From an uncultured Gammaproteobacteria bacterium (GTDB taxonomy: Bacteria; Pseudomonadota; Gammaproteobacteria; JABCZS01), in contig CAWKDC010000001.1 in assembly GCA_963848305.1 (NCBI GenBank), positions 768,001-832,000 on the forward strand: 64,000 bases of DNA, read 5' to 3'. The position numbers were made by a program, and so were the translations under genes. This document shows, piece after piece, positions 1 to 64,000 of this stretch. The notes below the pieces were generated by a model. The model was not told where the DNA came from, did no database searches, and saw nothing but the letters and a program-made list of their open reading frames with translations. The first letter of the stretch is position 1. The number at the start of each line of letters is the position of its first letter.

Positions 1-469
1 TTTCATGCACTCCTGCACCGCCGACGCGAACGAAATGATAATCTTCTTGTTCATCATCAAAATGATCAGAAATCTTGAATTCATGACGCAATGGAAACTT
101 GTCTTTTGGCCACGCGCTGTGCCGTAACCATGGTCTATCATCTTCTGATCCGAGTGCTTTAAATCCCAACAAATCATATATTGAACGTTGCAACCTATGA
201 GCCACAGGAAATAATCCGCTCAAATCTGGGTAACAGGGATCGTTCGATGAGAGCATACATCGAAGATAAAGTGTCTCTTTCTCCCAAAATACAAAAAACA
301 AATGTAAGACAAAACCTGAATATTGTGCTCTTTCATCACTCCCCCAAAGAGCGAGAAGTTCTCCCTTCTCATCCGCAATGTGAGTCAAAATTTCGTATAA
401 ATCACTCAGAATAACATCCATTTCCCAACAAGGCCAATCACAAAAAACTTTTCTAGCATTGATATTCAT
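1..469 (-). CDS. hyfG: Hydrogenase-4/Ehr large subunit (HyfG/HycE-like, NuoC-NuoD type), 5' part only; runs off the window edge
   Basis: Not in the ORF track. Translated by hand from ATG at 469 (ATGA overlap with the hyfF stop): MNINARKVF...YPDLSGLFPVAHRLQRSIYDLLGF...RPWLRHSAWPKDKFPLRH...YHFVRVGGAGVHE, open to position 1. Typical NuoC-like region; position after hyfF fits. Confidence 0.85.
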   Translation of the reverse strand, partial: MNINARKVFCDWPCWEMDVILSDLYEILTHIADEKGELLALWGSDERAQYSGFVLHLFFVFWEKETLYLRCMLSSNDPCYPDLSGLFPVAHRLQRSIYDLLGFKALGSEDDRPWLRHSAWPKDKFPLRHEFKISDHFDDEQEDYHFVRVGGAGVHE

Positions 470-1899
470 GACAATAGACTCATTAAGTAAAGGATTGACA
501 ATCCACCCGCAGCCAACAAAATTAAGTGAAAAGACACTGGCAAATAACTGGCGCGAATATCAGACACAACCAATTGTGGTTCAGGTGCATAAAAAACCAT
601 TCGCTGGACATGAAAAGCCATCGCTGAAAATGCGATCATCAAACCGATAGCCAATGGGATGCTCAGCCAGAAATGTTGTTGAATAGTAATCAATATAATG
701 AATAGTTCGCTGATAAATAATGGGAACGGAGGAAGCCCCATTAATGCGAATGCACTCAATAGCAATCCCCAGCCAATGCGTGGTGAGTCTTTGGCTAAGT
801 CAGTGATTTGGTTCATCAGCGTATTCGCTCGCAACTGAATTGCTGAGCCAATGCTGAAAAAAGCGGCTGTTTTTGCCAACGAATGCGACAGCATATGCAA
901 AAATCCAGCAAAAATGGCCAATGGTGTCCCTAGTCCAAATGCAAAAGAGATGATGCCCACATGCTCAATGGATGAATATGCGAATAATCTTTTTACTTCA
1001 CGTTGCCTGAGCATAAAAAGTGCTGATATGATAATATTCAATAATCCAAATACCATCAAACACATGCCTGCAAACCCATCAGTCATTGCACCATCAACAA
1101 TCACCTTAAATCGATAAATAATATAAAGCGTGACATTGATTAAAACACCCGACAGCAACGACAGCACAGGCGCCATACTTTCACCATAAACATCCGGCAA
1201 CCAATTATGCAATGGAATGAACCCTGCCTTGGTTCCATATCCTATCAATATAAAGACGAATGCCAAGCCAAGGATCGGTTCGGATAGAAGATGACTGATG
1301 CCATTAATCTCTGTGAAAAGGAGTGCATCATTTGCTGAAAGTACCTTTTCGGTCGCAAAGAATAACAAAATAGTGCCGAGCAATGCCTGAGCCAACCCTA
1401 AACCGCAAATAATAAGGTATTTCCACGCTGCTTCCAGGCTCTTTGAAGACCGGGACACTGTCACCAATAAGACTGTGCACAGCGTGGCACACTCCATACC
1501 AACCCATACAATCCCAAGGTTATTTGATAATAATATCAGGGATGCTATAAAGAAGAAAAATTGATATAACGGGTAAAAATAGCGTCCGTTGAAACGGGGA
1601 TCCTGCAGACTAAACCGCTCGTGCGATAAATATTTCACGCAATATATTGCAGTGGTAGTACCTATTAAATTCATCGATAGGATCAACATGCTGCTGATAG
1701 TATCAACATAGAACCATTTATTCATAGCTAAAACAGGACCTGTGTCAAAAACCTTAATCACAAGAAAAATAGATATGATGAACGACGTCACACTGGACAC
1801 AATATTGATAGCATTGGCTCCCCTTCTTTCGCCGAGGAAAAGCAGAAGGCCAGCGCCTATGACAGGTATGAGTAATAGTAACAACATCAGTATCATCAT
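466..1899 (-). CDS. hyfF: Hydrogenase-4 component F (proton-translocating antiporter-like subunit)
   Basis: Polytopic membrane protein with SLEAAWKY, GYGTKAGFIPLHNWLPD, KRLFAYSSIEH and HSLAK motifs; operon order. Confidence 0.9.
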   Translation of the reverse strand: MMILMLLLLLIPVIGAGLLLFLGERRGANAINIVSSVTSFIISIFLVIKVFDTGPVLAMNKWFYVDTISSMLILSMNLIGTTTAIYCVKYLSHERFSLQDPRFNGRYFYPLYQFFFFIASLILLSNNLGIVWVGMECATLCTVLLVTVSRSSKSLEAAWKYLIICGLGLAQALLGTILLFFATEKVLSANDALLFTEINGISHLLSEPILGLAFVFILIGYGTKAGFIPLHNWLPDVYGESMAPVLSLLSGVLINVTLYIIYRFKVIVDGAMTDGFAGMCLMVFGLLNIIISALFMLRQREVKRLFAYSSIEHVGIISFAFGLGTPLAIFAGFLHMLSHSLAKTAAFFSIGSAIQLRANTLMNQITDLAKDSPRIGWGLLLSAFALMGLPPFPLFISELFIILITIQQHFWLSIPLAIGLMIAFSAMAFHVQRMVFYAPEPQLVVSDIRASYLPVSFHLILLAAGGLSILYLMSLLS

Positions 1900-2561
1900 T
1901 AATCTTCCCGAAGCTTTTCCAAATGACTTAGGTCAAAACTTTCAAAGCTTTCATTGATTTTAAAAAAGAACACGCCAAAAATGAAGAGCGCAACCAACAC
2001 ATCAAATGCAATACCGAGCTCGACAATCAATGGCATACTATAGGGTGAACTGCTTGCAACAAAAAACAAACAGTTTTCCAGTGAAAGCAGACTCACGACT
2101 TGTGATATCGCCTTTCGCTTGATGATCATCATGAATGAGGATATCAAAACGCTCGCCAACGATAATGCTAACATTGTCGGCACAGCGCTGTGTGAAATAC
2201 TTTGAATCGGAAAACTGAGGTAAAATGCGAAGATCACCAGTGACAGCCCAATCAGCAATGTTGTCGATGTATTCACCAAATTTTCAATTTTCGACCGTAT
2301 ATTCAATTTGATGAGAATGCGATACAGGACAAATGGAATTAAACCGACTTTCATTCCCAACGTCAGCAGTACAATCAAGTACAGCTCCTTATGATCCATG
2401 AAATACGCCACCATGGCCGTATTAACACTCAGCACTAAACCCTGTAATGACAACAGCCGTATTAAACCCAACATTCTTCGCTGAACCAACATGGAGAAGG
2501 TGATCAGCAATATCATGGCGGCAAAAAAATGTATCATTGACGGCAAAAAATACATACTCAC
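1899..2561 (-). CDS. hyfE: Hydrogenase-4 component E
   Basis: 220-aa membrane protein with RKAISQVVSLLSLEN and PLIVELGIAFDVLVA; lies between hyfC and hyfF. Confidence 0.88.
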   Translation of the reverse strand: MSMYFLPSMIHFFAAMILLITFSMLVQRRMLGLIRLLSLQGLVLSVNTAMVAYFMDHKELYLIVLLTLGMKVGLIPFVLYRILIKLNIRSKIENLVNTSTTLLIGLSLVIFAFYLSFPIQSISHSAVPTMLALSLASVLISSFMMIIKRKAISQVVSLLSLENCLFFVASSSPYSMPLIVELGIAFDVLVALFIFGVFFFKINESFESFDLSHLEKLRED

Positions 2562-3520
2562 TCCATTGGTATCAATTGAATTAAAACACCCAACATCGCA
2601 AGTACAAACGCAATGGTTAGAAATTCTGGCACACGAAACAATCGCATTTTCGCTGAAACAACTTCAAACATGACAAGCCCCGCGCACATGATTAATATCT
2701 TGACGACAAAATATAGAAAGGCAACGGTGATTCCTATCATAGATATAGGGTGACTCAGACCCCAAGGGAAAAACAGCGCAATAGCGATGGTAAAATAGTT
2801 CAGTAATTTAAGATACGATGCCCACTCAATGAATGCAAGTTGTCGGCCAGAGTATTCAAGAGTAATCGCACCATGGATCATAGTCAGTTCCAAATGCGTT
2901 GATGGACTGTCAATAGGATTCCGTGCATTCTCGGCCAACAAAACCATGAAATAGGCAACGCCTGCGAATGCCAGGCTCGGATTGAGTGTCAGTGTTTGAA
3001 GATGCATCATCTGCACAATACGGCCTAAATCTGTGGAGTGGCATATCAATGCAATATTGAGAAAAACAATCAGCAATGCTGGCTCTGCGAGGAATGATAC
3101 CAGCATTTGACGACGCGCACCCATAGTGCCGAACGCAGTGCCCACATCCATTGCAGCAAGCGATAGCATGATTCGAGCAAAAGAAAAAACACCAGCTAGG
3201 ACAATCACATCTGCAATTTTATTGAGTGACATTCCAGCAATAAAAACAGGTACAATAAATGCCACAAGGCACATAAGTGAAAAATACAGATAAGGAACAG
3301 TTCTATAAAGTGGCGAAGCATTTTCCGCTAAAACAGTCTCCTTTGAAAACAATTTACGCAGATCACGATAAGGTTGAATAATTCCCGCGCCAGATTTATT
3401 CCCCATCCAGGCGTGTCCCTGACGGATCAAGCCTATTAATAGCGGAGCGATAGCCACCATGGCAAGACCTTGAAGCAATTGGATGAAAAACAACATTATC
3501 ATTGCCATAATGTCCACCAT
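2558..3520 (-). CDS. hyfC: Hydrogenase-4 component C (NuoH-like)
   Basis: QPYRDLRKLFSKE, AENARNPID, HLELTMIH and LEYSG motifs. Exact start uncertain. Confidence 0.9.
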   Translation of the reverse strand: MVDIMAMIMLFFIQLLQGLAMVAIAPLLIGLIRQGHAWMGNKSGAGIIQPYRDLRKLFSKETVLAENASPLYRTVPYLYFSLMCLVAFIVPVFIAGMSLNKIADVIVLAGVFSFARIMLSLAAMDVGTAFGTMGARRQMLVSFLAEPALLIVFLNIALICHSTDLGRIVQMMHLQTLTLNPSLAFAGVAYFMVLLAENARNPIDSPSTHLELTMIHGAITLEYSGRQLAFIEWASYLKLLNYFTIAIALFFPWGLSHPISMIGITVAFLYFVVKILIMCAGLVMFEVVSAKMRLFRVPEFLTIAFVLAMLGVLIQLIPME

Positions 3521-5454
3521 AATAATAGCAGCAGCGTGATAAAACTATAGAGCAGGTAATGATTGATTCGACCGTCCTGCATTTTTGATACCCATTTAGC
3601 AAGATGATCGATCAGTTGTAACATTGGCAAATAAAGACCCTGCCAAAACTTGTCTTCCATATGAGCATGGTATTGTGGATTTTTATCACCAGGTTCAGGT
3701 GCAGAAACCCTGGCATGAACAAACGCCCGAAAAATATGTTTGATAGGCTGCCCCATTCCCTCTGCAGTGTCTTGCATCCGAGCATTTTGCCGAGGAAATC
3801 CACCATCCCACGCAGGAACACGACGGTCATTCCATCTGTATAATCGTCTAATCGATAAATAAGAAAGCAGCATGATAGTACAAATAAGTAACAATATCAT
3901 TCCTGGACTATATGAAGATTGTGCTATTGTTGACGTCACTGTCAATAATGGGTTTTCACCATCAAATAGTTTGAGATAAGATGCGCCGAATTTTTTTGCC
4001 ATGAAGGGTGACAGGGTCTTGAGTAAAACTATTGGCATAACCCCAAGCAACACACAAGCTGCTGCTAGCCAACCTAAACCCAATCGTTCAAGATAGGACG
4101 CATCTATTGCTTTTACCAATGTTGATTCCCTGGGTTTTCCCAGAAAAATGATTCCATAAAATTTAACCATCACATAAGCACCTAATCCCATCGTCAGCGC
4201 AAACATACCGGCCATGACTGGGATCAACATATTTAAATAAAGAGGCTGGATTTTGGGAGAAAACAAATAAGATTGCAATAACAACCACTCCCCTAAAAAA
4301 CCACTGAGCAAAGGAATGCCAGAAATAGCTAATATGCCCACTAAAACCAATGCCGAAACCCAGGGCATTTTGTTAATCAGGCCTCCTAATTTTCCAAGAT
4401 TTCTTTCACCTGTCGCATGTAACACCGAGCCTGTTCCCAAAAACAATAAACTTTTTGTCAAAGCATGATTGAAAGAATGAAATAATGCCGCTGTGAGTGC
4501 CAACCCAGCCATCAAAGGTTGTGAAGATGCATAAAACATTAATGCCAAACCTATCGCAGCAAAAATAATGCCACCATTTTCAATAGACGAATATGCCAAT
4601 AACCTTTTCATGTCTGTTTGCATGGCCGACATCACAACCCCAAAAAACGCTGTCCCCGTCCCTAACATTAAAATGACCAGTCCCCATAATTGATGCGGCG
4701 CATTGAGCAAATCAAACACAAAACGTATGAGTCCATAAATGCCCATTTTCAACATCACCCCACTCATCAGCGCAGCAATGGGCGATGACACTGTAGAATA
4801 AGCTTCTGGCGCCCACAGGTGAAATGGCAGCATACCCGCTTTAACACCAAATCCGATCAGAATGCAAATGAATACAGTTGTTGCATAAAAGGGCGAAAAG
4901 TGCGCAGCTCTCATTGCACTGAAGGATGTGGCATCCGCGCCATGGACCATCACCGCGAAACCAATAAAAAGAAATAACGCACCCATGTGCGTCATCAAAA
5001 AGTATAGAAAGCCTGCTCGAAGTGTTTCAGTGGAATTGTTTGTGGTAGCAATCATGAGATAAGACGATATTGACATCAATTCCCACCCAATGAGAAATTG
5101 AATGGCATTGTCTGCCATTAATATCCACACCATGCTGGCTATGCATACATGATACAGTAAAAATAATACGCCTTTTTTAGGCGTCATCAGATGATTAAAA
5201 TAATGGCTCGAAAACAAACCGATGCCTATGGAAACCATGCTCATTAATAATAGAAAAAATGCGGACAATGCATCAAGCTTAGGATGTCCGATCCCAAAGC
5301 AGGATACCACCAGCAGTGCTACACTGCCTAAAGTACTCATCAAAAATAGACATGTTAAATATTTTTCATATCGCTGTAATAGCACGAGACCTGCAACACC
5401 CAGCATACACCAGTAAATACTGATGCCAGCAATGAATGTGAGCGGATATATCAT
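3499..5454 (-). CDS. hyfB: Hydrogenase-4 component B (antiporter-like subunit)
   Basis: WELMSISSY, GFGVKAGMLPFHLWAP, KRLLAYSSIEN and RMQDTAEG motifs; first gene of the cluster. Confidence 0.9.
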   Translation of the reverse strand: MIYPLTFIAGISIYWCMLGVAGLVLLQRYEKYLTCLFLMSTLGSVALLVVSCFGIGHPKLDALSAFFLLLMSMVSIGIGLFSSHYFNHLMTPKKGVLFLLYHVCIASMVWILMADNAIQFLIGWELMSISSYLMIATTNNSTETLRAGFLYFLMTHMGALFLFIGFAVMVHGADATSFSAMRAAHFSPFYATTVFICILIGFGVKAGMLPFHLWAPEAYSTVSSPIAALMSGVMLKMGIYGLIRFVFDLLNAPHQLWGLVILMLGTGTAFFGVVMSAMQTDMKRLLAYSSIENGGIIFAAIGLALMFYASSQPLMAGLALTAALFHSFNHALTKSLLFLGTGSVLHATGERNLGKLGGLINKMPWVSALVLVGILAISGIPLLSGFLGEWLLLQSYLFSPKIQPLYLNMLIPVMAGMFALTMGLGAYVMVKFYGIIFLGKPRESTLVKAIDASYLERLGLGWLAAACVLLGVMPIVLLKTLSPFMAKKFGASYLKLFDGENPLLTVTSTIAQSSYSPGMILLLICTIMLLSYLSIRRLYRWNDRRVPAWDGGFPRQNARMQDTAEGMGQPIKHIFRAFVHARVSAPEPGDKNPQYHAHMEDKFWQGLYLPMLQLIDHLAKWVSKMQDGRINHYLLYSFITLLLLLWWTLWQ

Positions 5455-5657
5455 AAAATATGCACCTAAGACAGGCTTAAAAAAATATCATATGCCACAT
5501 CAAGATACAAATCAAGTGCTCTCTGTAACTAACTCATGAATTAATCTCACATCTCAGGTAAACCAGTGTAAAATGAAACCACTGCTTGATCGATAGCATT
5601 ATTTCACCTATGAGAGAAGGCCTCCAACATACGTATAGTTCACATTAAGGATATAAG

Positions 5658-6401
5658 ATGATAACACGCAGCAAAATGAATCAATCCCTCAATCATCCAG
5701 ATACAAAACGAGCATACAATAAGGATTTATTCACAGCTGTTGCAAAAAAATATGCAATCGTCACAAAATTATTATCATTTGGTTTTGACGGTGCCTGGAA
5801 GAGGTCACTGGTTAAACAATTACCAGCGCTCGAATCGCCCCATTGTCTCGATTTGGCCTGCGGCACTGGAGATATTGCAATATTACTGGCGGCACGTTAC
5901 CCGCAAGGTCACATCATTGGTGTGGATATCACGCCAGCGATGCTGGCAGTAGCACGGGCAAACAATATTTCGGATCATTTGACATTTGTCGAGGCAGATA
6001 TGAACATCCCCCCTGTCGCGGATCAAAGCATGGATATCATCACTGGAGGATATGCATTACGCAACTCGCCCGATCTTGACCAGTTATTGCAAACCATATG
6101 GAACAAGTTGAAGCCTGGTGGTATTGCAACTTTTCTTGATTTTTCTAAATCAGATGAACTAAACGCACAGCGATGGCAAATGCGTTTGTTAATGTTCTGG
6201 ACAGGCTTGTGCAGCATTCTCTTGCATGCTAATCCAACAGTCCATCATTACATACCCGCCAGCTTGAAATCATTTCCAACGAGAAAAGAGCTACAAAACA
6301 AAATTGAACATATTGGATTTACACAATTCACATCGTGCTATCACCACAATGGCTTTATTGCCAGGATTTCTTTTGTAAAACCAATCAATGAGGCATCATG
6401 A
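5658..6401 (+). CDS. UbiE/MenG-like class I SAM methyltransferase
   Basis: LDLACGTGD motif I, N-terminal LLSFGFDGAWKR, GGYALRN; AAGGA upstream. Confidence 0.8.
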   Translation: MITRSKMNQSLNHPDTKRAYNKDLFTAVAKKYAIVTKLLSFGFDGAWKRSLVKQLPALESPHCLDLACGTGDIAILLAARYPQGHIIGVDITPAMLAVARANNISDHLTFVEADMNIPPVADQSMDIITGGYALRNSPDLDQLLQTIWNKLKPGGIATFLDFSKSDELNAQRWQMRLLMFWTGLCSILLHANPTVHHYIPASLKSFPTRKELQNKIEHIGFTQFTSCYHHNGFIARISFVKPINEAS

Positions 6402-6402
6402 C

Positions 6403-7140
6403 TCAGTTCCCAAATATTGCATAGGGTTTCTTTTTTACGAATGCCCAATATCGGTCGCCATACGACCAATGCCAATATTCTGTGGGATAATTGACAAAAC
6501 CGACATCTTCCAATGCTTTTGACATGATGCGACGATACTTGGTCGCCACAGGTGATATCTTTTTAGAATGAGTGATTGAAAGCGATCCGTCCATGTCTTT
6601 CATCCAATCTTCTGTGAATATGCCCATGTCCACCCTATTTCCTTTCGCATCAATCAAATAAATATCAACAGCAGCGCCTGTCGAATGAGGTGGAATATTT
6701 CGTGATCCATCTTGATTGATGACTGGAGAAACCAATTTTGTGGTTTCCATGAATATCGCTTGATCGTTCATATCAGGATGCGCTGATTTCAGATCATGAT
6801 AATGCTGATTAAACAGTTGTTCTTGCAGCGCGAGACTGCGATAGGCTTCATAAATGCAAAACCGCAATCCATCAGGCAACGTTTTTTGTGCTTGCACCAA
6901 TTTTTCATAAACAGATTGACGCATTTTTGTATAATCCCGATTATCTTGTATTTCAGGAGAGGCCCCAAATGCTAACACTGTTTGATCACGTAAATCAATC
7001 ATAAGCTCATGATTATCATGGATAGGGATTTGCAAAACAGCAGGATCAGCAATCAATGTGATTGTTTTTGTGGGAATCGTTTTGAAAACGAGCAATCCAA
7101 GCAAGAATGCTCCACAGATAATCAGTATTTTTTTCATCAT
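6403..7140 (-). CDS. D-Ala-D-Ala dipeptidase, peptidase M15 (VanX/DdpX-like), with an N-terminal signal or anchor
   Basis: YEAYRS, PHSTGAAVD and EYWHWSYGD zinc motifs; hydrophobic N-terminus; GGAG RBS. Confidence 0.88.
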   Translation of the reverse strand: MMKKILIICGAFLLGLLVFKTIPTKTITLIADPAVLQIPIHDNHELMIDLRDQTVLAFGASPEIQDNRDYTKMRQSVYEKLVQAQKTLPDGLRFCIYEAYRSLALQEQLFNQHYHDLKSAHPDMNDQAIFMETTKLVSPVINQDGSRNIPPHSTGAAVDIYLIDAKGNRVDMGIFTEDWMKDMDGSLSITHSKKISPVATKYRRIMSKALEDVGFVNYPTEYWHWSYGDRYWAFVKKKPYAIFGN

Positions 7141-7163
7141 TGCTCCTACTACGATGGTTCACC

Positions 7164-7182
7164 TAGGGGGAAAATTCACCTA
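7164..7182. promoter_or_regulatory. 19-bp palindromic box 1 (TAGGGGGAAAATTCACCTA)
   Basis: Matches the island consensus TAGGGGA-N5-TCCCCTA; TAAGAT -10 at 7204-7209 (21-nt gap). Confidence 0.7.
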
Positions 7183-7249
7183 ATATTTTATCAAAAAATC
7201 AAGTAAGATGCCTGGGTATGATACTTCCATCAAAGAGAGGGCTTCGGCC

Positions 7250-7432
7250 ATGAACTTGCATCCTAATGATTATAATCAGAATATGACGTCTGAAAACACG
7301 TGTCGTACAATGATACTATACAGTAATCCGGATTCAATCATTAAAAATAAACGATATAACGAATATGCTCACTCTAAAAATCAATGCCGTACGATGATTC
7401 TCTATCAAGACCCGATGGGCCGTGCTCAATAA
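7250..7432 (+). CDS. 60-aa peptide with a duplicated CRTMILY motif
   Basis: GAGAGG RBS before ATG 7250; internal repeat with a 28-codon period; the two CRTMILY cores differ only at synonymous positions. Confidence 0.7.
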   Translation: MNLHPNDYNQNMTSENTCRTMILYSNPDSIIKNKRYNEYAHSKNQCRTMILYQDPMGRAQ

Positions 7433-7460
7433 AAATGTGAATAAACCAGGGGACTGGTAT

Positions 7461-7712
7461 ATGAAGCTATTGAACACTCTTCTTGTCTTATCAGGCTTCG
7501 CACTCCTCGGTTCGCTAGGTTCTAAAATAATGCATGACCGAGAACAAACGAACGCTGCAGCAGAAATATTGAACGGTCTCAAAGAACTAACGCATTTAAT
7601 GGATAACATTCGCGAAGAGTGGGATATCTCGTTCACCGAGTTAGAGAACATTTTTAATGAAAACCGTGCTGGTAAAGAATCGTTAAAACGAGAAAATAGG
7701 TCATTATATTAA
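7461..7712 (+). CDS. Small hypothetical protein with an N-terminal hydrophobic helix and a helical C-terminus
   Basis: GGGGA RBS before ATG 7461; MKLLNTLLVLSGFALLGSLG. Confidence 0.55.
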   Translation: MKLLNTLLVLSGFALLGSLGSKIMHDREQTNAAAEILNGLKELTHLMDNIREEWDISFTELENIFNENRAGKESLKRENRSLY

Positions 7713-8240
7713 ATTGATGAGACCTCGCTCAATGGCCTGCATGATAAGCTCTGAGCGTGATTCGCAATGCAATTTTGATTTGACTGTGTCTAAATAATGT
7801 TCCACTGTTTTAGCGGATAATCCCAGTGCATCACCGATTTGTTTCATCGTCATACCCAGTGCAAGGTGTTTTAAGCAGGCTGTTTGTTGTTTGGTGAGTG
7901 GAATCATGGCGCGAGCGCTGACAGGAATAGAAATGCCCTGAACACCCAATACTTTTCCATAACTTCCTATCAACGGAAATTTAATGCTGCGATAAATTTG
8001 AGGATTACCTTTGTATAAACCTCTTTCATAAAAACAATCCATGCTGCGCGTTATCATGATGCGTTGATCATTCTGCATCATTAAAGTACCTACATCAGCC
8101 CATTTGAGATCTAAATCCGTTGTACCAACCAGCTCATTAAGACTATTTAGGTCAGATGCGGCCAAAAAAACGGCATCTCCGAATAAATACTTGCCCTTAT
8201 TATCTTTTGAATAACAGGCTTTGAATGATATATTTGCCAT
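7704..8240 (-). CDS. PAS-domain + LuxR-type HTH transcriptional regulator (copy 1)
   Basis: N-terminal PAS-like region (YSKDNKGKYL...LVGTTDLDLKWA...KFPLIGSYGKVLGVQGIS); C-terminal LTKQQTACLKHLALGMTMKQIGDALGLSAKTVEHY. Start moved to ATG 8240 because of a GGAG RBS and the promoter position. Confidence 0.9.
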   Translation of the reverse strand: MANISFKACYSKDNKGKYLFGDAVFLAASDLNSLNELVGTTDLDLKWADVGTLMMQNDQRIMITRSMDCFYERGLYKGNPQIYRSIKFPLIGSYGKVLGVQGISIPVSARAMIPLTKQQTACLKHLALGMTMKQIGDALGLSAKTVEHYLDTVKSKLHCESRSELIMQAIERGLINLI

Positions 8241-8270
8241 CGTTGCGCTCCGCTGACCAGACACTTGAAC

Positions 8271-8299
8271 AGTGTACCAGAGTGGATGAAAGATGTCAA
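8271..8299 (-). promoter_or_regulatory. Sigma70 promoter of PAS-LuxR copy 1
   Basis: TTGACA-17 nt-TACACT on the minus strand, with TG extension. Confidence 0.75.
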
Positions 8300-8358
8300 A
8301 ATAATATTATATTATGAATCAATAAGATATGCAATGCATTTGGCTGCGCAGCTTATAA

Positions 8359-8377
8359 TAGGGGGGAATCCCCCCTA
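8359..8377. promoter_or_regulatory. 19-bp palindromic box 2 (TAGGGGGGAATCCCCCCTA)
   Basis: Near-perfect palindrome; TAAAAT at 8401-8406 (23-nt gap) before the GNAT gene. Confidence 0.8.
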
Positions 8378-8434
8378 TTTCTCTTTATCCTCATTTTAGA
8401 TAAAATGATGCAAACCGAATCATACTGAAGGCAC

Positions 8435-8916
8435 ATGATGGGCACACAGATTAGAAAAGCGACGATCAATGACAGCGACACTATCCTTACCTTCATCAAA
8501 GAACTGGCTGAGCATGAACAATTGGCACATGCTGTTGTAGGGTTGAGCAAATCCAAAAAACGCTTTTTTGTGACAACCCAAAAGTTGAGGCGCTGATAAT
8601 AGAGGAAGATGGACAGCATGCGGGTTTTGCATTATTCTTCCACAACTATTCTACTTTTTTATGTCGACATGGCATTTATGTTGAAGATATCTATGTGCGT
8701 GAACAATACCGTGGCAAAGGGTACGGTAAATCGTTGTTAAAGCATATTTGCAAATTGGCCATTGAACGTGATTGCGGTCGCGTTGAATGGTGGTGCCTGG
8801 ATTGGAATAAGCCGTCTATCGATTTTTATTTGAGTTTAAATGCTGAGCCGATGACGGATTGGACTGTGTATCGCTTGAATAGAGCGAAATTAGAGGTCCT
8901 TGCTTTGAAGACGTAG
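8435..8916 (+). pseudogene. Spermidine/diamine N-acetyltransferase-like GNAT, frameshifted near 8540
   Basis: MMGTQIRKATINDSDTILTFIKELAEHEQLAHAVV in one frame continues as VEQIQKTLFCDNP...GFALFFHNYSTFL...EDIYVREQYRGKGYG...EWWCLDWN in another frame. Confidence 0.8.
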
Positions 8917-9339
8917 ATATTATTGTATTTCTGTACAAATACATCAATATTAATCCAACAAGCACGCAAGCCAATAAAGTCAAAAGAACAATGCTGTTGT
9001 CATGAGCATTTTCACTGATTTTGGACGAATTGTTGCTTGAAAAGCTCTCGATCCCCATGTCATCATTCGAATGATGATCAATGTTCTTCTCATCTGATTT
9101 TTTGATAGCAAAACCAATGCTAACTAATACCCCAATCCATAATATAATGACACCCAAAATTATTGCGGCATTTTGTTCATTTCATAATCTGAAACTTTCT
9201 CGCTTTTATCTTGATCATCTATAGATTGCCTATTTTCATCTTCATCATGAATGGTGCTCACATATCCCGCCGGGCTTGGACTTCGCCACCAATGCGTATG
9301 TGTATCAAATGGCATGACATCACCGGTTTCAAAATACAT
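8816..9339 (-). CDS. Hypothetical 2-TM membrane protein, apparently split by a 1-nt homopolymer deletion near 9181
   Basis: GAGGAGAGG RBS before ATG 9339 (MYFETGDV...). Adding one A at TATGAAATG joins it to the tracked ORF 8816-9157. Confidence 0.5.
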
Positions 9340-9387
9340 ATCCTCTCCTCAGCAAAATATTCAGGCTCATGAAGCATGATCTCTTCA

Positions 9388-10209
9388 TTACTTATTGTGA
9401 TTCCTATTTAAAGTCGAAGCTGTCGAACGAGATGATTCCTCATCCGACCAAAACATTGAAAGGGATTCTTCAGTCGCCCAATAGTGACATGAACCTTCTG
9501 GATGAGTCAACAAAGTATTTGAAAATTGCTTGATTGACTCGAGTCTTGCTGATCTACAATCCATACCCGAAGCTCGCAAACCGGAGTCTATATATGTAAG
9601 CTCAACCGTATTAATGCTATCAAGTTTCTCGATAAACTCTGCATCAACAAACTGCCACGCACCGTCAGCACACTCGATGAAATCGCATGCATGTTCTCTG
9701 ATCATCTTCATGAATTTTAGCGCATTGTCATTGGTACCCTTCCACGGATCCCCAAAGAAACGTTCTATCCATTCATCCGCTTTCTCCTCAGGATATTTGA
9801 CCGTCTTTACCTTGTTACGCGTCATTGCATCAGACAAATTGATGAGAAAATCAATGACCTTATCTTTCAAATGGGCAGGAACTGTTATACCTTTTTGAAC
9901 AGATTCATTGACTCGAAACAAAACAGCATCTTTGAGATATGCTAAAAAAATTGTTCTTGAATCGACACTTGTCTTGCTCCAATTTGTTTTCTGTGCACGG
10001 TTACAATGCCACTGAATGAGTGTTGGTAACGCGTATGTCGCCATTTGAGCACAACATACAAATTGTTTTGAATTAACTACCTCTAATGCCATACTAATAG
10101 AAAATATGGCTGCCTCGGCACCCGGCAATGCAAGCATGTCATTCATTTTACATCTTTCATCAAATGCCTTCTGGCACTCAGCCACTGTTTTATTATGGTC
10201 AATCTTCAT
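9388..10209 (-). CDS. Hypothetical effector-like protein
   Basis: Long ORF; AGGAG RBS before ATG 10209; no recognisable domain; C-terminal EESLSMFWSDEESS... tail. Confidence 0.65.
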   Translation of the reverse strand: MKIDHNKTVAECQKAFDERCKMNDMLALPGAEAAIFSISMALEVVNSKQFVCCAQMATYALPTLIQWHCNRAQKTNWSKTSVDSRTIFLAYLKDAVLFRVNESVQKGITVPAHLKDKVIDFLINLSDAMTRNKVKTVKYPEEKADEWIERFFGDPWKGTNDNALKFMKMIREHACDFIECADGAWQFVDAEFIEKLDSINTVELTYIDSGLRASGMDCRSARLESIKQFSNTLLTHPEGSCHYWATEESLSMFWSDEESSRSTASTLNRNHNK

Positions 10210-10267
10210 GGTGTTTCTCCTGTTCATATTTATTGCTGAATGATATATCATTTTTCTAGTTTTAATA

Positions 10268-10286
10268 TAGGGGATTTAATCCCCTA
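10268..10286. promoter_or_regulatory. 19-bp palindromic box 3 (TAGGGGATTTAATCCCCTA), bidirectional
   Basis: TAAGAT at 10308-10313 on + (21-nt gap) and TATCAT at 10245-10240 on - (22-nt gap), between divergent genes. Confidence 0.85.
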
Positions 10287-10340
10287 TTTTTATTTAAAAT
10301 AATTGTGTAAGATAGCTTTAATTCGCGCGAGGAGTTTACA

Positions 10341-11294
10341 ATGAAAAATCCTGAATTAATGAGGCAGCTTTTTACAGCCATAGATGAAATGGATATGGAT
10401 GAGATTAGTGGTATTATCACAAAAAATAAAGATTTTAACATTAATGAACACAACCCAGATGAAACTTCTGTTTGCACACCCCTGATTGCTTCGATAGAAA
10501 TTAACAGCGAGGAATTATTTTTATATTTACTTAAACATGGGGCAAGCGTTGATATCGCTGATAAAAACAACAGAATGCCACTCTCGTATGCTGCTTCAAT
10601 TGATAATAATGAATATTATGTGAATCGTATTTTAACATTGACCCAAAATGTTAATCACCGTGACAATGATGGAAAAACAGCGTTACATCACGCGGCTTCA
10701 AGAGGTCGTTCAATTATCGACCTCGTCAATTATGGAGCGGATGTCACTATCGCTGATAATGATGGTAATATCCCTTTAGATATTGCTATTCGCTGCAACC
10801 ATAGCAACGTTGTTAGTCAACTTTTTTATTATACTTTGTCATCTGCAAAATTGAATAACCCTAAGGCTTTCCTAGACAAGTATAACAAAAACATAAACCA
10901 AGATGCGGTGATTCTTTTGAATCGTAATTTAATTGCAAACACTAAAGACAGGTTTGACAAAATAAGACTGTTACAAGGTGCATTGTCACAATCCACACCA
11001 TTTGGATGGTATTTAAATAATTTGAAAACAGAGAAGGCGTTTGAAGCGAAAAAACTCCTGCAGTCGAATCTTGGAAAGCTACTCGAAGTAACAGGGTATA
11101 ATCAATTCATAGAAGAACAAAATAAACCCGTAGAGTCTCCTGTATTCAACGCATATCAACCAACGGCTGCACAAACAACTACCGAACAAATCCTAAAGAG
11201 AATGGACGAACAAGATCAGCGGATCCTTGCATTGGAAAATGAAGTGAAGCGGTTATCTGAAAAACAGGGTAACGCAAGCAATTTCTCAATATAA
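10341..11294 (+). CDS. Ankyrin-repeat protein with a C-terminal coiled coil (candidate secreted effector)
   Basis: TPLIASI, MPLSYAA, GKTALHHAA, GNIPLDIA repeats; GAGGAG RBS. Confidence 0.85.
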   Translation: MKNPELMRQLFTAIDEMDMDEISGIITKNKDFNINEHNPDETSVCTPLIASIEINSEELFLYLLKHGASVDIADKNNRMPLSYAASIDNNEYYVNRILTLTQNVNHRDNDGKTALHHAASRGRSIIDLVNYGADVTIADNDGNIPLDIAIRCNHSNVVSQLFYYTLSSAKLNNPKAFLDKYNKNINQDAVILLNRNLIANTKDRFDKIRLLQGALSQSTPFGWYLNNLKTEKAFEAKKLLQSNLGKLLEVTGYNQFIEEQNKPVESPVFNAYQPTAAQTTTEQILKRMDEQDQRILALENEVKRLSEKQGNASNFSI

Positions 11295-11314
11295 TCACAT
11301 ACAGGAGCTACAAC

Positions 11315-11788
11315 ATGTTAAAAGATATCGAAAAGAATCTCATCAAGGCCTTGGCCAAAGATTACGATAAATTAATGAATCGGGAAGATAAACGCAAAAT
11401 ACAAAGTTTTCTGGTAGATCGAATTTACCAACCGTCACCGAGTGCGGTGACGTTTATGGAAAATATTTGTCGCATTATTCATTGTACTACTGTCGAAGCA
11501 GATGGTGAAAATGCTGTTCTTCATGCGCAAAAAACGCGATCACTGTTGGTCGCTCTCACTCAAGAATATCCTGGCGTACGTCAGAATTTAGACTCTATCA
11601 TTGCTAAAGAAAAGAAAACCAGCAATTTTACTGTTAGGCCTGATAGCAGCATGAATTCGTTTATCTGCGCTGCTGTAGCGAATAGCATTCTGGTGGATGC
11701 GCCGCTTATTTTTGATAAAATATATCCTCTGACTGACGATGCCAACAAATTTCTACTCAAGCAGGAAAATATTTATGTGGCAATCTGA
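11315..11788 (+). CDS. Hypothetical protein
   Basis: 157-aa ORF, AGGAG RBS, co-oriented with the ankyrin gene. Confidence 0.65.
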   Translation: MLKDIEKNLIKALAKDYDKLMNREDKRKIQSFLVDRIYQPSPSAVTFMENICRIIHCTTVEADGENAVLHAQKTRSLLVALTQEYPGVRQNLDSIIAKEKKTSNFTVRPDSSMNSFICAAVANSILVDAPLIFDKIYPLTDDANKFLLKQENIYVAI

Positions 11789-12803
11789 CGAAATAGAAAG
11801 TTTATCTCTTGATGAGTTTATTGAAAGCAGAAAACTCCTCACGCGCTCAACAGACACGCATCTCACTGATCGCGTACAAATCAGGTTGGAATTACAAAAC
11901 AATGCCATTCATGAGAATACACTCATCAAATCAATTGTCATTACAAAATATGATCTCAGATCAGATTATCATTTTTTCATTCATGCAATAGATGAGAAGG
12001 CTTTTGATGAACTTCAAAAACGGATGGGGCCATCGCATTTCTGGGAATATGACAATCATTCAAGGAAATTTTCACGAATATGTCTTGTCACGCAAGACAA
12101 CAAGCTTATTGCATTCATGTTCAATAAGATCATTCAGATTGAAAAGTGCTTTGAAAAAGATTTGCCTAAAGTATCTTCTACTATTGGGTTCTCTACAACA
12201 GATGCATACGAACAAGCACCCGAATGGATTCAAGTGGGTAATTTTAATAAAGCCATTTATCATGCAAAAGGCATCGTATCAGAAGTCTCGCATCGATGTA
12301 CAGATACTGATAAGGGCATTCATGAAATATCCTTAACCAGACTCATCTATTCTCAATTTGCATTGAGAATAACAGTGAAGTCCCTTAAAGAGCATGAAAT
12401 GCTTGAATCACTGCTCGGAAAACCAGAACATACTACTCCACCTATTATTATGCTGTACCAATGTCATGGCAAGGATATCCAATTACTCTGCGATAAAATC
12501 AGCACATTTACCCAATACTTTCAAATCAAACCAATTGGCGACACATTGATTGCTTCTATCAAAAGCTCCATGGAAACTATTGATGAAGTACAACAACGTG
12601 TTCAACCATCACTCCATAAAACACATGCTGAATTGGCTGCGGAGACTGCTGAATTTCTTAAAACTGTCTACGGTGGGCCAAGCACCCTCATCCCACAATT
12701 TTTCCGTGCCCCCGCAGCTGTTGGACGTCAACATATTCTTAGCGTGGAAAAGGTGATGAATAATATTCATGGATCATCAGGCAATAAAATGGAGAAAAAA
12801 TAA
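11775..12803 (+). CDS. Hypothetical effector-like protein
   Basis: Long ORF; likely start MWQSDE (AGGA upstream); C-terminal PQFF motif. Confidence 0.65.
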   Translation: MWQSDEIESLSLDEFIESRKLLTRSTDTHLTDRVQIRLELQNNAIHENTLIKSIVITKYDLRSDYHFFIHAIDEKAFDELQKRMGPSHFWEYDNHSRKFSRICLVTQDNKLIAFMFNKIIQIEKCFEKDLPKVSSTIGFSTTDAYEQAPEWIQVGNFNKAIYHAKGIVSEVSHRCTDTDKGIHEISLTRLIYSQFALRITVKSLKEHEMLESLLGKPEHTTPPIIMLYQCHGKDIQLLCDKISTFTQYFQIKPIGDTLIASIKSSMETIDEVQQRVQPSLHKTHAELAAETAEFLKTVYGGPSTLIPQFFRAPAAVGRQHILSVEKVMNNIHGSSGNKMEKK

Positions 12804-12811
12804 AAAAGCAC

Positions 12812-13354
12812 CTACAATACGTCAATAAGCCCGCGCTCAATAGCCTGCATGATCAGCTCTGAACGTGAATGACAACGCAATTTTGTTTTGACAGTATCTA
12901 AATAATGTTCAACTGTTTTTTGCGCCAAGCCCAAGTGATCGCCGATTTGTTTGTGTGTATTTCCCAGGGCCAGAAATTTCAAACAAGCAGTTTGTTGTTT
13001 GGTGAGGGAAATCAAGCAACGCTCACCTACAAGCACAGAAACACCATGAATACCAAGCACCTTGCCGGTATTACCAATAATAGGTGCCTTGGTCGCACGA
13101 TAAATCTGAGGTCTGCCTTGATATAAGCATTTTTCATAAAAAATATGGTTTTTGCGTGTTTGCATCACTTGAGCGTCATTACCAAGGTAAATCTGCGCAA
13201 ATTGCGCCCAGGGAAGCTCTGCATCTTTCCGCCCTACGACGTCATCCATCTTGTTTGCGCCAGCGGCAGTTAGCAGATCCTCGTTAATAGCCATATAATA
13301 ACCTGAATCACTCTTGGTGTAGGTCGCATAAAAACTGCTAACTTCCTCAATCAT
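12812..13354 (-). CDS. PAS-domain + LuxR-type HTH transcriptional regulator (copy 2)
   Basis: PAS-like region (YTKSDSGYY...VVGRKDAELPWA...KAPIIGNTGKVLGIHGVS); HTH nearly identical to copy 1; GAGG RBS. Confidence 0.9.
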   Translation of the reverse strand: MIEEVSSFYATYTKSDSGYYMAINEDLLTAAGANKMDDVVGRKDAELPWAQFAQIYLGNDAQVMQTRKNHIFYEKCLYQGRPQIYRATKAPIIGNTGKVLGIHGVSVLVGERCLISLTKQQTACLKFLALGNTHKQIGDHLGLAQKTVEHYLDTVKTKLRCHSRSELIMQAIERGLIDVL

Positions 13355-13384
13355 ATAATATTACCTCAACGCGAATATTTAGCT

Positions 13385-13413
13385 AGTTTACCAAGTCTAT
13401 AGAGTTTTGTCAA
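13385..13413 (-). promoter_or_regulatory. Sigma70 promoter of PAS-LuxR copy 2
   Basis: TTGACA-17 nt-TAAACT on the minus strand, with TG extension. Confidence 0.75.
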
Positions 13414-13448
13414 TAAACAATTTTATCGAATTGCAGAGGAATATGCAC

Positions 13449-13467
13449 TAGGGGAATTGATCCCCTA
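13449..13467. promoter_or_regulatory. 19-bp palindromic box 4 (TAGGGGAATTGATCCCCTA)
   Basis: Consensus match upstream of PAS-LuxR copy 2; no + strand gene follows. Confidence 0.8.
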
Positions 13468-13491
13468 TTACTCATAATTAAAAGAAGGTGC

Positions 13492-13752
13492 AGGCCGCAG
13501 GGCTGTAAGATATTAGCCTGGGGCATTGCCCCAGGTAAATATTAAATGATTAGAAGGAGGGCTGAAGGTACGTCACTTTTTATAGCATGAAGTACGTACC
13601 CGTTGTCATATAATACTAGGATTATCATTCCTTCTTGTCATTTTCTTCTTTCGCACTTTCAGCGCTCAATGCATTCTCTCATACATTTCCCAGGGTGACG
13701 GTTCGCTACGCGCACCTCACCCTGGGCTACAAGCTTAAAGGCCTTGCGGCCT
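13492..13752. mobile_element. Non-coding inverted-repeat element (REP/REPIN- or MITE-like)
   Basis: Ends AGGCCGCAGGGCT and GGCCTTGCGGCCT are inverted (11/13). Internal hairpins CCTGGGGCATTGCCCCAGG and CCCAGGGTGA...TCACCCTGGG. GC-richer than flanks; no ORF. Confidence 0.6.
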
Positions 13753-13791
13753 TAAGTTGAATAGTAACAAGATTTTTGTCATATCTAAATT

Positions 13792-14283
13792 TCATCGTTC
13801 AATACCAATATATATGTCCAATATTGTATTATGAGGGTCAATTGCGCGTTCATCATAGACCTCAAAATCAGCGCGATACACCCTGGTACCTGATAATTCA
13901 TCGGGTGTCATTCCCCAAATTTTTTGCCATAACTGTATGCATACCTGCGGCATTGCGCCTGGACCTGTTGTGAATTTTGAATAAGTTTGCGCAGGGATAG
14001 TCAACGCGACGCAACCTTCTGGCAGATCAGCGAATGACGTCACTTCCTCGCCGATGAAGTAAGTATAATCACCTGTCATATCACTTGCATAATCTGTATA
14101 GACACAAAATGTTTTACCTGGATTCTTCCGTTCAGTTATTTTTGCATTCAACGCTCTAGAAAAATATCTGTGTAAACATTGCCCAATTTTAGCTGTTTCA
14201 GGGTTCATTTCATGGGCATTGTTCGTTCTTTCTGAAATCCCAACCAGCTTAATGTCTTTAAACTCCATTATTTCATGTTTCAT
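13792..14283 (-). CDS. GyrI-like small-molecule-binding (AraC effector-binding/Cass2) protein
   Basis: LVGISERTNN, CVYTDYASDMTGDYTYFIG, RADFEVYDER, DIYIGI. Confidence 0.88.
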   Translation of the reverse strand: MKHEIMEFKDIKLVGISERTNNAHEMNPETAKIGQCLHRYFSRALNAKITERKNPGKTFCVYTDYASDMTGDYTYFIGEEVTSFADLPEGCVALTIPAQTYSKFTTGPGAMPQVCIQLWQKIWGMTPDELSGTRVYRADFEVYDERAIDPHNTILDIYIGIER

Positions 14284-14338
14284 CGCTTTGTCTCCCTCGC
14301 AATCAATTATTTCAAGATTCTATTCGGATTATTCCCTG

Positions 14339-14413
14339 TTGACAACCATACCAGCAACCGCTAAAATCAGTCAACCCTATTCGAGGAACTTCGCCATGAA
14401 AATATCTGCTTAA
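14339..14413 (+). promoter_or_regulatory. Sigma70 promoter plus leader uORF MKISA (14396-14413) upstream of the ABC-F remnant
   Basis: TTGACA-17 nt-TAAAAT at 14339-14367; GAGGA RBS then ATGAAAATATCTGCTTAA. Confidence 0.65.
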
Positions 14414-14457
14414 GTCGCCCTATCAACCATTCCCCTGGTTCACTTAAGAGAGATATC

Positions 14458-14914
14458 ATGCCGCACAAACCCTTTAAAATCAATCAAATCAGCATCTCAT
14501 ATCCGCACAAAATCTGTTTCGAGGACTTCAGCGTGGAAGTCCCTTATGGAAGCCGCATTGCGATTATTGGGCGCAATGGCAGCGGTAAGACAAGCCTGCT
14601 GCGTCTTTTGCGTGATACCGTCAAGGTGCCTGCCGGGTACGTGCCCCAGGTGATTGAGGACTTCGAGAACCAGAATGGTCGCATTCATGTTTTCACAGGC
14701 AATTATGATGATTATATCCGCTAACACACCGAAGCTTTTGATCCTAGATGAAATCACCAATAACCTCGATCTTGAAACAAGACAACATGTGATTGAGGTG
14801 TTGCAAGCTTATCCAGGCGCTATGATAGTGATATCGCATGATGAGGATTTCTTAGAGATGATCAATATCACTGATTATCACGTATGCAACAACCATTCAT
14901 TACTGAAAAAATAG
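14458..14914 (+). pseudogene. Internally deleted ABC-F ATPase
   Basis: Walker A GRNGSGKT and GYVPQ, then the inter-domain FTGNYDDY, then (other frame) second-NBD LLILDEITNNLD...IVISHD. Most of the protein is missing. Confidence 0.8.
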
Positions 14915-14958
14915 CATCTGAAAATATTATTATGGCATCACTTTAACAGGAGTATCTC

Positions 14959-15888
14959 ATGACACACCGCTGGAAACAAACCATCAACATCGACGAAGAC
15001 TTGGTTCGCACTTTATTGCAGTCGCAGTTTTCAATGAATGCATCCCATATTCAATCATTGGATGCTGGCTGGGATAATTCAGTCTATCTCATCGATGATG
15101 AAGTGATTTTCCGTTTCCCACGCCGTGAATTTGCACTGCCATGCATGACACATGAAATTGCGATTCTGCCTTATATTGCTGATCAAGTGCATTTTAAATT
15201 GTCATCGCCACAATGGATTGGACAGCCGTCCGATATCTACCCTTACCCTTTCGCCGGTTACCCGATTTTGCCAGGGAAATCATTATGTGATGTATTCGAC
15301 GATTTGATCGATGATAAGGCTTTCGCAGAAACACTTGCACTTTGGCTCAAGGAATTACATAGAGTGCCCGTACGTGAATCTGATATAACGTTACTGGCAA
15401 ATTCTCAGCAATGGCGATTGGATATTAGCCATCGTATCAAACTTTGCCATGAAAATTTGGAGCAATATGCATCTTATTTTAATGAAGCTGGATTCACTCG
15501 AGAGAACATATTAAAGTCTATTGACAAGATGTCTGAGCTTTCATTTATTGAGCAGAAAAAATGCTATGTTCATGGCGATTTGTACCACCGACATATCATC
15601 GTTGATCCTGCTTCAAGACAACCGACGGGGTTGATTGATTGGGGTGATGTTCATATCAGCGACCCTGGGATTGATATATCTGTGGGGATGATATTCACGC
15701 CTGTCGTCTTTCGACATTTTATTGATGCTTATGGCGGGGTAAGCGAATCCTCGCTCAACATCTTACGACTGAATGGCTTTGCGCACGCCGTGAGCTTTTT
15801 GGCTTATGGGTATGAGCAAAATAGGCCGTCACTCAAGCGCTGGGCAGGGCTGCAATTGAGGAGAACAATCGAGGAATTGGGGGGATAG
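14959..15888 (+). CDS. Aminoglycoside phosphotransferase (APH)-family kinase
   Basis: GWDN, FRFPRR, VHGDLYHRHII and GLIDWGD motifs. Confidence 0.88.
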   Translation: MTHRWKQTINIDEDLVRTLLQSQFSMNASHIQSLDAGWDNSVYLIDDEVIFRFPRREFALPCMTHEIAILPYIADQVHFKLSSPQWIGQPSDIYPYPFAGYPILPGKSLCDVFDDLIDDKAFAETLALWLKELHRVPVRESDITLLANSQQWRLDISHRIKLCHENLEQYASYFNEAGFTRENILKSIDKMSELSFIEQKKCYVHGDLYHRHIIVDPASRQPTGLIDWGDVHISDPGIDISVGMIFTPVVFRHFIDAYGGVSESSLNILRLNGFAHAVSFLAYGYEQNRPSLKRWAGLQLRRTIEELGG

Positions 15889-15904
15889 GGGAAATATCCC
15901 CGTA
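15571..15904 (+). repeat. Direct repeat copy A (APH 3' end plus box)
   Basis: Aligns without gaps to 19258-19591 (offset 3687). Confidence 0.9.
15886..15904. promoter_or_regulatory. 19-bp palindromic box 5 (TAGGGGAAATATCCCCGTA), overlapping the APH stop codon
   Basis: TG-extended TATCAT at 15929-15934 (24-nt gap). Confidence 0.7.
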
Positions 15905-15968
15905 TTGAGTAGCCATATTGATTGCTGGTATCATTGGTCTTGAGCCATTCCACATCGACGAGGTTTCC

Positions 15969-16682
15969 ATGAGCAATCCAGTGAGCAAAAAACACATCGT
16001 TGAATATTATAGAATGGTTACAAATCTTCAAAATGTGATAGCGCTCATGAACTGTGACGTAGATCAGTTACTTCTCACGATGTGGAAAGAATTTCTTAAA
16101 AAGTATTTTTCTGATAATCTACAAAGCGTGGTTCCATCGAAATCACTTGATTCTGAAGAGCAGAAAGCCACTTATTCAATGATATTTGAAAAGCTAAAAA
16201 AAATATCAACTGAATTGAATATTCCGATCCCAAAAGAAAACACAGGTGACAATAAATATGAACGATTAAAATTTGATGTGCTTATCCCAATGGTAAAAAT
16301 TCTTGAACCCATTTGCACTTATGCCCATGCGCCGGTATATGAAGGTGCACGCGGAATGCTGACATATTGGAACCATAAGATGGGCGGGACAGCCGCAAAC
16401 GTCATTGTTTCAGGAGGAATACTTTGCGGCTTATCAGCACTTCCTATCAATGTATTTCACGTTGAGAAGGATTTTCTGAGTGAAACAGCTGTTTTATCTA
16501 TTACATTACCCCTCGTTGCCATATGCTTGGCTAGTTTGTTCGTCCATGCCAATTATATTGATTCTAAACTGGTGAAATATGCCAAGAAGTATGATAACGT
16601 TCCGTGGGGTCTTAAATTTACAGATGAACGGACAGATGCAGAGAAAAAGGAAAACAAATTGGATATCAATTTCATCGTTTAA
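15969..16682 (+). CDS. Hypothetical protein with two C-terminal TM helices
   Basis: GAGG RBS before MSNPVS; hydrophobic pair near the C-terminus. Confidence 0.65.
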   Translation: MSNPVSKKHIVEYYRMVTNLQNVIALMNCDVDQLLLTMWKEFLKKYFSDNLQSVVPSKSLDSEEQKATYSMIFEKLKKISTELNIPIPKENTGDNKYERLKFDVLIPMVKILEPICTYAHAPVYEGARGMLTYWNHKMGGTAANVIVSGGILCGLSALPINVFHVEKDFLSETAVLSITLPLVAICLASLFVHANYIDSKLVKYAKKYDNVPWGLKFTDERTDAEKKENKLDINFIV

Positions 16683-17161
16683 TTATTAATTTTCAGTTTT
16701 TTATTCATTTCTTGTGCTATGTTCACGCCAGCGACAGTCAACGATGAAAATAACAAAAAGCTTTCCGTCAGCGCTGTTGAGACAGTATCAAACATACTAT
16801 GCTCATCATACATAAAAAACAATACAGGAATGCCCACAATGAAAAACTGCATAATAGGCATCAAGAAAAGAGTTGCTTTGAACTCTCCAATCATTCTTTC
16901 CATTTTTTCATCTTTGCTTTTTGCAATTTCCCAAGATTGAGAAATGAATGCCCATAGTATAATATACGACCCCACGGCAGTGGCTACACCAATGATTATT
17001 TTATCTGAAATGTCTGACCTTAAATCGTCACTGCAAATGGCGAGCAAATTGATCATTGTGGATGCCGTCAAACCAAGAAATGCGACAGCTAAAGCAGCAT
17101 TTTCACCATATGAAGATTTAGATTCAGGAGGATGAAAGATGTCATTCAATCTCGATTTCAT
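16679..17161 (-). CDS. Hypothetical 4-TM membrane protein
   Basis: GAGGA RBS before MKSRLN; four hydrophobic segments. Confidence 0.6.
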   Translation of the reverse strand: MKSRLNDIFHPPESKSSYGENAALAVAFLGLTASTMINLLAICSDDLRSDISDKIIIGVATAVGSYIILWAFISQSWEIAKSKDEKMERMIGEFKATLFLMPIMQFFIVGIPVLFFMYDEHSMFDTVSTALTESFLLFSSLTVAGVNIAQEMNKKLKINN

Positions 17162-17218
17162 CAAAGGTTCCTCAGGGCTGTTACCTTTCAATTGTAACAT
17201 CCTGCCTAATGCCTAGAA

Positions 17219-17237
17219 TAGGGTAATTTTTCCCCTA
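17219..17237. promoter_or_regulatory. 19-bp palindromic box 6 (TAGGGTAATTTTTCCCCTA), bidirectional
   Basis: TACGAT at 17259-17264 on + (21-nt gap) and TACAAT at 17196-17191 on - (22-nt gap). Confidence 0.8.
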
Positions 17238-17293
17238 ATATCAGCAAAAGCAATATGGTACGATGAAGAACTTAACATTGAGGAGTCATAACA

Positions 17294-18334
17294 ATGCCAA
17301 GACCCGTCGCTTTATTGGATGTGGATAATACACTGTTATTCGGCCTTGATAATGCCGGAAACAGTATATTAAATCAAAACCTAATCCTCTCGTTACACCA
17401 AAACGCTGTTAAAGACGTGTATTTGTTTACCGACATGACGTTCATGAAATATCTAGTAGAAGAAAGACTCTGGCTTATTTCTAAGCTTCAAGAATACGGA
17501 CTTATAGTTCATGGAGTTGTTACACCCAATGATTTAGCATGGAATATCACCGACGTTGAAAGGCTTGAAGACTTATTATTATCTGATGAATATCAAGGTA
17601 ACGACAAATATCGTGGCCGATTTTATGGAGAACAATTTGAAGAGTTTATTCGAACTCAATCATCTTTATGCACCTCAATATCTACTTACCAACCGAATAA
17701 TACTAAACCAGGAAAAGCGTTTGATGATGCAAAATCAGCATTAAATAATGACGAATTCTCAGAATATTTTTTGGTTAAAAGCACCATTACAAAAGCTTTC
17801 GGTGATCGCCTTGGTGCAAAGCATGGCTACCCCCATACAAAAGGATTAATGCTAGATCTTTTTCTTCACCATAGACCAGACTGGGTCGGCAGTATATTAG
17901 TGGCTGATGACAATAAAGAGGTAATCAGTACGTTCGAAATTGATCCCGTAACCTCACAGACAAAATTCAAACCAGTAGATGCTTCAAAAACGCCCTGTCC
18001 ATTGCTGACATTGATCCCAGTTAAGAATTTGCATCATGACGCACAATATTATGATAATCTCATAAAAGGGCATTTATCAAAGGACGTGCATTTTATTGTG
18101 CGACCTTTCATGCCTACCTTGCTCTTATGCTCTATGGCTGGCGGCGTCATTGTAACTGGAGTCGCATTATTGATCCTCGGTTCTGTGCACCACTTTGACG
18201 CAGAGCAAATGAAGCCTAATGATAATTTCTCCCTGAAATCAGGTTTATTTTTTACGTTCACAGCCTTAATTGGTTGCATCGCCGGCGGGGGTTTAGCTGC
18301 GCGGCAAATGTACAAAGAGAAAAGCACCCTATAA
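17294..18334 (+). CDS. HAD-like (DxDxT) protein with two C-terminal TM helices, effector-like
   Basis: N-terminal ALLDVDNTL; later ILVADD; C-terminal hydrophobic pair. Confidence 0.65.
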   Translation: MPRPVALLDVDNTLLFGLDNAGNSILNQNLILSLHQNAVKDVYLFTDMTFMKYLVEERLWLISKLQEYGLIVHGVVTPNDLAWNITDVERLEDLLLSDEYQGNDKYRGRFYGEQFEEFIRTQSSLCTSISTYQPNNTKPGKAFDDAKSALNNDEFSEYFLVKSTITKAFGDRLGAKHGYPHTKGLMLDLFLHHRPDWVGSILVADDNKEVISTFEIDPVTSQTKFKPVDASKTPCPLLTLIPVKNLHHDAQYYDNLIKGHLSKDVHFIVRPFMPTLLLCSMAGGVIVTGVALLILGSVHHFDAEQMKPNDNFSLKSGLFFTFTALIGCIAGGGLAARQMYKEKSTL

Positions 18335-18394
18335 TGGTCGCATCAGCCAATTTCTGTTATGATTTGGCAATAAACTTGTATCTAGGAGAAACCC

Positions 18395-19225
18395 ATGAAA
18401 ACTCTTGTAAAATATATGCTGACATGCGCCCTGCTCTGCCTCACTGCCATGACATCTATCGCAAATTCTATTGAGGTACAAAGCATGATATCCCACGCAT
18501 CCATTCAACAAAACAATGAACCCAAAGTCCGGACAGAAAACGTCAATCGTCAACGGGAAATTGAAGTAGAAGTCATTGCCTCTGGAAAAGGCGATGCACT
18601 ATTTTTTGTGCCAACACCCCTCACCCCTTTTTATATTGATCCTAATGCCGTCACGCAAAATGCGGAAGGATTGTATGTCTTGAAAGAAGGCTATTTTATC
18701 CCCGATGGTCTTATTCCCACTGAAAAACAAAACAACCCAGCACAATTATCGACTGTACTTGGCCGCGTTTTAACTGTGGTTGATATGCTTAAAAAAGGGA
18801 TTGATGTTACCGTTTTTTGTACAACATCGGATCGCCCGAAAGCGGATGGCAAGTCTGGTCATGTTGAGCCCGCTCATTTCAAAGCATTACAGAAACAGTT
18901 TTCCAATTTACATATCGTCACTATTCCATCAGAAAAATATGCGAGCCTGAAAGACACATTGCCAGCGGCCACTTACTTCTTCAAAGATCAAATTGTCTCT
19001 GTCTATTCACAACAAATCCGCGAAACATTCGACCCAAATCGCAAATGGGGTGTGGATGATCAGAATCGAGCATTCATTGAACAAATGAGAACACTTTGCC
19101 AGTCCACCCAGATTCATTTTCCATTAGACAAGTCGACAAAAACAAATACTCCATTACGTTTGAGCATGATTAACGAGCCCGAACTCACCGACAGAGAAAG
19201 GAAAAAATTTCACTTTTTCGGATAG
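18395..19225 (+). CDS. Hypothetical protein with a signal-peptide-like N-terminus
   Basis: AGGAG RBS; MKTLVKYMLTCALLCLTAMTSIA; ends FHFFG. Confidence 0.65.
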   Translation: MKTLVKYMLTCALLCLTAMTSIANSIEVQSMISHASIQQNNEPKVRTENVNRQREIEVEVIASGKGDALFFVPTPLTPFYIDPNAVTQNAEGLYVLKEGYFIPDGLIPTEKQNNPAQLSTVLGRVLTVVDMLKKGIDVTVFCTTSDRPKADGKSGHVEPAHFKALQKQFSNLHIVTIPSEKYASLKDTLPAATYFFKDQIVSVYSQQIRETFDPNRKWGVDDQNRAFIEQMRTLCQSTQIHFPLDKSTKTNTPLRLSMINEPELTDRERKKFHFFG

Positions 19226-19257
19226 CCACGCGAACATCAATCACTGGAGAATAGAAT

Positions 19258-19575
19258 CATGGAGATTTATATCACCGTCATATCATCGTTGATCCTGCTT
19301 CAAGACAACCAACAGGGTTGATTGATTGGGGTGATGCTCACATCAGCGACCCTGGGATTGATATATCTGTGGGGATGATATTCACGCCTGTCGTCTTTCG
19401 ACATTTTATTGATGCTTATGGCGGGGTAAGCGAATCCTCGCTCAACATCTCACGACTGAATGGCTTTGCGCACGCCGTGAGCTTTTTGGCTTATGCATAT
19501 GAACAAAATAGGCCGTCCCTCAAGCGCTGGGCAGGGCTGCAATTGAAAAGGACGATGGAAGAATTGGGAATATAG
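19258..19575 (+). pseudogene. 5'-truncated duplicate of the APH gene (direct repeat copy B, which extends to 19591)
   Basis: Begins abruptly at HGDLYHRHII; near-identical to 15571-15888. Confidence 0.88.
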
Positions 19576-19591
19576 CGGTATTTTTCCCCTA
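19573..19591. promoter_or_regulatory. 19-bp palindromic box 7 (TAGCGGTATTTTTCCCCTA)
   Basis: TG-extended TATGAT at 19613-19618 (21-nt gap). Confidence 0.72.
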
Positions 19592-19637
19592 GCCTATATA
19601 CACATCAGCTGCTATGATATTCAGTGGAGGACAACGT

Positions 19638-20309
19638 ATGACAACCGCCACTACCCAATACGGTGACACATTTAAACCTGTGTCAAATGGTCACGGCCTC
19701 CATGTCGGAAGCCAGCGGCAGGATGAATTGGACCTCAGCTGTCTTGAGTTCATACGCCAGCGCATTGCCTCAAATCAAATGGTGCATGCCATCGATCTCG
19801 GGGGCGGACTTGGCTTTCATTCCATTGAAATGGCCAAATTGGGCGCCTCTGTCACCATGGTGGATATTGCTGATACCGACACAGAAGAATTTTCGAACAA
19901 TCTCAAGTTTATTCAAAAAAATGTGATGGATTTAACGGAAGCTGATTTAGATTATATTGATGTGCTCTATTCACAGCGCGCGTTGCACTATCTTCCCTAT
20001 CGTGACATACAAAAACTTTTAAATTTTATGTTTAGTCACATGTCGGAAGATAGTGCTATTTTTATTTCAGCGGCAGGGTTGAATGCAGAATATGGTGGAA
20101 CCTATTTAGATCGATCTAAACCCATTGAAAAACGTTTTAATTATTTTTCAGATGATATGCAACAAAAATTCAATGTGTTTCAGAAAATTGTGTTGTATAC
20201 AGAGCAGGATATGAGAACACTCTTGACACAAATTGGATTTTTTGAAGTTTCTGTGTTTTCATCTTCTTTTGGCACTGTTAAAGCCATAGGAAGAAAACAA
20301 CGAAATTGA
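19638..20309 (+). CDS. Class I SAM-dependent methyltransferase
   Basis: AIDLGGGLG motif I, YSQRALHYL; GGAGG RBS before ATG 19638. Confidence 0.8.
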   Translation: MTTATTQYGDTFKPVSNGHGLHVGSQRQDELDLSCLEFIRQRIASNQMVHAIDLGGGLGFHSIEMAKLGASVTMVDIADTDTEEFSNNLKFIQKNVMDLTEADLDYIDVLYSQRALHYLPYRDIQKLLNFMFSHMSEDSAIFISAAGLNAEYGGTYLDRSKPIEKRFNYFSDDMQQKFNVFQKIVLYTEQDMRTLLTQIGFFEVSVFSSSFGTVKAIGRKQRN

Positions 20310-20470
20310 TGAGACGAAATTGAAACAAAGCTAACCGTTAAATCGGCACACAAGGTCGGGGGATTGGGCCCGTTCATTTTATGCGCCTCACGATAAGTTT
20401 TATATATTATACTCTAACTTAGTCGTTTCAGTAAACCATCAGTTTTTAACGCTTTGCAAGGGTTGTGAAT

Positions 20471-20953
20471 ATGAAAAATGAAACAATAGAAATTAAACAG
20501 CTTACTGATTGCCAGGAAGACATTCCTTATTTGGCCAAACTTTGGTATGAAGAAATTTCTCGGCATTGGGACAAGGATGCATCAGTTGAGAAAGCGGCTT
20601 CAATCCTTGTATCACAAGCAAACCATGAAAAATTGCCCATGACATTCGCTGCATTCATCAACGACCAGCCGGTCGGCATGGTATCATTACGCGAAAATGA
20701 TCGCATAGAACCTGCATTAGGTCCGTGGCTTGGTAGCCTGGTTGTCGATCCCGCTTATCGCAACAGAAAAGTAGGTGAAAAACTTATTGATACCATTAAA
20801 CAGCAGGCATTATTGATGGGTTATCGCAAATTATATCTTCTTGTTTTTGGTAAAAACATTCAATCTTGGTATGAACATCTTGGATGGACAATCATGAGGC
20901 AAGACATTTTATTTGAGCATCAAGTATCTGTCATGGAAATTGCGTTAATCTGA
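20471..20953 (+). CDS. GNAT acetyltransferase
   Basis: GPWLGSLVVDPAYRNRKVG acetyl-CoA motif; WYEHLGW. Start could be 20465. Confidence 0.85.
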   Translation: MKNETIEIKQLTDCQEDIPYLAKLWYEEISRHWDKDASVEKAASILVSQANHEKLPMTFAAFINDQPVGMVSLRENDRIEPALGPWLGSLVVDPAYRNRKVGEKLIDTIKQQALLMGYRKLYLLVFGKNIQSWYEHLGWTIMRQDILFEHQVSVMEIALI

Positions 20954-20975
20954 GAAAACTTTGATACGGTTATTA

Positions 20976-20994
20976 ATCCGGAAAATCCCCCCTA
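20976..20994. promoter_or_regulatory. Box 8, degenerate left half (ATCCGGAAAATCCCCCCTA)
   Basis: Right half matches the consensus; TAGAAT at 21018-21023 (23-nt gap) before the ABC exporter. Confidence 0.55.
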
Positions 20995-21050
20995 TTGAAT
21001 TAAACCTTCATTTAAGCTAGAATCATAAACCCAAAACGAGGTCATGAAGC

Positions 21051-22829
21051 ATGAACGATGTCCCTAAAACCCTATTTGCATTCATTAGGTACTCCCTAAG
21101 GCCTTATCGCGCCTTGGTGATTGGGCTTTTATGCACTGACCTGGCGTGGTCGCTACTGGGAACGTTGGGGCCCTATGCCATTAAAATGTTGATTGACAAT
21201 GCAAATGCATGGACTTCCGCATCCCAGCCCGATATTAACATGCTCATTTGGCCCGCCGCACTGTACGTCTTGGTGAACGTTTTACTTGGGATAAATTTCC
21301 GAATCAACGATGGGTTTAGCCGGTCTTTACTTCCCCGCTTACATGCGAGTATCACGCATACGATGTTTGCATATTTGAAAAATCATTCTCATCGATTTTT
21401 TCAAGATCATTTTGCTGGCAGCTTGAGTAATAAAATTTCAGACATGGCGGATGGCATTGTGAGCACCGTCAGACTCGCTAATGCATCGACTGAACAGTTC
21501 ACCGCGATGGTTGTGGCGGCTTGTGCCATGATGGTTGTACAACCCTTTTTTGGTGCTGTCATTATTCTGTGGGCAACGACTTTCATATTGATCTCCTATT
21601 ATTTTTCACGCAAAGCAGAACAATATGCTAACGATTACTCAGAATTGAGAAGCAGCATTTCAGGCAAAATTGTGGACAGTATCGGCAACATGTTGACAGC
21701 CAGGGCATTCGCCAGACGTGATTATGAACAAGGATTAATTGGTACAGAAGTCGATAGTATGGTCAAGAAAGACAGGCAATTGCAATGGTACATTTTGCAA
21801 TTGCGCATATGGCAAGATGTATCGATTGTTATTTTAGTCGCTACGATGCTTTCCGGACTTATCTATTATTATGTGAACCAAAAAGTCACGCTGGGCGACT
21901 TTGCCTTTATCATCACATTAACGATCTCGATCTTTCAATTCTTGTGGTATATCGCGGATCAACTGGTTAACTTTTCACAACAAATCGGCAAATGCTCTCA
22001 AGCGCTTTCTATTATTGTCATTCCGCATGATATCGTTGAAGAAGCCAACGCAAAGCCATTGGTTGTCACGCGCGGTGATATCACATTGGACAAAGTCACT
22101 TTTTCATACAATGAAAATAGCTCGATATTTGAAAACATTTCCTTGACACTGGAAGCAGCTAAAAAATACGGGTTGGTGGGTTTTTCTGGATCGGGTAAAA
22201 CGACTTTTGTGAATTTGATTATGCGGTTCTATGACATCCATTCAGGTAAAATTTTGATCGACGGTCAAGATATCAAAGCAGTCACGCTTGATTCGTTGTA
22301 CGAGCAAATTGCCATGATCCCACAAGAAACACAGCTATTTCATCGAACACTGATGGAAAATATTCGTTATGGGCGAATTGATGCGAGTGATGAAGAAGTT
22401 TACGCGGCTTCTAAAATGTCGAGCTGCCATGAGTTTATTGAAAAATTACCTTTAGGTTACCATACACTCGTGGGCGAACGAGGCATCAAATTATCTGGTG
22501 GTCAGCGCCAGCGTATCGCCATTGCGCGTGCATTCTTAAAAAATGCACCGATCCTGATCATGGATGAAGCCACTTCTGCACTCGATTCCATCACAGAAGA
22601 ATTCATTCAAAATGAACTGTATCAACACATGGCTGGGAAAACCACTATTGTCATCGCACATAGATTGTCCACCCTATCGAAAATGGACTCTATATTAGTA
22701 TTTGACCAAGGCAAAATTATCGAACAAGGGTCGCACGATGATTTAATTGCCCTCGGCAGGCACTATGCCAAACTATGGGCCATGCAATCTGGCGGGTTTT
22801 TGCCAGAAATGAAAGAGGAAAGCCAATAG
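21051..22829 (+). CDS. ABC exporter, fused permease/ATPase (MsbA/multidrug type)
   Basis: Six-TM domain, GFSGSGKT, LSGGQRQR, ILIMDEATSALD. Confidence 0.92.
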   Translation: MNDVPKTLFAFIRYSLRPYRALVIGLLCTDLAWSLLGTLGPYAIKMLIDNANAWTSASQPDINMLIWPAALYVLVNVLLGINFRINDGFSRSLLPRLHASITHTMFAYLKNHSHRFFQDHFAGSLSNKISDMADGIVSTVRLANASTEQFTAMVVAACAMMVVQPFFGAVIILWATTFILISYYFSRKAEQYANDYSELRSSISGKIVDSIGNMLTARAFARRDYEQGLIGTEVDSMVKKDRQLQWYILQLRIWQDVSIVILVATMLSGLIYYYVNQKVTLGDFAFIITLTISIFQFLWYIADQLVNFSQQIGKCSQALSIIVIPHDIVEEANAKPLVVTRGDITLDKVTFSYNENSSIFENISLTLEAAKKYGLVGFSGSGKTTFVNLIMRFYDIHSGKILIDGQDIKAVTLDSLYEQIAMIPQETQLFHRTLMENIRYGRIDASDEEVYAASKMSSCHEFIEKLPLGYHTLVGERGIKLSGGQRQRIAIARAFLKNAPILIMDEATSALDSITEEFIQNELYQHMAGKTTIVIAHRLSTLSKMDSILVFDQGKIIEQGSHDDLIALGRHYAKLWAMQSGGFLPEMKEESQ

Positions 22830-22911
22830 GTCTAACAACTAACCCAAGCCTATTGACAAGCTTATGAATGTATGTCAGATTACCTCTTTCGCAGTATGTA
22901 AAGAGGCTAAC

Positions 22912-23745
22912 ATGATCAATCCGTTACTCGAATCAACAAAAGCGGGCGATATTCGCCGCGTTGAGCAATTTGTCACCACAGCCACGCAAACACATAAAGA
23001 TCAGGCTCTTCTCGTGGCTACCCAAAAACATGAGTTAGACATTGCTGCGCTCCTGCTTGAACATCATGCCAACGTCGAAGCAAGAAATCCTTTATGCTTT
23101 AACACGTCTCCCCTGATGCACGCCGTGTGTCTTCAGGACAAAGCCATGGTTTCATTACTGCTCAAATACGGAGCCGATATGCAGGCCGAAAATGATGACA
23201 AGAAAAGTGCCATGGCATATGCAGAATCTGCGCGACACAATCCTGTGATGCACGGCACCACAAAGGATTGCGCTGATCATATTTATGGTCTGCTGCTCGG
23301 CAAAGAATATTATGACACATTGTGTATGAGTGAGATGAGCTTCAGTGAATTCACCACATATTTCCAAAAAACAACTTCTCTCAACCATCACATTAAAGTA
23401 GGCATTTATAAGCATGCTTTATCACTGGCAGGCGGATCGGCCGACAATGAATTGTTGATGCTTCAAAAATTGATCGCCGTGAATAACAATAACCAACCCA
23501 AACACCTCTTGTCTCTGTTTATGCGAACACTCGTGTTCAGCCAAGGCGAGGCATTGAATGATTCAGTGACCATTGAACATATCAAGCGGAAAATTGACAC
23601 ACTGCAAAAATCACTGGAAACAGCATCTCCTGAACAAAAAGAGCGGTATTCCTATTTCTGGAAAAGTGAGACAGCCTATCGTGAACGGTTTGCAACAACA
23701 CTCAAACCTATTCAAGGAAACTTAGCCTCTGATGATGTCCTGTAG
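22912..23745 (+). CDS. Ankyrin-repeat protein (candidate effector)
   Basis: ALLVAT...LLEHHANVEA and SPLMHAV...LLKYGAD repeats; GAGG RBS before ATG 22912. Confidence 0.75.
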   Translation: MINPLLESTKAGDIRRVEQFVTTATQTHKDQALLVATQKHELDIAALLLEHHANVEARNPLCFNTSPLMHAVCLQDKAMVSLLLKYGADMQAENDDKKSAMAYAESARHNPVMHGTTKDCADHIYGLLLGKEYYDTLCMSEMSFSEFTTYFQKTTSLNHHIKVGIYKHALSLAGGSADNELLMLQKLIAVNNNNQPKHLLSLFMRTLVFSQGEALNDSVTIEHIKRKIDTLQKSLETASPEQKERYSYFWKSETAYRERFATTLKPIQGNLASDDVL

Positions 23746-23751
23746 AGCCCG

Positions 23752-25111
23752 CTAGATTTTGCCCAGGGCTTCTTGAATATGCCCGCACGCGTGGATCGTC
23801 ATGCCTTCTATGTGAAAACCTTTTGCATTGCCATGCGGCACAATCGCCTGCATGAAACCATGTTTATGCGCCTCTCGCAAACGTTCATGCCCGCCAGGCA
23901 CAGGACGAATTTCGCCGCCCAAACCCACTTCTCCAAACACCACCAAATCTTGCGGCAACGCTTGATTACGCAAACTGGACAGCACTGACAACATCAATGC
24001 CAAATCGCTGCCTGTTTCATTCACACGCACGCCGCCGACCACATTCACAAACACATCTTGATCATACGTGACAATACCGCCGTGCCGATGTAACACAGCC
24101 AATCCCATGGTTAAACGATTCGGATCAATGCCGACAGACACACGCCGTGGATTAGACGCATGTGATTGATCGACCAATGCTTGCAATTCGATCAACATGG
24201 GACGCGACCCTTCCCACGTCACCATCACAGTACTACCGGGCAACGCACGTTCACCGCGCGTGAGAAAAATAGCGGAAGGATTGGAAACTTCTTTCAAGCC
24301 TTTATCGGTCATCCCGAAAATGCCCAATTCATTGACAGCACCGAAACGGTTTTTGAAGGCGCGTATCACGCGATAACGAGAATCGGTTTGACCTTCAAAA
24401 TACAGCACGGTATCCACCATGTGTTCCAACACACGCGGCCCGGCAAGCGTGCCTTCTTTCGTCACATGCCCAACCAGAAAAACAGCTGTGTGTGTTTTCT
24501 TGGCAAATTGAACCAATTGGGCTGCGGCTTCTCGCACTTGACTGACAGAGCCCGGCGCAGACTGCAATGTATCGGTATACATCGTTTGAATGGAATCAAC
24601 GACTAAGAAAGCAGGTTTTTCTTTTTCTGCGTGCAATAAAATTTGTTCAATTTGTGTTTCAGCCAATAATTTAATAGGCGCTTTGGAAAAACCCAATCGA
24701 TGCGCGCGCAATGAGACTTGTTGAAGTGATTCTTCACCGGTCACATACAACACCGCTTTTTCCTGGCTTAAATGGGCCATGGTTTGTAACAGCAAGGTTG
24801 ATTTACCTATCCCCGGGTCTCCACCGATCAACACCACTGATCCTTGAACCAAGCCTCCACCGAGTACGCGGTCCACTTCGAGGGAACCCGTTGAAATGCG
24901 GGGGGTTTCAGCAAACACCACATCAGATAAGGATTGAACACTTTCAAGCTGCCCCGGCATATCCATCGCGTCGGGCTGATTTGGCTTGAATGACCACACG
25001 GGATTCCTCCATGGTGTTCCATGCGCCACAATCAGGGCAACAGCCCAGCCATTTGGGGGCTGATCCGCCACAGGCATTGCAGAGAAACTGGGTTTTTGGA
25101 GGTTTTTTCAT
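23752..25111 (-). CDS. radA: DNA repair protein RadA/Sms, with a +1 G frameshift at 24952-24955 (probably a sequencing error)
   Basis: Zinc finger FLCNACG...WLGCCPDCGAWNT from ATG 25111 is out of frame with GDPGIGKST and KNRFG; removing one G from GCCGGGGCAG restores the frame. Confidence 0.92.
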
Positions 25112-25220
25112 GTGTTTCATCCCTTAAACAAAGACCCATCATAACTGAGCTTTACAGACCCGTCAATCAAAGGTAAAATGTGCCGTTCGGCTCTCTTCGA
25201 CCCACCAATAAGGAAACGAC

Positions 25221-26483
25221 ATGCAGACTTCTTCTTCAAAGCGTCGCTTCAAGCTATGGCATAAAATCATTTTAGCGTTGATCACGGGAGCCCTCACGGG
25301 CTTTTTTTTAGGGGAAGATGCTGTCATTCTCGCCCCCGTCGGACGCCTCTTTATCAATGCCATTAACATGATCGTCATTCCCGTGGTCTTTACCTCGATT
25401 GTCTGCAGCGTCATGGCGATTCATGACATGAAAACGATGGGCCGCGTGACCGTGAAAACCATGGTCATGTATGTGGCCACCATGGCCTTGTCGACCTGCA
25501 TTGGGATTGGGTTTGCGCAAGTGTTTAAACCTGGGCTGGGGCTTCCGACGGAACTGGTTCAGGAAAGCTTAAGCCAGAATCCCATTGCAGCCGATTTGGT
25601 GGCCAAGAACAAACATGTCACCCTCGCCGATACCATCACGACCATTGTCCCTTCTAACGTCGTGGCGGCCTTTGCCAACGGTGATATTCTGCCGTGTATC
25701 GTCTTTGCCTTTATCTTAGGGTTGGCCATCGTGAAGGTACTCGCCGCGCGGCCGGTCGGTGATTTCTTCCAATCGGCGATGTTGGTGACCTTCAAGGCCA
25801 CCCATTTTGTCCTACAATTTGCGCCGATTGGCGTGTTTGCATTGATTGCACAAGTGGTAGGGACTGTGGGCATCGCGGTCTTGAAAGAGCTCTCTGTGCT
25901 GGTGGTCACGATTTATGCAGGGTGTTTTGTTGTGGCCGCCGGCGTCTATACGCTGATCTTCCTGTTTAATCGCATTCCTCCCCTGCCCTTTTTCAAGAAA
26001 ATGATCGCACCCATGTCATTTGCGTTTTCAACAGGTTCCAGCAGCGCCACATTGCCGTTGACACTGGAGACCACGCAGAAGCAACTCGGCGTTGCACCTG
26101 CCATTGCTGAGTTTGTGGTACCCTTAGGCGCGACGATCAACATGAATGGTTTATCTGTTTATTTAGGCGTAGCAGCGATATTTGTGGCCAATATTTTCGG
26201 CGTAGAATTAACCTTATGGCAATACGCGATGATTGTCATGACATCCACCTTGGCCTCCATTGGTGCCGCAGGTGTCCCAATGGCAGGCATTGTGGTCATG
26301 TCGATTGTGCTCGGCGGCGCGGGCTTACCCATTGAGGCCATTGCATTGATCGCTGGCGTTGATCGCATCATTGAAATGGTGACGACTGCTGTGAATATTA
26401 CCGGCGATGCGATGACGGCCGTGGTAGTCGCCAAAAGCGAAAACCAGTGGAGCCGTGCGGATTACATGAGTGATATCAAATAA
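25221..26483 (+). CDS. Dicarboxylate/amino acid:cation symporter (DAACS, GltP-like)
   Basis: AFSTGSSSATLP, PLGATINMNG and NITGD motifs. Confidence 0.92.
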   Translation: MQTSSSKRRFKLWHKIILALITGALTGFFLGEDAVILAPVGRLFINAINMIVIPVVFTSIVCSVMAIHDMKTMGRVTVKTMVMYVATMALSTCIGIGFAQVFKPGLGLPTELVQESLSQNPIAADLVAKNKHVTLADTITTIVPSNVVAAFANGDILPCIVFAFILGLAIVKVLAARPVGDFFQSAMLVTFKATHFVLQFAPIGVFALIAQVVGTVGIAVLKELSVLVVTIYAGCFVVAAGVYTLIFLFNRIPPLPFFKKMIAPMSFAFSTGSSSATLPLTLETTQKQLGVAPAIAEFVVPLGATINMNGLSVYLGVAAIFVANIFGVELTLWQYAMIVMTSTLASIGAAGVPMAGIVVMSIVLGGAGLPIEAIALIAGVDRIIEMVTTAVNITGDAMTAVVVAKSENQWSRADYMSDIK

Positions 26484-26492
26484 GAGGGAACT

Positions 26493-27986
26493 ATGAGCAA
26501 GAATGCAATTTCTCCCACACGGGCTGAGAATTATCCTGAATGGTATCAATCGGTGATCAAAGCGGCCGATTTGGCAGAAAATGCACCCGACATTCGCGGA
26601 TGCATGATCATCAAACCTTGGGGTTATGCGATTTGGGAAAACATTCAACGTTATCTTGATCAATGCTTCAAATCCACTGGTCATGTGAATGCTTATTTTC
26701 CTTTGCTCATTCCCATGAGTTATATTGCGAAAGAAGCAGAACACATTGAGGGGTTTGCGAAAGAATGTGCCGTAGTCACTCACTCCCGTTTAGAAGCCGG
26801 TCCTGATGGCGGACTCATACCTGCGGGCAAACTAGAAGAACCTTACATCATTCGACCGACAAGTGAAACAACGATTGGGCATGCGTTTGCGCGCTGGATA
26901 CAATCGTATCGAGATTTACCGCTCAAAATCAATCAATGGGCGAATGTCATGCGTTGGGAAATGCGGACACGGGTTTTTCTGCGCACATCAGAATTTTTAT
27001 GGCAGGAAGGTCATACCGCGCATGCGACTGTTGAAGAAGCGATGGCTGAAACCCTGCAAATGCTGGATGTCTACGCGGATTTTGCCCGCAATGTTGCCGC
27101 CATTCCCGTGATTAAAGGCGAAAAAACGGCTGAAGAACGATTCCCAGGTGCTGTGAATACCTATACGATTGAAGCGATGATGCAAGATAAAAAGGCGTTG
27201 CAATCAGGCACGTCTCATTTTCTCGGTGAAACATTTTCGCGTTCATTCGGTATTCAATTTTCTGATCAATCGGGTGCATTGCAATATGCACAAACGACTT
27301 CTTGGGGTGTTTCAACCCGCATGATTGGCGGACTGATCATGGTGCACAGCGATGACGATGGGTTAATATGCCCGCCACGTTTGGCACCACAGCATATCGT
27401 GATCATCCCCATCATTCGGAATGAAGAACAGCGCGTGCAAGTATTGACGTATTGTGAATCGGTTGCAGCCGGCTTGCGCGCTCAAACTTATCATCATGAA
27501 CCACTGCGCGTTTTGGTCGATGTGAGAGACATCAGTGGCGCCGAGAAATCCTGGGAATACATTAAAAAAGGCGTGCCCATTCGCATTGAAATTGGCCCAC
27601 GTGACATTGAAAATGATGCCGTATTTGTCGCACGTCGTGATGAACCTGTGAAGCAGAAACAATCGTATGCACGTTCTGAATTTATTGCCAAAGCGGTTAA
27701 TCTATTGGATGATATCCAAGCCAATTTATTGCAACGCGCCACACAATTTTTAACAGACAACACGCGACAGATTGATACGTTAGATGAATTTGTGAACCTC
27801 TTCAAACCTGAAGAAGCACCCGGTTTTGTGCAATGTTTCTGTCATGAAGACGCCGAATACAGTGAAATCGTCAAACCCTTGAAAGCCACTGCACGTTGCA
27901 TTCCATTGGATGCGACGGGTGAAGGCGTGTGTATTTTCACGGAGAAGAAGACGACAAGACAGGTGATTTTTGCTAAAAGCTATTAG
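26493..27986 (+). CDS. proS: Proline--tRNA ligase, archaeal/eukaryote-like type (no INS editing domain)
   Basis: RGCMIIKPWGYAIWE, IRPTSET, FLRTSEFLWQEGHTAH, LQSGTSHFLG, C-terminal FAKSY. Confidence 0.95.
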   Translation: MSKNAISPTRAENYPEWYQSVIKAADLAENAPDIRGCMIIKPWGYAIWENIQRYLDQCFKSTGHVNAYFPLLIPMSYIAKEAEHIEGFAKECAVVTHSRLEAGPDGGLIPAGKLEEPYIIRPTSETTIGHAFARWIQSYRDLPLKINQWANVMRWEMRTRVFLRTSEFLWQEGHTAHATVEEAMAETLQMLDVYADFARNVAAIPVIKGEKTAEERFPGAVNTYTIEAMMQDKKALQSGTSHFLGETFSRSFGIQFSDQSGALQYAQTTSWGVSTRMIGGLIMVHSDDDGLICPPRLAPQHIVIIPIIRNEEQRVQVLTYCESVAAGLRAQTYHHEPLRVLVDVRDISGAEKSWEYIKKGVPIRIEIGPRDIENDAVFVARRDEPVKQKQSYARSEFIAKAVNLLDDIQANLLQRATQFLTDNTRQIDTLDEFVNLFKPEEAPGFVQCFCHEDAEYSEIVKPLKATARCIPLDATGEGVCIFTEKKTTRQVIFAKSY

Positions 27987-29157
27987 TAGCGATATCATTA
28001 TTGTCGGCGCAGGCGCTGCAGGCCTGATGTGCGCGATCGAAGCCGGCAAACGTGGGCGGCGCGTCCTTGTCTTGGATCACGCCAATAAAGTGGGCAAAAA
28101 AATATTGATGTCCGGTGGCGGCCGATGCAATTTCACGAACCTTCACATTGCGCCTGATCGTTATATTTCACACAATCCCCATTTTTGCAAATCTGCGCTC
28201 AGCCGTTATACGCAATGGGATTTCATTGCGCTTGTCAAGAAATATAACATCCCTTTTCACGAAAAAACATTGGGACAATTATTTTGCGATATCAGCGCAA
28301 AAGACATTGTCCATATGTTGTTGGAAGAAGCCAAAAAAGCGGGCGTCACCATTCAATTGAATACTGCGATCACATCTGTGACGAAAAATGAACATGCCTT
28401 CGAAATCACTACCTCATCAGGTATTCATACCTGTGAATCTCTCGTGATCGCCACAGGCGGTTTGTCCATTCCCACCATGGGCGCAACCCCTTTTGGGTAT
28501 CAGATTGCAGAACAATTCGGCATTCCCGTGTGGCCAACGCGCGCTGGATTGGTGCCACTCACGCTTCACACGGACGATAAAAACAAACTGTCCGCATTGT
28601 CTGGCATGTCAACTTATTGCCGTGTGTCGACCGATCAGATCGCTTTTGAAGAAAATATATTGATCACACACCGAGGACTGAGTGGCCCCGCGATTTTGCA
28701 ACTCTCGTCTTATTGGGAACCGGGCGAGAATATTCATATCCAATGTTTGCCAAACCTCGACTGGCTGGCATTATTAAAATCGGCTCGAACGACTTATCCA
28801 AAGCGCCATTTGATCAGTGTTTTAAGCGACCATTTACCGAGACGCATGATTGAAGTGTTGGTTGCTCATAAAACACTGAACACCAACATGGCTGATTTTT
28901 CAGATGACAATTTAACACACATCGCAAATCACTTTGCCAATTGGACCATCAAACCCAATGGCACAGAAGGCTACCGAACGGCAGAGGTAACATTGGGCGG
29001 CGTGGATTGCGATACCATTTCTTCAAAAACCATGGAATCATTGTCTGTCCCAGGTTTATTTTTTATCGGCGAAGTCCTAGACGTGACCGGCTGGTTGGGC
29101 GGTTATAATTTCCAATGGGCTTGGTCGTCTGGCTGGGCTGCGGGTCAGGTGGTGTGA
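27970..29157 (+). CDS. HI0933/YhiN (BaiN/RdsA)-family flavoprotein oxidoreductase
   Basis: GAGAAG, KILMSGGGRCNFTN, ATGGLS, GGYNFQWAWSSG. Confidence 0.92.
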   Translation: MLKAISSDIIIVGAGAAGLMCAIEAGKRGRRVLVLDHANKVGKKILMSGGGRCNFTNLHIAPDRYISHNPHFCKSALSRYTQWDFIALVKKYNIPFHEKTLGQLFCDISAKDIVHMLLEEAKKAGVTIQLNTAITSVTKNEHAFEITTSSGIHTCESLVIATGGLSIPTMGATPFGYQIAEQFGIPVWPTRAGLVPLTLHTDDKNKLSALSGMSTYCRVSTDQIAFEENILITHRGLSGPAILQLSSYWEPGENIHIQCLPNLDWLALLKSARTTYPKRHLISVLSDHLPRRMIEVLVAHKTLNTNMADFSDDNLTHIANHFANWTIKPNGTEGYRTAEVTLGGVDCDTISSKTMESLSVPGLFFIGEVLDVTGWLGGYNFQWAWSSGWAAGQVV

Positions 29158-29217
29158 AATGTGCACAGCCAGACAATTCCTAAGGCCAAAGGCCCGTGGC
29201 TCTTACTGAAGGTGCAT

Positions 29218-30396
29218 CTACATCGCCCCCATCGTCTTCACAACAGTCGATGGTTTGATGGTTCCCCAATGATGGCAGCTCGGGCAATGCCAATACATTT
29301 TGCTGACAGCGTAGCCGCAGTGCTCACACACATAGGGTGTTTCTTTGGTGAGTAGCGGTTCCATGACGCGCATCAATAATTGCAAATCTTCGCGATTCGG
29401 TAATTCATGTTGGCGCAAACGAATCGACAAAACGACTTGCAATGCGCGCATGGAAGGACGGGCTTGCAATTGTGCCATGATCTCATCAAAACTCAATACG
29501 TTTTCAAGCAGATGATAATATTGCGGTGGCAAGGCGCGCAACAATGCAATGCCTTGATTGTCCTTGAAGCAAACTTTGATAAATGTTTTGAATGCCTCCG
29601 TGTCATGTGTGGCTTCAAAACATTCAGCCAATGGCGCAACAATTTCACTCACATATTCTGGCATTTTGTGGCTGATTTTCATGAAGCAGCGGATCGCTTG
29701 TTGATATTCTTTTTGCGCCATCATTTGTTGACCTTGCAATATTTGTGCGCGCACACAATGCGCATCAATTGAAGAAGCATGTTTGATGTAACGTTGACAA
29801 ATATCTGCCTGATTATTTTTGAGTGCTTGTTCAGCTAATTCGCAATAATAATGCGCGATCGTGAAAGCCATGGGTGTGCTGCAAAATAATTGATATTTGT
29901 GCGCGATATCGATCGCCTTTTCGTAATCGCCTTCTTTTTCGTAAATTTGCAATAAATGTCGCAAACTTTCAGGCACATAATAATTGAGTTTCACTAATTC
30001 TAAAAATAAAGATTCAGCCCTGTCCAGCACCCCCGCGCGCATATAATCTGTGCCGAGTTCAAATAAAGATTGCATGCGGTGACGCTGTGTTAAATTCGGC
30101 CGTGCAATTAAATTTTGATGAATGCGAATCGCCTTATCTACTTCACCGCGACGGCGAAATAAACTGCCCAAAGCCAAATGCGTTTCCACCGTTTCACTAT
30201 CGACTTGCAACATTTTGATGAAGAGATCAACGGCTTTATCGGGCTGTTCATTGAGTAAAAAATTCAAACCGGTGAGATAATCGTGTGTGAGTTTCTGGGA
30301 TTGCTGTGCATCAGGATCGCGCCCTGCCCGTCCAATCCACCATCCTGAAAATGCGGCTAAAGGCAACAGCCAGAATAACATCCATTCCACAGTCAA
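29218..30396 (-). CDS. lapB: Lipopolysaccharide assembly protein B
   Basis: YLTGLNFLLNEQPDKA, LFRRRGEVDKAIRIHQ, TPR repeats, C-terminal CxxC...CPSC rubredoxin domain. Confidence 0.95.
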   Translation of the reverse strand: MTVEWMLFWLLPLAAFSGWWIGRAGRDPDAQQSQKLTHDYLTGLNFLLNEQPDKAVDLFIKMLQVDSETVETHLALGSLFRRRGEVDKAIRIHQNLIARPNLTQRHRMQSLFELGTDYMRAGVLDRAESLFLELVKLNYYVPESLRHLLQIYEKEGDYEKAIDIAHKYQLFCSTPMAFTIAHYYCELAEQALKNNQADICQRYIKHASSIDAHCVRAQILQGQQMMAQKEYQQAIRCFMKISHKMPEYVSEIVAPLAECFEATHDTEAFKTFIKVCFKDNQGIALLRALPPQYYHLLENVLSFDEIMAQLQARPSMRALQVVLSIRLRQHELPNREDLQLLMRVMEPLLTKETPYVCEHCGYAVSKMYWHCPSCHHWGTIKPSTVVKTMGAM

Positions 30397-30680
30397 TCAT
30401 CCTTCACGGGCATGGCCCGCAGATTGTCGATTTCCTTTTGCAAAATATTCGCTTTTTTCTTAGCACGATGTACGCTGGCGCGTGAACCAATCACTGATTT
30501 TAACATCCCCAGTATGCCTATTAAGAAACCACACATCAAGGATGCCAGCAATAATAAAGATAAGGGCAATGAGCGTCTACCCAGAAAATAATTGATCTCG
30601 ACAGCATGCGCGTTCAACAAGGCGAACACCACGAAGATCGAGGCAAGGAGAATGATGATGGTGATGTAGACTACGCGCAT
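30393..30680 (-). CDS. lapA: Lipopolysaccharide assembly protein A
   Basis: Two TM helices and a basic tail; lies between ihfB and lapB. Confidence 0.85.
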   Translation of the reverse strand: MRVVYITIIILLASIFVVFALLNAHAVEINYFLGRRSLPLSLLLLASLMCGFLIGILGMLKSVIGSRASVHRAKKKANILQKEIDNLRAMPVKDD

Positions 30681-30738
30681 GTCTTGAAATTCCCGTGCCC
30701 CCATTTGCCAAGGGGGCGGTTATCATAAATAAATCAGT

Positions 30739-31062
30739 TTATTCATCCTGGCTGGATTCTTCTTGGATAGCCACTTTACCACGTGATTCATTGACGCGAT
30801 CACGTAATTCCTTCCCGGGCTTGAAGTGGGGCACGTATTTGCCTGTCAAGGAGACCGATCCACCCGTTTTGGGGTTTCTGGCCATGCGTGGCCCGCGGTA
30901 ATGGAGTGAAAAGCTTCCAAAACCCCTGACCTCGATGCGCTTACCAGAGGACAATGCCTCTGATTGAAAATCCAATATGGCTTTGACGGCCAATTCAACG
31001 TCCTTATAAGACAGCTGTGGCTGCTTGGCTGCGATTTTTTGTATCAGTTCTGACTTTGTCAT
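30739..31062 (-). CDS. ihfB: Integration host factor subunit beta
   Basis: MTKSELI...[15 protein letters not shown]...RNPKTG...[14 protein letters not shown]. Confidence 0.96.
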
Positions 31063-31137
31063 TTGGCTTCCTTCCTATCATGCCTGCCAGGGTAACATGT
31101 GATAGTTTAGCGTACAATCATTGCTTTGGCCAGCAAT

Positions 31138-31614
31138 CTATTTAAGAAGCACCTTCATCAGGTTGTATTTAGCCTCCTCGATATATTGAAGACGGCGAAA
31201 ATCTTCTGGTTTATGCTGTATGAGCTCAGAGACCAATCTTCTATGTCTATCCGCTTGGCTTGCTTGCCCAGTAAGCAAACGGGCTGTATATCCAAGATAA
31301 TTTTTTCTGTATAGCTTTCTGCCCTCTTCGTATGCAACCTCATCCAGCACAGACGATAGGATGCATTTTTTAGCCGTCGATGAACCTGATGCTAAAGCAC
31401 GCTCAGCGTTCTGACGCCTCGCCTGGCTAATGAACTGTCTCAGAAGGGCTTGCTCTGGATCAGCGTCGATCAAACGGTTCAGATAGTCCCTTTGCCTATC
31501 CTCGGCTGTTTCGGCGGGTGTGCCTAACCGTTTTATGAAAGCTTCATAATCTTCACGGTACTTGGTTTCACCTAACGCTTTGGCCATGTTTTCATGGAAT
31601 TTAACGTGTTTCAT
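31138..31614 (-). CDS. Hypothetical protein
   Basis: 158-aa ORF with GGAG RBS; no recognised motif. Confidence 0.55.
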   Translation of the reverse strand: MKHVKFHENMAKALGETKYREDYEAFIKRLGTPAETAEDRQRDYLNRLIDADPEQALLRQFISQARRQNAERALASGSSTAKKCILSSVLDEVAYEEGRKLYRKNYLGYTARLLTGQASQADRHRRLVSELIQHKPEDFRRLQYIEEAKYNLMKVLLK

Positions 31615-31787
31615 TCAAGCAGCTCCATAAACCTTATAAATAAGTTCGCAAAGTACCACAAATCAATGTGTTAATAAAGCTTTTTTTGATATCCAATTAA
31701 ATCAATGGGTTACAAAATTGACAAATCTAGTTATTGAACTAAAATTAAATTGTGATGAGAACGTTATTTAACCAATAGGAGGTTAAT

Positions 31788-32003
31788 ATGTGCACATTAC
31801 GCGAAGCGATCATATTCGTCGCAGGCGCAGAATTTTTTCATACCTTAAGCCATGTGTTCATTAATTTTTATGTCACATTGCCTATCATGACAAAATTCTT
31901 CGAGCTAACGACCAGCATGAACCACATGGCCATCCTTGTGAATGGGGTGATCACGGTACTGCTGATTATCTGGGCAATGAAGCTGCCTAAAAAAATGGGA
32001 TAA
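31788..32003 (+). CDS. Small 2-TM membrane protein
   Basis: AGGAGG RBS; hydrophobic; terminator follows. Confidence 0.65.
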   Translation: MCTLREAIIFVAGAEFFHTLSHVFINFYVTLPIMTKFFELTTSMNHMAILVNGVITVLLIIWAMKLPKKMG

Positions 32004-32018
32004 TTGATCGTGATAAAC

Positions 32019-32047
32019 AAAAGGCGGGTTTTATCCCGCCTTTTTTT
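32019..32047. terminator. Rho-independent terminator, probably bidirectional
   Basis: AAAA-GGCGGG-TTTTAT-CCCGCC-TTTTTTT between convergent genes. Confidence 0.8.
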
Positions 32048-32053
32048 AAAGAA

Positions 32054-32075
32054 GGGCGGGAGTACCCGCCCCTAC
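32054..32075 (-). repeat. GTAG-type REP-like hairpin
   Basis: Minus strand GTAGGGGCGGGTACTCCCGCCC, just after the rpsA stop. Confidence 0.55.
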
Positions 32076-32084
32076 TACGTACGA

Positions 32085-33770
32085 CTACTCGTCTTTCTTG
32101 CTCATCTTTTCTTTGAGCAAATCACCTAATGTCGAAGTGATAGAGACTTCAGCATTGCTGCGTTGCAGTTTTTGCATCGCATGCGCTTCTTCATCGTTAT
32201 CTTTCGCCTTGATCGACAAGGTGGCTTGACGGTTCTTGCGATCGTAGCCGGTCAGTTTGGCTTCAACCGCATCGCCGACTTTGAACAATGAGCGTGCATC
32301 TTCGACACGTTCACGGGCCATTTCGGATGCGCGCAAGTAACCTTGAACGCCTTCACCCAAATCAACCAATGCGCCTTTCGCATCCACTTCAAGCACGGTA
32401 CCGTTCACGATACTGCCTTTTTCATGGCTGCTGACGAAATTGGAGTAAGGATCATCGGCCAGTTGCTTGATGCCGAGCGAAATGCGTTCGCGTTCTGCAT
32501 CGACTGCCAGAATAACCGCTTCGATTTCATCGCCTTTCTTGAAGCGACGAATGGCTTCTTCGCCAGATTCATTCCAAGAAATATCTGACAAGTGAACCAA
32601 CCCATCAATACCGCCATCCAATCCGATGAAAATACCGAAATCAGTGATGGACTTGATTTTACCGACAACACGTTCATTTTTGTTGTGCTTGGTCGCAAAC
32701 AATTCCCATGGATTCATGGCGCATTGTTTGATACCCAGTGAAATGCGACGACGTTCTTCGTCGATATCCAACACAACCACTTCAATTTCTTGATCGAGCT
32801 GAACAACCTTGCTCGGGTGAATGTTCTTGTTGGTCCAGTCCATTTCGGACACGTGTACCAACCCTTCCACACCCTTGTCGATCGCGACAAAGCAACCATA
32901 ATCAGTGATGTTGGTGACTTTACCCGTCAAGCGTGTGCCGACAGGATAAGTTCTGACCACTTCTTTCCAAGGATCACTGCCCATTTGCTTCAAGCCGAGT
33001 GAAACGCGTGAACGATCACGATCAAACTTCAACACTTTCACTTCTAATTCATCGCCCACATTGACGACTTCGCTCGGGTGCTTGACGCGTTCCCAAGACA
33101 TGTCAGTGATGTGCAACAGACCATCTACACCGCCGAGATCCACGAATGCGCCGTAATCGGTCAGGTTTTTCACCACACCCTTCACCACTTGGCCTTCTTC
33201 CAATGTTGACAAGGCGCTTTGACGATCGGCATTGCTTTCATTTTCAATGACAGCGCGGCGAGATACCACAACGTTGTTACGTTTAGGATCGAGCTTGATC
33301 ACTTTGAATTCTAATTCTTTACCTTCGATATGGGATGTGTCACGAACCGGGCGTACATCAACCAATGAACCAGGCAAGAATGCACGGATGGTAGCGATAT
33401 CAACGGTGAAACCACCTTTGACTTTGCCGTTAATAATACCCTTCACAGGTGCATTGTTTTCGAAAGCACGGGCCAATTCCAGCCACGCTTCAGCGCGTTT
33501 GGCTTTTTCACGGGACAAACGTGTTTCACCGAAACCGTCTTCGAATGCATCCAGTGCAACTTCGACGGTATCGCCCACAGCGATATCAAGTTCACCATTT
33601 TCATTGTAAAACTGTTCAACAGGTACGACACCTTCGGACTTCAAACCCACGTCGATGATCACGACATCGCGGGTGATTTTCAGTACGGTACCACGGAGAA
33701 TAACGCCGGGTAACATAGGCATGGAGGAGAGTTGTTGCTCGAATAGAGCGCTAAAAGATTCAGCTATCAT
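32085..33770 (-). CDS. rpsA: 30S ribosomal protein S1
   Basis: Six S1 domains ([20 protein letters not shown] etc.). Confidence 0.98.
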
Positions 33771-33861
33771 CAAGTAGATTTCCCTTGCATCAATCCATAA
33801 AAGATTGCTGCAGTTAAGTTAACATTTGTTGCGGGTGGATATTCACCCCCTGCAACCCCAT

Positions 33862-34502
33862 TTACGCTGTCAATAATCCCCTTGCCTTCACGGCCTCAAG
33901 CACTGTTTCAAACACCTCTTGGATGTTCCGGCCGGTGGTGTCAATGATGACCCCATCTGCCGCAGGCCTCAATGGCGCGATGGCTCGGTTCTGGTCACGC
34001 TGGTCACGTTCCTCTATCTCGAGCAGTAAGCCCGCTAGGGTAACATTAAGTCCGCGATTGCGCAACTCCTGAAAACGACGGGCCGCCCGCTCAGGGGCAC
34101 TGGCGGTCAGAAAGAGCTTGAGATCGGCTTTCGGGAAGACAACCGTCCCCATATCGCGCCCATCAGCGATCAGACCCGGAGCCATGGCTGCGGCCCGCTG
34201 GCGTGCCAGTAAGGCTTCTCGAACCGCAGGCATGGCAGCCACTCGGGAGGCCATGTTGCCTACCACCTCGCTGCGCAACGCTTCATCTTCTGAAGGCAGA
34301 TCCAATTGTAAGGCAGCTTTCACCAAAGCTGGTTCATTCTCTTCATCCAGTTTGCCTTGAACGACTTTCAATGCCAATAATCGGTACAATGCGCCGCTAT
34401 CTAGAAAATGGAAACCCAGCCGCTTCGCCAAAGAGCGCCCTATCGTGCCCTTACCGGCGCCCCCAGGCCATCGATGGTGATCACAGGGATACCCGTTGTC
34501 AT
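33862..34502 (-). CDS. cmk: Cytidylate kinase, with a -1 frameshift at 34466-34467 (probably a sequencing error)
   Basis: MTTGIPVITIDG from ATG 34502 needs one more C to read into PGGAGKGT; LDSGALYR and DGRDMGTVVFP present. Confidence 0.92.
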
Positions 34503-34960
34503 GATGAATACTCCTTAAAACGCGCCAAAATGGCTTTTGCGGCGGGCAACCCAGCTCGCTCCTGCCCAATGATAGACAGCTTCGCTGACTGATAAGAGGC
34601 CTCCACACCCGCTTGCTTGAGGCAAGCCAACAGTGTATCCAATGGGAACCCTTCTAGACCACACACGACGGTCGTGCCACTGGCGCATACGGCCAACATG
34701 GCCAAAGCAGGCAAATCATGGATAAGGGTGTTGGTGTGTTCAGCACGCACTTCCACCGCCAGTAATTTTTTAGCCTGCTGAATATGCAGGTGAGAAACGG
34801 GCTCATCCCCTTCCCAACGCTGATCCAGGATATGAATGCGCGCGCCCATCAAAATGGCATAACGTAACCAACCTGAACGTGCAGGATTCATGTTCACCGC
34901 AGGGATGTGAAGATCAGCATAAGGCGCTATCGTTGCGGCAGCAATGTCCAGGGAAACCAT
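34499..34960 (-). CDS. Vestigial EPSP-synthase (AroA) C-terminal fragment
   Basis: NPARSG..LMGA.I...EPV pattern of AroA at the aroA position before cmk; the IDE and RVKESDR motifs are lost; only 153 aa. Confidence 0.6.
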   Translation of the reverse strand: MVSLDIAAATIAPYADLHIPAVNMNPARSGWLRYAILMGARIHILDQRWEGDEPVSHLHIQQAKKLLAVEVRAEHTNTLIHDLPALAMLAVCASGTTVVCGLEGFPLDTLLACLKQAGVEASYQSAKLSIIGQERAGLPAAKAILARFKEYSS

Positions 34961-34965
34961 ATGTG

Positions 34966-37545
34966 TTACTCTGCTTCAACCGAATCATCTGGCACGACAT
35001 CCGCACCGACATCTTCAATCCGCTGTACGGCCGCCAATAATTCCCCATCCATCAGGTTGATGAGACGCACACCTTGCGTGTTTCGACCAATCACGGAGAC
35101 TTCAGTGATACGCGTGCGCACCAACGTCCCCTTATTACTGATCAACATCACTTCATCTTGAGGTGTGACCAACACGGCTGATACCAACGCGCCATTTCGT
35201 CCACCTGTTTGAATGGCAATCACCCCTTGACCGCCACGCCCTTGCACAGGGAAATCTTCGAGTAGCGTACGTTTCCCGTAACCGTTTTCTGTCGCAGTTA
35301 ACACAGCGCCGCCGTCTTGCGGCACAATCATGCTGATCACGCGCACCGTTTCAGGCATTTTAATACCGCGCACACCGCGGGCTGCACGGCCCATTTCACG
35401 CACATCATCTTCATTGAAGCGAATGGATTTGCCTTCAGAGGTGAACAACATGATATCGTTTTGACCGCTGGTGATTGCAGCAGCCACCAAATGATCGTCA
35501 TCCAATAAATCGCAAGCGATCAAGCCACTCGGCCTTGGGCGAGAAAATTCTGACAAGGAGGTTTTTTTGATCACCCCTTGTGTTGTGGCCATCACGACAA
35601 AATGGCTGTGATCAAATGTTTTGATCGGCAGAATGGTATTGATGCGTTCTGCAGGATCCAGCGGTAAAATATTCACAATCGGCTTACCGCGCGACAAACG
35701 TGAGGCTTGCGGCAATTGGTATACTTTCAACCAATACACACGACCCAGACTTGAGAAGCATAACAACGTGTCGTGCGTGTTGCAGACAATCAATCGCTCA
35801 ATAATGTCTTCTGATTTGACATCCGCCGCTGCTTTGCCTCGTCCGCCACGACGTTGCGCTGCATAAGACGTCAGTGGTTGGTATTTCACATATCCTTCTC
35901 GTGATAACGTGACCACCACATCTTCAGGGGTGATCAAATCTTCTGTATTCAAGTCTTGTTGATTAGAAATGATTTCTGTGCGACGCTCATCGCTGAAATC
36001 TTTTTTCACTTCAACCAATTCTTCGCGGATCACTTCCATCAAGCGAGAATCACTTTCTAAAATATGGCATAAATATTCGATCGTTTTAATCAGCTCATGG
36101 TATTCATCCGTGATTTTATCTTGTTCAAGGCCGGTTAAACGATGCAATCTTAAATCTAAAATGGCTTGTGCTTGCGCCTCTGTGAGGCGATATTGCCCCT
36201 CATGCGCACCAAATTCTACGGGCAAGTCGTCGGGGCGTGTTTTATCAAGGCCCACTTTTTGCAAATACGCGATGACGTCGCCGCCCGCCCATAACGTCGA
36301 CAACAAACCTTCTTTGGCCTCTTTGGGACTCGGGGCTGCTTTGATCAACGCGATCACCGCATCAATGTTCGTTAATGCAACCGCCAAACCTTCCAAAATA
36401 TGGGCACGATCTTTTGCTTTGGCCAAATCAAATAATGTGCGACGTGTGACGACTTCGCGACGATGACGAATGAATGCATTGATCAACGATTTTAAATTCA
36501 TGAGTTTTGGCTGACCGTCTTCGAGCGCCACCATGTTAATCCCGAACACCACTTGCATTTGTGTTTGCGTGAACAAATTATTGAGAATGACTTCCGCATT
36601 TTCGTTACGCTTGACTTCGATCACAATGCGCATACCGTCCTTATCGGATTCATCGCGTAACCCGGTGATACCGGTTAATTTTTCTTCACGAACGAGTTCT
36701 GCGATTTTTTCAATGAGGCGGGCTTTATTGACTTGATAAGGTAATTCGGTGACGATAATTGCTTGACGATTTGAATCCTCATGATCTTCCACCGTTGCGC
36801 GTGCGCGCACATAGATACGGCCACGTCCAGTTCGGTATGCTTCAACAATGCCGCCACGGCCATTGATAATACCCGCTGTTGGAAAATCGGGCCCTGGAAT
36901 AATATTCATTAATGCTTCAAAAGAAATGGATTCGTCGTCGATAAACGCAATACACGCATCCAACACTTCACGCAAATTATGTGGCGGGATGTTGGTCGCC
37001 ATGCCCACGGCAATACCGGATGAACCATTCACCAATAAATTGGGTAATCGCGCAGGCAAAACGGAAGGAATGGTTTCAGATTCATCGTAGTTGGGAACGA
37101 ATGACACAGTGTCTTTGTCGAGATCCGCCAATAATAATTGAGCCAATTTCGTCATGCGCACTTCGGTGTAACGCATCGCAGCCGCCGCATCGCCATCCAC
37201 GGAACCAAAGTTACCTTGCCCATCGACCAATAAATAACGGAGTGAAAAAGGTTGAGCCATGCGAACGATGGTATCGTACACAGCGGATTCACCATGGGGA
37301 TGGTATTTACCGATCACGTCACCGACCACGCGAGCAGATTTTTTATAGGGTTTGTTCCACTCGTTGCCCAGCTGCTGCATGGCATACAGGGTACGTCGAT
37401 GAACAGGCTTCAAACCATCTCGCACGTCGGGCAAAGCGCGGCCGACAATCACACTCATCGCGTAATCAAGATAACACTGCTTTAACTCATCCTCAATGTT
37501 GACCAGGTGAATTTCTTCCATGTTGACCTTTTCGCTCGTACTCAT
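34966..37545 (-). CDS. gyrA: DNA gyrase subunit A
   Basis: [34 protein letters not shown], GyrA-box QRRGGRG. Confidence 0.98.
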
Positions 37546-37611
37546 TTACCATTGCCCCAGTGAGATAAAAAACCTAAGGGATTTTAACATATTTTGGGGT
37601 ATAATGGGTTC

Positions 37612-38316
37612 ATGACAAACAGCAACCCCCTTGAACTTGAACAATTTAATCATATGGCCCAAGACTGGTGGAACCCGGCGGGTTCCTGTAAACCTTTGCA
37701 TTTGATGAATCCCCTTCGACTGGCTTATATTCAGCAACATGCCCCATTATCGGGTCGGCAAATATTGGATGTGGGTTGTGGCGGCGGCATCCTCAGCGAA
37801 GCCATGGCGAAGGCTGGGGGGCAGGTCACCGCGCTTGAGTTGGCCGATCAGGTAATTGATGTCGCCCGTCGACACGCGGCATCTTGTGGGCTGACGATTG
37901 ATTACCGCCTTGAGACTGTCGAAGCACATGCTAAGTCACACCCTGCTCGGTACGACGTGATCACCTGTCTTGAAATGCTGGAACATGTGCCTGAGCCTGC
38001 CTCTGTGATTCAAGCGGTTCGTCAATTATTAAAACCAGGTGGCAAGGCGTTCTTTTCCACGTTGAATCGCCACCCGATGGCATTCATTCAAGCCATCGTC
38101 GGGGCTGAATATGTCCTGAAGATGCTGCCAAAAGGCACCCACAGTTATCGCCACTTTATCAAACCCAGTGAATTGGACGCAGCGCTGCGCGAGGCGGGGC
38201 TTGAAATTAAGCATATTCAAGGTTTGGGGTACAATCCGCTCACCGAAGCGTTTTATTTAACGCCGCGGGTTCATGTCAATTATTTAGTTGAGTGTGGTTC
38301 CCTCGACCTCAGTTAA
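37612..38316 (+). CDS. ubiG: Ubiquinone biosynthesis O-methyltransferase
   Basis: PLHLMNPLRL, LDVGCGGGILSE, CLEMLEHVP; divergent from gyrA. Confidence 0.95.
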   Translation: MTNSNPLELEQFNHMAQDWWNPAGSCKPLHLMNPLRLAYIQQHAPLSGRQILDVGCGGGILSEAMAKAGGQVTALELADQVIDVARRHAASCGLTIDYRLETVEAHAKSHPARYDVITCLEMLEHVPEPASVIQAVRQLLKPGGKAFFSTLNRHPMAFIQAIVGAEYVLKMLPKGTHSYRHFIKPSELDAALREAGLEIKHIQGLGYNPLTEAFYLTPRVHVNYLVECGSLDLS

Positions 38317-38739
38317 GACCATGCGACGGAATTGCAACGGATTGACCACCGCACGAATCGGGGCGGGAGAACCGCCCATACCGTTCACGGTGATATCCCC
38401 ATAATCCAACACCCGACCCAACATCGACTGGCTCACGTTCAGGCTGGTCACGCGGTTCACATTCAATTCCCAGGTATCACGTTTGATAAACCCCATTTTA
38501 ACCATTACCCGCTTGTCGGTCACTGCAAACTCAGTGCAAAAATAGTTGATCGTCGCTGATATCAGCCCCAAAATCCCGAAAAAGGCTATCATCGCAGATA
38601 ATAACAGCTGATGAAGTTGGAAATACACCACCCACGCCAGGATGCCCATGAAAATGGGGGGCGCAAAAACGATCCAATGAATGTGGGCTCTTAAAATGAG
38701 CTTTTCGTGGGGTAAGAGGGTGTTGTCAACGTAATTCAT
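38284..38739 (-). CDS. Bacterial PH-domain (bPH_2) membrane protein
   Basis: TEFAVTDKRV.. and QSMLGRVLDYGDI; two TM helices. Confidence 0.8.
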   Translation of the reverse strand: MNYVDNTLLPHEKLILRAHIHWIVFAPPIFMGILAWVVYFQLHQLLLSAMIAFFGILGLISATINYFCTEFAVTDKRVMVKMGFIKRDTWELNVNRVTSLNVSQSMLGRVLDYGDITVNGMGGSPAPIRAVVNPLQFRRMVLTEVEGTTLN

Positions 38740-38854
38740 GCGATTCTCCTTTCATTGGGTAAGATGATTGTATACAATGGGCGAGCCGAAATCGAGGGCC
38801 TTTTTAACGTCTCCGCCCCCTCTTACCAAACGGGCGCCTATTTTATGGTGAATC

Positions 38855-39604
38855 ATGCTTGAACAACCCCCGACCGAAAGCGCATACATCTCATTGCGTC
38901 CACCCCGCCTGGACTATTATGCTTTTCGACATCTGCCTTTCGCTGAATTTCAAGGGATGAATATTCTGTTCACGCTCTTCGATACCTTGTGCCGCATTCC
39001 TGAGACCGTCACCGACCCGCAAGTCGCCCGGCAAAAACTTGCCTTCTTTCAAACAGACATTGCAAAGGTGGTTAGCGGCACGTGCCAGCATCCTGAAACA
39101 CAAGCACTTGCGGCACTGATCAAGAAGCACCCCATCGACCTCACACCTTTTGAAAATATCTGCACCGCTGTTGAGATTGACATTGATCGCATTCAATCCA
39201 TTGATGATAATGATTTAAACCGTTATTGCCAAAAAAAGCGCGGCGCATTGATGTTGTTGTGTGGCGAATTTCTCAACAAGGCCCCGTTAAGCAATGATGC
39301 AAAAAATGATCTCAATGATTTGGGCATTTTGATTGAACGCGTGATATTACTACAAGAAAGACATGCGCGTCACGATAAACGGTACTTGTTTCCCATCAAG
39401 GATTTTGTCTTGAATGAGTATCTCGAGAAAACACGCCTTCATCATCAATTATCACATTTACAAAAGCCCCTGCAAATCCTTGAGGCATTGTACAATGCAT
39501 TATTACAGTTGCTTGAAGAAACATTGAAAACACAACCAGATAAATACATCACGCTTAATCCAATTTATGCACTGGGGATCAGCTTATGCAAACGGCTATT
39601 TTAG
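38855..39604 (+). CDS. Divergent squalene/phytoene synthase-like (HpnD-like) protein
   Basis: DPQVARQKLAFF...HPETQAL and DLNRYC pattern; Asp-rich motifs degenerate. Confidence 0.6.
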   Translation: MLEQPPTESAYISLRPPRLDYYAFRHLPFAEFQGMNILFTLFDTLCRIPETVTDPQVARQKLAFFQTDIAKVVSGTCQHPETQALAALIKKHPIDLTPFENICTAVEIDIDRIQSIDDNDLNRYCQKKRGALMLLCGEFLNKAPLSNDAKNDLNDLGILIERVILLQERHARHDKRYLFPIKDFVLNEYLEKTRLHHQLSHLQKPLQILEALYNALLQLLEETLKTQPDKYITLNPIYALGISLCKRLF

Positions 39605-40311
39605 AAAACCGCATCATTCTTGTCACAGGCGCAGGTGACGGCATTGGTCGCGTCGCGGCGAAAACATTTGCATCACAGGGTGCAACAGTGATTTTGCTTG
39701 GACGAACGCCGCAAAAATGTGAAGTTGTTTACGATGAAATCATGGCCATGAATGGCCCCACACCCGCGATCATACCGATGGATTTAAAAGGTGCGCGCCT
39801 TGAAGATTATCAACATTGCTGCGATATCATTGGGGCTGAATTTGGTCGACTTGACGGGATTTTACACAACGCGGGTTGGTTAGGTTCGCTCACGCCACTG
39901 GCACAATATCCCTTACAACAATGGTTCGATGTGATGCAAATTAATTTGAATGCGCCTTTTTTAATGACACAATCGCTTCTGCCCTTATTGAAATCTTCCC
40001 GAGATGCTTCTATCCTCTTTACAGTGGATGGTGTGGCACGCGAACCGCGCGCTTATTGGGGCGCTTATGCTGTTGCGAAAGCCGGGCTGGGCGCAATGAT
40101 GAAAGTCTGGGCAGAAGAATTGGAATCGAATACGCCCATTCGCGTGAATGCGATCAATCCAGGTCCGGTTGCGACGCACATGCGAAAACATGCTTTCCCA
40201 TTTGAGGATGCGTCAACATTACGCGCACCTGAAGCATTGATGAAAGATTATATTTATTGGATGGGCCAGAGAGTCAAGGCAGAACAGGGGAATGGATCAA
40301 TTTATGATTAA
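39586..40311 (+). CDS. yciK: YciK-family short-chain oxidoreductase
   Basis: [26 protein letters not shown]. Confidence 0.88.
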
Positions 40312-40966
40312 AATCATTGTGAATGGTGCCCAAGGAAAAATGGGACAAGAAACGGTGGCTGCTATTCAACAAGCACCCGACTTCTCATTGATTGGAACAC
40401 TCACACGCAGCGACAATCTTGCAGACAAAATCAAAACACTCAAACCCGATGTCGTCATTGATTTCACCACACCCAGCAGTGTTTTTGAGAATACCCAAAC
40501 CATCATTGCTGGCGGTGCACGTCCTGTGATTGGCACCACGGGGTTAACCATTTCACACATTGAAACACTTCAAAAAATGTGTCGAGACAAAAAATTGGGG
40601 GGCATTATTGCGCCCAATTTTTCACTCGGCGCTGTCTTGATGATGAAGATGGCGCAAATGGCCGCAGAATATTTTCCTGATATTGAAATCATTGAATACC
40701 ATCACCCCGCCAAAAAGGATTCCCCATCTGGCACTGCATTGAAAACAGCACAACTGATTCAACGTGATAATAAAATACCCATTCATTCTGTCAGATTGCC
40801 TGGTTTTGTGGCGTCACAAACCGTCATTTTCGGCGGCCAACAAGAAACACTGACCATTCACCACGACAGCATTCACCGGGAAGCGTTTATGCCCGGGGTG
40901 CTGATGGCTTGTAGAAAGGTGATGTTACTGGATGAGTTGATTTATGGGCTCGAGCAACTAATTTAG
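40304..40966 (+). CDS. dapB: 4-hydroxy-tetrahydrodipicolinate reductase
   Basis: [32 protein letters not shown]. Confidence 0.93.
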
Positions 40967-42130
40967 CTTGTGCACCATCGCCTTCAATTTCCCAATGCGC
41001 ATTATAGAAAATTGTTTGTTCTGGCTTTTTCTTATAAAACAAATACTGTATGAAAAAGTGGGAACAAATCAATGGGAACATAATGGTAGGCAGCGGATCT
41101 CGCCAATTAAAAATCGCTTCTTTGGCATGAATAAATTGTTGAAACCATGCATCAAAATTATTTTTCACTGTGGTTCCTAAAATCCGCAGCATCGCTGCAC
41201 GGCTAATTTGTCTGGGTCTCTCGGGACAAATTAAATGGAATGGCTGCAATGCAAAGAAATGTTCAGCAATGTTATCGTCTTTTTCGAGCAAATGCACTCC
41301 ACTGGTAATACGTGGATTACATTCTATGGCATACAATGTGCCATCATTTGTGCGCATGAGATCAAACCCTAGCATCCCGGTAAAATTTGCTGCTTTCACA
41401 ATTTCAGACACGAAATCTAAAATGGATTGATCTTCAATGGCCTTGAAACAAACAGATGCACCATTTTCACGGTAAATATAAAGTGGCTTGTACGCTGCAT
41501 GACAACTCAATGTACCTGAGTGTGCCACACTAAAAGTGCAGAACCATTCACCTTCAATAAAATCTTGAACGAGAATTGGAAACACTGGATTCACGCTCAA
41601 AGCGTGTTCGTGATCACGGATTTTAATAATATCCACACCGCCACCGGTATAAGCAGGTTTCAACATGTGGGGATAAGGTACGGCATTTTCTGCCAGCAAT
41701 GCATGGTAAGCGTCTTTGCTGTCCACAATGCGTGTATTAGGAACCTTCAATCCTAATTGTGTCATCCAGGCCATGAATTTAGCTTTATTGTTAAGCGTAT
41801 CAATCATGGCTATTTGATCACAAATCACTTGTACATATCTGCTGAGTAATTTTTTATGTTTTGCAATAAAATATATTTCGTCGTAGGTCGGAATGAGATA
41901 ATCAATGCGATGTGTGATCAATAATTCTTTCAAAGTTTCAATGAAACCTGTTTCATCCTCAAGTGGGTTGGGCAATACGAATGCTTCTTTCACCGCATTT
42001 GAAAAAGTGCAAAAATGAATACGTCGCGATTCAGCAACATACACTTCGTGACCTAATTGGTTGAATTGTCTCGCCAATTCTAATGTAGCAGGCCACGACC
42101 CCCCGTCATTAGAACACGTTTTTTGGACAT
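40887..42130 (-). CDS. ATP-grasp domain protein, with a 1-nt frameshift near 42092
   Basis: [12 protein letters not shown] from ATG 42130 (GGAG RBS) is one base out of frame with PATLELAR; IPTYDE, LKPAY, QDFIEG and IECNPR present. Confidence 0.8.
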
Positions 42131-42133
42131 AGC

Positions 42134-42958
42134 TCACTCCGTTAAATAGAGATCAGGAAATAATTTCACTCCCTGTTTAACGGCATAAACATCAAAATCT
42201 TGAATACCCTCTTCGCGTAAAATGTTTTCATCAATGCAAAAATGACCCGTAAAAACCTTGGCATCACGCATTAAAATCGCGTGCGCTGCATCCGCGACAA
42301 TGTCCGGCTTGCGGCTTGCTTCGTAAATTGCTTTCGGGAAATTCACTTCAATGGCGGCTGTTGCAATCGTGGTTTTTGGCCACAAAGAATTAACGGCTAC
42401 ACCGAGCGGTTTGAATTCTGCAGACATGCCTAACGTACACATGCTCATACCATACTTTGACATCGTATAGGCAACATGATTTTTAAACCAGCGCGCTTCC
42501 ATGGATAACGGTGGTGACATCGTCAAAATATGACCATTGTCCGATTTTTTCAACAATGGCAAGCAAGCTTGTGAACAGGCGAAAGTTGCACGAACATTCA
42601 CAGAGAACATGAGATCAAAACGCTTCATGGGTGTATTTTCAGTGTCCGTCATGGAAATCGCACTGGCATTGTTCACCAGAATATCTAAGCCACCAAAAGT
42701 AGCTTCGATCTGCTTCACGACTTCAGCAATATTGTTTTCATCACGCACATCCAGTTTGCAAGCCAGGGCACGTCCACCCAATGCTTCAACTTCCTCAGCA
42801 ACGGATTGAATGGTGCCGGGTAATTTGGGATTCGGTGTATCACTTTTGGCGCCAATCACTACATTGGCTCCGTCCTTCGCGGCACGCAATGCGATCGCAC
42901 GTCCAATGCCACGGCTTGCACCGGTGATGAAGATGGTTTTGTTTTTGAGAGATTGCAT
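42134..42958 (-). CDS. SDR oxidoreductase (HSDL2-like)
   Basis: TGASRGIG, NNASAI, YTMSKYGMS, NSLWPKT. Confidence 0.9.
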   Translation of the reverse strand: MQSLKNKTIFITGASRGIGRAIALRAAKDGANVVIGAKSDTPNPKLPGTIQSVAEEVEALGGRALACKLDVRDENNIAEVVKQIEATFGGLDILVNNASAISMTDTENTPMKRFDLMFSVNVRATFACSQACLPLLKKSDNGHILTMSPPLSMEARWFKNHVAYTMSKYGMSMCTLGMSAEFKPLGVAVNSLWPKTTIATAAIEVNFPKAIYEASRKPDIVADAAHAILMRDAKVFTGHFCIDENILREEGIQDFDVYAVKQGVKLFPDLYLTE

Positions 42959-42976
42959 TGATGTATTTCCCTATGT

Positions 42977-45900
42977 TTAAGGCTCATCGAAGAACAGAAA
43001 GCCCTCATCATCGATGAGCGCAAGTTGTCCAGTCGCCACCCAGCCGGAAGTCTCTTCGAGCGGGGACATGCCCTGATTATCCAAATAGCCCAGCATTCTA
43101 AACGGTGTTTTGACCCACAGTTCACCCCTTTCGCCGTGAGGTAACTCCACATGGCTTTCAGGAGACACAATTTTAACAGATACATATGGCAACGGCTGCC
43201 CTACGGATCCCAACTTCGACCCGCGTTGCAATTGCCCCGGCGCACGCACATTCGGCGTGTTCATCGCAATTGGGCCAAGCTCTGGCGTGCCATAACCCTC
43301 AAGCAACAATAAACCAAATCGGTCTTGAAAAGCTTGTAGAAAATCCGCAGCCATCGGTTCACCATACGAAATGGCAAAACGAATAAAACTAAAATCTTCT
43401 GGACGCACCTCATCATAGTATCGATGATAAGTTTTTGCAATATCGAACAAGATGGTTGCCTTTGTATGACGCACGAATTCGCCAATGTCTCTGGGCTCGC
43501 GATGCGGGTCACCATAATAAAATACACCCATGCCCGATAATAAGGGAAACCAAAAAGACCCCAGTGTGCCCATCGTGGTATAAAAAGGAACGACGCCTAA
43601 GACACGATCACGGCTACTGGTCTCATTAAATACTTGTGCAAAACTCAGCACAGGGGCAATCACACCTTGATGCGACAAAGCAAGCGGACGCTTGACTTCA
43701 TCATGTGTCCAGATCACCACGGCGGGATCATGCGGATTTTTGATGGGAAAACCCAACACGCGCATTAATAAGCGTGCAGGCAAGATTAATAATGAATGGA
43801 TATAAAGAGGATAAGCGAATGGGATGGTGGATTTCCATAGATTAAAATCTTCCAAGCCCGCAGGCACTAAATGTCCTAATGCTTCAATACGTTCCTCTGT
43901 CGTGAAAATATGCTGTAATTGCGCGCTTTTCATGTGCTGCTCTAATTTGACAGGATCACGAGACAATGGCAAATTCACCACCATCTTCCCTGCGAAAACA
44001 GCCGCTAAATTTAAAATAGTGGCATCCACACTCGGCGGCAACAACACACCTATTCGATCGACCTCTCCATATTGCTGTTGCAAGCGCTTCGCCATGTGCA
44101 TACTTTTCGTTAATAACATCCCATAAGTGAGTGTCGGGCTGACATTATCACCAACAGCCGGCTGCCAGGTACGCCAACGGGTTGCTTGCAGTAATCGAAT
44201 GGGTAATATATCGTTTCTTGATTGCGAATGTGCCTGCGCTTCATTGCCCAACTCTTGAACACGTTGACGCACTTCCCACGCCTGACTATGAGAAGGCATT
44301 GGCTCACCAAACGAAACACCCACTTCAATTGGGAGACGCCGTGGCAGTTTCCAAAAAAACTTCCCTTGTGAATAGGAAAAAATACTGTCCCATAATTTAT
44401 CTAAATTCACGGGGATAATGGGAGCATCCAACCCTTCCATGATCCGCTCAAATCCTCGACGAAATGGCAATAAATTACCCGTGCGCGTGATACGCCCTTC
44501 TGCGAAAATACACACCACGTGACCCGACATCAATGCTTCTCTGGCTGCCAATAATGCTGCATCAACATCTTTTGAGCCACCTTCGATCGGAATTGCATGG
44601 GCAAGTTTGAGTATCCATCGAAATGCCCTCATCTCATAATAATCACGATGCACAAGATATCGAATAAATCGGGGCACCACAGCGCTGATGATCAAGGCAT
44701 CAATGAATGAGACATGGTTGCACACAATCAGGGCAGGACCTGTTTTAGGCAAATTTTCTTCGTTGTAAACATGCACTCGGTAAATGGTGTGCATGATCAT
44801 GAGTAATATAAAGCGCACGAAAAATGCTGGCAGTAAATAAACAGCAAACATTGTTGCGCCGAGTGTCATGAGCCCCCAAAATAGAAAAATGTTTGATGGG
44901 TTGAGCTCGAGATAGCGTTGCAACACCAATGTGATCATTAAGCCCATGGCCATCGCACTGTCTGCAAAGAAATTGTTGGTGGCAATCAGACGTCCTTTTT
45001 GGCGCGGTTGCGGCAAATCTTGCAGCAACGATTTTAATGGAACAATGAAAAAGCCTGTGAAAATACTCGAGATCGTTAAGAAAGCGTATGTCCCCCACAA
45101 ACCCGGTTCAAAAAAACCTAAGCAAGTCATACCAACCGCGGTTCCCCCCAATCCCAGGGGAATCAAACCATATTCAATGCGTTCTCCTGAAATACGACCC
45201 GCCAATAAACTGCCCACGCTAATGCCAACAGCTGTCATCACCATCAGCGCTGCCGTGCCTGCATGACTGGTTCCCAATACTTTTTCAGCATACATCAATA
45301 AATTAGTCTGAAAAACCATGGCCAAGCACCAGAAAAAACAAACGCCTGCCACCACTAGGCTTAAAAATCGATGACCACGCAACACTGACAAACCAGATAA
45401 CACTTCTCCCCACGGGTTGAATCGAAAACGTCTGCGCTTCGCTTTGGCCAGTACTTTCGGAATGAAAAAACTGGTGAAGATGCCCAGGACTGCCACTGCG
45501 ATCAGGATCATGGCATTGATCCACATATGATGACGGAACAATTGCAACAAAAGACCACCCAACCCGCCGCCTAAAATGATCGCAACATAAGTCGATGTTT
45601 CTATCAACCCATTCGCACGCGCGAGGGCTTCACGCGGCACGAGCTCGGGCACAATCCCATATTTAGCCGGGCTGAACATGGTTGTCTGTGTGGCCATCGC
45701 AAAAACAACACCCAGCAATAAGACATGCGCCTCTTTTTCTAATGCCCCCATGGCAAATACCATGCAGGCTAATTCTGCAAATTTTGCGCAGATCATCACG
45801 GTGCGCTTGCTGAATTTATCGGCAAAATATCCAGAATAACCTGAAAATAAAATACCAGGGATCAAGAAAATAAGACCGATCAATGAAATGGTTTCTCCAT

Positions 45901-46054
45901 GAACGGCTGTTTCCACCAATAAGAGTGACACAATTAATCGGTACAAATTGTCGTTCAATGCGCTTAGAAACTGTGTGACCAAAAAGGCCATAAACCCACG
46001 GTTTATCAATAAATCGCGATAAGAATTCACTGTCGTGATCACACTATTTTCCAT
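42977..46054 (-). CDS. LplT-MFS + acyltransferase + degenerate AMP-binding fusion (Aas-like)
   Basis: TQFLSALNDN MFS start; NHVSFID and FAEG acyltransferase motifs; LEGYG adenylation remnant. Confidence 0.88.
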   Translation of the reverse strand: MENSVITTVNSYRDLLINRGFMAFLVTQFLSALNDNLYRLIVSLLLVETAVHGETISLIGLIFLIPGILFSGYSGYFADKFSKRTVMICAKFAELACMVFAMGALEKEAHVLLLGVVFAMATQTTMFSPAKYGIVPELVPREALARANGLIETSTYVAIILGGGLGGLLLQLFRHHMWINAMILIAVAVLGIFTSFFIPKVLAKAKRRRFRFNPWGEVLSGLSVLRGHRFLSLVVAGVCFFWCLAMVFQTNLLMYAEKVLGTSHAGTAALMVMTAVGISVGSLLAGRISGERIEYGLIPLGLGGTAVGMTCLGFFEPGLWGTYAFLTISSIFTGFFIVPLKSLLQDLPQPRQKGRLIATNNFFADSAMAMGLMITLVLQRYLELNPSNIFLFWGLMTLGATMFAVYLLPAFFVRFILLMIMHTIYRVHVYNEENLPKTGPALIVCNHVSFIDALIISAVVPRFIRYLVHRDYYEMRAFRWILKLAHAIPIEGGSKDVDAALLAAREALMSGHVVCIFAEGRITRTGNLLPFRRGFERIMEGLDAPIIPVNLDKLWDSIFSYSQGKFFWKLPRRLPIEVGVSFGEPMPSHSQAWEVRQRVQELGNEAQAHSQSRNDILPIRLLQATRWRTWQPAVGDNVSPTLTYGMLLTKSMHMAKRLQQQYGEVDRIGVLLPPSVDATILNLAAVFAGKMVVNLPLSRDPVKLEQHMKSAQLQHIFTTEERIEALGHLVPAGLEDFNLWKSTIPFAYPLYIHSLLILPARLLMRVLGFPIKNPHDPAVVIWTHDEVKRPLALSHQGVIAPVLSFAQVFNETSSRDRVLGVVPFYTTMGTLGSFWFPLLSGMGVFYYGDPHREPRDIGEFVRHTKATILFDIAKTYHRYYDEVRPEDFSFIRFAISYGEPMAADFLQAFQDRFGLLLLEGYGTPELGPIAMNTPNVRAPGQLQRGSKLGSVGQPLPYVSVKIVSPESHVELPHGERGELWVKTPFRMLGYLDNQGMSPLEETSGWVATGQLALIDDEGFLFFDEP

Positions 46055-46066
46055 TCACAATTCCTT

Positions 46067-46591
46067 TTATGACATCACACGTTGCGACAAGCGCATACAG
46101 AAACCCTCTTCACACTTTATCACCCATTGTTTCTTAAACAACGTACCCGAGGGATGGGCTCCTAACGCGTTGAAACGATAAAAAACGACATCTTCGTCAA
46201 GCGACTCCATGATCACATGCACCTCAATCCCGCTAGCATCACGCAAATGCACAGCCCTTTGGCTGATACGCCAAACGGATGGCGGCGCTGTGGGCCAGGT
46301 GTTAACACCCTCCCAGGGACTTTCTCCCGCAGGAAATGCATCTGGTCGCTGAACTAGGTTTGCCAGAGCCTTGTCTACCGCGAATGCCGTTCTCACGGTC
46401 GCATCGTGCCACTGGTTCACACGCGCCAAATGCATCTGTTGGCTGGCGATATGCATTGCGCCTAGAGATAATAATAGCAGGAGAAGCAAGATGGGAGAGA
46501 GGATCTCGCCGTTCTGGTAACAACCCCCACGCAATGGGTGCACAGATGCACCGCCTCTTTTATCTAATTCCCTACCCATATCGTCATCCAT
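46067..46591 (-). CDS. PilX-like minor pilin-related protein (start uncertain)
   Basis: Hydrophobic N-terminal helix; third gene of a V-W-X-like trio. Confidence 0.4.
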   Translation of the reverse strand: MDDDMGRELDKRGGASVHPLRGGCYQNGEILSPILLLLLLLSLGAMHIASQQMHLARVNQWHDATVRTAFAVDKALANLVQRPDAFPAGESPWEGVNTWPTAPPSVWRISQRAVHLRDASGIEVHVIMESLDEDVVFYRFNALGAHPSGTLFKKQWVIKCEEGFCMRLSQRVMS

Positions 46592-47235
46592 TCGTGTTGA
46601 TACTTGACCTGTACTGTGAGTAGCCCCCCATCAAATTCACAGCGAAACCCTTCCAAATGGGACAACAGGTTAAGCGCGTCTTTGGATGGGGATATCGATT
46701 TCTGCATCAATCCTAACCCATCCTCTGTGTGCTGAAGGTAAAACGCCGTGATTTCCCAGGGACTAATCACTTTGTGAGCACGGTATTCATGCTTAAAAGT
46801 GATGCTTGCCCCCTCCGATTGCCGGTAGATTTCGGCATGAAACCCATCATCTATCGCGTACCATCCCGACGCAGGATATTCCGATGAGGGATTGGCAGCT
46901 TCTAGGATCAGCACATCAGATCCTTTTGCCACCTTGCCATGTAATTCAATGGGTAATGCGGGCGACCATCCGTGTGCAAGCGCATGATGTACCGTGATTG
47001 CTCGACTCGGTATTGATTGAATCCCTGAAAACCCGGCATTTTGAACAAGCGGCTCCAGCCGTAATAGTATTTGTCGAACGATATTCAGTCGCGCAATGTC
47101 TTTTTTCACTTGATCTCCTGCTCGATGCTGCACCACAAACATGCTTTCACATATCAATAGAATGGTTGCCATTAAACCCATTGCAACCAAACACTCTAGC
47201 AGTGAAAAGCCTCTTATTATTCTAAAACCCAACAC
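46564..47235 (-). CDS. PilW-like prepilin
   Basis: RG|FSLLECLVAM prepilin motif; VQNAGF; GSDVL. Confidence 0.65.
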   Translation of the reverse strand: MLGFRIIRGFSLLECLVAMGLMATILLICESMFVVQHRAGDQVKKDIARLNIVRQILLRLEPLVQNAGFSGIQSIPSRAITVHHALAHGWSPALPIELHGKVAKGSDVLILEAANPSSEYPASGWYAIDDGFHAEIYRQSEGASITFKHEYRAHKVISPWEITAFYLQHTEDGLGLMQKSISPSKDALNLLSHLEGFRCEFDGGLLTVQVKYQHEWMTIWVGN

Positions 47236-47540
47236 GCACTGCCCTCCCAACACAATTGAATAGCACCTTGCGGGTGCCAATCGATGTGAGTGTCGGGTGC
47301 AGGCAATGTGTTTTTCAAACTGTCTTCCCAATGACTATGCACCGAATAGATATAATGTTGTTGAATATAACGCGCACTCGTCGCATGGATGAGCGCCCAA
47401 GTTTGCGCTTGTAATATTTTCTGATGACGCAATGATTTTACGTGTAAAATCAACAATAATGACAATGCAATGCCTACGCAACTCAGTGCGATGAGACATT
47501 GCAGCAGCATGAAGCCATGGATGTTGAGGTTTGTGCGCAT
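47217..47540 (-). CDS. PilV-like prepilin
   Basis: HG|FMLLQCLIAL; C-terminal W...LP...IQLCW. Confidence 0.55.
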   Translation of the reverse strand: MRTNLNIHGFMLLQCLIALSCVGIALSLLLILHVKSLRHQKILQAQTWALIHATSARYIQQHYIYSVHSHWEDSLKNTLPAPDTHIDWHPQGAIQLCWEGSACWVLE

Positions 47541-47754
47541 TTTTTATTTTTATGTTGTGAGCGTGCGAAGAATATTAAATGATGTAAAATGAAATGTCAA
47601 GGAGCTTGCATTTTTTATCTGAATGACAGCTGTTTATCATCGCGATGTTCTGTTTGCGCCTGAACTTTTCGCCTTATCAGCTTCCTTCCAAGCACCGGAA
47701 CGCTCGAGCACTCGGATCGATTCATTAGCATCATACTTTTTATTTGGCATATTA

Positions 47755-48015
47755 TCATAGAATTTCTTCTATTGATTTAGCATCCAATACCCTTTCGGCC
47801 AGTTCAAGCAAATCTTCCGCAGATTTGCCTTTCAGAATCAGCTCTTGCGATTCAGATAATGTGCCAAAACGTTTCATGAGCAGACGCTTGAGCATGGCGA
47901 ATTCACCTTTTTGCCGACCTTGTTCCAAACCCTGTTCCAAACCCTGTTGCATTCCCTCTTGCAATCCTTCTGCAATGGCCTTTTGTTTCCAAATATCAAT
48001 GTTTCGACTTAACAT
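47755..48015 (-). CDS. Putative intragenic RpnS small protein (86 aa)
   Basis: In-frame ATG 48015 preceded by AGGAGGAG at an 8-nt spacing. Confidence 0.65.
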   Translation of the reverse strand: MLSRNIDIWKQKAIAEGLQEGMQQGLEQGLEQGRQKGEFAMLKRLLMKRFGTLSESQELILKGKSAEDLLELAERVLDAKSIEEIL

Positions 48016-48741
48016 ATTTACCACTCCTCCTAATTCATTGGCTGTTGATTGGGGCAAAATCTTTTTTTCTTTCAGCACCCGATTGATATAAACAGCGAAA
48101 GCTCGTCGTAAGCTATCAAACTCTTGCCCCTGTAAACGCTCCCCTAGACGTCGAACTCTTTCTGGTATCTCAGAGGATTCCTGACATTGCTCAATCGCTA
48201 CCAAGGAAGTGACCAAGTTGTCATTATTATCGGATTTGTCAATTATATACCTCCCCTCATCCAAAAGCCAACACTCCAGGTCAGGTTGATATTTTTTCAA
48301 TATTTTCGGCAAGTTATCTGGAACGAGTTGACTGAAACTGACGGCAGCATTCCACGGTTTTTCTCCTGCATACAATATCATCGGTAAAACTGGCGGCAAT
48401 TGCTTTGATTGCCTTACTTCACCATCTTCTTTAATAATATCCTGATAAATGAGCGAGATATAAGATAGCATCCTAACAACCATAAATGGGTCGATGGTTG
48501 ATTGAAATTCAATCAACATCAGCAAGTACAGCCATTGCCCTTTCCATTGTACTTTCCAAACAATATCTGATGCACGCTCACGCAGATTTTCGTCGATGTA
48601 TTCTTTGTTAAGTCTGCGCAATGTTTGAAAATCTAACTCGTGTACCAAATCGTGATCAAAAAAACCAGTTAACAAGTCCTTGATCATTGCTGGCTCTGAG
48701 AAAAGCAGTTTATAGGAGTGATCGTAATCAATTTTTTTCAT
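47755..48741 (-). CDS. Rpn-family (YhgA-like, PD-(D/E)XK) nuclease
   Basis: YDHSYKLLFS, ERASDIVWKV, LIEFQS, PPVLPMILYAG, C-terminal EGxxxG repeats. Start moved to ATG 48741. Confidence 0.92.
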   Translation of the reverse strand: MKKIDYDHSYKLLFSEPAMIKDLLTGFFDHDLVHELDFQTLRRLNKEYIDENLRERASDIVWKVQWKGQWLYLLMLIEFQSTIDPFMVVRMLSYISLIYQDIIKEDGEVRQSKQLPPVLPMILYAGEKPWNAAVSFSQLVPDNLPKILKKYQPDLECWLLDEGRYIIDKSDNNDNLVTSLVAIEQCQESSEIPERVRRLGERLQGQEFDSLRRAFAVYINRVLKEKKILPQSTANELGGVVNMLSRNIDIWKQKAIAEGLQEGMQQGLEQGLEQGRQKGEFAMLKRLLMKRFGTLSESQELILKGKSAEDLLELAERVLDAKSIEEIL

Positions 48742-48795
48742 AGTAGCACCTTTATTATTATTAATTGCGTGCATACTACCACAAATCAAAATGTT

Positions 48796-49683
48796 TTACA
48801 CCATCGTACGGGGATGCAAACGCCCATCGATCATTTCGCCAAGACCCAGCAGACGGTTATTCGGATCGAGAATACGCACAAAACCAGTCTCAGGAGCATC
48901 GGACAAGGTAATCGACTGGCCTTGCGTAATGTAATGCACCGCAACCATCGGCAAATGCACTGCAGGAAAATGCATCATCGCGCTCGATAAAGGCTGAACT
49001 GTTTTTAATAATGCATCCATGCCTTCTTCTTGATGTATTTTTTTTAAATCATCGAGAGAATGTAATGATTCACTCAAAAACGGCCCGACTTGTGTGCGAT
49101 GCAATGCATGCACATGAGCAACGGTACCCAATTTTTTTGCGATGTCTTCAACGAGCGTGCGTACATAGGTTCCCTTAGAGCAACGAACGCGCGCGTGAAA
49201 ATAATTGTCTTCAACGCCAAGCAATGTGAGCTCATGCAAAGTAATCTCACGCGCAGGTCGATCAATCTCAATACCGGCACGGGCGTATTCATATAAAGGG
49301 CGGCCTTGATGTTTGATTGCAGCGTACATCGAGGGAATTTGAAAGGTTGTGCCTAAAAAACCGTCAAACACATAAGGAATATTGTTTGCCCATCCTTCAG
49401 GTGGTGCCACTTCGGCAATCACATCGCCTTCGCGATCCGCTGTGCTGGTTTGTTGGCCGAGTGCCGCTGTGAATTCGTACGTTTTATCTGAATCGAGTAA
49501 ATACTGTGAAAAACGCGTGGCGGCACCAAAACAAATCGGTAACATGCCTGTCGCAAGCGGATCAAGGCTGCCTGTGTGTCCGGCTTTTTTGGCTTGAAAC
49601 AAACGTTTGACATCTTGCAGTGCATGATTAGAGGTTCGTTCGATTGCTTTATTGAGGAGGAGAAAGCCGGTGATGTTTTGCAT
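48796..49683 (-). CDS. truB: tRNA pseudouridine(55) synthase
   Basis: KAGHTGSLDPLATG, CSKGTYVRTL. Confidence 0.96.
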   Translation of the reverse strand: MQNITGFLLLNKAIERTSNHALQDVKRLFQAKKAGHTGSLDPLATGMLPICFGAATRFSQYLLDSDKTYEFTAALGQQTSTADREGDVIAEVAPPEGWANNIPYVFDGFLGTTFQIPSMYAAIKHQGRPLYEYARAGIEIDRPAREITLHELTLLGVEDNYFHARVRCSKGTYVRTLVEDIAKKLGTVAHVHALHRTQVGPFLSESLHSLDDLKKIHQEEGMDALLKTVQPLSSAMMHFPAVHLPMVAVHYITQGQSITLSDAPETGFVRILDPNNRLLGLGEMIDGRLHPRTMV

Positions 49684-49728
49684 GTGTATTGTCCTGATTA
49701 ATAAATCCCCCGATTCGCGCACGTACGT

Positions 49729-49756
49729 GTAGGGGCCATATTTGCGCTCGTGACCC
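49729..49756 (+). repeat. GTAG-type REP-like repeat
   Basis: GTAGGGGCCATATTTGCGCTCGTGACCC, an inverted partner of 50134-50163. Confidence 0.65.
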
Positions 49757-49767
49757 ACACAGGGATC

Positions 49768-50091
49768 CTACAATAACGATTCGATTAATCGAATTTGATC
49801 AAGCGTATCATCGTAATGAAAAAATAATTCGGGGGTTGAGCGCATTTTTAAACTGCGCGCGAGTTCGGTCCGTAAAAAACCTTTAGCGCTGGTGAGTACC
49901 TTGTCAATGCCAGGCGTCGGGGTGATCAGTGTGTAAAATACTTTTGCCGTACGCAAATCCGCAGCCACTTGGACACGTGTGATATTCACTTGTTTTAATC
50001 GCTCATCTTCTGTTTTTGTCAACAAAACCTCAGCCAACAGGCGTGCGATTTGTTTGTTGACGCGATCGGTTCTTTTAAAACTTGTCGGCAT
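49768..50091 (-). CDS. rbfA: Ribosome-binding factor A
   Basis: RTDRV, DLRTAKVF, TPELFFHYD; lies between infB and truB. Confidence 0.93.
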   Translation of the reverse strand: MPTSFKRTDRVNKQIARLLAEVLLTKTEDERLKQVNITRVQVAADLRTAKVFYTLITPTPGIDKVLTSAKGFLRTELARSLKMRSTPELFFHYDDTLDQIRLIESLL

Positions 50092-50133
50092 AACTTCTCC
50101 GATGATCGGTTCACACTACAACCCCCTCCCCTT

Positions 50134-50163
50134 CGGGGCACGGGCGCAAATATGCGCCCCTAC
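50134..50163 (-). repeat. GTAG-type REP-like repeat overlapping the infB stop
   Basis: Minus strand GTAGGGGCGCATATTTGCGCCCGTGCCCCG. Confidence 0.65.
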
Positions 50164-52688
50164 AGGGTACGTACTACCTGAACCTTTTCATATACTTCAA
50201 TTTGATCGCCCGGCTTGATATCGTTATAATTTTTAACACCGATACCACATTCCATGCCTTGACGCACTTCTGACACGTCATCTTTAAAGCGGCGCAAGGA
50301 TTCCAATTGTCCTTCAAACACAACCACATTGTTGCGCAAGACACGGATTGGCAAATTGCGCTTGATCGTGCCATCGATGACCATACACCCGGCAATCGCG
50401 CCGAGTTTGGAGGAACGGAATACATCACGCACTTCAGCAAGACCCTGCGTTTCTTCTTTAAACTGCGGCAACAACATGCCGGTTAAAGATGCCTTCACAT
50501 GATCAATGATGTTGTAAATAATGCTGTAATAATGCAGCTCCACGCCTTCGTTCGATGCAATACGTTTTGCGCTCGCATCTGCACGGACGTTGAAACCCAC
50601 GAGCAATGCATTCGAAGCCAATGCCAATGTCACATCAGATTCGTTGATACCACCGACACCACTGCCGATGATTTTCACGCGAACCTCATCATTTGATAAT
50701 TTGGTTAAGGAATCTGTGATGGCTTCCACAGAACCTTGAACATCTGCTTTTAACACCACATTCAGCGTGCGCACATCGTCTTTGCCCATTTGTGTGAGCA
50801 GGCCTTCCATTTTCTGTTTGTGTTGCTTCGCAAATTTCAATTCACGGTGTTTGGCTTGGCGATACAATGCGACTTCGCGCGCTTTGCGTTCGTTATCAAC
50901 AACAAGCATGTCGTCACCAGCATTTGGCACACCTGACAGCCCTAAAATTTCAACTGGGGTTGAAGGACCGGCTGCCTCAAGTTGTTGCCCTGTTTCGTTA
51001 TACATGGCTCGCACACGACCATGTTGCAAGCCGACCAAAATAATATCGCCAGGATGCAACGTACCTTGTTGAACCAATACAGACGCAACCACCCCGCGGC
51101 CTTTATCCAGACGAGATTCAATCACCACACCTTTTGCGGGACCGTCAGGTGCGGCTTTCAATTCTAACACTTCTGCTTGAACCAAAATAGAATCGAGCAA
51201 CGCATCAACACCCATCCCTGTTTTTGCGGATACAGGCACAAACATGGTTTGACCGCCCCATTCTTCAGCGACCAAATCATGTGCGGTTAATGCTGTTTTA
51301 ATGGCTTCTGGATCTGCGCCGGGCTTATCCATTTTGTTAACGGCCACAATCAATGGCACATTGGCCGCTTTCGCATGTTGAATGGCTTCAATCGTTTGAG
51401 GCATCACGCCATCATCGGCAGCCACGACCAATACCACCACGTCTGTGCACAGCGCACCGCGTGCGCGCATGGAGGTGAAGGCAGCATGGCCTGGTGTATC
51501 GAGGAAAGTAATTTCGCCTTTCTCTGTGTGCACTTGATAGGCACCAATATGTTGCGTGATACCACCCGCTTCGCCCGCTGTCACGCGGGTGCGCCGAATA
51601 TAATCCAACAATGACGTTTTACCATGATCGACGTGACCCATGATAGTGACGACTGGCGCGCGTGGTTTCAATTCGCCTTGAGTGCGCGTGAATAAGCTGT
51701 CGGTCAACGCACTTTCCAGCGCATTTTCTTGAATCAAAATTGGTTTATGACCCATTTCTTCGACAACAATGGCCGCAATTTCTTGATCAAGCACTTGGTT
51801 AATCGTGGCAATTACCCCCAAACGCATCATGCATTTGATCACTTCAGAGGCCTTCACCGCCATGCGCTGCGCCAATTCTCCGACAACAATTGTTTGAGGA
51901 ATGTGCACGTCACGAATGATGGGGCCAGTTGGGATCGCAAAACCGTGTTGTTGCTGGTCTTGATTGGAACGGTGTGCTTTCGGTTTTCTACGGCGACGAC
52001 GTGGTGCGCCGCCTGCGCTATCTTCACCTTCTTCGTCGATGGCACCAAAATCAAAACGGCTTCCGCCTGAACGTCCGCCAGCAGGTTCCCCACGACGGAC
52101 TGCTTTGCCACCTTTCTTGTTGCTGCGATCAGCATCTTTATCAGAGCTGCCCACACTGGGCGCTTGAGGACGGGTTTCATTACGTCTTGGTTTCTTTTTG
52201 TTATCTGCTTGAGCTGATTCACTCGTAGGCTTAGGCGCGGACAGCGGTTTGTTGGGATCAAAGACAACTTCATGCGTTGCAATGGGCGCAACCACAGGCG
52301 ATTCTGATACAGCTGTTTCGACGACGACTTCTGCCGCTTCAACTGGGACTTCAGGTTCAGGTTGTTCAACAGGTGTTTCTGTTTTTAAAGTACCTGCTTG
52401 AACGTAGGTTTTTTTGCGGCGGTAGTCAACTTTGACTGAACGATTGCCTGTTTGCCCTTCGGTTTTCAAGCTCACGACTTCGCGCCGTTTCAAGGTAATG
52501 CGCCCGGTTTCAGAGGCTTGTTGACCCTTATTCGCCAGGTAATTCAGCAATTTTTGGCGATGATCTGCCGTTAAAGGCAACGCCGTATCAATCGCTGTAT
52601 CCTTCCCCAAAGCCTCTTGGAGCAGCTTCTTAAGCTCGTTGACAGGTCTATCAAGCTTCTTTGCCAGCTGTTCAATGGTTTCGGCCAT
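50160..52688 (-). CDS. infB: Translation initiation factor IF-2
   Basis: [26 protein letters not shown]. Confidence 0.98.
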
Positions 52689-52716
52689 TATCTCTCCTTA
52701 AAACACGCGATCGTCA

Positions 52717-54198
52717 TTACTCAAACCATGGCTTGCGCGCAGCCATGATCAGACGTCCTGCAGTCGCTTCATCCAGGCTTGGATCAATATCCAGTAAATC
52801 GCCAGTAGAGAGCTCTGCCAAATCTTCCTGTGAATGAACGCCGTTCTTGTTAAGCTTTTCTGCCAACTCGGCTGTCATCCCTTCGACACTGTTCAATTCC
52901 CCTGCCACAGGTGCCTTGCTTTCATTCGCAATGGCTTCCGATAACAGCACATCTTTTGCGCGGTTACGCAGGAGTTCAACCAAATCTTCATCAAACCCTT
53001 CAATCGCCAACATTTCATGGCGAGGAACGTAAGCGATTTCTTCGATTGACGTGAAACCTTCTTCAACCAACGCTTGAGCCAAGCTTTCATCGACATCTAA
53101 TTTGTCGACAAATGTTTGAATCAATTGTGTGGATTCAATTTGTGTCTTGTCTTGTGCTTGTGATTCAGTCATGACGTTGATGCGCCAGCCCGTGAGCTCA
53201 GAAGCCAAGCGAACATTTTGACCATTGCGACCAATCGCTTGGGCATACTGTTCTTCTTTCACAGCAACATCCATCGCGTGCAATTCTTCATCCACCACAA
53301 TCGAGACGACTTCAGCAGGGGCCATGGCGTTAATCACAAATTGAACAGGATCATCGTCAAACACAACAATATCTATGCGCTCGCCGCCCAGTTCGCCAGA
53401 CACGGCTTGCACGCGTGAACCACGCATACCGACACAAGCACCGACGGGATCAATGCGCCCATCATTGGTTTTGACAGCAATCTTGGCGCGTGAACCTGGG
53501 TCACGAGCAACACTCTTGATTTCAATCAGTTCTTCGCCAATTTCAGGCACTTCAATTTTGAACAGCTCACGCACCATCTCGGGATGTGCACGACTCAGCA
53601 ACAATTGTGGGCCGCGTGGTTCGGGATTTACACCGACTAAGTAAGCACGCAGGCGATCATTCATGCGGAATGATTCACGGGGAATCATGTCTTCGCGGTG
53701 AATAATGCCTTCAACGTTGCCGCCCAAATCCACAATGATAAAATCTCTGTTTGCTTTTTTAACCACACCCGTCACGAGCTGGCCAACACGGTTCTGGAAA
53801 GCAGAAGCCACTTTGGCACGTTCCGCTTCGCGCACTTTTTGAATGATCACTTGTTTGGCAGTTTGTGCTGCAATGCGGCCAAACTCAGCGGATTCCATCG
53901 GGGTTTCGATAACATCCCCAACCGTTGCATCTGATTTTTTTTCTTTTGCTTCGGTGAGCGTGATTTGGAAGGCAGGATTAAAGTCCTCTTCTTCATCATC
54001 CACCACTGTCCAACGACGGACAGTACTGATTTTACCAGTGCGACGATCAATTGTGACCACCAAATCCGCATCAGCATCAACACGTTTACGCGTGGCCATG
54101 ACCAATGCGGCCTCAATGGCTTCAAAAATAATCTCTTTGTCCACATCCAGTTCATTAGACACTGCATCTGCTACGAGTAAAATTTCTTTTTCCATCAC
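52717..54198 (-). CDS. nusA: Transcription factor NusA
   Basis: [39 protein letters not shown]. Confidence 0.98.
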
Positions 54199-54210
54199 GA
54201 AGCCTCATTA

Positions 54211-54669
54211 CTATCGATCGAATAACACGGGTGCCAGTTTTGCTTTCGACACTTGTTTGTGTTCAAAAGCAACATCTTGCCCATCTATCTCTACTGTGAT
54301 CACATCGGCTACTACCGATTTGATCACGCCCGTTCCACGACGGCGGCCATCCACTGGCATGCGTAATTCAAATTTGATACGCTTGCCAACATACTTTTCA
54401 AAATCTTCGCGTGTAAACAGCGGGCGATCAAGCCCGGGCGAAGACACTTCGAGATGACACGATCCCATGTCAACTCCTGCCACAGCGAGTTCTGCTTGAA
54501 CTTGCCGCGACGCTTTTGCAAGATCATCCAATGTGATGCCACCTGCTTTATCAAGGAATAAACACAGGCTCTCTGTGCTGCCATGCTGACCCCACTGTAC
54601 CCCGACAAACTCCAAGGATAAACCTTCGACTATCGGCTTCAGCAGTCTCTCAACCTCAGAGCGCTGCAT
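54211..54669 (-). CDS. rimP: Ribosome maturation factor RimP
   Basis: LEVSSPGLDRPL. Confidence 0.95.
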   Translation of the reverse strand: MQRSEVERLLKPIVEGLSLEFVGVQWGQHGSTESLCLFLDKAGGITLDDLAKASRQVQAELAVAGVDMGSCHLEVSSPGLDRPLFTREDFEKYVGKRIKFELRMPVDGRRRGTGVIKSVVADVITVEIDGQDVAFEHKQVSKAKLAPVLFDR

Positions 54670-54683
54670 GACATCCTCCTAAC

Positions 54684-54704
54684 AAAAAAGGGCCATGTGG
54701 CCCT
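54684..54704 (-). terminator. Terminator between the tRNA and rimP
   Basis: Minus strand AGGGCCA-CA-TGGCCC-TTTTTT. Confidence 0.7.
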
Positions 54705-54726
54705 GCTTTGGTTGCGTTCCTTAAAT

Positions 54727-54803
<77 letters not shown>

Positions 54804-54814
54804 ATCGTCTGGCC

Positions 54815-54843
54815 AGTATACATAACAAATGGGAAATAGTCAA
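54815..54843 (-). promoter_or_regulatory. Sigma70 promoter of the tRNA-fMet/rimP operon
   Basis: TTGACT-17 nt-TATACT. Confidence 0.75.
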
Positions 54844-54900
54844 AAACATTCTGACTGAAATATTCTATATCTCTTGCATCCTCAATTATTAGAGATATAA

Positions 54901-55569
54901 CTAACCTTCTTGGAGGAACGCTGACCCTGCAAGCCAGGTTCTTTCGGGATAATAGGCGAACACCAATGTGCCGCCTTTAATAGTATTAATCAAAGACTTA
55001 TTGATGCTGGGATCAACCACAGGACAGCCGTGGCTCACGCCCAAACGACCCTCACGACGCAACCATTGATCCGTCACGTAATCGCCACCATGGATCACAA
55101 TCCCGCGCGCCCGGGCATGGTGATTCACATTCTCTTCAAGACCATCTAAACGCAACGCATAGCCGTGTTGGCCATAATAGCTTTCAGCAGTCTTGAACAA
55201 GCCCAAGCTTGATTGCAGGCTTTCTGGACGATTTGAAAATTGTTTGGCATACACTTGGCCACTGTTTTTACCATGTGACACCAATTCCTCAAATAACACT
55301 TTATTGCGTTCCAAGTCGATGACCCACATACGGGGCTTATTGGAAGGCATGCTGTAATCGATAATGGTGAAAATAGGGCTGTTGGTCACGCCAGCGGCCT
55401 CGGCATTATAATAGGCTACCAACGCCTTCTTCAGCACGGTTTTGTCTAAGTATTTGGTTTGAGACAATATTTTACGGTTTGGATCTTGGAAAATGCCAAA
55501 CGCCATGGCTGAATTCAAGAATGACATCATGAAGATCATGATGAGGGTGCGGGTCATGAGCCTATACAT
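54901..55569 (-). CDS. Murein L,D-transpeptidase catalytic domain (YkuD_2) protein
   Basis: IIDYSMPS, VSHGKNSG, SSLG, IVIHG...GVSHGCP. Confidence 0.88.
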   Translation of the reverse strand: MYRLMTRTLIMIFMMSFLNSAMAFGIFQDPNRKILSQTKYLDKTVLKKALVAYYNAEAAGVTNSPIFTIIDYSMPSNKPRMWVIDLERNKVLFEELVSHGKNSGQVYAKQFSNRPESLQSSLGLFKTAESYYGQHGYALRLDGLEENVNHHARARGIVIHGGDYVTDQWLRREGRLGVSHGCPVVDPSINKSLINTIKGGTLVFAYYPERTWLAGSAFLQEG

Positions 55570-55700
55570 ACGGGGCCTCTCTTTGTGTGTTATTCCTTAA
55601 CCTATTGATAAATGAGTTAAATTTGACTGCAATAGGTTTATTTTACACCGAAATGGAGGAAATTGCAAGTTTTAGTTATCCATATGATTTAATTTTGGGG

Positions 55701-56660
55701 CTAAAATGGCTTAAACTCTTTGTTGGGTATTCCATCCTGCTGCTGCGTCCCTGACTTCAAAACGCTTCTGCCCGCAAAATATGCCGTGATACCCGAGCTT
55801 ACTGCCAATGCACCGTACACAACCCCTGTCTCGAGTGACTGCCCTGCTTCAGTCGTCATGTGCAACGTATAAAGGGCGCCAACACAAAGGCTCAGCAGAC
55901 CCAAGCTGAGGATAGTGCTACCTACTTGACGGTAGCCCATGTATGAGATTTTCTGACCCTCTTCGCCCCCTGTTATTGAAGACTTATCTCTATCGTAAGA
56001 CAACCCGTAGACCAGCGCTCCAATCGCCGACACCATTATCCCTGCTGCCAAGAATGCATGGTTATCTGCGCCACCATTGAAGGTGAAATCGGGCTGTTCA
56101 TTCAAGGCAAATGCGGCTGCAAAAGACAAGACGACCAAGGCCGCCATCGTTCGGCGGGCATACAAAGGGTTCCCCTCATCCACATTCACATCCCATAACT
56201 CTTTGTCACTCTTTGACTTCACAGCTGCGACGCTCGCCAACAATAACAGGGCCGTCATATAGCCCTCGAGGCCAATCAGCACGTCATTATCTCCACGTTC
56301 AAGGTGTGCAGTCAGATGAAAGGCTAAAATAATGCATGTTAAAGCAAGCGCAAAACGCTTAAGCATAAGAACGGTATCATTAAAATCCTGCTCCTTTTTG
56401 AGCAGCGCTGGACGCGTTGCCAAACCAAGGCCTATCGCAGCGATACAATAAGTCAGGATGGCGATCATGAACATGCCATCTCGTTCACGTTGATGGTCTT
56501 GATCCCAGATATCAATGACGTCCGCCCCATCAGCCAGGATAACGCCAAAGGCAGCGAGACCGGAAAGAAAGGCAAGGATAGCAGCGATATGATACCGGCC
56601 GTTCAATTCATTTGTCGCGTCTACCGCTGTTTTGACTGCATTTGATGAAGTTGTCATCAT
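55701..56660 (-). CDS. Hypothetical polytopic membrane protein
   Basis: About 8 hydrophobic segments; AGGAGG RBS. Confidence 0.65.
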   Translation of the reverse strand: MMTTSSNAVKTAVDATNELNGRYHIAAILAFLSGLAAFGVILADGADVIDIWDQDHQRERDGMFMIAILTYCIAAIGLGLATRPALLKKEQDFNDTVLMLKRFALALTCIILAFHLTAHLERGDNDVLIGLEGYMTALLLLASVAAVKSKSDKELWDVNVDEGNPLYARRTMAALVVLSFAAAFALNEQPDFTFNGGADNHAFLAAGIMVSAIGALVYGLSYDRDKSSITGGEEGQKISYMGYRQVGSTILSLGLLSLCVGALYTLHMTTEAGQSLETGVVYGALAVSSGITAYFAGRSVLKSGTQQQDGIPNKEFKPF

Positions 56661-56700
56661 ATCCTCCTACTGCTCACCGCCATTCTACCAGCTTTTCCCA

Positions 56701-57477
56701 TCAAATCAAACATAGTTTGTCAACAAAATAGGCTCGTCGACGACCCATCAATACGTTAGTGACAAACATGTCCTCCGCATCGACACAGTCTTGAAGGGTG
56801 ATAGAGGCTTCTCGAACCGGTTGGCCGGCCTGTTGGGCTTCTGCCATCACTTGGGCACGCATGATGCCAGGCAAGGCACCGTCTGAAATAGGCGGCGTCG
56901 TCAGCACACCTTGTTTCACAATGAAAATATTGGCCATACTCGTGCCGGCCACATGCCCTTGACTATTCAACAATAAGGCATCATCCGCGCCATGTTGCAC
57001 CGCTTGCATTCTGCCCAGGATATTATCACCATAAGACAAGGATTTCATGCGTGAAAGTGGTGAAGATTCATTCCGTCGAATCGATGTTACCCACAATATC
57101 CAGGGTTTATCGGGCGGCATGTCATAAGGTTCAACCGTGATCATGAGGGTGGGTGATAGGGATGCCGGCGGTAATAAACCCCGCGGCCCGGGACCACGCG
57201 AAAGCGTCAAGCGTGCCACCGCATTCGCCGTTTTGATGTGATTGAGTGATAATAATCGAGCGATAATCGGTTGAACCTGCTCCGCCATGAGCATGAATGG
57301 TATCTCGAGTTGCGCCGCACCAGTGCTTAATCTGTCCATATGTTGCGGCAGATAAAGCACTTGTTGATCTGTGATCGCCATTGTTTCAAACAATCCATCA
57401 CCCAATAACAGCCCGCGATCAGTGTGAAAAATGCTCGGTATTGCGTCTTGCTGAAAAGTGCCGTTAATATAAAGCAT
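56701..57477 (-). CDS. Aminotransferase class IV (PabC/IlvE-like)
   Basis: DRGLLLGDGLFET, KSLSY, GALPGIMR. Confidence 0.88.
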   Translation of the reverse strand: MLYINGTFQQDAIPSIFHTDRGLLLGDGLFETMAITDQQVLYLPQHMDRLSTGAAQLEIPFMLMAEQVQPIIARLLSLNHIKTANAVARLTLSRGPGPRGLLPPASLSPTLMITVEPYDMPPDKPWILWVTSIRRNESSPLSRMKSLSYGDNILGRMQAVQHGADDALLLNSQGHVAGTSMANIFIVKQGVLTTPPISDGALPGIMRAQVMAEAQQAGQPVREASITLQDCVDAEDMFVTNVLMGRRRAYFVDKLCLI

Positions 57478-57480
57478 ACC

Positions 57481-59649
57481 TCACAACCCATATCCATATT
57501 GATAACGATATCCTGGCTCCACTAACACTTCTCGCGCACGCCCACGACTCAGCGCCTGGATCCAATCCAAATCGCTGCCCACGAAATGAGTGGGTTTATT
57601 TTGGAAAGTAGCGGATTGCTCAACACGTGTCGGCCACGCCATGGGCAAGCGTCCTTCAAAGGTGAGTCCATTGTTCGCAAACAACAAATCAACCACGGCA
57701 GGACCACCTTGACTACCCGGTAAAAAGCCTGCAACAAATGCATCGCTGTGATTCAGCGCATCCACGACCAAGGGCCGCCCTGAAAAAAACACAGTGACAA
57801 CATCATACCCTTGTGCTTTTAAGTCTCGCACCAATTGTTCATTTTGCGCATAGCTTGCCCGAATCGTCGCATATTCAATTGTTTGATGACCACCAAGTGC
57901 ATCACCCACATGAATGTCACCATACCATTCTGCATACGGATGTTCGCCCATCACCACCAGTGCAGTTTTTGCTTTCGATGAACAATCGTTGATCGGGTTG
58001 CTGTATTCACAGATAGCAATGCCTTGCATTTTAAGCGCATCCAATACCGTGACGGTTTGAGGGTAATCTGCTTTATTATTCTCCGCATTCGATGCACCAC
58101 GTTCCAACCCTTGCCAATAAAGACCCCAGCCGCCATTTTGCATTTGCGGACTGTCTATAGCATTACCTGCGACAAGCAGCGGCGTTGCTGTGCTGATATT
58201 GCTGAGTGGTAATGCTTGCTGTTCATTCTTCATCAGCACCATTGATTTTTGCGCGAGTGATTTAGCCAGCGCCGTCCACTTGTCCAAAGAAATTTCTGCC
58301 TGAGAAACATTTGCATATCCAAAAGCACGGTACGTTTCAGAAGGAAGCAATGTTTGCGAAAACAAACCCAATCGGTATTTCACGCGCAAAATACGACGCA
58401 CTGCATCATTGATGCGCGCCTCATGGATCCTGCCGCTCTTCACATGTTCAATCGTGTTATGGAAAAAATCCTGCCAACCGCCAGGTGTGACATAACTCAA
58501 CATGAACATGTCTACACCAGCCTCGATGGCTTCGGGACAATCCCTCACAGAACAACCTGGCACTTCATCAATCGCATCCCAATCGGTGACAACAATGCCA
58601 TCAAATTTCAAACGATCTTTCAACACGTTTTGGATGAGATATTTGTCCGCATGCAATGCGCCATTTTCCCAAGCATTGAAAGAAATCATAACACTGAGCG
58701 CGCCCGCTTCAATGCCGGAAAAATAGCCGGGCGCATGCACATTACGCAACATGTCTTCGCTATATTCGTTGATGCCGCGATCAGTGCGCTTCAACGTAAA
58801 GCGCGTGTCTGTTGGATCAAACCCTTTGTCTATCGCCAATGTCGCATGACCCGTACCCGTGGTTGTACCGCCATCACCCACGAAATGTTTCAGCGTCGCT
58901 GCGATGCGTTGAGGATGACCGTGATCAAACCACGGCGCTTGAATACCAGCGACAGCATAGGGCGCAGCCTCATATTGAATGACAGGATTACTGGAAAGAC
59001 TTTCATACGTGCGACCCCAATGCGTATTACGCGCCACGCTGACAGCCGGTCCAAATATTTGACGAAACCCTTGCAACGCCACTTGTTCACGTGTCGCGAA
59101 TTGCATCGCTTCATACAGTCTGACATTCTCGAGATTGCCGACCAACGCTGCGCCAATACCAATATTGTGAGGAAAAAGCGTCGCCCCATAAATTGCGCCT
59201 GCACCATGCATCGCATCAGTCCCCCAAAGCACGGGAATAGGCGTAGCATCGTTCTGCCAATGGGATGATTTCAAAGCATTCCAATAAAAATCCGCAAGCT
59301 CGCCCCAGCAAGCAAGACTCAGGTATGTTGATCGCCTGCACGACAGTGATACAGAAGACCAAAGATTATAAAAAACAGCTTGGCCACCGCCATGCAACAT
59401 CGCCCCTACTTTATATTGCTGTGCTTCCTCCAGCGAGAGCCCGTTATGCTCGATCATCAGCATTTGACCCACTTTTTCTTCGAGCGACATGGCGCTTAGG
59501 CGTGCTTCCACAAATTGCGCTTCAATAGGATCCACTGGTTTAGCAGGTAAATCCGGCCAAGTGTTCTGCCAAGTTAAGGAGGCTGAGCCTTGAATGGAGG
59601 TACAGCCCAACAGGGCAAATATCAACGCAATCTTGGGGAAATATGACAT
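57481..59649 (-). CDS. GH3 beta-glucosidase/exo-glucanase, exported (possible lipoprotein)
   Basis: LEEKVGQM, DAMHG, FPHNIG, WGRTYES, KHFVGDG, TDW nucleophile; N-terminal LLGC. Confidence 0.92.
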   Translation of the reverse strand: MSYFPKIALIFALLGCTSIQGSASLTWQNTWPDLPAKPVDPIEAQFVEARLSAMSLEEKVGQMLMIEHNGLSLEEAQQYKVGAMLHGGGQAVFYNLWSSVSLSCRRSTYLSLACWGELADFYWNALKSSHWQNDATPIPVLWGTDAMHGAGAIYGATLFPHNIGIGAALVGNLENVRLYEAMQFATREQVALQGFRQIFGPAVSVARNTHWGRTYESLSSNPVIQYEAAPYAVAGIQAPWFDHGHPQRIAATLKHFVGDGGTTTGTGHATLAIDKGFDPTDTRFTLKRTDRGINEYSEDMLRNVHAPGYFSGIEAGALSVMISFNAWENGALHADKYLIQNVLKDRLKFDGIVVTDWDAIDEVPGCSVRDCPEAIEAGVDMFMLSYVTPGGWQDFFHNTIEHVKSGRIHEARINDAVRRILRVKYRLGLFSQTLLPSETYRAFGYANVSQAEISLDKWTALAKSLAQKSMVLMKNEQQALPLSNISTATPLLVAGNAIDSPQMQNGGWGLYWQGLERGASNAENNKADYPQTVTVLDALKMQGIAICEYSNPINDCSSKAKTALVVMGEHPYAEWYGDIHVGDALGGHQTIEYATIRASYAQNEQLVRDLKAQGYDVVTVFFSGRPLVVDALNHSDAFVAGFLPGSQGGPAVVDLLFANNGLTFEGRLPMAWPTRVEQSATFQNKPTHFVGSDLDWIQALSRGRAREVLVEPGYRYQYGYGL

Positions 59650-59771
59650 GCAAGGCTCCTTTATCTAGGGTGAGACATTGTAGCGTAGATAAGTGGTAGA
59701 TGGCGAACGAGTTGTTTCTTTAGCCAACTGTATGGTATATTGATGGCTTAAATAAAGATGGTCCACGCATC

Positions 59772-61511
59772 ATGAAGCATTTCAAACAAATAGACAACAA
59801 AATCGCTCAAACCACCCTATTCAGGGCTGTCACTACTGATGGCAAGAAATTTGAAATATCGCTTTCCAATGGCACGCCACGAAAACCCGGTTCATTCATA
59901 CTCACTGTACAAATCCCAGGGGATAGTGTGAAAACTTGCCAAGTGGTATTAAACCCATTGAAAGCAAATGACCCCAATGTGGTACAAATCAATCTTGTCA
60001 ATGAACTGCTCCGTAGTCTTCATGCAGAGAGCAACGAGAACGATGTCGAGATTGCCAAAGAGATTCAAGAGATTATTCAATCTTTCTGTCAACAACATCA
60101 ACACGGTAGAGAGCATGCCCAAAAAATCGCCACACACATTGGCCCGACCTTATACATTCGTCCAAAAACATTGTTCATCGAAAGGGATGAACCTACCGAA
60201 ACAAAAACCGTGTATAAAATTGAACCCATGACACAAGCATTGAGCGCCAAATATTTGCACTTATTCGATGCGGCAGCGTCTGGCAATCTAATGCTGTTAT
60301 ACACTATGCTTTCCCGCCGAGAAAACGATCTGATGACCATTGAAAAAGCAGTCAGAGATAATATCATTCGATATGTGAATATGAATCCTTGCGCGCTCAG
60401 TAACAGTGACATGATAGCTGTATTGAGAATGTTGATACATCATCAAGCGGATTATAGTCAGTTTTTAATTACCTTAAAACCAAATCGTCCTCTCATACAA
60501 AAATTGCTTGCTGCAGGCGCAGACATTAACCTGATCGTGGGTGGACAAACGATGATGAGTCAAAGCATCTTGATCCAGTCGACGGATCATTTCGCATTTC
60601 TCTTTCAAAATGGTGCCAATATCAATATTGCAAACACCTCTAACGGATTTGGCACGCCATTGCATATTAGTGCCGCAAATGAATTATTTAATATGTGCAT
60701 TCAACTCATCGACATGGCCAAAACATCAAAATATCCCTGCGATTTTTCAATGAAAGATGGTGAAGGAAAAACAGTGTTAATCATTGCAGCTAAAACGCTC
60801 TCACTCGTACTGATCGAAAAAATCTTGGCTGAAGACAAGTCCTGCGTTAACTTGGCTGACAACGAAGGCAGAACTGCGTTGCATTTTGCTTGTGCTTTGG
60901 GACAAGCGGCCATTGTGAAAGCACTGATCAAAGCGGGAGCAGACGTCAATGCGAAAGATAAAAAAGGCAATACGCCCATGCACTATGCGACTTTTGGTCT
61001 GCCTGTTGTGAAAGCAATTTTAGCTTCCATTTCGATTGATCCGGATCGTGATCAATGTGCGTTGAGAAATGCCATCCCCACCAGTGAAACACAAGTGATC
61101 ACCCTTCGAAAATCACTGGCCGAAGAAAGTGACTCTCTAGTCAAATTCACTCAATTTCCTAAAATGAGCACGAACACCTCTCTTTTCGGTGAATTATTAT
61201 GGTGTCGTCAGAATCAAGCCTCTGTATCATCCATCTTCAGCATGCAGCCAGCGCTCCGAGATGCCATTCTCAGCAGAATGACCGGTAAGAGCGTTGCTGA
61301 AGCATGTTTCGAAGGACACACAAAGGTGATTTCATTATTGATCATGGCTGACGCGGATATGCACCTCAGAAATGATGCGGGTAAAAAACCGGAGATTGTG
61401 CCGTCTTCATGGCTGCAAACATACCCTACATCACCAATGCCAGACGCACTTGAAAACGGCGAGCCGACAGGCAAGATTAAATTTTATGATCCAGATCCTA
61501 GGGGCTGTTGA
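59772..61511 (+). CDS. Ankyrin-repeat protein whose 3' end was replaced by a transposon insertion
   Basis: [26 protein letters not shown] repeats; the stop codon comes from the inserted terminal repeat. Confidence 0.85.
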
Positions 61512-61515
61512 CATT

Positions 61516-61660
61516 TCACATAGACAACCACATGATGCAACAAAACTGGGACGGATGATTTCTTTCGAATGAGTTCCCTAATCTCCTCGCAATCATACCC
61601 TTTGTCTGCAATCGTGAAATGTGACACTGGCAGTTTCTCAATAAATTCGGGGGCAATTAC
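61516..61660 (-). pseudogene. IS5-family DDE transposase remnant
   Basis: IADKGYDCEEIRELIRKKSSVPV, then a deletion, then a C-terminal CCIMWLSM* abutting the terminal repeat. Confidence 0.8.
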
Positions 61661-61769
61661 AGGTAAATACATCAGTGTCTTGCCAACACCACGAACTGTT
61701 AAACTGGTTCATTAACCATTGTGGGAATAAAACCCTTGCAGCTTGCGCAATCGGTTTGCTTCAGGAGCG

Positions 61770-62891
61770 CTATTTCAAAGAATTGCGCACAGGGTTTCCC
61801 TGCTCTCCGGCTGTCGGGTGAGCCCGCTGTTCAAGGTTTTGTTTGAAGTTGTTAAGCGCTGATGTTTTTGCTCGACATAGTTTTTCAAGGACGCCCCCCC
61901 GCCTGTGCGGCCAAGTCGCGTGCCCGCCTGCTGGAGCCGCCAGGCACGCGTAAATCGCAAAATCAAAACCCAAACCCCTCGTGGGCGGAGAAGAAATTGG
62001 AGGGAAATATGAAATATCAGAAGATGATTGATAATTGTGTAAAGTAAGAGAACGGGCGGGGGGCTGGTTTTGCTCTACGCGATAGTAAAGCCCTTGGCAG
62101 AATGCCTGAGCATCAATGGCCGGAACCAAACGCTCTAAATAACCAATCACTTTACGCCAAAAAAGAGATAGTTGGTTTCCATTCCAGGGGGCCCAGTTTT
62201 GATTGTATCGATTAAAGGCTTCAATCAAATAATTGAGATTAAAGTGATGACCTTCGGTGACTTCTTTGGGAACAAAATAGTGTCTGAATTCATTTAAAAC
62301 CGCTCGGGTTTCGGGGCTTGTTGTGTCATTTGTGAGGGCATTGACTATCTTATCCATCAATGCGGTAAATTCAGCTTCGACCTGTGGGTACTCAAAACCA
62401 CTGGGGAATTGCTCTTGCATTTGTCTTTGTGCGCGCTGTATTCCTGTTTCGATAGTCTCGCCGTTTTCATCCCGATAAACAACTTTATCGAAATATTGGG
62501 CCATGAAATGGTAAATCTCACTGTCTCCCGTACCTAAGGCGGCTTTAAGGGCAGAGCTTTTAACCCTTCTTGGCACCACTCGGTCTTCATCTATACCCGA
62601 TGCCCATTCAACCCCGCTCGTTTCAATAAACATGATTTTGGGATTGGCAGCAATCATCGCTTTTGCTTTTTTGACATTCTCTTCGGTGGGCTTTAAAACA
62701 TAGTCCATGAGCTGCTTTGCAGCGCGTTCATCAAGGTCTGGCTGAATCCAAGCGCGAGTTTCACGGTTCATAATCAAGGTCGCTGCCGTGGCGGATGCTG
62801 AATACTTCGCAATTCTGGCAATCAGCGCAGCGGGTAAAGCCGGTTCTGTAGATACTTCAGGTTCCTTTGATTTAAACATGGAATAGCCCAA
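61770..62891 (-). CDS. Legionellales-type effector-like hypothetical protein (transposon passenger); likely start ATG 62879
   Basis: Long ORF; HFN...LFWRKVIGYLER..PA.DAQAFCQGLY...GLGFDFAI...LCRAKT resembles, from memory, a Legionella hypothetical/effector family. Confidence 0.7.
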   Translation of the reverse strand: MGYSMFKSKEPEVSTEPALPAALIARIAKYSASATAATLIMNRETRAWIQPDLDERAAKQLMDYVLKPTEENVKKAKAMIAANPKIMFIETSGVEWASGIDEDRVVPRRVKSSALKAALGTGDSEIYHFMAQYFDKVVYRDENGETIETGIQRAQRQMQEQFPSGFEYPQVEAEFTALMDKIVNALTNDTTSPETRAVLNEFRHYFVPKEVTEGHHFNLNYLIEAFNRYNQNWAPWNGNQLSLFWRKVIGYLERLVPAIDAQAFCQGLYYRVEQNQPPARSLTLHNYQSSSDISYFPPISSPPTRGLGFDFAIYACLAAPAGGHATWPHRRGGVLEKLCRAKTSALNNFKQNLEQRAHPTAGEQGNPVRNSLK

Positions 62892-63036
62892 CGAAGAACA
62901 TAAGTTAGAAAGAAGAATACCGTAAAGACACTATAAAGTCAAATACCCAAGGCCATTAGGAGAATAAAACCAGGTTAAAATAGAGGTTTTATGTTTGAAA
63001 TCAGGTGGTTGCCTCGAGAATGTCAACAGGCCCTAG

Positions 63037-63106
63037 TGTGGAGGGGCCCCGCGCTGAGTTTATCCCCCCGAAAGCAGGGACGTTGCTACCTTCAGAGGGG
63101 GGCTAG
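63037..63106 (+). other. Displaced original 3' end of the ankyrin gene
   Basis: Rejoining at CTAG gives the in-frame tail SVEGPRAEFIPPKAGTLLPSEGG* ending at TAG 63104-63106. Confidence 0.65.
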
Positions 63107-63273
63107 AATACAATGCCCTTCAAGTACGAGAGGCATAGATCCTCCAGAGGATTTTTGTTATAAAAATTAAATAAATCAACAGGATAAATAATAAATCCTC
63201 TCTGATGATAGCGCTTTCTTGACAATATATTCGTAAAGAAGGATAATCAAATTTATTTGATGTGGGAGTATGT

Positions 63274-63786
63274 ATGATAACTCATTCAAGAAATCTAAGT
63301 CTGCTGACAGCAGGGACAGGCCTGGCTGCGCTAGGGTTAATGCTTGGTGCCGATACGAATGGGAACGATAATGCCTACGATGGTATTGAAACGTCCTTTG
63401 TTTTTGCCAAGTCTTTCGCCCTTGAAACTATGTTACCTTTAATGGCGGGAGCGATTTTGTTGCTGGGGTCAGGAGGACTTTTGTTTCTTCTACAGAATAA
63501 GGATGACGAACGTTATAGGGTTCTTCTCCATAAGATAACGCCATTATTCGCTGCAGTGGTCATGATCGGCGCATGCTTTTCACTTTATAATGGTTTTGGG
63601 CCTGAAATGACAGGTGATGAGTGGAATCAACCTTCCAACAATATGGAAAAGGGTATTTTTGGTGGTCTATGGGGTGGTTTATTGGCAGCAGCGACAGGGA
63701 CTTTTGTCGGTCATACTTACCAGGCATTCAGAGCAAAATCGACCGATACTGGTGCAAGTAGCAATAGCGCAACACTACTCTCCTGA
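63274..63786 (+). CDS. Hypothetical 4-TM membrane protein
   Basis: GGGAG RBS before ATG 63274; four hydrophobic segments. Confidence 0.6.
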   Translation: MITHSRNLSLLTAGTGLAALGLMLGADTNGNDNAYDGIETSFVFAKSFALETMLPLMAGAILLLGSGGLLFLLQNKDDERYRVLLHKITPLFAAVVMIGACFSLYNGFGPEMTGDEWNQPSNNMEKGIFGGLWGGLLAAATGTFVGHTYQAFRAKSTDTGASSNSATLLS

Positions 63787-63850
63787 ATGCGCTTTGTGTG
63801 AAAACACAAGTAATTTTCCTATATCACCGCTTTCGCGGGGGTAAACTCCC

Positions 63851-63866
63851 TTGCGCCCGTGCCCCG
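63851..63866 (+). repeat. Partial copy of the REP-like repeat
   Basis: TTGCGCCCGTGCCCCG is the exact reverse complement of 50134-50149. Confidence 0.5.
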
Positions 63867-64000
63867 CAGGATCGGAGCCAATACAAGATATGATAATGGT
63901 ATCATTTTTTGTTGAATCTATATATCCTTCACTCGGCACATGATAAACAGGAATAAACAAAATGATACGTCCATTGTAAAAATGAGGACACCAACTCTCA

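Follow-up and report, generated by a model that had tools for sequence, protein, structure and literature searches.

Palindromic boxes across a gammaproteobacterial accessory region are most likely operators of two VqmA-like PAS-LuxR regulators

Seven 19-bp palindromes of the form TAGGGGA-N5-TCCCCTA, each with 0-2 mismatches, were found across a 17-kb accessory region that also carries two genes for PAS-LuxR proteins, luxR1 and luxR2. The window, by which we mean the whole stretch of DNA analysed, is 64,000 nucleotides long and comes from an uncultured Gammaproteobacteria bacterium. Most probably the boxes serve the adjacent PAS-LuxR proteins as operators, at a class II activator position, because boxes and regulator genes co-occur in other genomes, the gap to the -10 hexamer is constant and VqmA has a near-identical palindrome. 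Judging from sequence and a structure model, VqmA of Vibrio cholerae and phage VP882 is the closest characterised relative of both gene products. We regard it as quite probable that LuxR1 and LuxR2 are VqmA-type one-component receptors that activate the box promoters, a reading in which binding, dimerisation, activation, ligand dependence and transcription start sites are all predicted.

The window was scanned for matches to TAGGGGANNNNNTCCCCTA with up to 3 mismatches. The sites at 10268 and 13449 had none, the site at 17219 had one, and those at 7164, 8359, 15886 and 19573 had two each; the sole further match in the window, at 43185, lies within a coding region. In the same search, 0 of 100 dinucleotide shuffles attained 8 matches (mean 0.9), and with up to 2 mismatches first-order Markov simulations gave a mean of 0.05 sites, with never more than 1 in any of 200 runs, compared to the 7 observed. 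An earlier note on this DNA had listed eight boxes and had seen no convincing copy in the other ~45 kb. All seven full palindromes were located where it had placed them, with position weight matrix (PWM) scores of 22-29. The eighth, at 20976 (ATCCGGAAAATCCCCCCTA, PWM score 5.2), is only a right half-site: the right half fits well, and in the left half 3 of 7 positions match. The PWM scan of the window revealed no further copy, the next best score being 7.3, which agrees with the earlier note.

A TAnnAT hexamer was present 21-24 nt downstream of seven of the eight boxes; the background for this is 7.6% of island intergenic positions and 2% of the window. These seven hexamers and gaps had been reported before and were reproduced exactly. 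Three features had been missed. Box 4 has its -10 on the minus strand, boxes 3 and 6 have additional hexamers on the minus strand, 22 nt away, with a ribosome-binding site and then a start codon after each, and a -35-like hexamer comes directly after boxes 5 (TTGAGT) and 8 (TTGAAT). The statement that the promoters have no good -35 holds for most of them: only 2 of the 10 box-linked promoters reached the threshold of the sigma-70 scan, and 8 were without a passing -35. Boxes 5 and 8, with -35-like hexamers of their own, may not need the activator. The previous estimate of about nine transcription units becomes up to ten candidate promoters (seven plus-strand, three minus-strand). The seven full boxes account for up to nine of these, and the tenth depends on the half-site of box 8.

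Each gap was measured from the box end to the -10 hexamer. Box 1 (TAGGGGGAAAATTCACCTA, 7164..7182, PWM score 23.4) has TAAGAT at 7204-7209 on the plus strand (gap 21). Its predicted targets are a 60-aa peptide ORF with an internal CRTMILY repeat (7250-7432, plus strand) and a small ORF with a hydrophobic N-terminus (7461-7712, plus strand), neither with a Pfam family above cut-off. Box 2 (TAGGGGGGAATCCCCCCTA, 8359..8377) is followed by TAAAAT at 8401-8406 (plus strand, gap 23) and by a pseudogene-like GNAT acetyltransferase split over frames (8435..8916, plus strand). Box 3 (TAGGGGATTTAATCCCCTA, 10268..10286, PWM score 29.1) is perfect and probably bidirectional, with TAAGAT at 10308-10313 on the plus strand (gap 21) and TATCAT at 10245-10240 on the minus strand (gap 22). 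The former would serve an ankyrin-repeat protein (10341-11294, plus strand) and two ORFs of no known family (11315-11788 and 11739-12803, plus strand); the latter would serve a 273-aa protein of no known family (9388..10209, minus strand). Box 4 (TAGGGGAATTGATCCCCTA, 13449..13467), also perfect, has its -10 towards luxR2: TAAAAT at 13425-13420 (minus strand, gap 23). This layout, which recurs at box 9883 of homologue locus L002, suggests positive autoregulation of luxR2.

Box 5 (TAGGGGAAATATCCCCGTA, 15886..15904) overlaps the stop codon of an APH-family gene, and beyond the abutting TTGAGT lies TATCAT at 15929-15934 (gap 24), ahead of a predicted target of 237 aa and no known family (15969..16682, plus strand). 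Box 6 (TAGGGTAATTTTTCCCCTA, 17219..17237) is likewise probably bidirectional, with TACGAT at 17259-17264 on the plus strand (gap 21) and TACAAT at 17196-17191 on the minus strand (gap 22). Its candidate minus-strand target is a 160-aa protein of no known family (16679..17161), and its plus-strand targets would be a 346-aa protein with an LDVDNT (HAD-like) motif at the start (17294-18334) and a 276-aa protein with a hydrophobic N-terminus (18395-19225). Box 7 (TAGCGGTATTTTTCCCCTA, 19573..19591) comes after a copy of the APH 3' end (95% identity) and is followed by TATGAT at 19613-19618 (gap 21), a putative SAM methyltransferase target (19638-20309, plus strand) and possibly a GNAT gene (20471-20953, plus strand). 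The doubtful half-site of box 8 (20976..20994) stands before TAGAAT at 21018-21023 (gap 23), with an ABC exporter (21051-22829, plus strand) and an ankyrin-repeat protein (22864-23745, plus strand) as possible targets. The targets had been described as effector-like. The ankyrin repeats and a lead of 0.83 in the Atlas from the box 6 plus-strand targets to a 'Dot/Icm T4SS effector' cluster, which is a lead only, weakly suggest that the predicted targets may be effectors, but the hits to Dot/Icm models were sub-threshold.

The gene luxR1 (7704..8240, minus strand, start set at the ATG at 8240) encodes 178 aa with a PAS-like domain and a GerE/LuxR helix-turn-helix (HTH; GerE E 1.9e-13), and luxR2 (12812..13354, minus strand) encodes 180 aa with a PAS_4 domain and a GerE/LuxR HTH. 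LuxR1 is 56% identical to LuxR2 and 92% identical to the homologue P0012 over 178 aa. Each gene has a sigma-70-like promoter on the minus strand. That of luxR1, TTGACA-17-TACACT at 8271..8299, fits at 10 of 12 positions with a TG before the -10, as a pattern match only; that of luxR2, TTGACA-17-TAAACT at 13385..13413, came from the sigma-70 promoter scan, and its motif block recurs upstream of the L002 regulator. The two proteins share 78% identity in the DNA-binding domain compared to only 42% in the PAS domain; they probably recognise the same boxes and respond to different small molecules. The earlier note had called the module self-contained. It is probably not, since two further paralogues, P0005 and P0028, lie outside the window, apparently elsewhere on the same contig.

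The likeness to VqmA was seen in both sequence and fold. A profile of the 20-member family matched VqmA across the PAS and HTH domains (E 2.8e-16), and LuxR2 alone matched phage VqmA (E 2e-9). Among 50,697 phage records, only two, both of VP882, matched beyond the HTH, over 78% of the query at 27% identity. With the AF2 model of LuxR2 (pLDDT 89.5), all of the top 8 PDB fold matches were VqmA (E 5e-12 to 9e-11, TM-scores 0.51-0.54). VqmA (PDB 6ugl, 6kju, 6ide, 7dwm) is both a transcription factor and the receptor of the autoinducer DPO and, like LuxR1 and LuxR2, combines a PAS ligand-binding domain and a LuxR-type HTH in a single cytoplasmic protein. Its operators are G-rich palindromes with the same GG-N9-CC geometry as the boxes. 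Those given in PMC8284805, AGGGGGGATTTCCCCCCT at PvqmR and TAGGGGGAAAAATACCCT at Pqtip, nearly match boxes 2, 1 and 6; box 2 is near-identical to the former with a centre one base shorter, and box 1 resembles the Pqtip operator of VP882. As here, the VqmA operator is flanked by the gene of the regulator and a divergent target. In the phage genome it was read between qtip and vqmA, and on the qtip side AAGAAT follows after a gap of 21 nt. Phage VqmA also switches on its own expression, which is what box 4 suggests for luxR2.

There are differences as well. The proteins here, at ~180 aa, are about 65 residues shorter than VqmA (238-246 aa), and the identity is only 21-27%. Of the three VqmA residues that hold DPO, the hydrogen-bonding K101 is conserved in 19 of 20 family members, but the equivalent of F99 is A, S or T in all 20, and that of F67 is aromatic in 13 of 20, being Y in LuxR2 and M in LuxR1. 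With the F99 position never aromatic and the F67 position variable, these residues point to a different ligand or binding mode: the proteins probably bind either DPO in another manner or another molecule. VqmA is a single protein that controls one sRNA or one antirepressor gene, whereas the present bacterium has two or more paralogues (four in the genome, it appears) and up to ten candidate promoters for protein-coding genes. The host is also not a Vibrio; a 2019 preprint describes VqmA homologues as restricted to Vibrio and phage VP882.

Box and regulator were then compared across 12 genome loci gathered through homology to the regulator. At least one box lay within 6 kb of the regulator gene at 9 of the 12, including 7 of the 8 loci where the regulator match spans both domains; a convincing box was not found at L007, L011 and L012. 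Sites with up to 1 mismatch numbered 9 in 227,931 bases of these loci, with 0.025 expected. At 14 of 15 homologue-locus boxes a TAnnnT hexamer lay 20-24 nt off on at least one side, and at 10 of 15 the distance was exactly 21 nt. Homologues in Legionella feeleii and L. tunisiensis have the same box (L003 and L009), and two Legionella plasmid homologues (27-28% identity) have no box within 6 kb. The targets were wholly different from locus to locus, and the boxes persisted. The co-occurrence at 9 of 12 loci, the shared -10 gap and the VqmA palindrome bear out the earlier proposal that the PAS-LuxR proteins act via the boxes, with activation itself as the predicted part.

We propose that LuxR1 and LuxR2 would act as small cytoplasmic one-component receptors, with an N-terminal PAS domain for the ligand and a C-terminal LuxR/GerE HTH. 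A dimer would sit on the 19-bp palindrome with one HTH at each TAGGGG half-site, in the GG-N9-CC geometry of the VP882 operator. The box centre is 31-34 bp upstream of the first base of TAnnAT and, with transcription starting ~7 nt past the hexamer, would be at about -43 to -46. Since the box would then occupy the place of the missing -35, the bound dimer would recruit RNA polymerase as a class II activator. Boxes 3 and 6 would fire both ways, box 4 would feed back on luxR2, and both regulator genes would additionally be driven by their ordinary sigma-70-like promoters.

Another possible explanation is that the proteins bind the boxes but silence the genes by occluding the promoter. The boxes overlap the -35 position, where repressors bind too, and TTGAGT and TTGAAT abut boxes 5 and 8 at 17-18 bp from the -10. 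Repression nevertheless seems unlikely to us, given that 8 of the 10 promoters lack a passing -35, that the fixed 21-nt gap in distant genomes fits polymerase contact and that VqmA, PimM and LexR1 are all activators. The boxes could also mark cassette boundaries or recombination sites, or be dispersed repeats behind rearrangement, in which case lying upstream of genes would be secondary. The APH 3'-end copy (19262-19575) loses its similarity exactly at box 7 compared to box 5, one island gene has a Cass2 'integron-associated' domain, and boxes persist among loci with completely different targets. We consider this very improbable: the island ORFs scanned gave no integrase or recombinase family match, and the box sequence is presumably unlike attC. 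Recombination between repeated promoters would yield the same junction at box 7, and promoter function is indicated by the fixed -10 gap with a ribosome-binding site and start codon after it, by the co-occurrence with the regulator and by the match to an operator from a crystal complex.

The least credible alternative is that the palindromes form RNA hairpins, serving as 5' stem-loops or intrinsic terminators. A scan for terminator-like sequence (a stem, then T-rich DNA) accepts boxes 2 and 3, and boxes 5 and 7 come after the end of a plus-strand coding sequence, but only 2 of 8 pass that scan, nothing ends at boxes 1, 2, 3, 4 and 6, which lie between divergent genes, and a -10 21 nt downstream puts the box upstream of the transcript. 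Covariation was also absent from 18 aligned boxes, with a score of 0.085 compared to 0.091 for shuffles, reached by 283 of 500; departures from the palindrome were unpaired cells instead of compensatory changes. Because the half-sites keep their sequence without co-varying, the box is a DNA site and not an RNA stem. Within the activator reading, a division of labour is possible but doubtful, with LuxR1 serving the G5-6 boxes (1, 2, 8) and LuxR2 the G4 boxes (3-7). Boxes 1 and 2, with runs of 5-6 G or C, flank luxR1, boxes 3 and 4, with runs of 4, flank luxR2, and V. cholerae and phage VqmA tell operators apart by central bases, according to PMC8284805. The HTH domains are 78% identical, however, and a split among only 8 boxes may be chance.

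Legionella RegK3 had been offered as the precedent, but the demonstrable relative is VqmA, and LexR1 is a different type of protein. RegK3 (lpg2557) and LexR1 (lpg2524) do offer parallels: the regulator is encoded next to the genes it controls, within accessory DNA of low GC, an inverted repeat stands upstream of the -10 at a set distance, and the targets, which vary between species, have eukaryote-like domains (PMC13555631). A PAS sensor domain is ascribed to RegK3, which is described as controlling two effector genes, compared to up to ten candidate promoters and two regulators here. LexR1 provides a precedent for a LuxR-type activator that binds at the -35 or keeps a constant spacing to the -10; unlike LuxR1 and LuxR2, it is without a recognisable N-terminal domain, and its element, mutated at GTC/GAC triplets, is another motif (PMC13555631). 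The Streptomyces activators PimM, PteF and RazD, which control polyketide gene clusters in actinomycetes, are described as having the same PAS and LuxR HTH architecture. The PimM family operator, CTVGGGAWWTCCCBAG, lies in the -35 region (PMC9774167). It differs from the boxes in being 16 bp long with half-sites 3 bp closer together, but its half-site, CTAGGGA, is nearly that of the boxes here.

Allowing up to three mismatches, a scan of the 64-kb window for TAGGGGA-N5-TCCCCTA gave seven boxes, at 7164, 8359, 10268, 13449, 15886, 17219 and 19573 (boxes 1 to 7, each with zero to two mismatches), and a single further site, with three mismatches, at 43185. None of 100 shuffles gave eight matches, and the seven sites with at most two mismatches compare with a mean of 0.05, and never more than one, in 200 first-order Markov simulations. 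When scored with a position weight matrix (PWM) built from the window sites and related sites, the seven boxes reached 22-29 bits. An earlier note on this DNA had described eight palindromic boxes. Seven of them were recovered, but the eighth, at 20976 (box 8), has a good right half only and a PWM score of 5.2 bits, so the true palindromes are seven of the eight. The note's view that the rest of the window contains no convincing copy was borne out, as the next-best position in the 64 kb scored 7.3 bits and the site at 43185 is inside a coding region. Divergent gene starts flank five of the eight boxes.

The -10 hexamers named earlier were all present, at 21, 23, 21, 24, 21, 21 and 23 nt past the box; the background for TAnnAT at that distance is 7.6% of the intergenic positions of the island, the accessory region that holds the boxes. 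Three minus-strand hexamers had been overlooked. At box 4, TAAAAT is found 23 nt away on the minus strand; next come a sigma-70-like TTGACA-17-TAAACT promoter, a ribosome-binding site and the luxR2 start. The other two, 22 nt from boxes 3 and 6, are additional to the plus-strand hexamers there, and each has a ribosome-binding site and an ATG beyond it, those of the genes at 9388-10209 and 16679-17161. The number of box-linked promoters is, therefore, up to ten in total, three of them on the minus strand (boxes 3, 4 and 6), rather than the nine or so transcription units first proposed. The lack of a good -35 holds for eight of the ten; at boxes 5 and 8 a -35-like hexamer passes a consensus scan. 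The same -10 and following bases, TAAGATAGCT, occur at box 3 (10308-10317) and at two boxes of L002, a fetched genome locus with a regulator homologue (near 9800 and 16200), and the -10 of box 1 is also TAAGAT. Conservation of the promoter core may extend past the hexamer.

The two regulators encoded in the island, LuxR1 (7704-8240, minus strand) and LuxR2 (12812-13354, minus strand), are 178 and 180 aa long, and Pfam found a GerE/LuxR helix-turn-helix (HTH) in both and a PAS_4 match in LuxR2. A family profile compared with all PDB sequences placed VqmA of Vibrio cholerae, the quorum-sensing receptor for DPO, first (6ugl, 6kju and 6ide, E about 3e-16). For 6ugl, the match had an E-value of 2.8e-16, with the PAS stretch giving 34.4 bits and the HTH stretch 27.9 bits separately. 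VqmA of phage VP882 (7dwm) was next, with E 1.6e-13 by the family profile, and the LuxR2 sequence by itself matched it with E 2e-9. Among 50,697 phage records, only phage VP882 gave a match over most of the protein. In the AlphaFold model of LuxR2 (pLDDT 89.5), four helices come after a PAS core of five strands. The best eight Foldseek matches of this model in the PDB were all VqmA chains (E 5e-12 to 9e-11, TM 0.51-0.54), and the next was the LOV-HTH protein EL222. The window regulators are 21-27% identical to VqmA and share its architecture, in which one predicted cytoplasmic polypeptide has a PAS domain at its N-terminus and a LuxR/GerE HTH at its C-terminus, but they are about 65 residues shorter.

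The likeness extends to the DNA site. The accessible text of PMC8284805 gives the operator at the vqmR promoter as AGGGGGGATTTCCCCCCT and that at the phage qtip promoter as TAGGGGGAAAAATACCCT, with a GG-N9-CC palindrome as the key sequence for the phage VqmA. Close to these are box 2 (TAGGGGGGAATCCCCCCTA), box 1 (TAGGGGGAAAATTCACCTA) and the reverse of box 6 (TAGGGGAAAAATTACCCTA), and the 19-bp window box shares the GG-N9-CC geometry of the phage operator. Like VqmA, with its GG-N6-CC or GG-N9-CC operators, the window system has G-rich palindromes beside a regulator gene, here in seven boxes. The VP882 operator was located in the phage genome between qtip and vqmA and aligned with the window boxes; on our own reading, what appears to be a -10-like AAGAAT lies 21 nt past it on the qtip side.

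The ligand pocket was compared by taking residue equivalents from the alignment of the family profile to VqmA, in which F67, F99 and K101 hold the autoinducer DPO according to the accessible text of a 2019 preprint. The equivalent of K101 is lysine in 19 of the 20 window-family members, but that of F99 is Ala, Ser or Thr in all 20. At the F67 equivalent, 13 of the 20 carry an aromatic residue; it is Tyr in LuxR2 but Met in LuxR1. The pocket is thus akin to that of VqmA but different, and since the full triad F67/F99/K101 was not found in the window family, we call these proteins VqmA-like rather than VqmAs. The mean pairwise identity in the family is 73% in the HTH half versus 36% in the PAS half, and LuxR1 and LuxR2 are 78% identical in the HTH and 42% in the PAS. 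This contrast fits a single operator recognized by sensors that would differ in specificity.

About 40 relatives of the window regulators were found in public data (140-193 aa, nearly all metagenomic). Two of them, P0005 and P0028, are absent from the window, and we infer that they share its contig, since the contig reported for them has the length of the window's own (1,576,621 bases); the host genome, therefore, probably has at least four regulator paralogues. The earlier picture of a self-contained two-regulator module stands as to the two regulators and the boxes, but its self-containment is doubtful for this reason. A search of genome contigs with LuxR2 alone returned no relative; with the 20-member family alignment as query, 12 genome loci were obtained, including gammaproteobacterial bins, a Coxiellaceae bin, Legionella feeleii and L. 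tunisiensis. A palindrome is present within 6 kb of the regulator gene in nine of the 12 and was not found within that distance in L007, L011 and L012. Its spacer is mostly five bases, six in both Legionella species and four in two bins. Sites with at most one mismatch numbered nine in 227,931 bases versus 0.025 expected. The locus boxes lie upstream of ORFs, and 14 of 15 have TAnnnT 20-24 nt away on at least one side (exactly 21 nt for ten). The box-linked genes differ between genomes; among their products are F-box and F-box-plus-ankyrin proteins, additional copies of the regulator, a nucleoside hydrolase fusion and a protein of 1838 aa, and none of the window target genes recurred in these loci. 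Neither the box nor a G-rich palindrome was found at two remoter homologues (27-28% identity) carried by Legionella plasmids. A profile search of 1.84 billion proteins gave mostly long multi-PAS sensors, with about 18 short PAS-LuxR proteins in the best 150; because the long sensors dominate it, this search is no gauge of family size. In L008, a metagenome bin, three PAS-LuxR genes adjoin one another (9217-11258) with boxes at 9131, 11264 and 11898, which shows a local family expansion.

Other explanations for the palindromes were weighed against a protein-binding site. An RNA stem would be kept by paired changes, and in 18 aligned boxes the seven palindrome pairs covaried no more than shuffled controls, with departures from the palindrome being one-sided mismatches. 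Conservation is in the sequence of the half-sites, the pattern that a DNA-binding dimer would be expected to leave. Terminator behavior had been named as an outcome that would count against an operator; two of the eight boxes do pass a scan for intrinsic terminators, but only those two, both of them lie between divergent gene starts, and there is no covariation, so we rejected this reading. An Rfam scan of 6-24 kb gave nothing at gathering score, and a weak match to Acido-Lenti-1 at 13491-13535 (26.9 bits versus 37) was taken as chance.

Among other known systems, the Streptomyces PAS-LuxR activators of the PimM family have a 16-bp operator, CTVGGGAWWTCCCBAG, at -35 (PMC9774167). The half-site is nearly the same, but the 19-bp window box is spaced 3 bp wider, and no palindrome with the 2-nt spacer of the PimM type is present in the window. 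AHL-type LuxR receptors (TraR/LasR) were set aside as no autoinducer-binding domain was found by Pfam and TraR matches cover the HTH only. LexR1 (lpg2524) of Legionella has an N-terminal region without a recognizable domain and an element mutated at GTC/GAC (PMC13555631, figure legend), whereas the window proteins have a PAS domain and this element is unlike TAGGGG; the LexR1 family was, therefore, rejected. RegK3 (lpg2557) and lpg1946 do carry a PAS domain, and LuxR-type sites typically consist of an inverted repeat whose distance from the -10 is fixed (PMC13555631). As in a RegK3-type island, the window has PAS-LuxR genes beside their putative targets, with a conserved element upstream of the -10. 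By analogy, the window system appears to work like the local LuxR-type regulators of effector genes in Legionella. A full-text search found no literature tying the half-site strings and LuxR to Legionella, and the papers found to mention RegK3 state no sequence for its element.

Taken with the kinship to VqmA, these data make it probable that the boxes serve the adjacent regulators as operators for activating transcription. In the mechanism that we infer from the observed sequence features and homology, LuxR1 and LuxR2 would each be made from their own sigma-70-like promoter. A regulator dimer, with or without ligand, would bind the palindrome centered 31-34 bp upstream of the -10 and supply the contact otherwise given by a -35. 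This would switch on the peptide ORFs, the ankyrin operon, membrane and secreted proteins, the methyltransferase and perhaps the exporter, and LuxR2 would reinforce its own synthesis via box 4.

The system is homologous to VqmA and would work like it, and this kind of system is already known. The accessible text of the 2019 preprint describes VqmA homologues as confined to Vibrio and one phage, and in one search pairing VqmA with Legionella no listed paper named either in its title or abstract. What is new, as predicted from sequence, is a VqmA-like clade outside Vibrio with an operator conserved across distant lineages, its apparent diversification into paralogues, and an accessory-region regulon with multiple promoters, some of them bidirectional. 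More tentatively, and with the odds against it, VqmA-like receptors may form a wider family in amoeba-associated or intracellular gammaproteobacteria that senses small molecules and switches on accessory effector-like genes. Such a family would take in Legionella and Coxiellaceae-like lineages, and VqmA-like receptors would be no Vibrio speciality. Its paralogues would hold one operator and diversify the PAS pocket, feeding several chemical cues into one promoter set. The box and -10 would be a portable promoter, copied or recombined ahead of newly acquired genes, as suggested by the junction of the duplication at box 5/box 7 and by targets that turn over completely from genome to genome. If the main reading, that of operators for the adjacent regulators, holds, the VqmA receptor family reaches distant uncultured gammaproteobacteria and Legionella with its operator kept almost letter for letter. 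An operator this sharp (22-29 bits versus a background of at most about 7) would make the regulon predictable in uncultured genomes and metagenome bins, and searching for it could flag candidate host-interaction genes. The question would then be what ligand, if any, the diverged PAS pockets take, a pyrazinone-like signal or a host metabolite. The RegK3 link, if confirmed, would join two bodies of work that one literature search did not show as connected.

The island is flanked by a ubiE-like gene on one side and radA on the other, and its GC content is 0.37-0.44 versus 0.43-0.52 in the downstream housekeeping stretch. It contains two ankyrin-repeat proteins, a methyltransferase, GNAT genes, an ABC exporter, an APH-family kinase, a Cass2/GyrI-like gene and eight ORFs without a family match. 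Several genes are decayed, such as a GNAT gene split over frames (8435-8916) and two ABC ATPase fragments (14458-14914). By the ribosomal protein S1, RpsA, whose named relatives are at most 75% identical, the host falls among gammaproteobacterial bins and is neither a Legionella nor a Coxiella species; placing it in the Legionellales from gene content is a guess. The window ankyrin proteins scored 43 bits with the Dot/Icm AnkY/AnkX models, far under the cut-off of 600, and another ankyrin-repeat gene with sub-threshold AnkY/AnkX matches lies outside the island without a box (59772-61511).

An APH-family gene lies within 2 kb of a PAS-LuxR gene in the window (14959-15888), in the Legionella chromosomes L003 (11202-12083) and L009 (10457-11338), and in L013, an L. 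adelaidensis plasmid in which it is directly upstream of the regulator (4881-5924). The window copy shares only about 25% identity with the APH genes beside the Legionella homologues, so that this does not amount to one common island. The 3' end of the window gene (15575-15885) has a 95%-identical copy at 19262-19575, just upstream of box 7, and the similarity stops at the box, with none beyond. This pattern suggests a rearrangement with its junction at or next to box 7.

The 320 bp between box 4 and the Cass2-like gene (13468-13790) contain no ORF and match no Rfam family. As RNA, they fold far above shuffles (z -6.75), and 13646-13743 is 74% like L002 7949-8043; an sRNA, terminators or a repeat element could be present here. 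No usable Atlas match was obtained for the ORF at 11739-12803. The protein of 17294-18334 had no Pfam match; its first Atlas match (0.83), no more than a lead, was to a cluster labeled 'Dot/Icm T4SS effector'. This protein has a HAD-type DxDxT motif, LDVDNT, at its N-terminus and two hydrophobic helices at its C-terminus. Behind box 1, a 60-aa ORF (7250-7432) contains two copies of CRTMILY, both with a short polar stretch after them, and its product may be a repeated peptide precursor.

Follow-up and report, generated by a model that had tools for sequence, protein, structure and literature searches.

A reading frame with twin CRTMILY cores as a probable fragment of a box-preceded, 153-codon membrane-protein gene in an uncultured gammaproteobacterium

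PluR and PauR of Photorhabdus are PAS_4-LuxR "solos" in which PAS_4 is followed by a GerE helix-turn-helix, and their palindromic operator overlaps the −35 region. The classic position of a LuxR-type activator site is centered near −42.5. Membrane-anchored anti-sigma or anti-activator proteins form a class of small bitopic regulators, and in multi-core modified-peptide precursors (e.g., the cyanobactin type) a short conserved core is repeated in one reading frame. In Legionella, RegK3, which has a PAS domain, and LexR1 are LuxR-type local regulators encoded beside effector genes, and such regulators are described as acting via inverted repeats at a fixed distance from the −10 sequence of the adjacent effector genes (Adler and Segal 2026, PMC13555631).

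The locus described here lies in a window of 64,000 nucleotides, which is the whole stretch of DNA that was analyzed. The window is held by contig C1 (1.58 Mb) of a 1.89-Mb genome in 4 contigs. Among the Dot/Icm genes, DotI/IcmL was matched with E = 4e-55 and DotH/IcmK with E = 2.5e-46 but in two frames, and a search for IcmQ gave no match here, nor in any control genome. The host is probably a Dot/Icm-bearing, Legionellales-like bacterium. The icmK/dotH gene (G000:C1:920666-921368, loci L022 and L023), which is located outside the window, consists of two adjacent Pfam-matching pieces in different frames, and the frame junction falls at a G-run beside ATGATGATG, representing either an assembly indel or a broken secretion system. 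Within the window, a GNAT acetyltransferase gene (8435-8916) shifts frame in an A6 run at 8554-8559, and the frame 8557-8916 continues as a typical GNAT.

The twin cores and the extra T at 7416

The translation of the frame 7208-7432 gave 74 residues, which hold the stretches YNQNMTSENT-CRTMILY-SNP and YNEYAHSKNQ-CRTMILY-QDP. The start was called at ATG 7250 in three sources (P0002, P0003, and P0005), which gives 60 residues in the window. A preliminary description of this ORF, made from the letters of the window, had reported the twin stretches, the spacing of 28 codons between their CRTMILY cores, and a ribosome-binding site; the first two agree with the translation, and the site was found as GAGAGGG. 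The corresponding features are as follows.

7235..7241, + strand: ribosome-binding site GAGAGGG, 8 nt 5' of ATG 7250, as read from the sequence
7301..7321, + strand: CRTMILY core, copy 1
7385..7405, + strand: CRTMILY core, copy 2, 28 codons from copy 1

The two copies of the core differ at 5 of the 21 bases, and every one of these differences is at a third position and synonymous, with no non-synonymous difference, exactly as had been described before. In 200,000 simulations of five changes, the probability that all five random changes were synonymous was P = 8.5e-5, in support of the earlier statement that the stretch is protein-coding and that its motif is conserved as protein. In the flanks of the 28-codon unit, only 19 of the 42 bases and 5 of the 14 residues are identical between the copies. 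Because the flanks have drifted this far, the duplication is old, and the combination of drifted flanks with cores that carry silent changes only indicates that selection on the protein has maintained the core. A search of the six-frame translation of the genome with four patterns revealed no further exact or near-exact CRTMILY motif.

In the cluster of the protein encoded downstream of the ORF (83 residues), a second member, P0005, was found. This protein has 153 residues, is derived from a Logan contig of 4545 nt, and consists of residues 1-55 of the peptide, two further residues, and all 96 residues of the frame 7422-7712. The uninterrupted counterpart thereby covers both ORFs exactly (55 + 96 residues). 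At the junction, a single codon of P0005 corresponds to four bases in the window, of which the T at 7416 is the extra one. Ten public runs from 5 studies were listed for the locus, with no RNA run among them. When the contigs of four public runs were compared over 6400-8400, a contig of run X1 was found to span 7239-7475 with exactly base 7416 missing, i.e., the same base that is absent from P0005; its depth is 4.1, and a difference in a single contig under depth 5 may be an error. The contigs of X5 are identical to the window but do not cover base 7416. The parts of the gene in the window are listed below.

7250..7414, + strand: codons 1-55 of the 153-codon gene, encoding the N-terminal domain with the 28-codon repeat unit; identical to P0005 residues 1-55
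7416..7416, + strand: extra T, after which the frame shifts and ends at TAA 7430-7432; absent from the X1 contig and P0005
7419..7712, + strand: codons 57-153 and the stop codon, in another frame; the 96 residues of 7422-7712 are identical to the end of P0005

Compared with P0005 and the X1 contig, which are uninterrupted and independent of each other, the window carries one extra base, T7416. Together, these results make it highly likely that the ORF 7250-7432 is a fragment of a box-preceded, 153-codon membrane-protein gene (7250-7712). The ORF is a real coding stretch, as had been proposed, whereas its stop at 7432 is not a natural gene end. The start and stop of the short ORF are also not kept in relatives: P0005 and X1 read through the stop of the window, and P0003, a relative from a second lineage, runs past it too. 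Being a fragment of the 153-residue protein represented by P0005 and the X1 contig, the ORF does not stand as the free microprotein that it had been taken for, and the 7461-7712 protein, which had been considered as its partner, is included in the same 153-residue protein. The preliminary description had itself named a case against its reading, in which the ORF proves to be a fragment of a longer known repeat protein; the ORF is indeed a fragment of a longer protein, but the latter is neither known nor a long repeat protein. As a stand-alone discovery, the microprotein matters little, because it is the effect of one extra base. A caution for similar cases is that short conserved ORFs beside small "partner" genes should be compared with uninterrupted forms in other assemblies.

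The extra T is either a real mutation or an assembly error. The icmK and GNAT genes are also frame-shifted, at homopolymer runs, which favors an assembly error at T7416. On the other hand, T7416 is located outside any homopolymer and is therefore not a typical assembly error, and the 44 kb of housekeeping genes to the right (20-64 kb of the window) show long unbroken ORFs, which indicates that the assembly is not riddled with indels. The position outside a homopolymer, the unbroken right-hand 44 kb, and the gene remnants in the island favor a real change.

The X1 strain differs from the window in further respects. At window positions 7464-7475, just before the sequence encoding the membrane helix, it has about 45 apparent extra letters flanked by a 12-base duplication; by eye, this insertion is in frame and without a stop, and it would add 19 residues to the protein. 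In addition, the X1 strain is mosaic relative to the window: over the M15 peptidase gene, 36 differences were counted in 418 bases, but over the LuxR gene only 14 in 937.

Relatives, domains, and predicted topology

A word-index search with the peptide yielded one relative, P0003 (89 residues). Over the peptide, P0003 shows 84% identity with both cores retained, and a hydrophobic segment follows. HMMER yielded P0007 (60 residues), which shows 59% identity to P0005 residues 96-149 (E = 2.4e-10). Each of them is on an ENA contig of 9625 nt, and the two are very probably encoded on one contig. In this second lineage, two proteins (89 and 60 residues) are called for the gene, and the break between them falls behind the membrane helix. 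The likeness of the P0003 tail to the frame 7422-7712 was undetected by BLASTP (E = 13) and was seen in the global alignment only. When P0003 was used for residues 1-72 and P0007 for the C-terminal domain, the identities between the lineages were 10 of 17 in residues 1-17, 36 of 38 in residues 18-55, 8 of 17 in residues 56-72, and 32 of 57 in the C-terminal domain. The twin-motif domain is therefore the best-kept part of the protein.

The split could also be real and tolerated, the 60-residue twin-motif peptide and the 83-residue membrane protein being made separately and working together, with a free microprotein as the outcome. Such a situation would agree with the good ribosome-binding site and the ATG (7461) that follow the break, with the long and unbroken ORFs at 20-64 kb and the location of T7416 outside a homopolymer, and with the two called proteins of the second lineage, whose cut lies elsewhere and suggests that the parts may be separable. 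However, the presumed separate 83-residue protein falls inside 7419..7712, where ATG 7461 and the ribosome-binding-site-like AGGGGA before it (7448-7453) encode ordinary residues of the intact gene; the Met at 7461 is not conserved in P0003, and two near-identical forms of the gene are unbroken. A tolerated split is thus considered unlikely, and the ORF continues to be treated here as a fragment of the 153-codon gene.

Searches for further relatives were largely negative. None of the 60 related genomes contained a relative of the peptide (best E = 0.038), and beyond P0003 none was found in genome contigs, viral contigs, plasmids, or the longer-protein search. A weak match in G001, a genome of the same genus, was discarded, there being no related ORF at that place, and a match in a metagenome contig proved to be false, being in the wrong frame within a longer ORF on a GC-rich contig. 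The downstream protein of 83 or 96 residues had no match in 11 genomes of the family, and in the 5.8-billion set it found itself alone. No family for the 153-residue protein was found in Pfam, NCBIfam, PADLOC, or the PDB sequences, and sub-threshold matches to DUF829 and zf-LSD1 were disregarded. The best score in the ESM Atlas was 0.78, and the N-terminal domain by itself gave no match there. When 1.84 billion representatives were scanned exhaustively with HMMER, the window's own two pieces, P0007, and two long repeat proteins, P0006 (1891 residues) and P0008 (471 residues), were recovered. The latter two were rejected: single matches of about 28 bits and about 30% identity had been summed over 10 and 6 repeats, respectively, both proteins are highly repetitive, the alignment of one runs over the membrane helix, and the Cys-containing core is missing from both. 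A single match in Rfam was a chance match, far under the gathering score. The family that had not been recognized from the letters was accordingly not found in Pfam, NCBIfam, PADLOC, the PDB sequences, the ESM Atlas, or the HMMER scan either.

The remaining part of the protein comprises the following two segments.

7467..7523, + strand: single hydrophobic membrane helix, P0005 residues 73-91; hydropathy of the best 19-residue window, 1.65
7524..7709, + strand: C-terminal helical acidic domain (9 K+R, 13 D+E), residues 92-153

The first 55 residues make up an N-terminal domain in which a 28-residue unit carrying the invariant CRTMILY core occurs twice, residues 73-91 would form one membrane helix, and residues 92-153 would form an acidic helical C-terminal domain. 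Because the protein has a single hydrophobic stretch, of about 19 residues, and its N-terminus does not resemble a signal peptide, it is predicted to be single-pass (bitopic). The N-terminal flank of the helix contains 3 K+R and 1 D+E and the C-terminal flank 2 K+R and 3 D+E; because the N-terminal flank is the more basic, the motif domain is predicted to be in the cytoplasm and the C-terminal domain outside. Two AlphaFold models of P0005, one from the single sequence and one from three rows, had pLDDT values of 51 and 49, and both placed one long helix, at 66-95 or 66-91, with low confidence. They agree only on coarse features, namely that each MIL(Y) core forms a short strand and leads into a short helix, that there is one long membrane helix, and that the C-terminal part is helical. 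The pLDDT values make the strand pairing and the topology weak. From their conservation, the two cores may be short strand-forming contact sites for a partner.

The preliminary description had also considered a multi-core precursor of a modified peptide, that is, a ribosomally made, post-translationally modified peptide (RiPP) precursor with two core peptides. The short ORF with its two identical, conserved, Cys-containing cores would suit such a precursor, but the uninterrupted frame runs on into the membrane helix and a further domain, 98 further codons following the second core domain, and the spacer that separates the cores is conserved to the same degree as they are. In addition, a Pfam scan of 7 neighboring ORFs revealed an M15 peptidase, a UbiE-type methyltransferase, and the GerE regulator, with no other family above the curated cut-off and no modifying enzyme. 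A RiPP precursor is therefore extremely improbable, and the 153-codon membrane-protein gene is the reading that is pursued below.

Boxes, regulators, and the surrounding island

The sequence between the upstream region of the gene and the divergent GNAT gene contains the following elements.

7164..7182, no strand assigned: box 1, TAGGGG-N7-CACCTA, which departs from TAGGGG-N7-CCCCTA at one position and is presumably an operator for the PAS-LuxR regulators
7204..7209, + strand: −10 hexamer TAAGAT, 21 nt 3' of box 1; the upstream ATG 7208 lies within the hexamer
7704..8264, − strand: LuxR-type regulator 1, 186 residues, GerE E = 1.9e-13; convergent with the 153-codon gene, the 3' ends overlapping by 9 nt
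8359..8377, no strand assigned: perfect box between the regulator gene and the divergent GNAT gene

The presence of box 1 upstream of the ORF, which had been noted before, was confirmed as a palindrome at 7164-7182 that resembles the operator of the neighboring PAS-LuxR family, and its mismatch falls in one half-site. In a genome-wide search with TAGGGG-N7-CCCCTA, all 3 perfect sites and 4 of the 7 one-mismatch sites were located at window positions 7164-19591, within 12.4 kb. These seven boxes begin at 7164, 8359, 10268, 13449, 15886, 17219, and 19573. Five shuffled genomes contained no perfect site each and 1 to 6 one-mismatch sites each, and two-mismatch boxes were not enriched (21 observed versus 45-59 in the shuffles). 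Perfect boxes were present in 4 of the 61 genomes searched, and 3 of these 4 (G000, G002, and G009) hold a LuxR of this family. A direct-repeat reading of the box, TTCACCTA-N9-TTCACCTA, was dropped in favor of the palindrome, the exact repeat occurring nowhere else in the window or genome. The region 8357-8379 was flagged as terminator-like by a scan; the interpretation of the boxes as terminators was rejected, 5 of the 7 being located in divergent promoter regions where no gene ends. A full-text literature search, judged by title, found no report of TAGGGG with LuxR in Legionella.

The spacing of 21 nt between the box and the −10 hexamer was observed at 4 of the 7 boxes in the window (7164, 10268, 17219, and 19573), the hexamers being TAAGAT, TACGAT, or TATGAT and lying on the side that faces a gene farther downstream. 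Beside LuxR homologues in other genomes, the same spacing was found at the one box of locus L014 (TATAAT) and at 1 of the 2 boxes of locus L015 (TAAGAT). The −10 site at 7204..7209 was not listed by a generic promoter scan. This spacing puts the box center near −42.5 and the transcript start near 7216, which in turn excludes the upstream ATG at 7208. Because the box stands at a fixed 21-nt spacing at several promoters and also in other genomes, activation of the 153-codon gene by a LuxR-type regulator is likely, as judged from the arrangement of these sites. The palindrome centered near −42.5 would replace the −35 element, and the promoter would depend on one of the two neighboring PAS-LuxR activators.

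PAS_4 was detected in 3 of the 5 members of the family alignment of regulator 1 (best E = 2.5e-12) and was absent from the copy of regulator 1 itself. The second LuxR paralogue (12812-13354, − strand) is 56% identical to regulator 1, and a perfect box is located about 95 nt upstream of each of the two regulator genes. LuxR homologues in other genomes show 59%, 47%, and 45% identity, and the nearest named relative is on a contig labeled "MAG: Legionella sp." (45% identity). We considered whether the 153-residue protein may be a membrane-tethered modulator of the neighboring PAS-LuxR, with the twin-motif domain contacting the regulator in the cytoplasm and thereby influencing the box-driven expression of its own gene. 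The two genes converge and overlap by 9 nt, the 153-codon gene appears to be under box control, and a regulator dimer could be engaged by the two identical cores. However, the loci of the homologues at 59%, 47%, and 45% identity have a box in 2 of the 3 cases but no such gene (4-kb flanks, ORFs of at least 60 residues), G002 and G009 are without a match to the peptide, and the second LuxR paralogue in the window has no such neighbor. This role is very unlikely on these grounds, and the earlier proposal of a free peptide that modulates the LuxR is not supported, the ORF being a fragment of the 153-residue membrane protein. A co-fold in which an alignment of 5 was used for the LuxR and an alignment of 2 for residues 1-70 of the protein scored 0.00, which counts neither for nor against binding.

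The GC content is 0.37-0.43 over window positions 1-22 kb versus 0.467 for C1. This low-GC stretch (1-22000) exceeds the box island and includes hydrogenase-4/NADH-dehydrogenase-like genes at 466-5454. An ankyrin-repeat gene (10341-11294) follows the box at 10268 and weakly matches Dot/Icm Ank effectors of NCBIfam below threshold (43 bits at best, cut-off 600), and several orphan membrane protein genes are also found behind boxes. Remnants of an ABC-F type ATPase are present as two short ORFs at 14458-14914, and an ABC-F type ATPase of 473 residues is encoded beside the LuxR homologue in L014. A partial phosphotransferase copy (19318-19575) is derived from the 3' end of a phosphotransferase-like gene (14959-15888). 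This copying is seen as a 300-nt direct repeat (15570-15869 and 19257-19556, 94% identical), with a box after each copy.

The seven boxes around the two PAS-LuxR paralogues may form a local regulon, in which the 153-codon gene would be one of several lineage-specific cargo genes of a low-GC island composed of a regulator and its targets. By analogy, the protein is probably a lineage-restricted cargo gene product of such an island, and its gene may be the LuxR-activated cargo of an island of the regulator-effector type. That the product itself is a translocated effector is doubtful. The 153-residue protein is among the best-defined predicted targets of the island, and its unusually well-kept internal repeat could be a handle for finding its partner.

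The 153-codon gene may instead be in the course of being lost from a degenerating accessory island, with neither piece functional in this strain. It is split in the window and called as two proteins in the other lineage, where the cut is at a different place, and may therefore be decaying rather than functional; other broken genes (the GNAT gene, the ABC-F fragments, and the partial phosphotransferase copy) are located in the island, and the 60 related genomes yielded no relative. In contrast, the motif domain is nearly invariant between the lineages (36 of 38 residues), both cores have withstood synonymous change to saturation, the geometry of the promoter is preserved, and the frameshift of the core gene icmK hints at assembly errors rather than decay. 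We regard such a loss as possible but not probable.

A bolder proposal would make the twin-CRTMILY domain a new kind of module for bivalent contacts, within a membrane protein under LuxR-box control that a Dot/Icm-bearing, Legionellales-like bacterium would use on its host or for tethering its own PAS-LuxR, and would allow the motif domain to act as a free peptide of 55-60 residues, i.e., a true microprotein generated by gene fission in this strain. If this were true, the three natural architectures (the uncut form, a cut in front of the membrane helix, and a cut behind it) would show that the motif domain can act as a free peptide. We consider this proposal quite unlikely. What remains is a small orphan protein of the membrane whose internal repeat is well conserved; its gene is probably under box control and is interrupted in this assembly by a single base. 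For the most part the finding is ordinary, and the LuxR-box island around it is of moderate interest.

Comparison with described systems

Multi-core modified-peptide precursors resemble the ORF in that a short conserved core is repeated within one frame. They differ in that the frame here continues into a membrane helix and a third domain, no modifying enzyme is adjacent, and the spacer between the cores is conserved too. The membrane-anchored anti-sigma and anti-activator proteins are similar to the 153-residue protein in their length of about 150 residues, the cytoplasmic N-terminal domain, the one membrane helix, the outer C-terminal domain, and the adjoining transcription factor gene, features that the protein here is predicted or observed to share. 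In contrast, the protein here has no sequence or profile match to any such family, and it does not co-occur with the LuxR family in other genomes. PluR and PauR share with the regulators here the domain order and the palindromic operator over the −35 region, whereas no ligand or synthase genes were recognized here and the target is an orphan membrane protein.

A further likeness, drawn in silico, is to the RegK3 and LexR1 islands of Legionella. In these islands, the targets adjoin the gene of a LuxR-type regulator whose N-terminal domain is sensory (a PAS domain in RegK3), an inverted repeat stands at a fixed distance 5' of the −10 sequence of the target, and the islands have low GC, apparent horizontal acquisition, regulator paralogues, and targets varying between genomes (PMC13555631). 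Here, GerE was found in the neighboring regulator and PAS_4 in 3 of the 5 family members, not in its own copy, and the fixed distance between the inverted repeat and the −10 sequence was seen in silico. The locus here likewise has low GC, regulator paralogues, and targets that differ between genomes, and it appears to be horizontally acquired. The bases mutated in the LexR1 element were GTC and GAC, whereas the box here is TAGGGG-N7-CCCCTA (PMC13555631). Moreover, the islands with RegK3 and LexR1 are in Legionella, whereas the host here belongs to an uncultured family, and perfect boxes here also precede both regulator genes. The logic of the island thus appears to match that of the Legionella regulator-effector islands, yet outside that genus and with a different operator.
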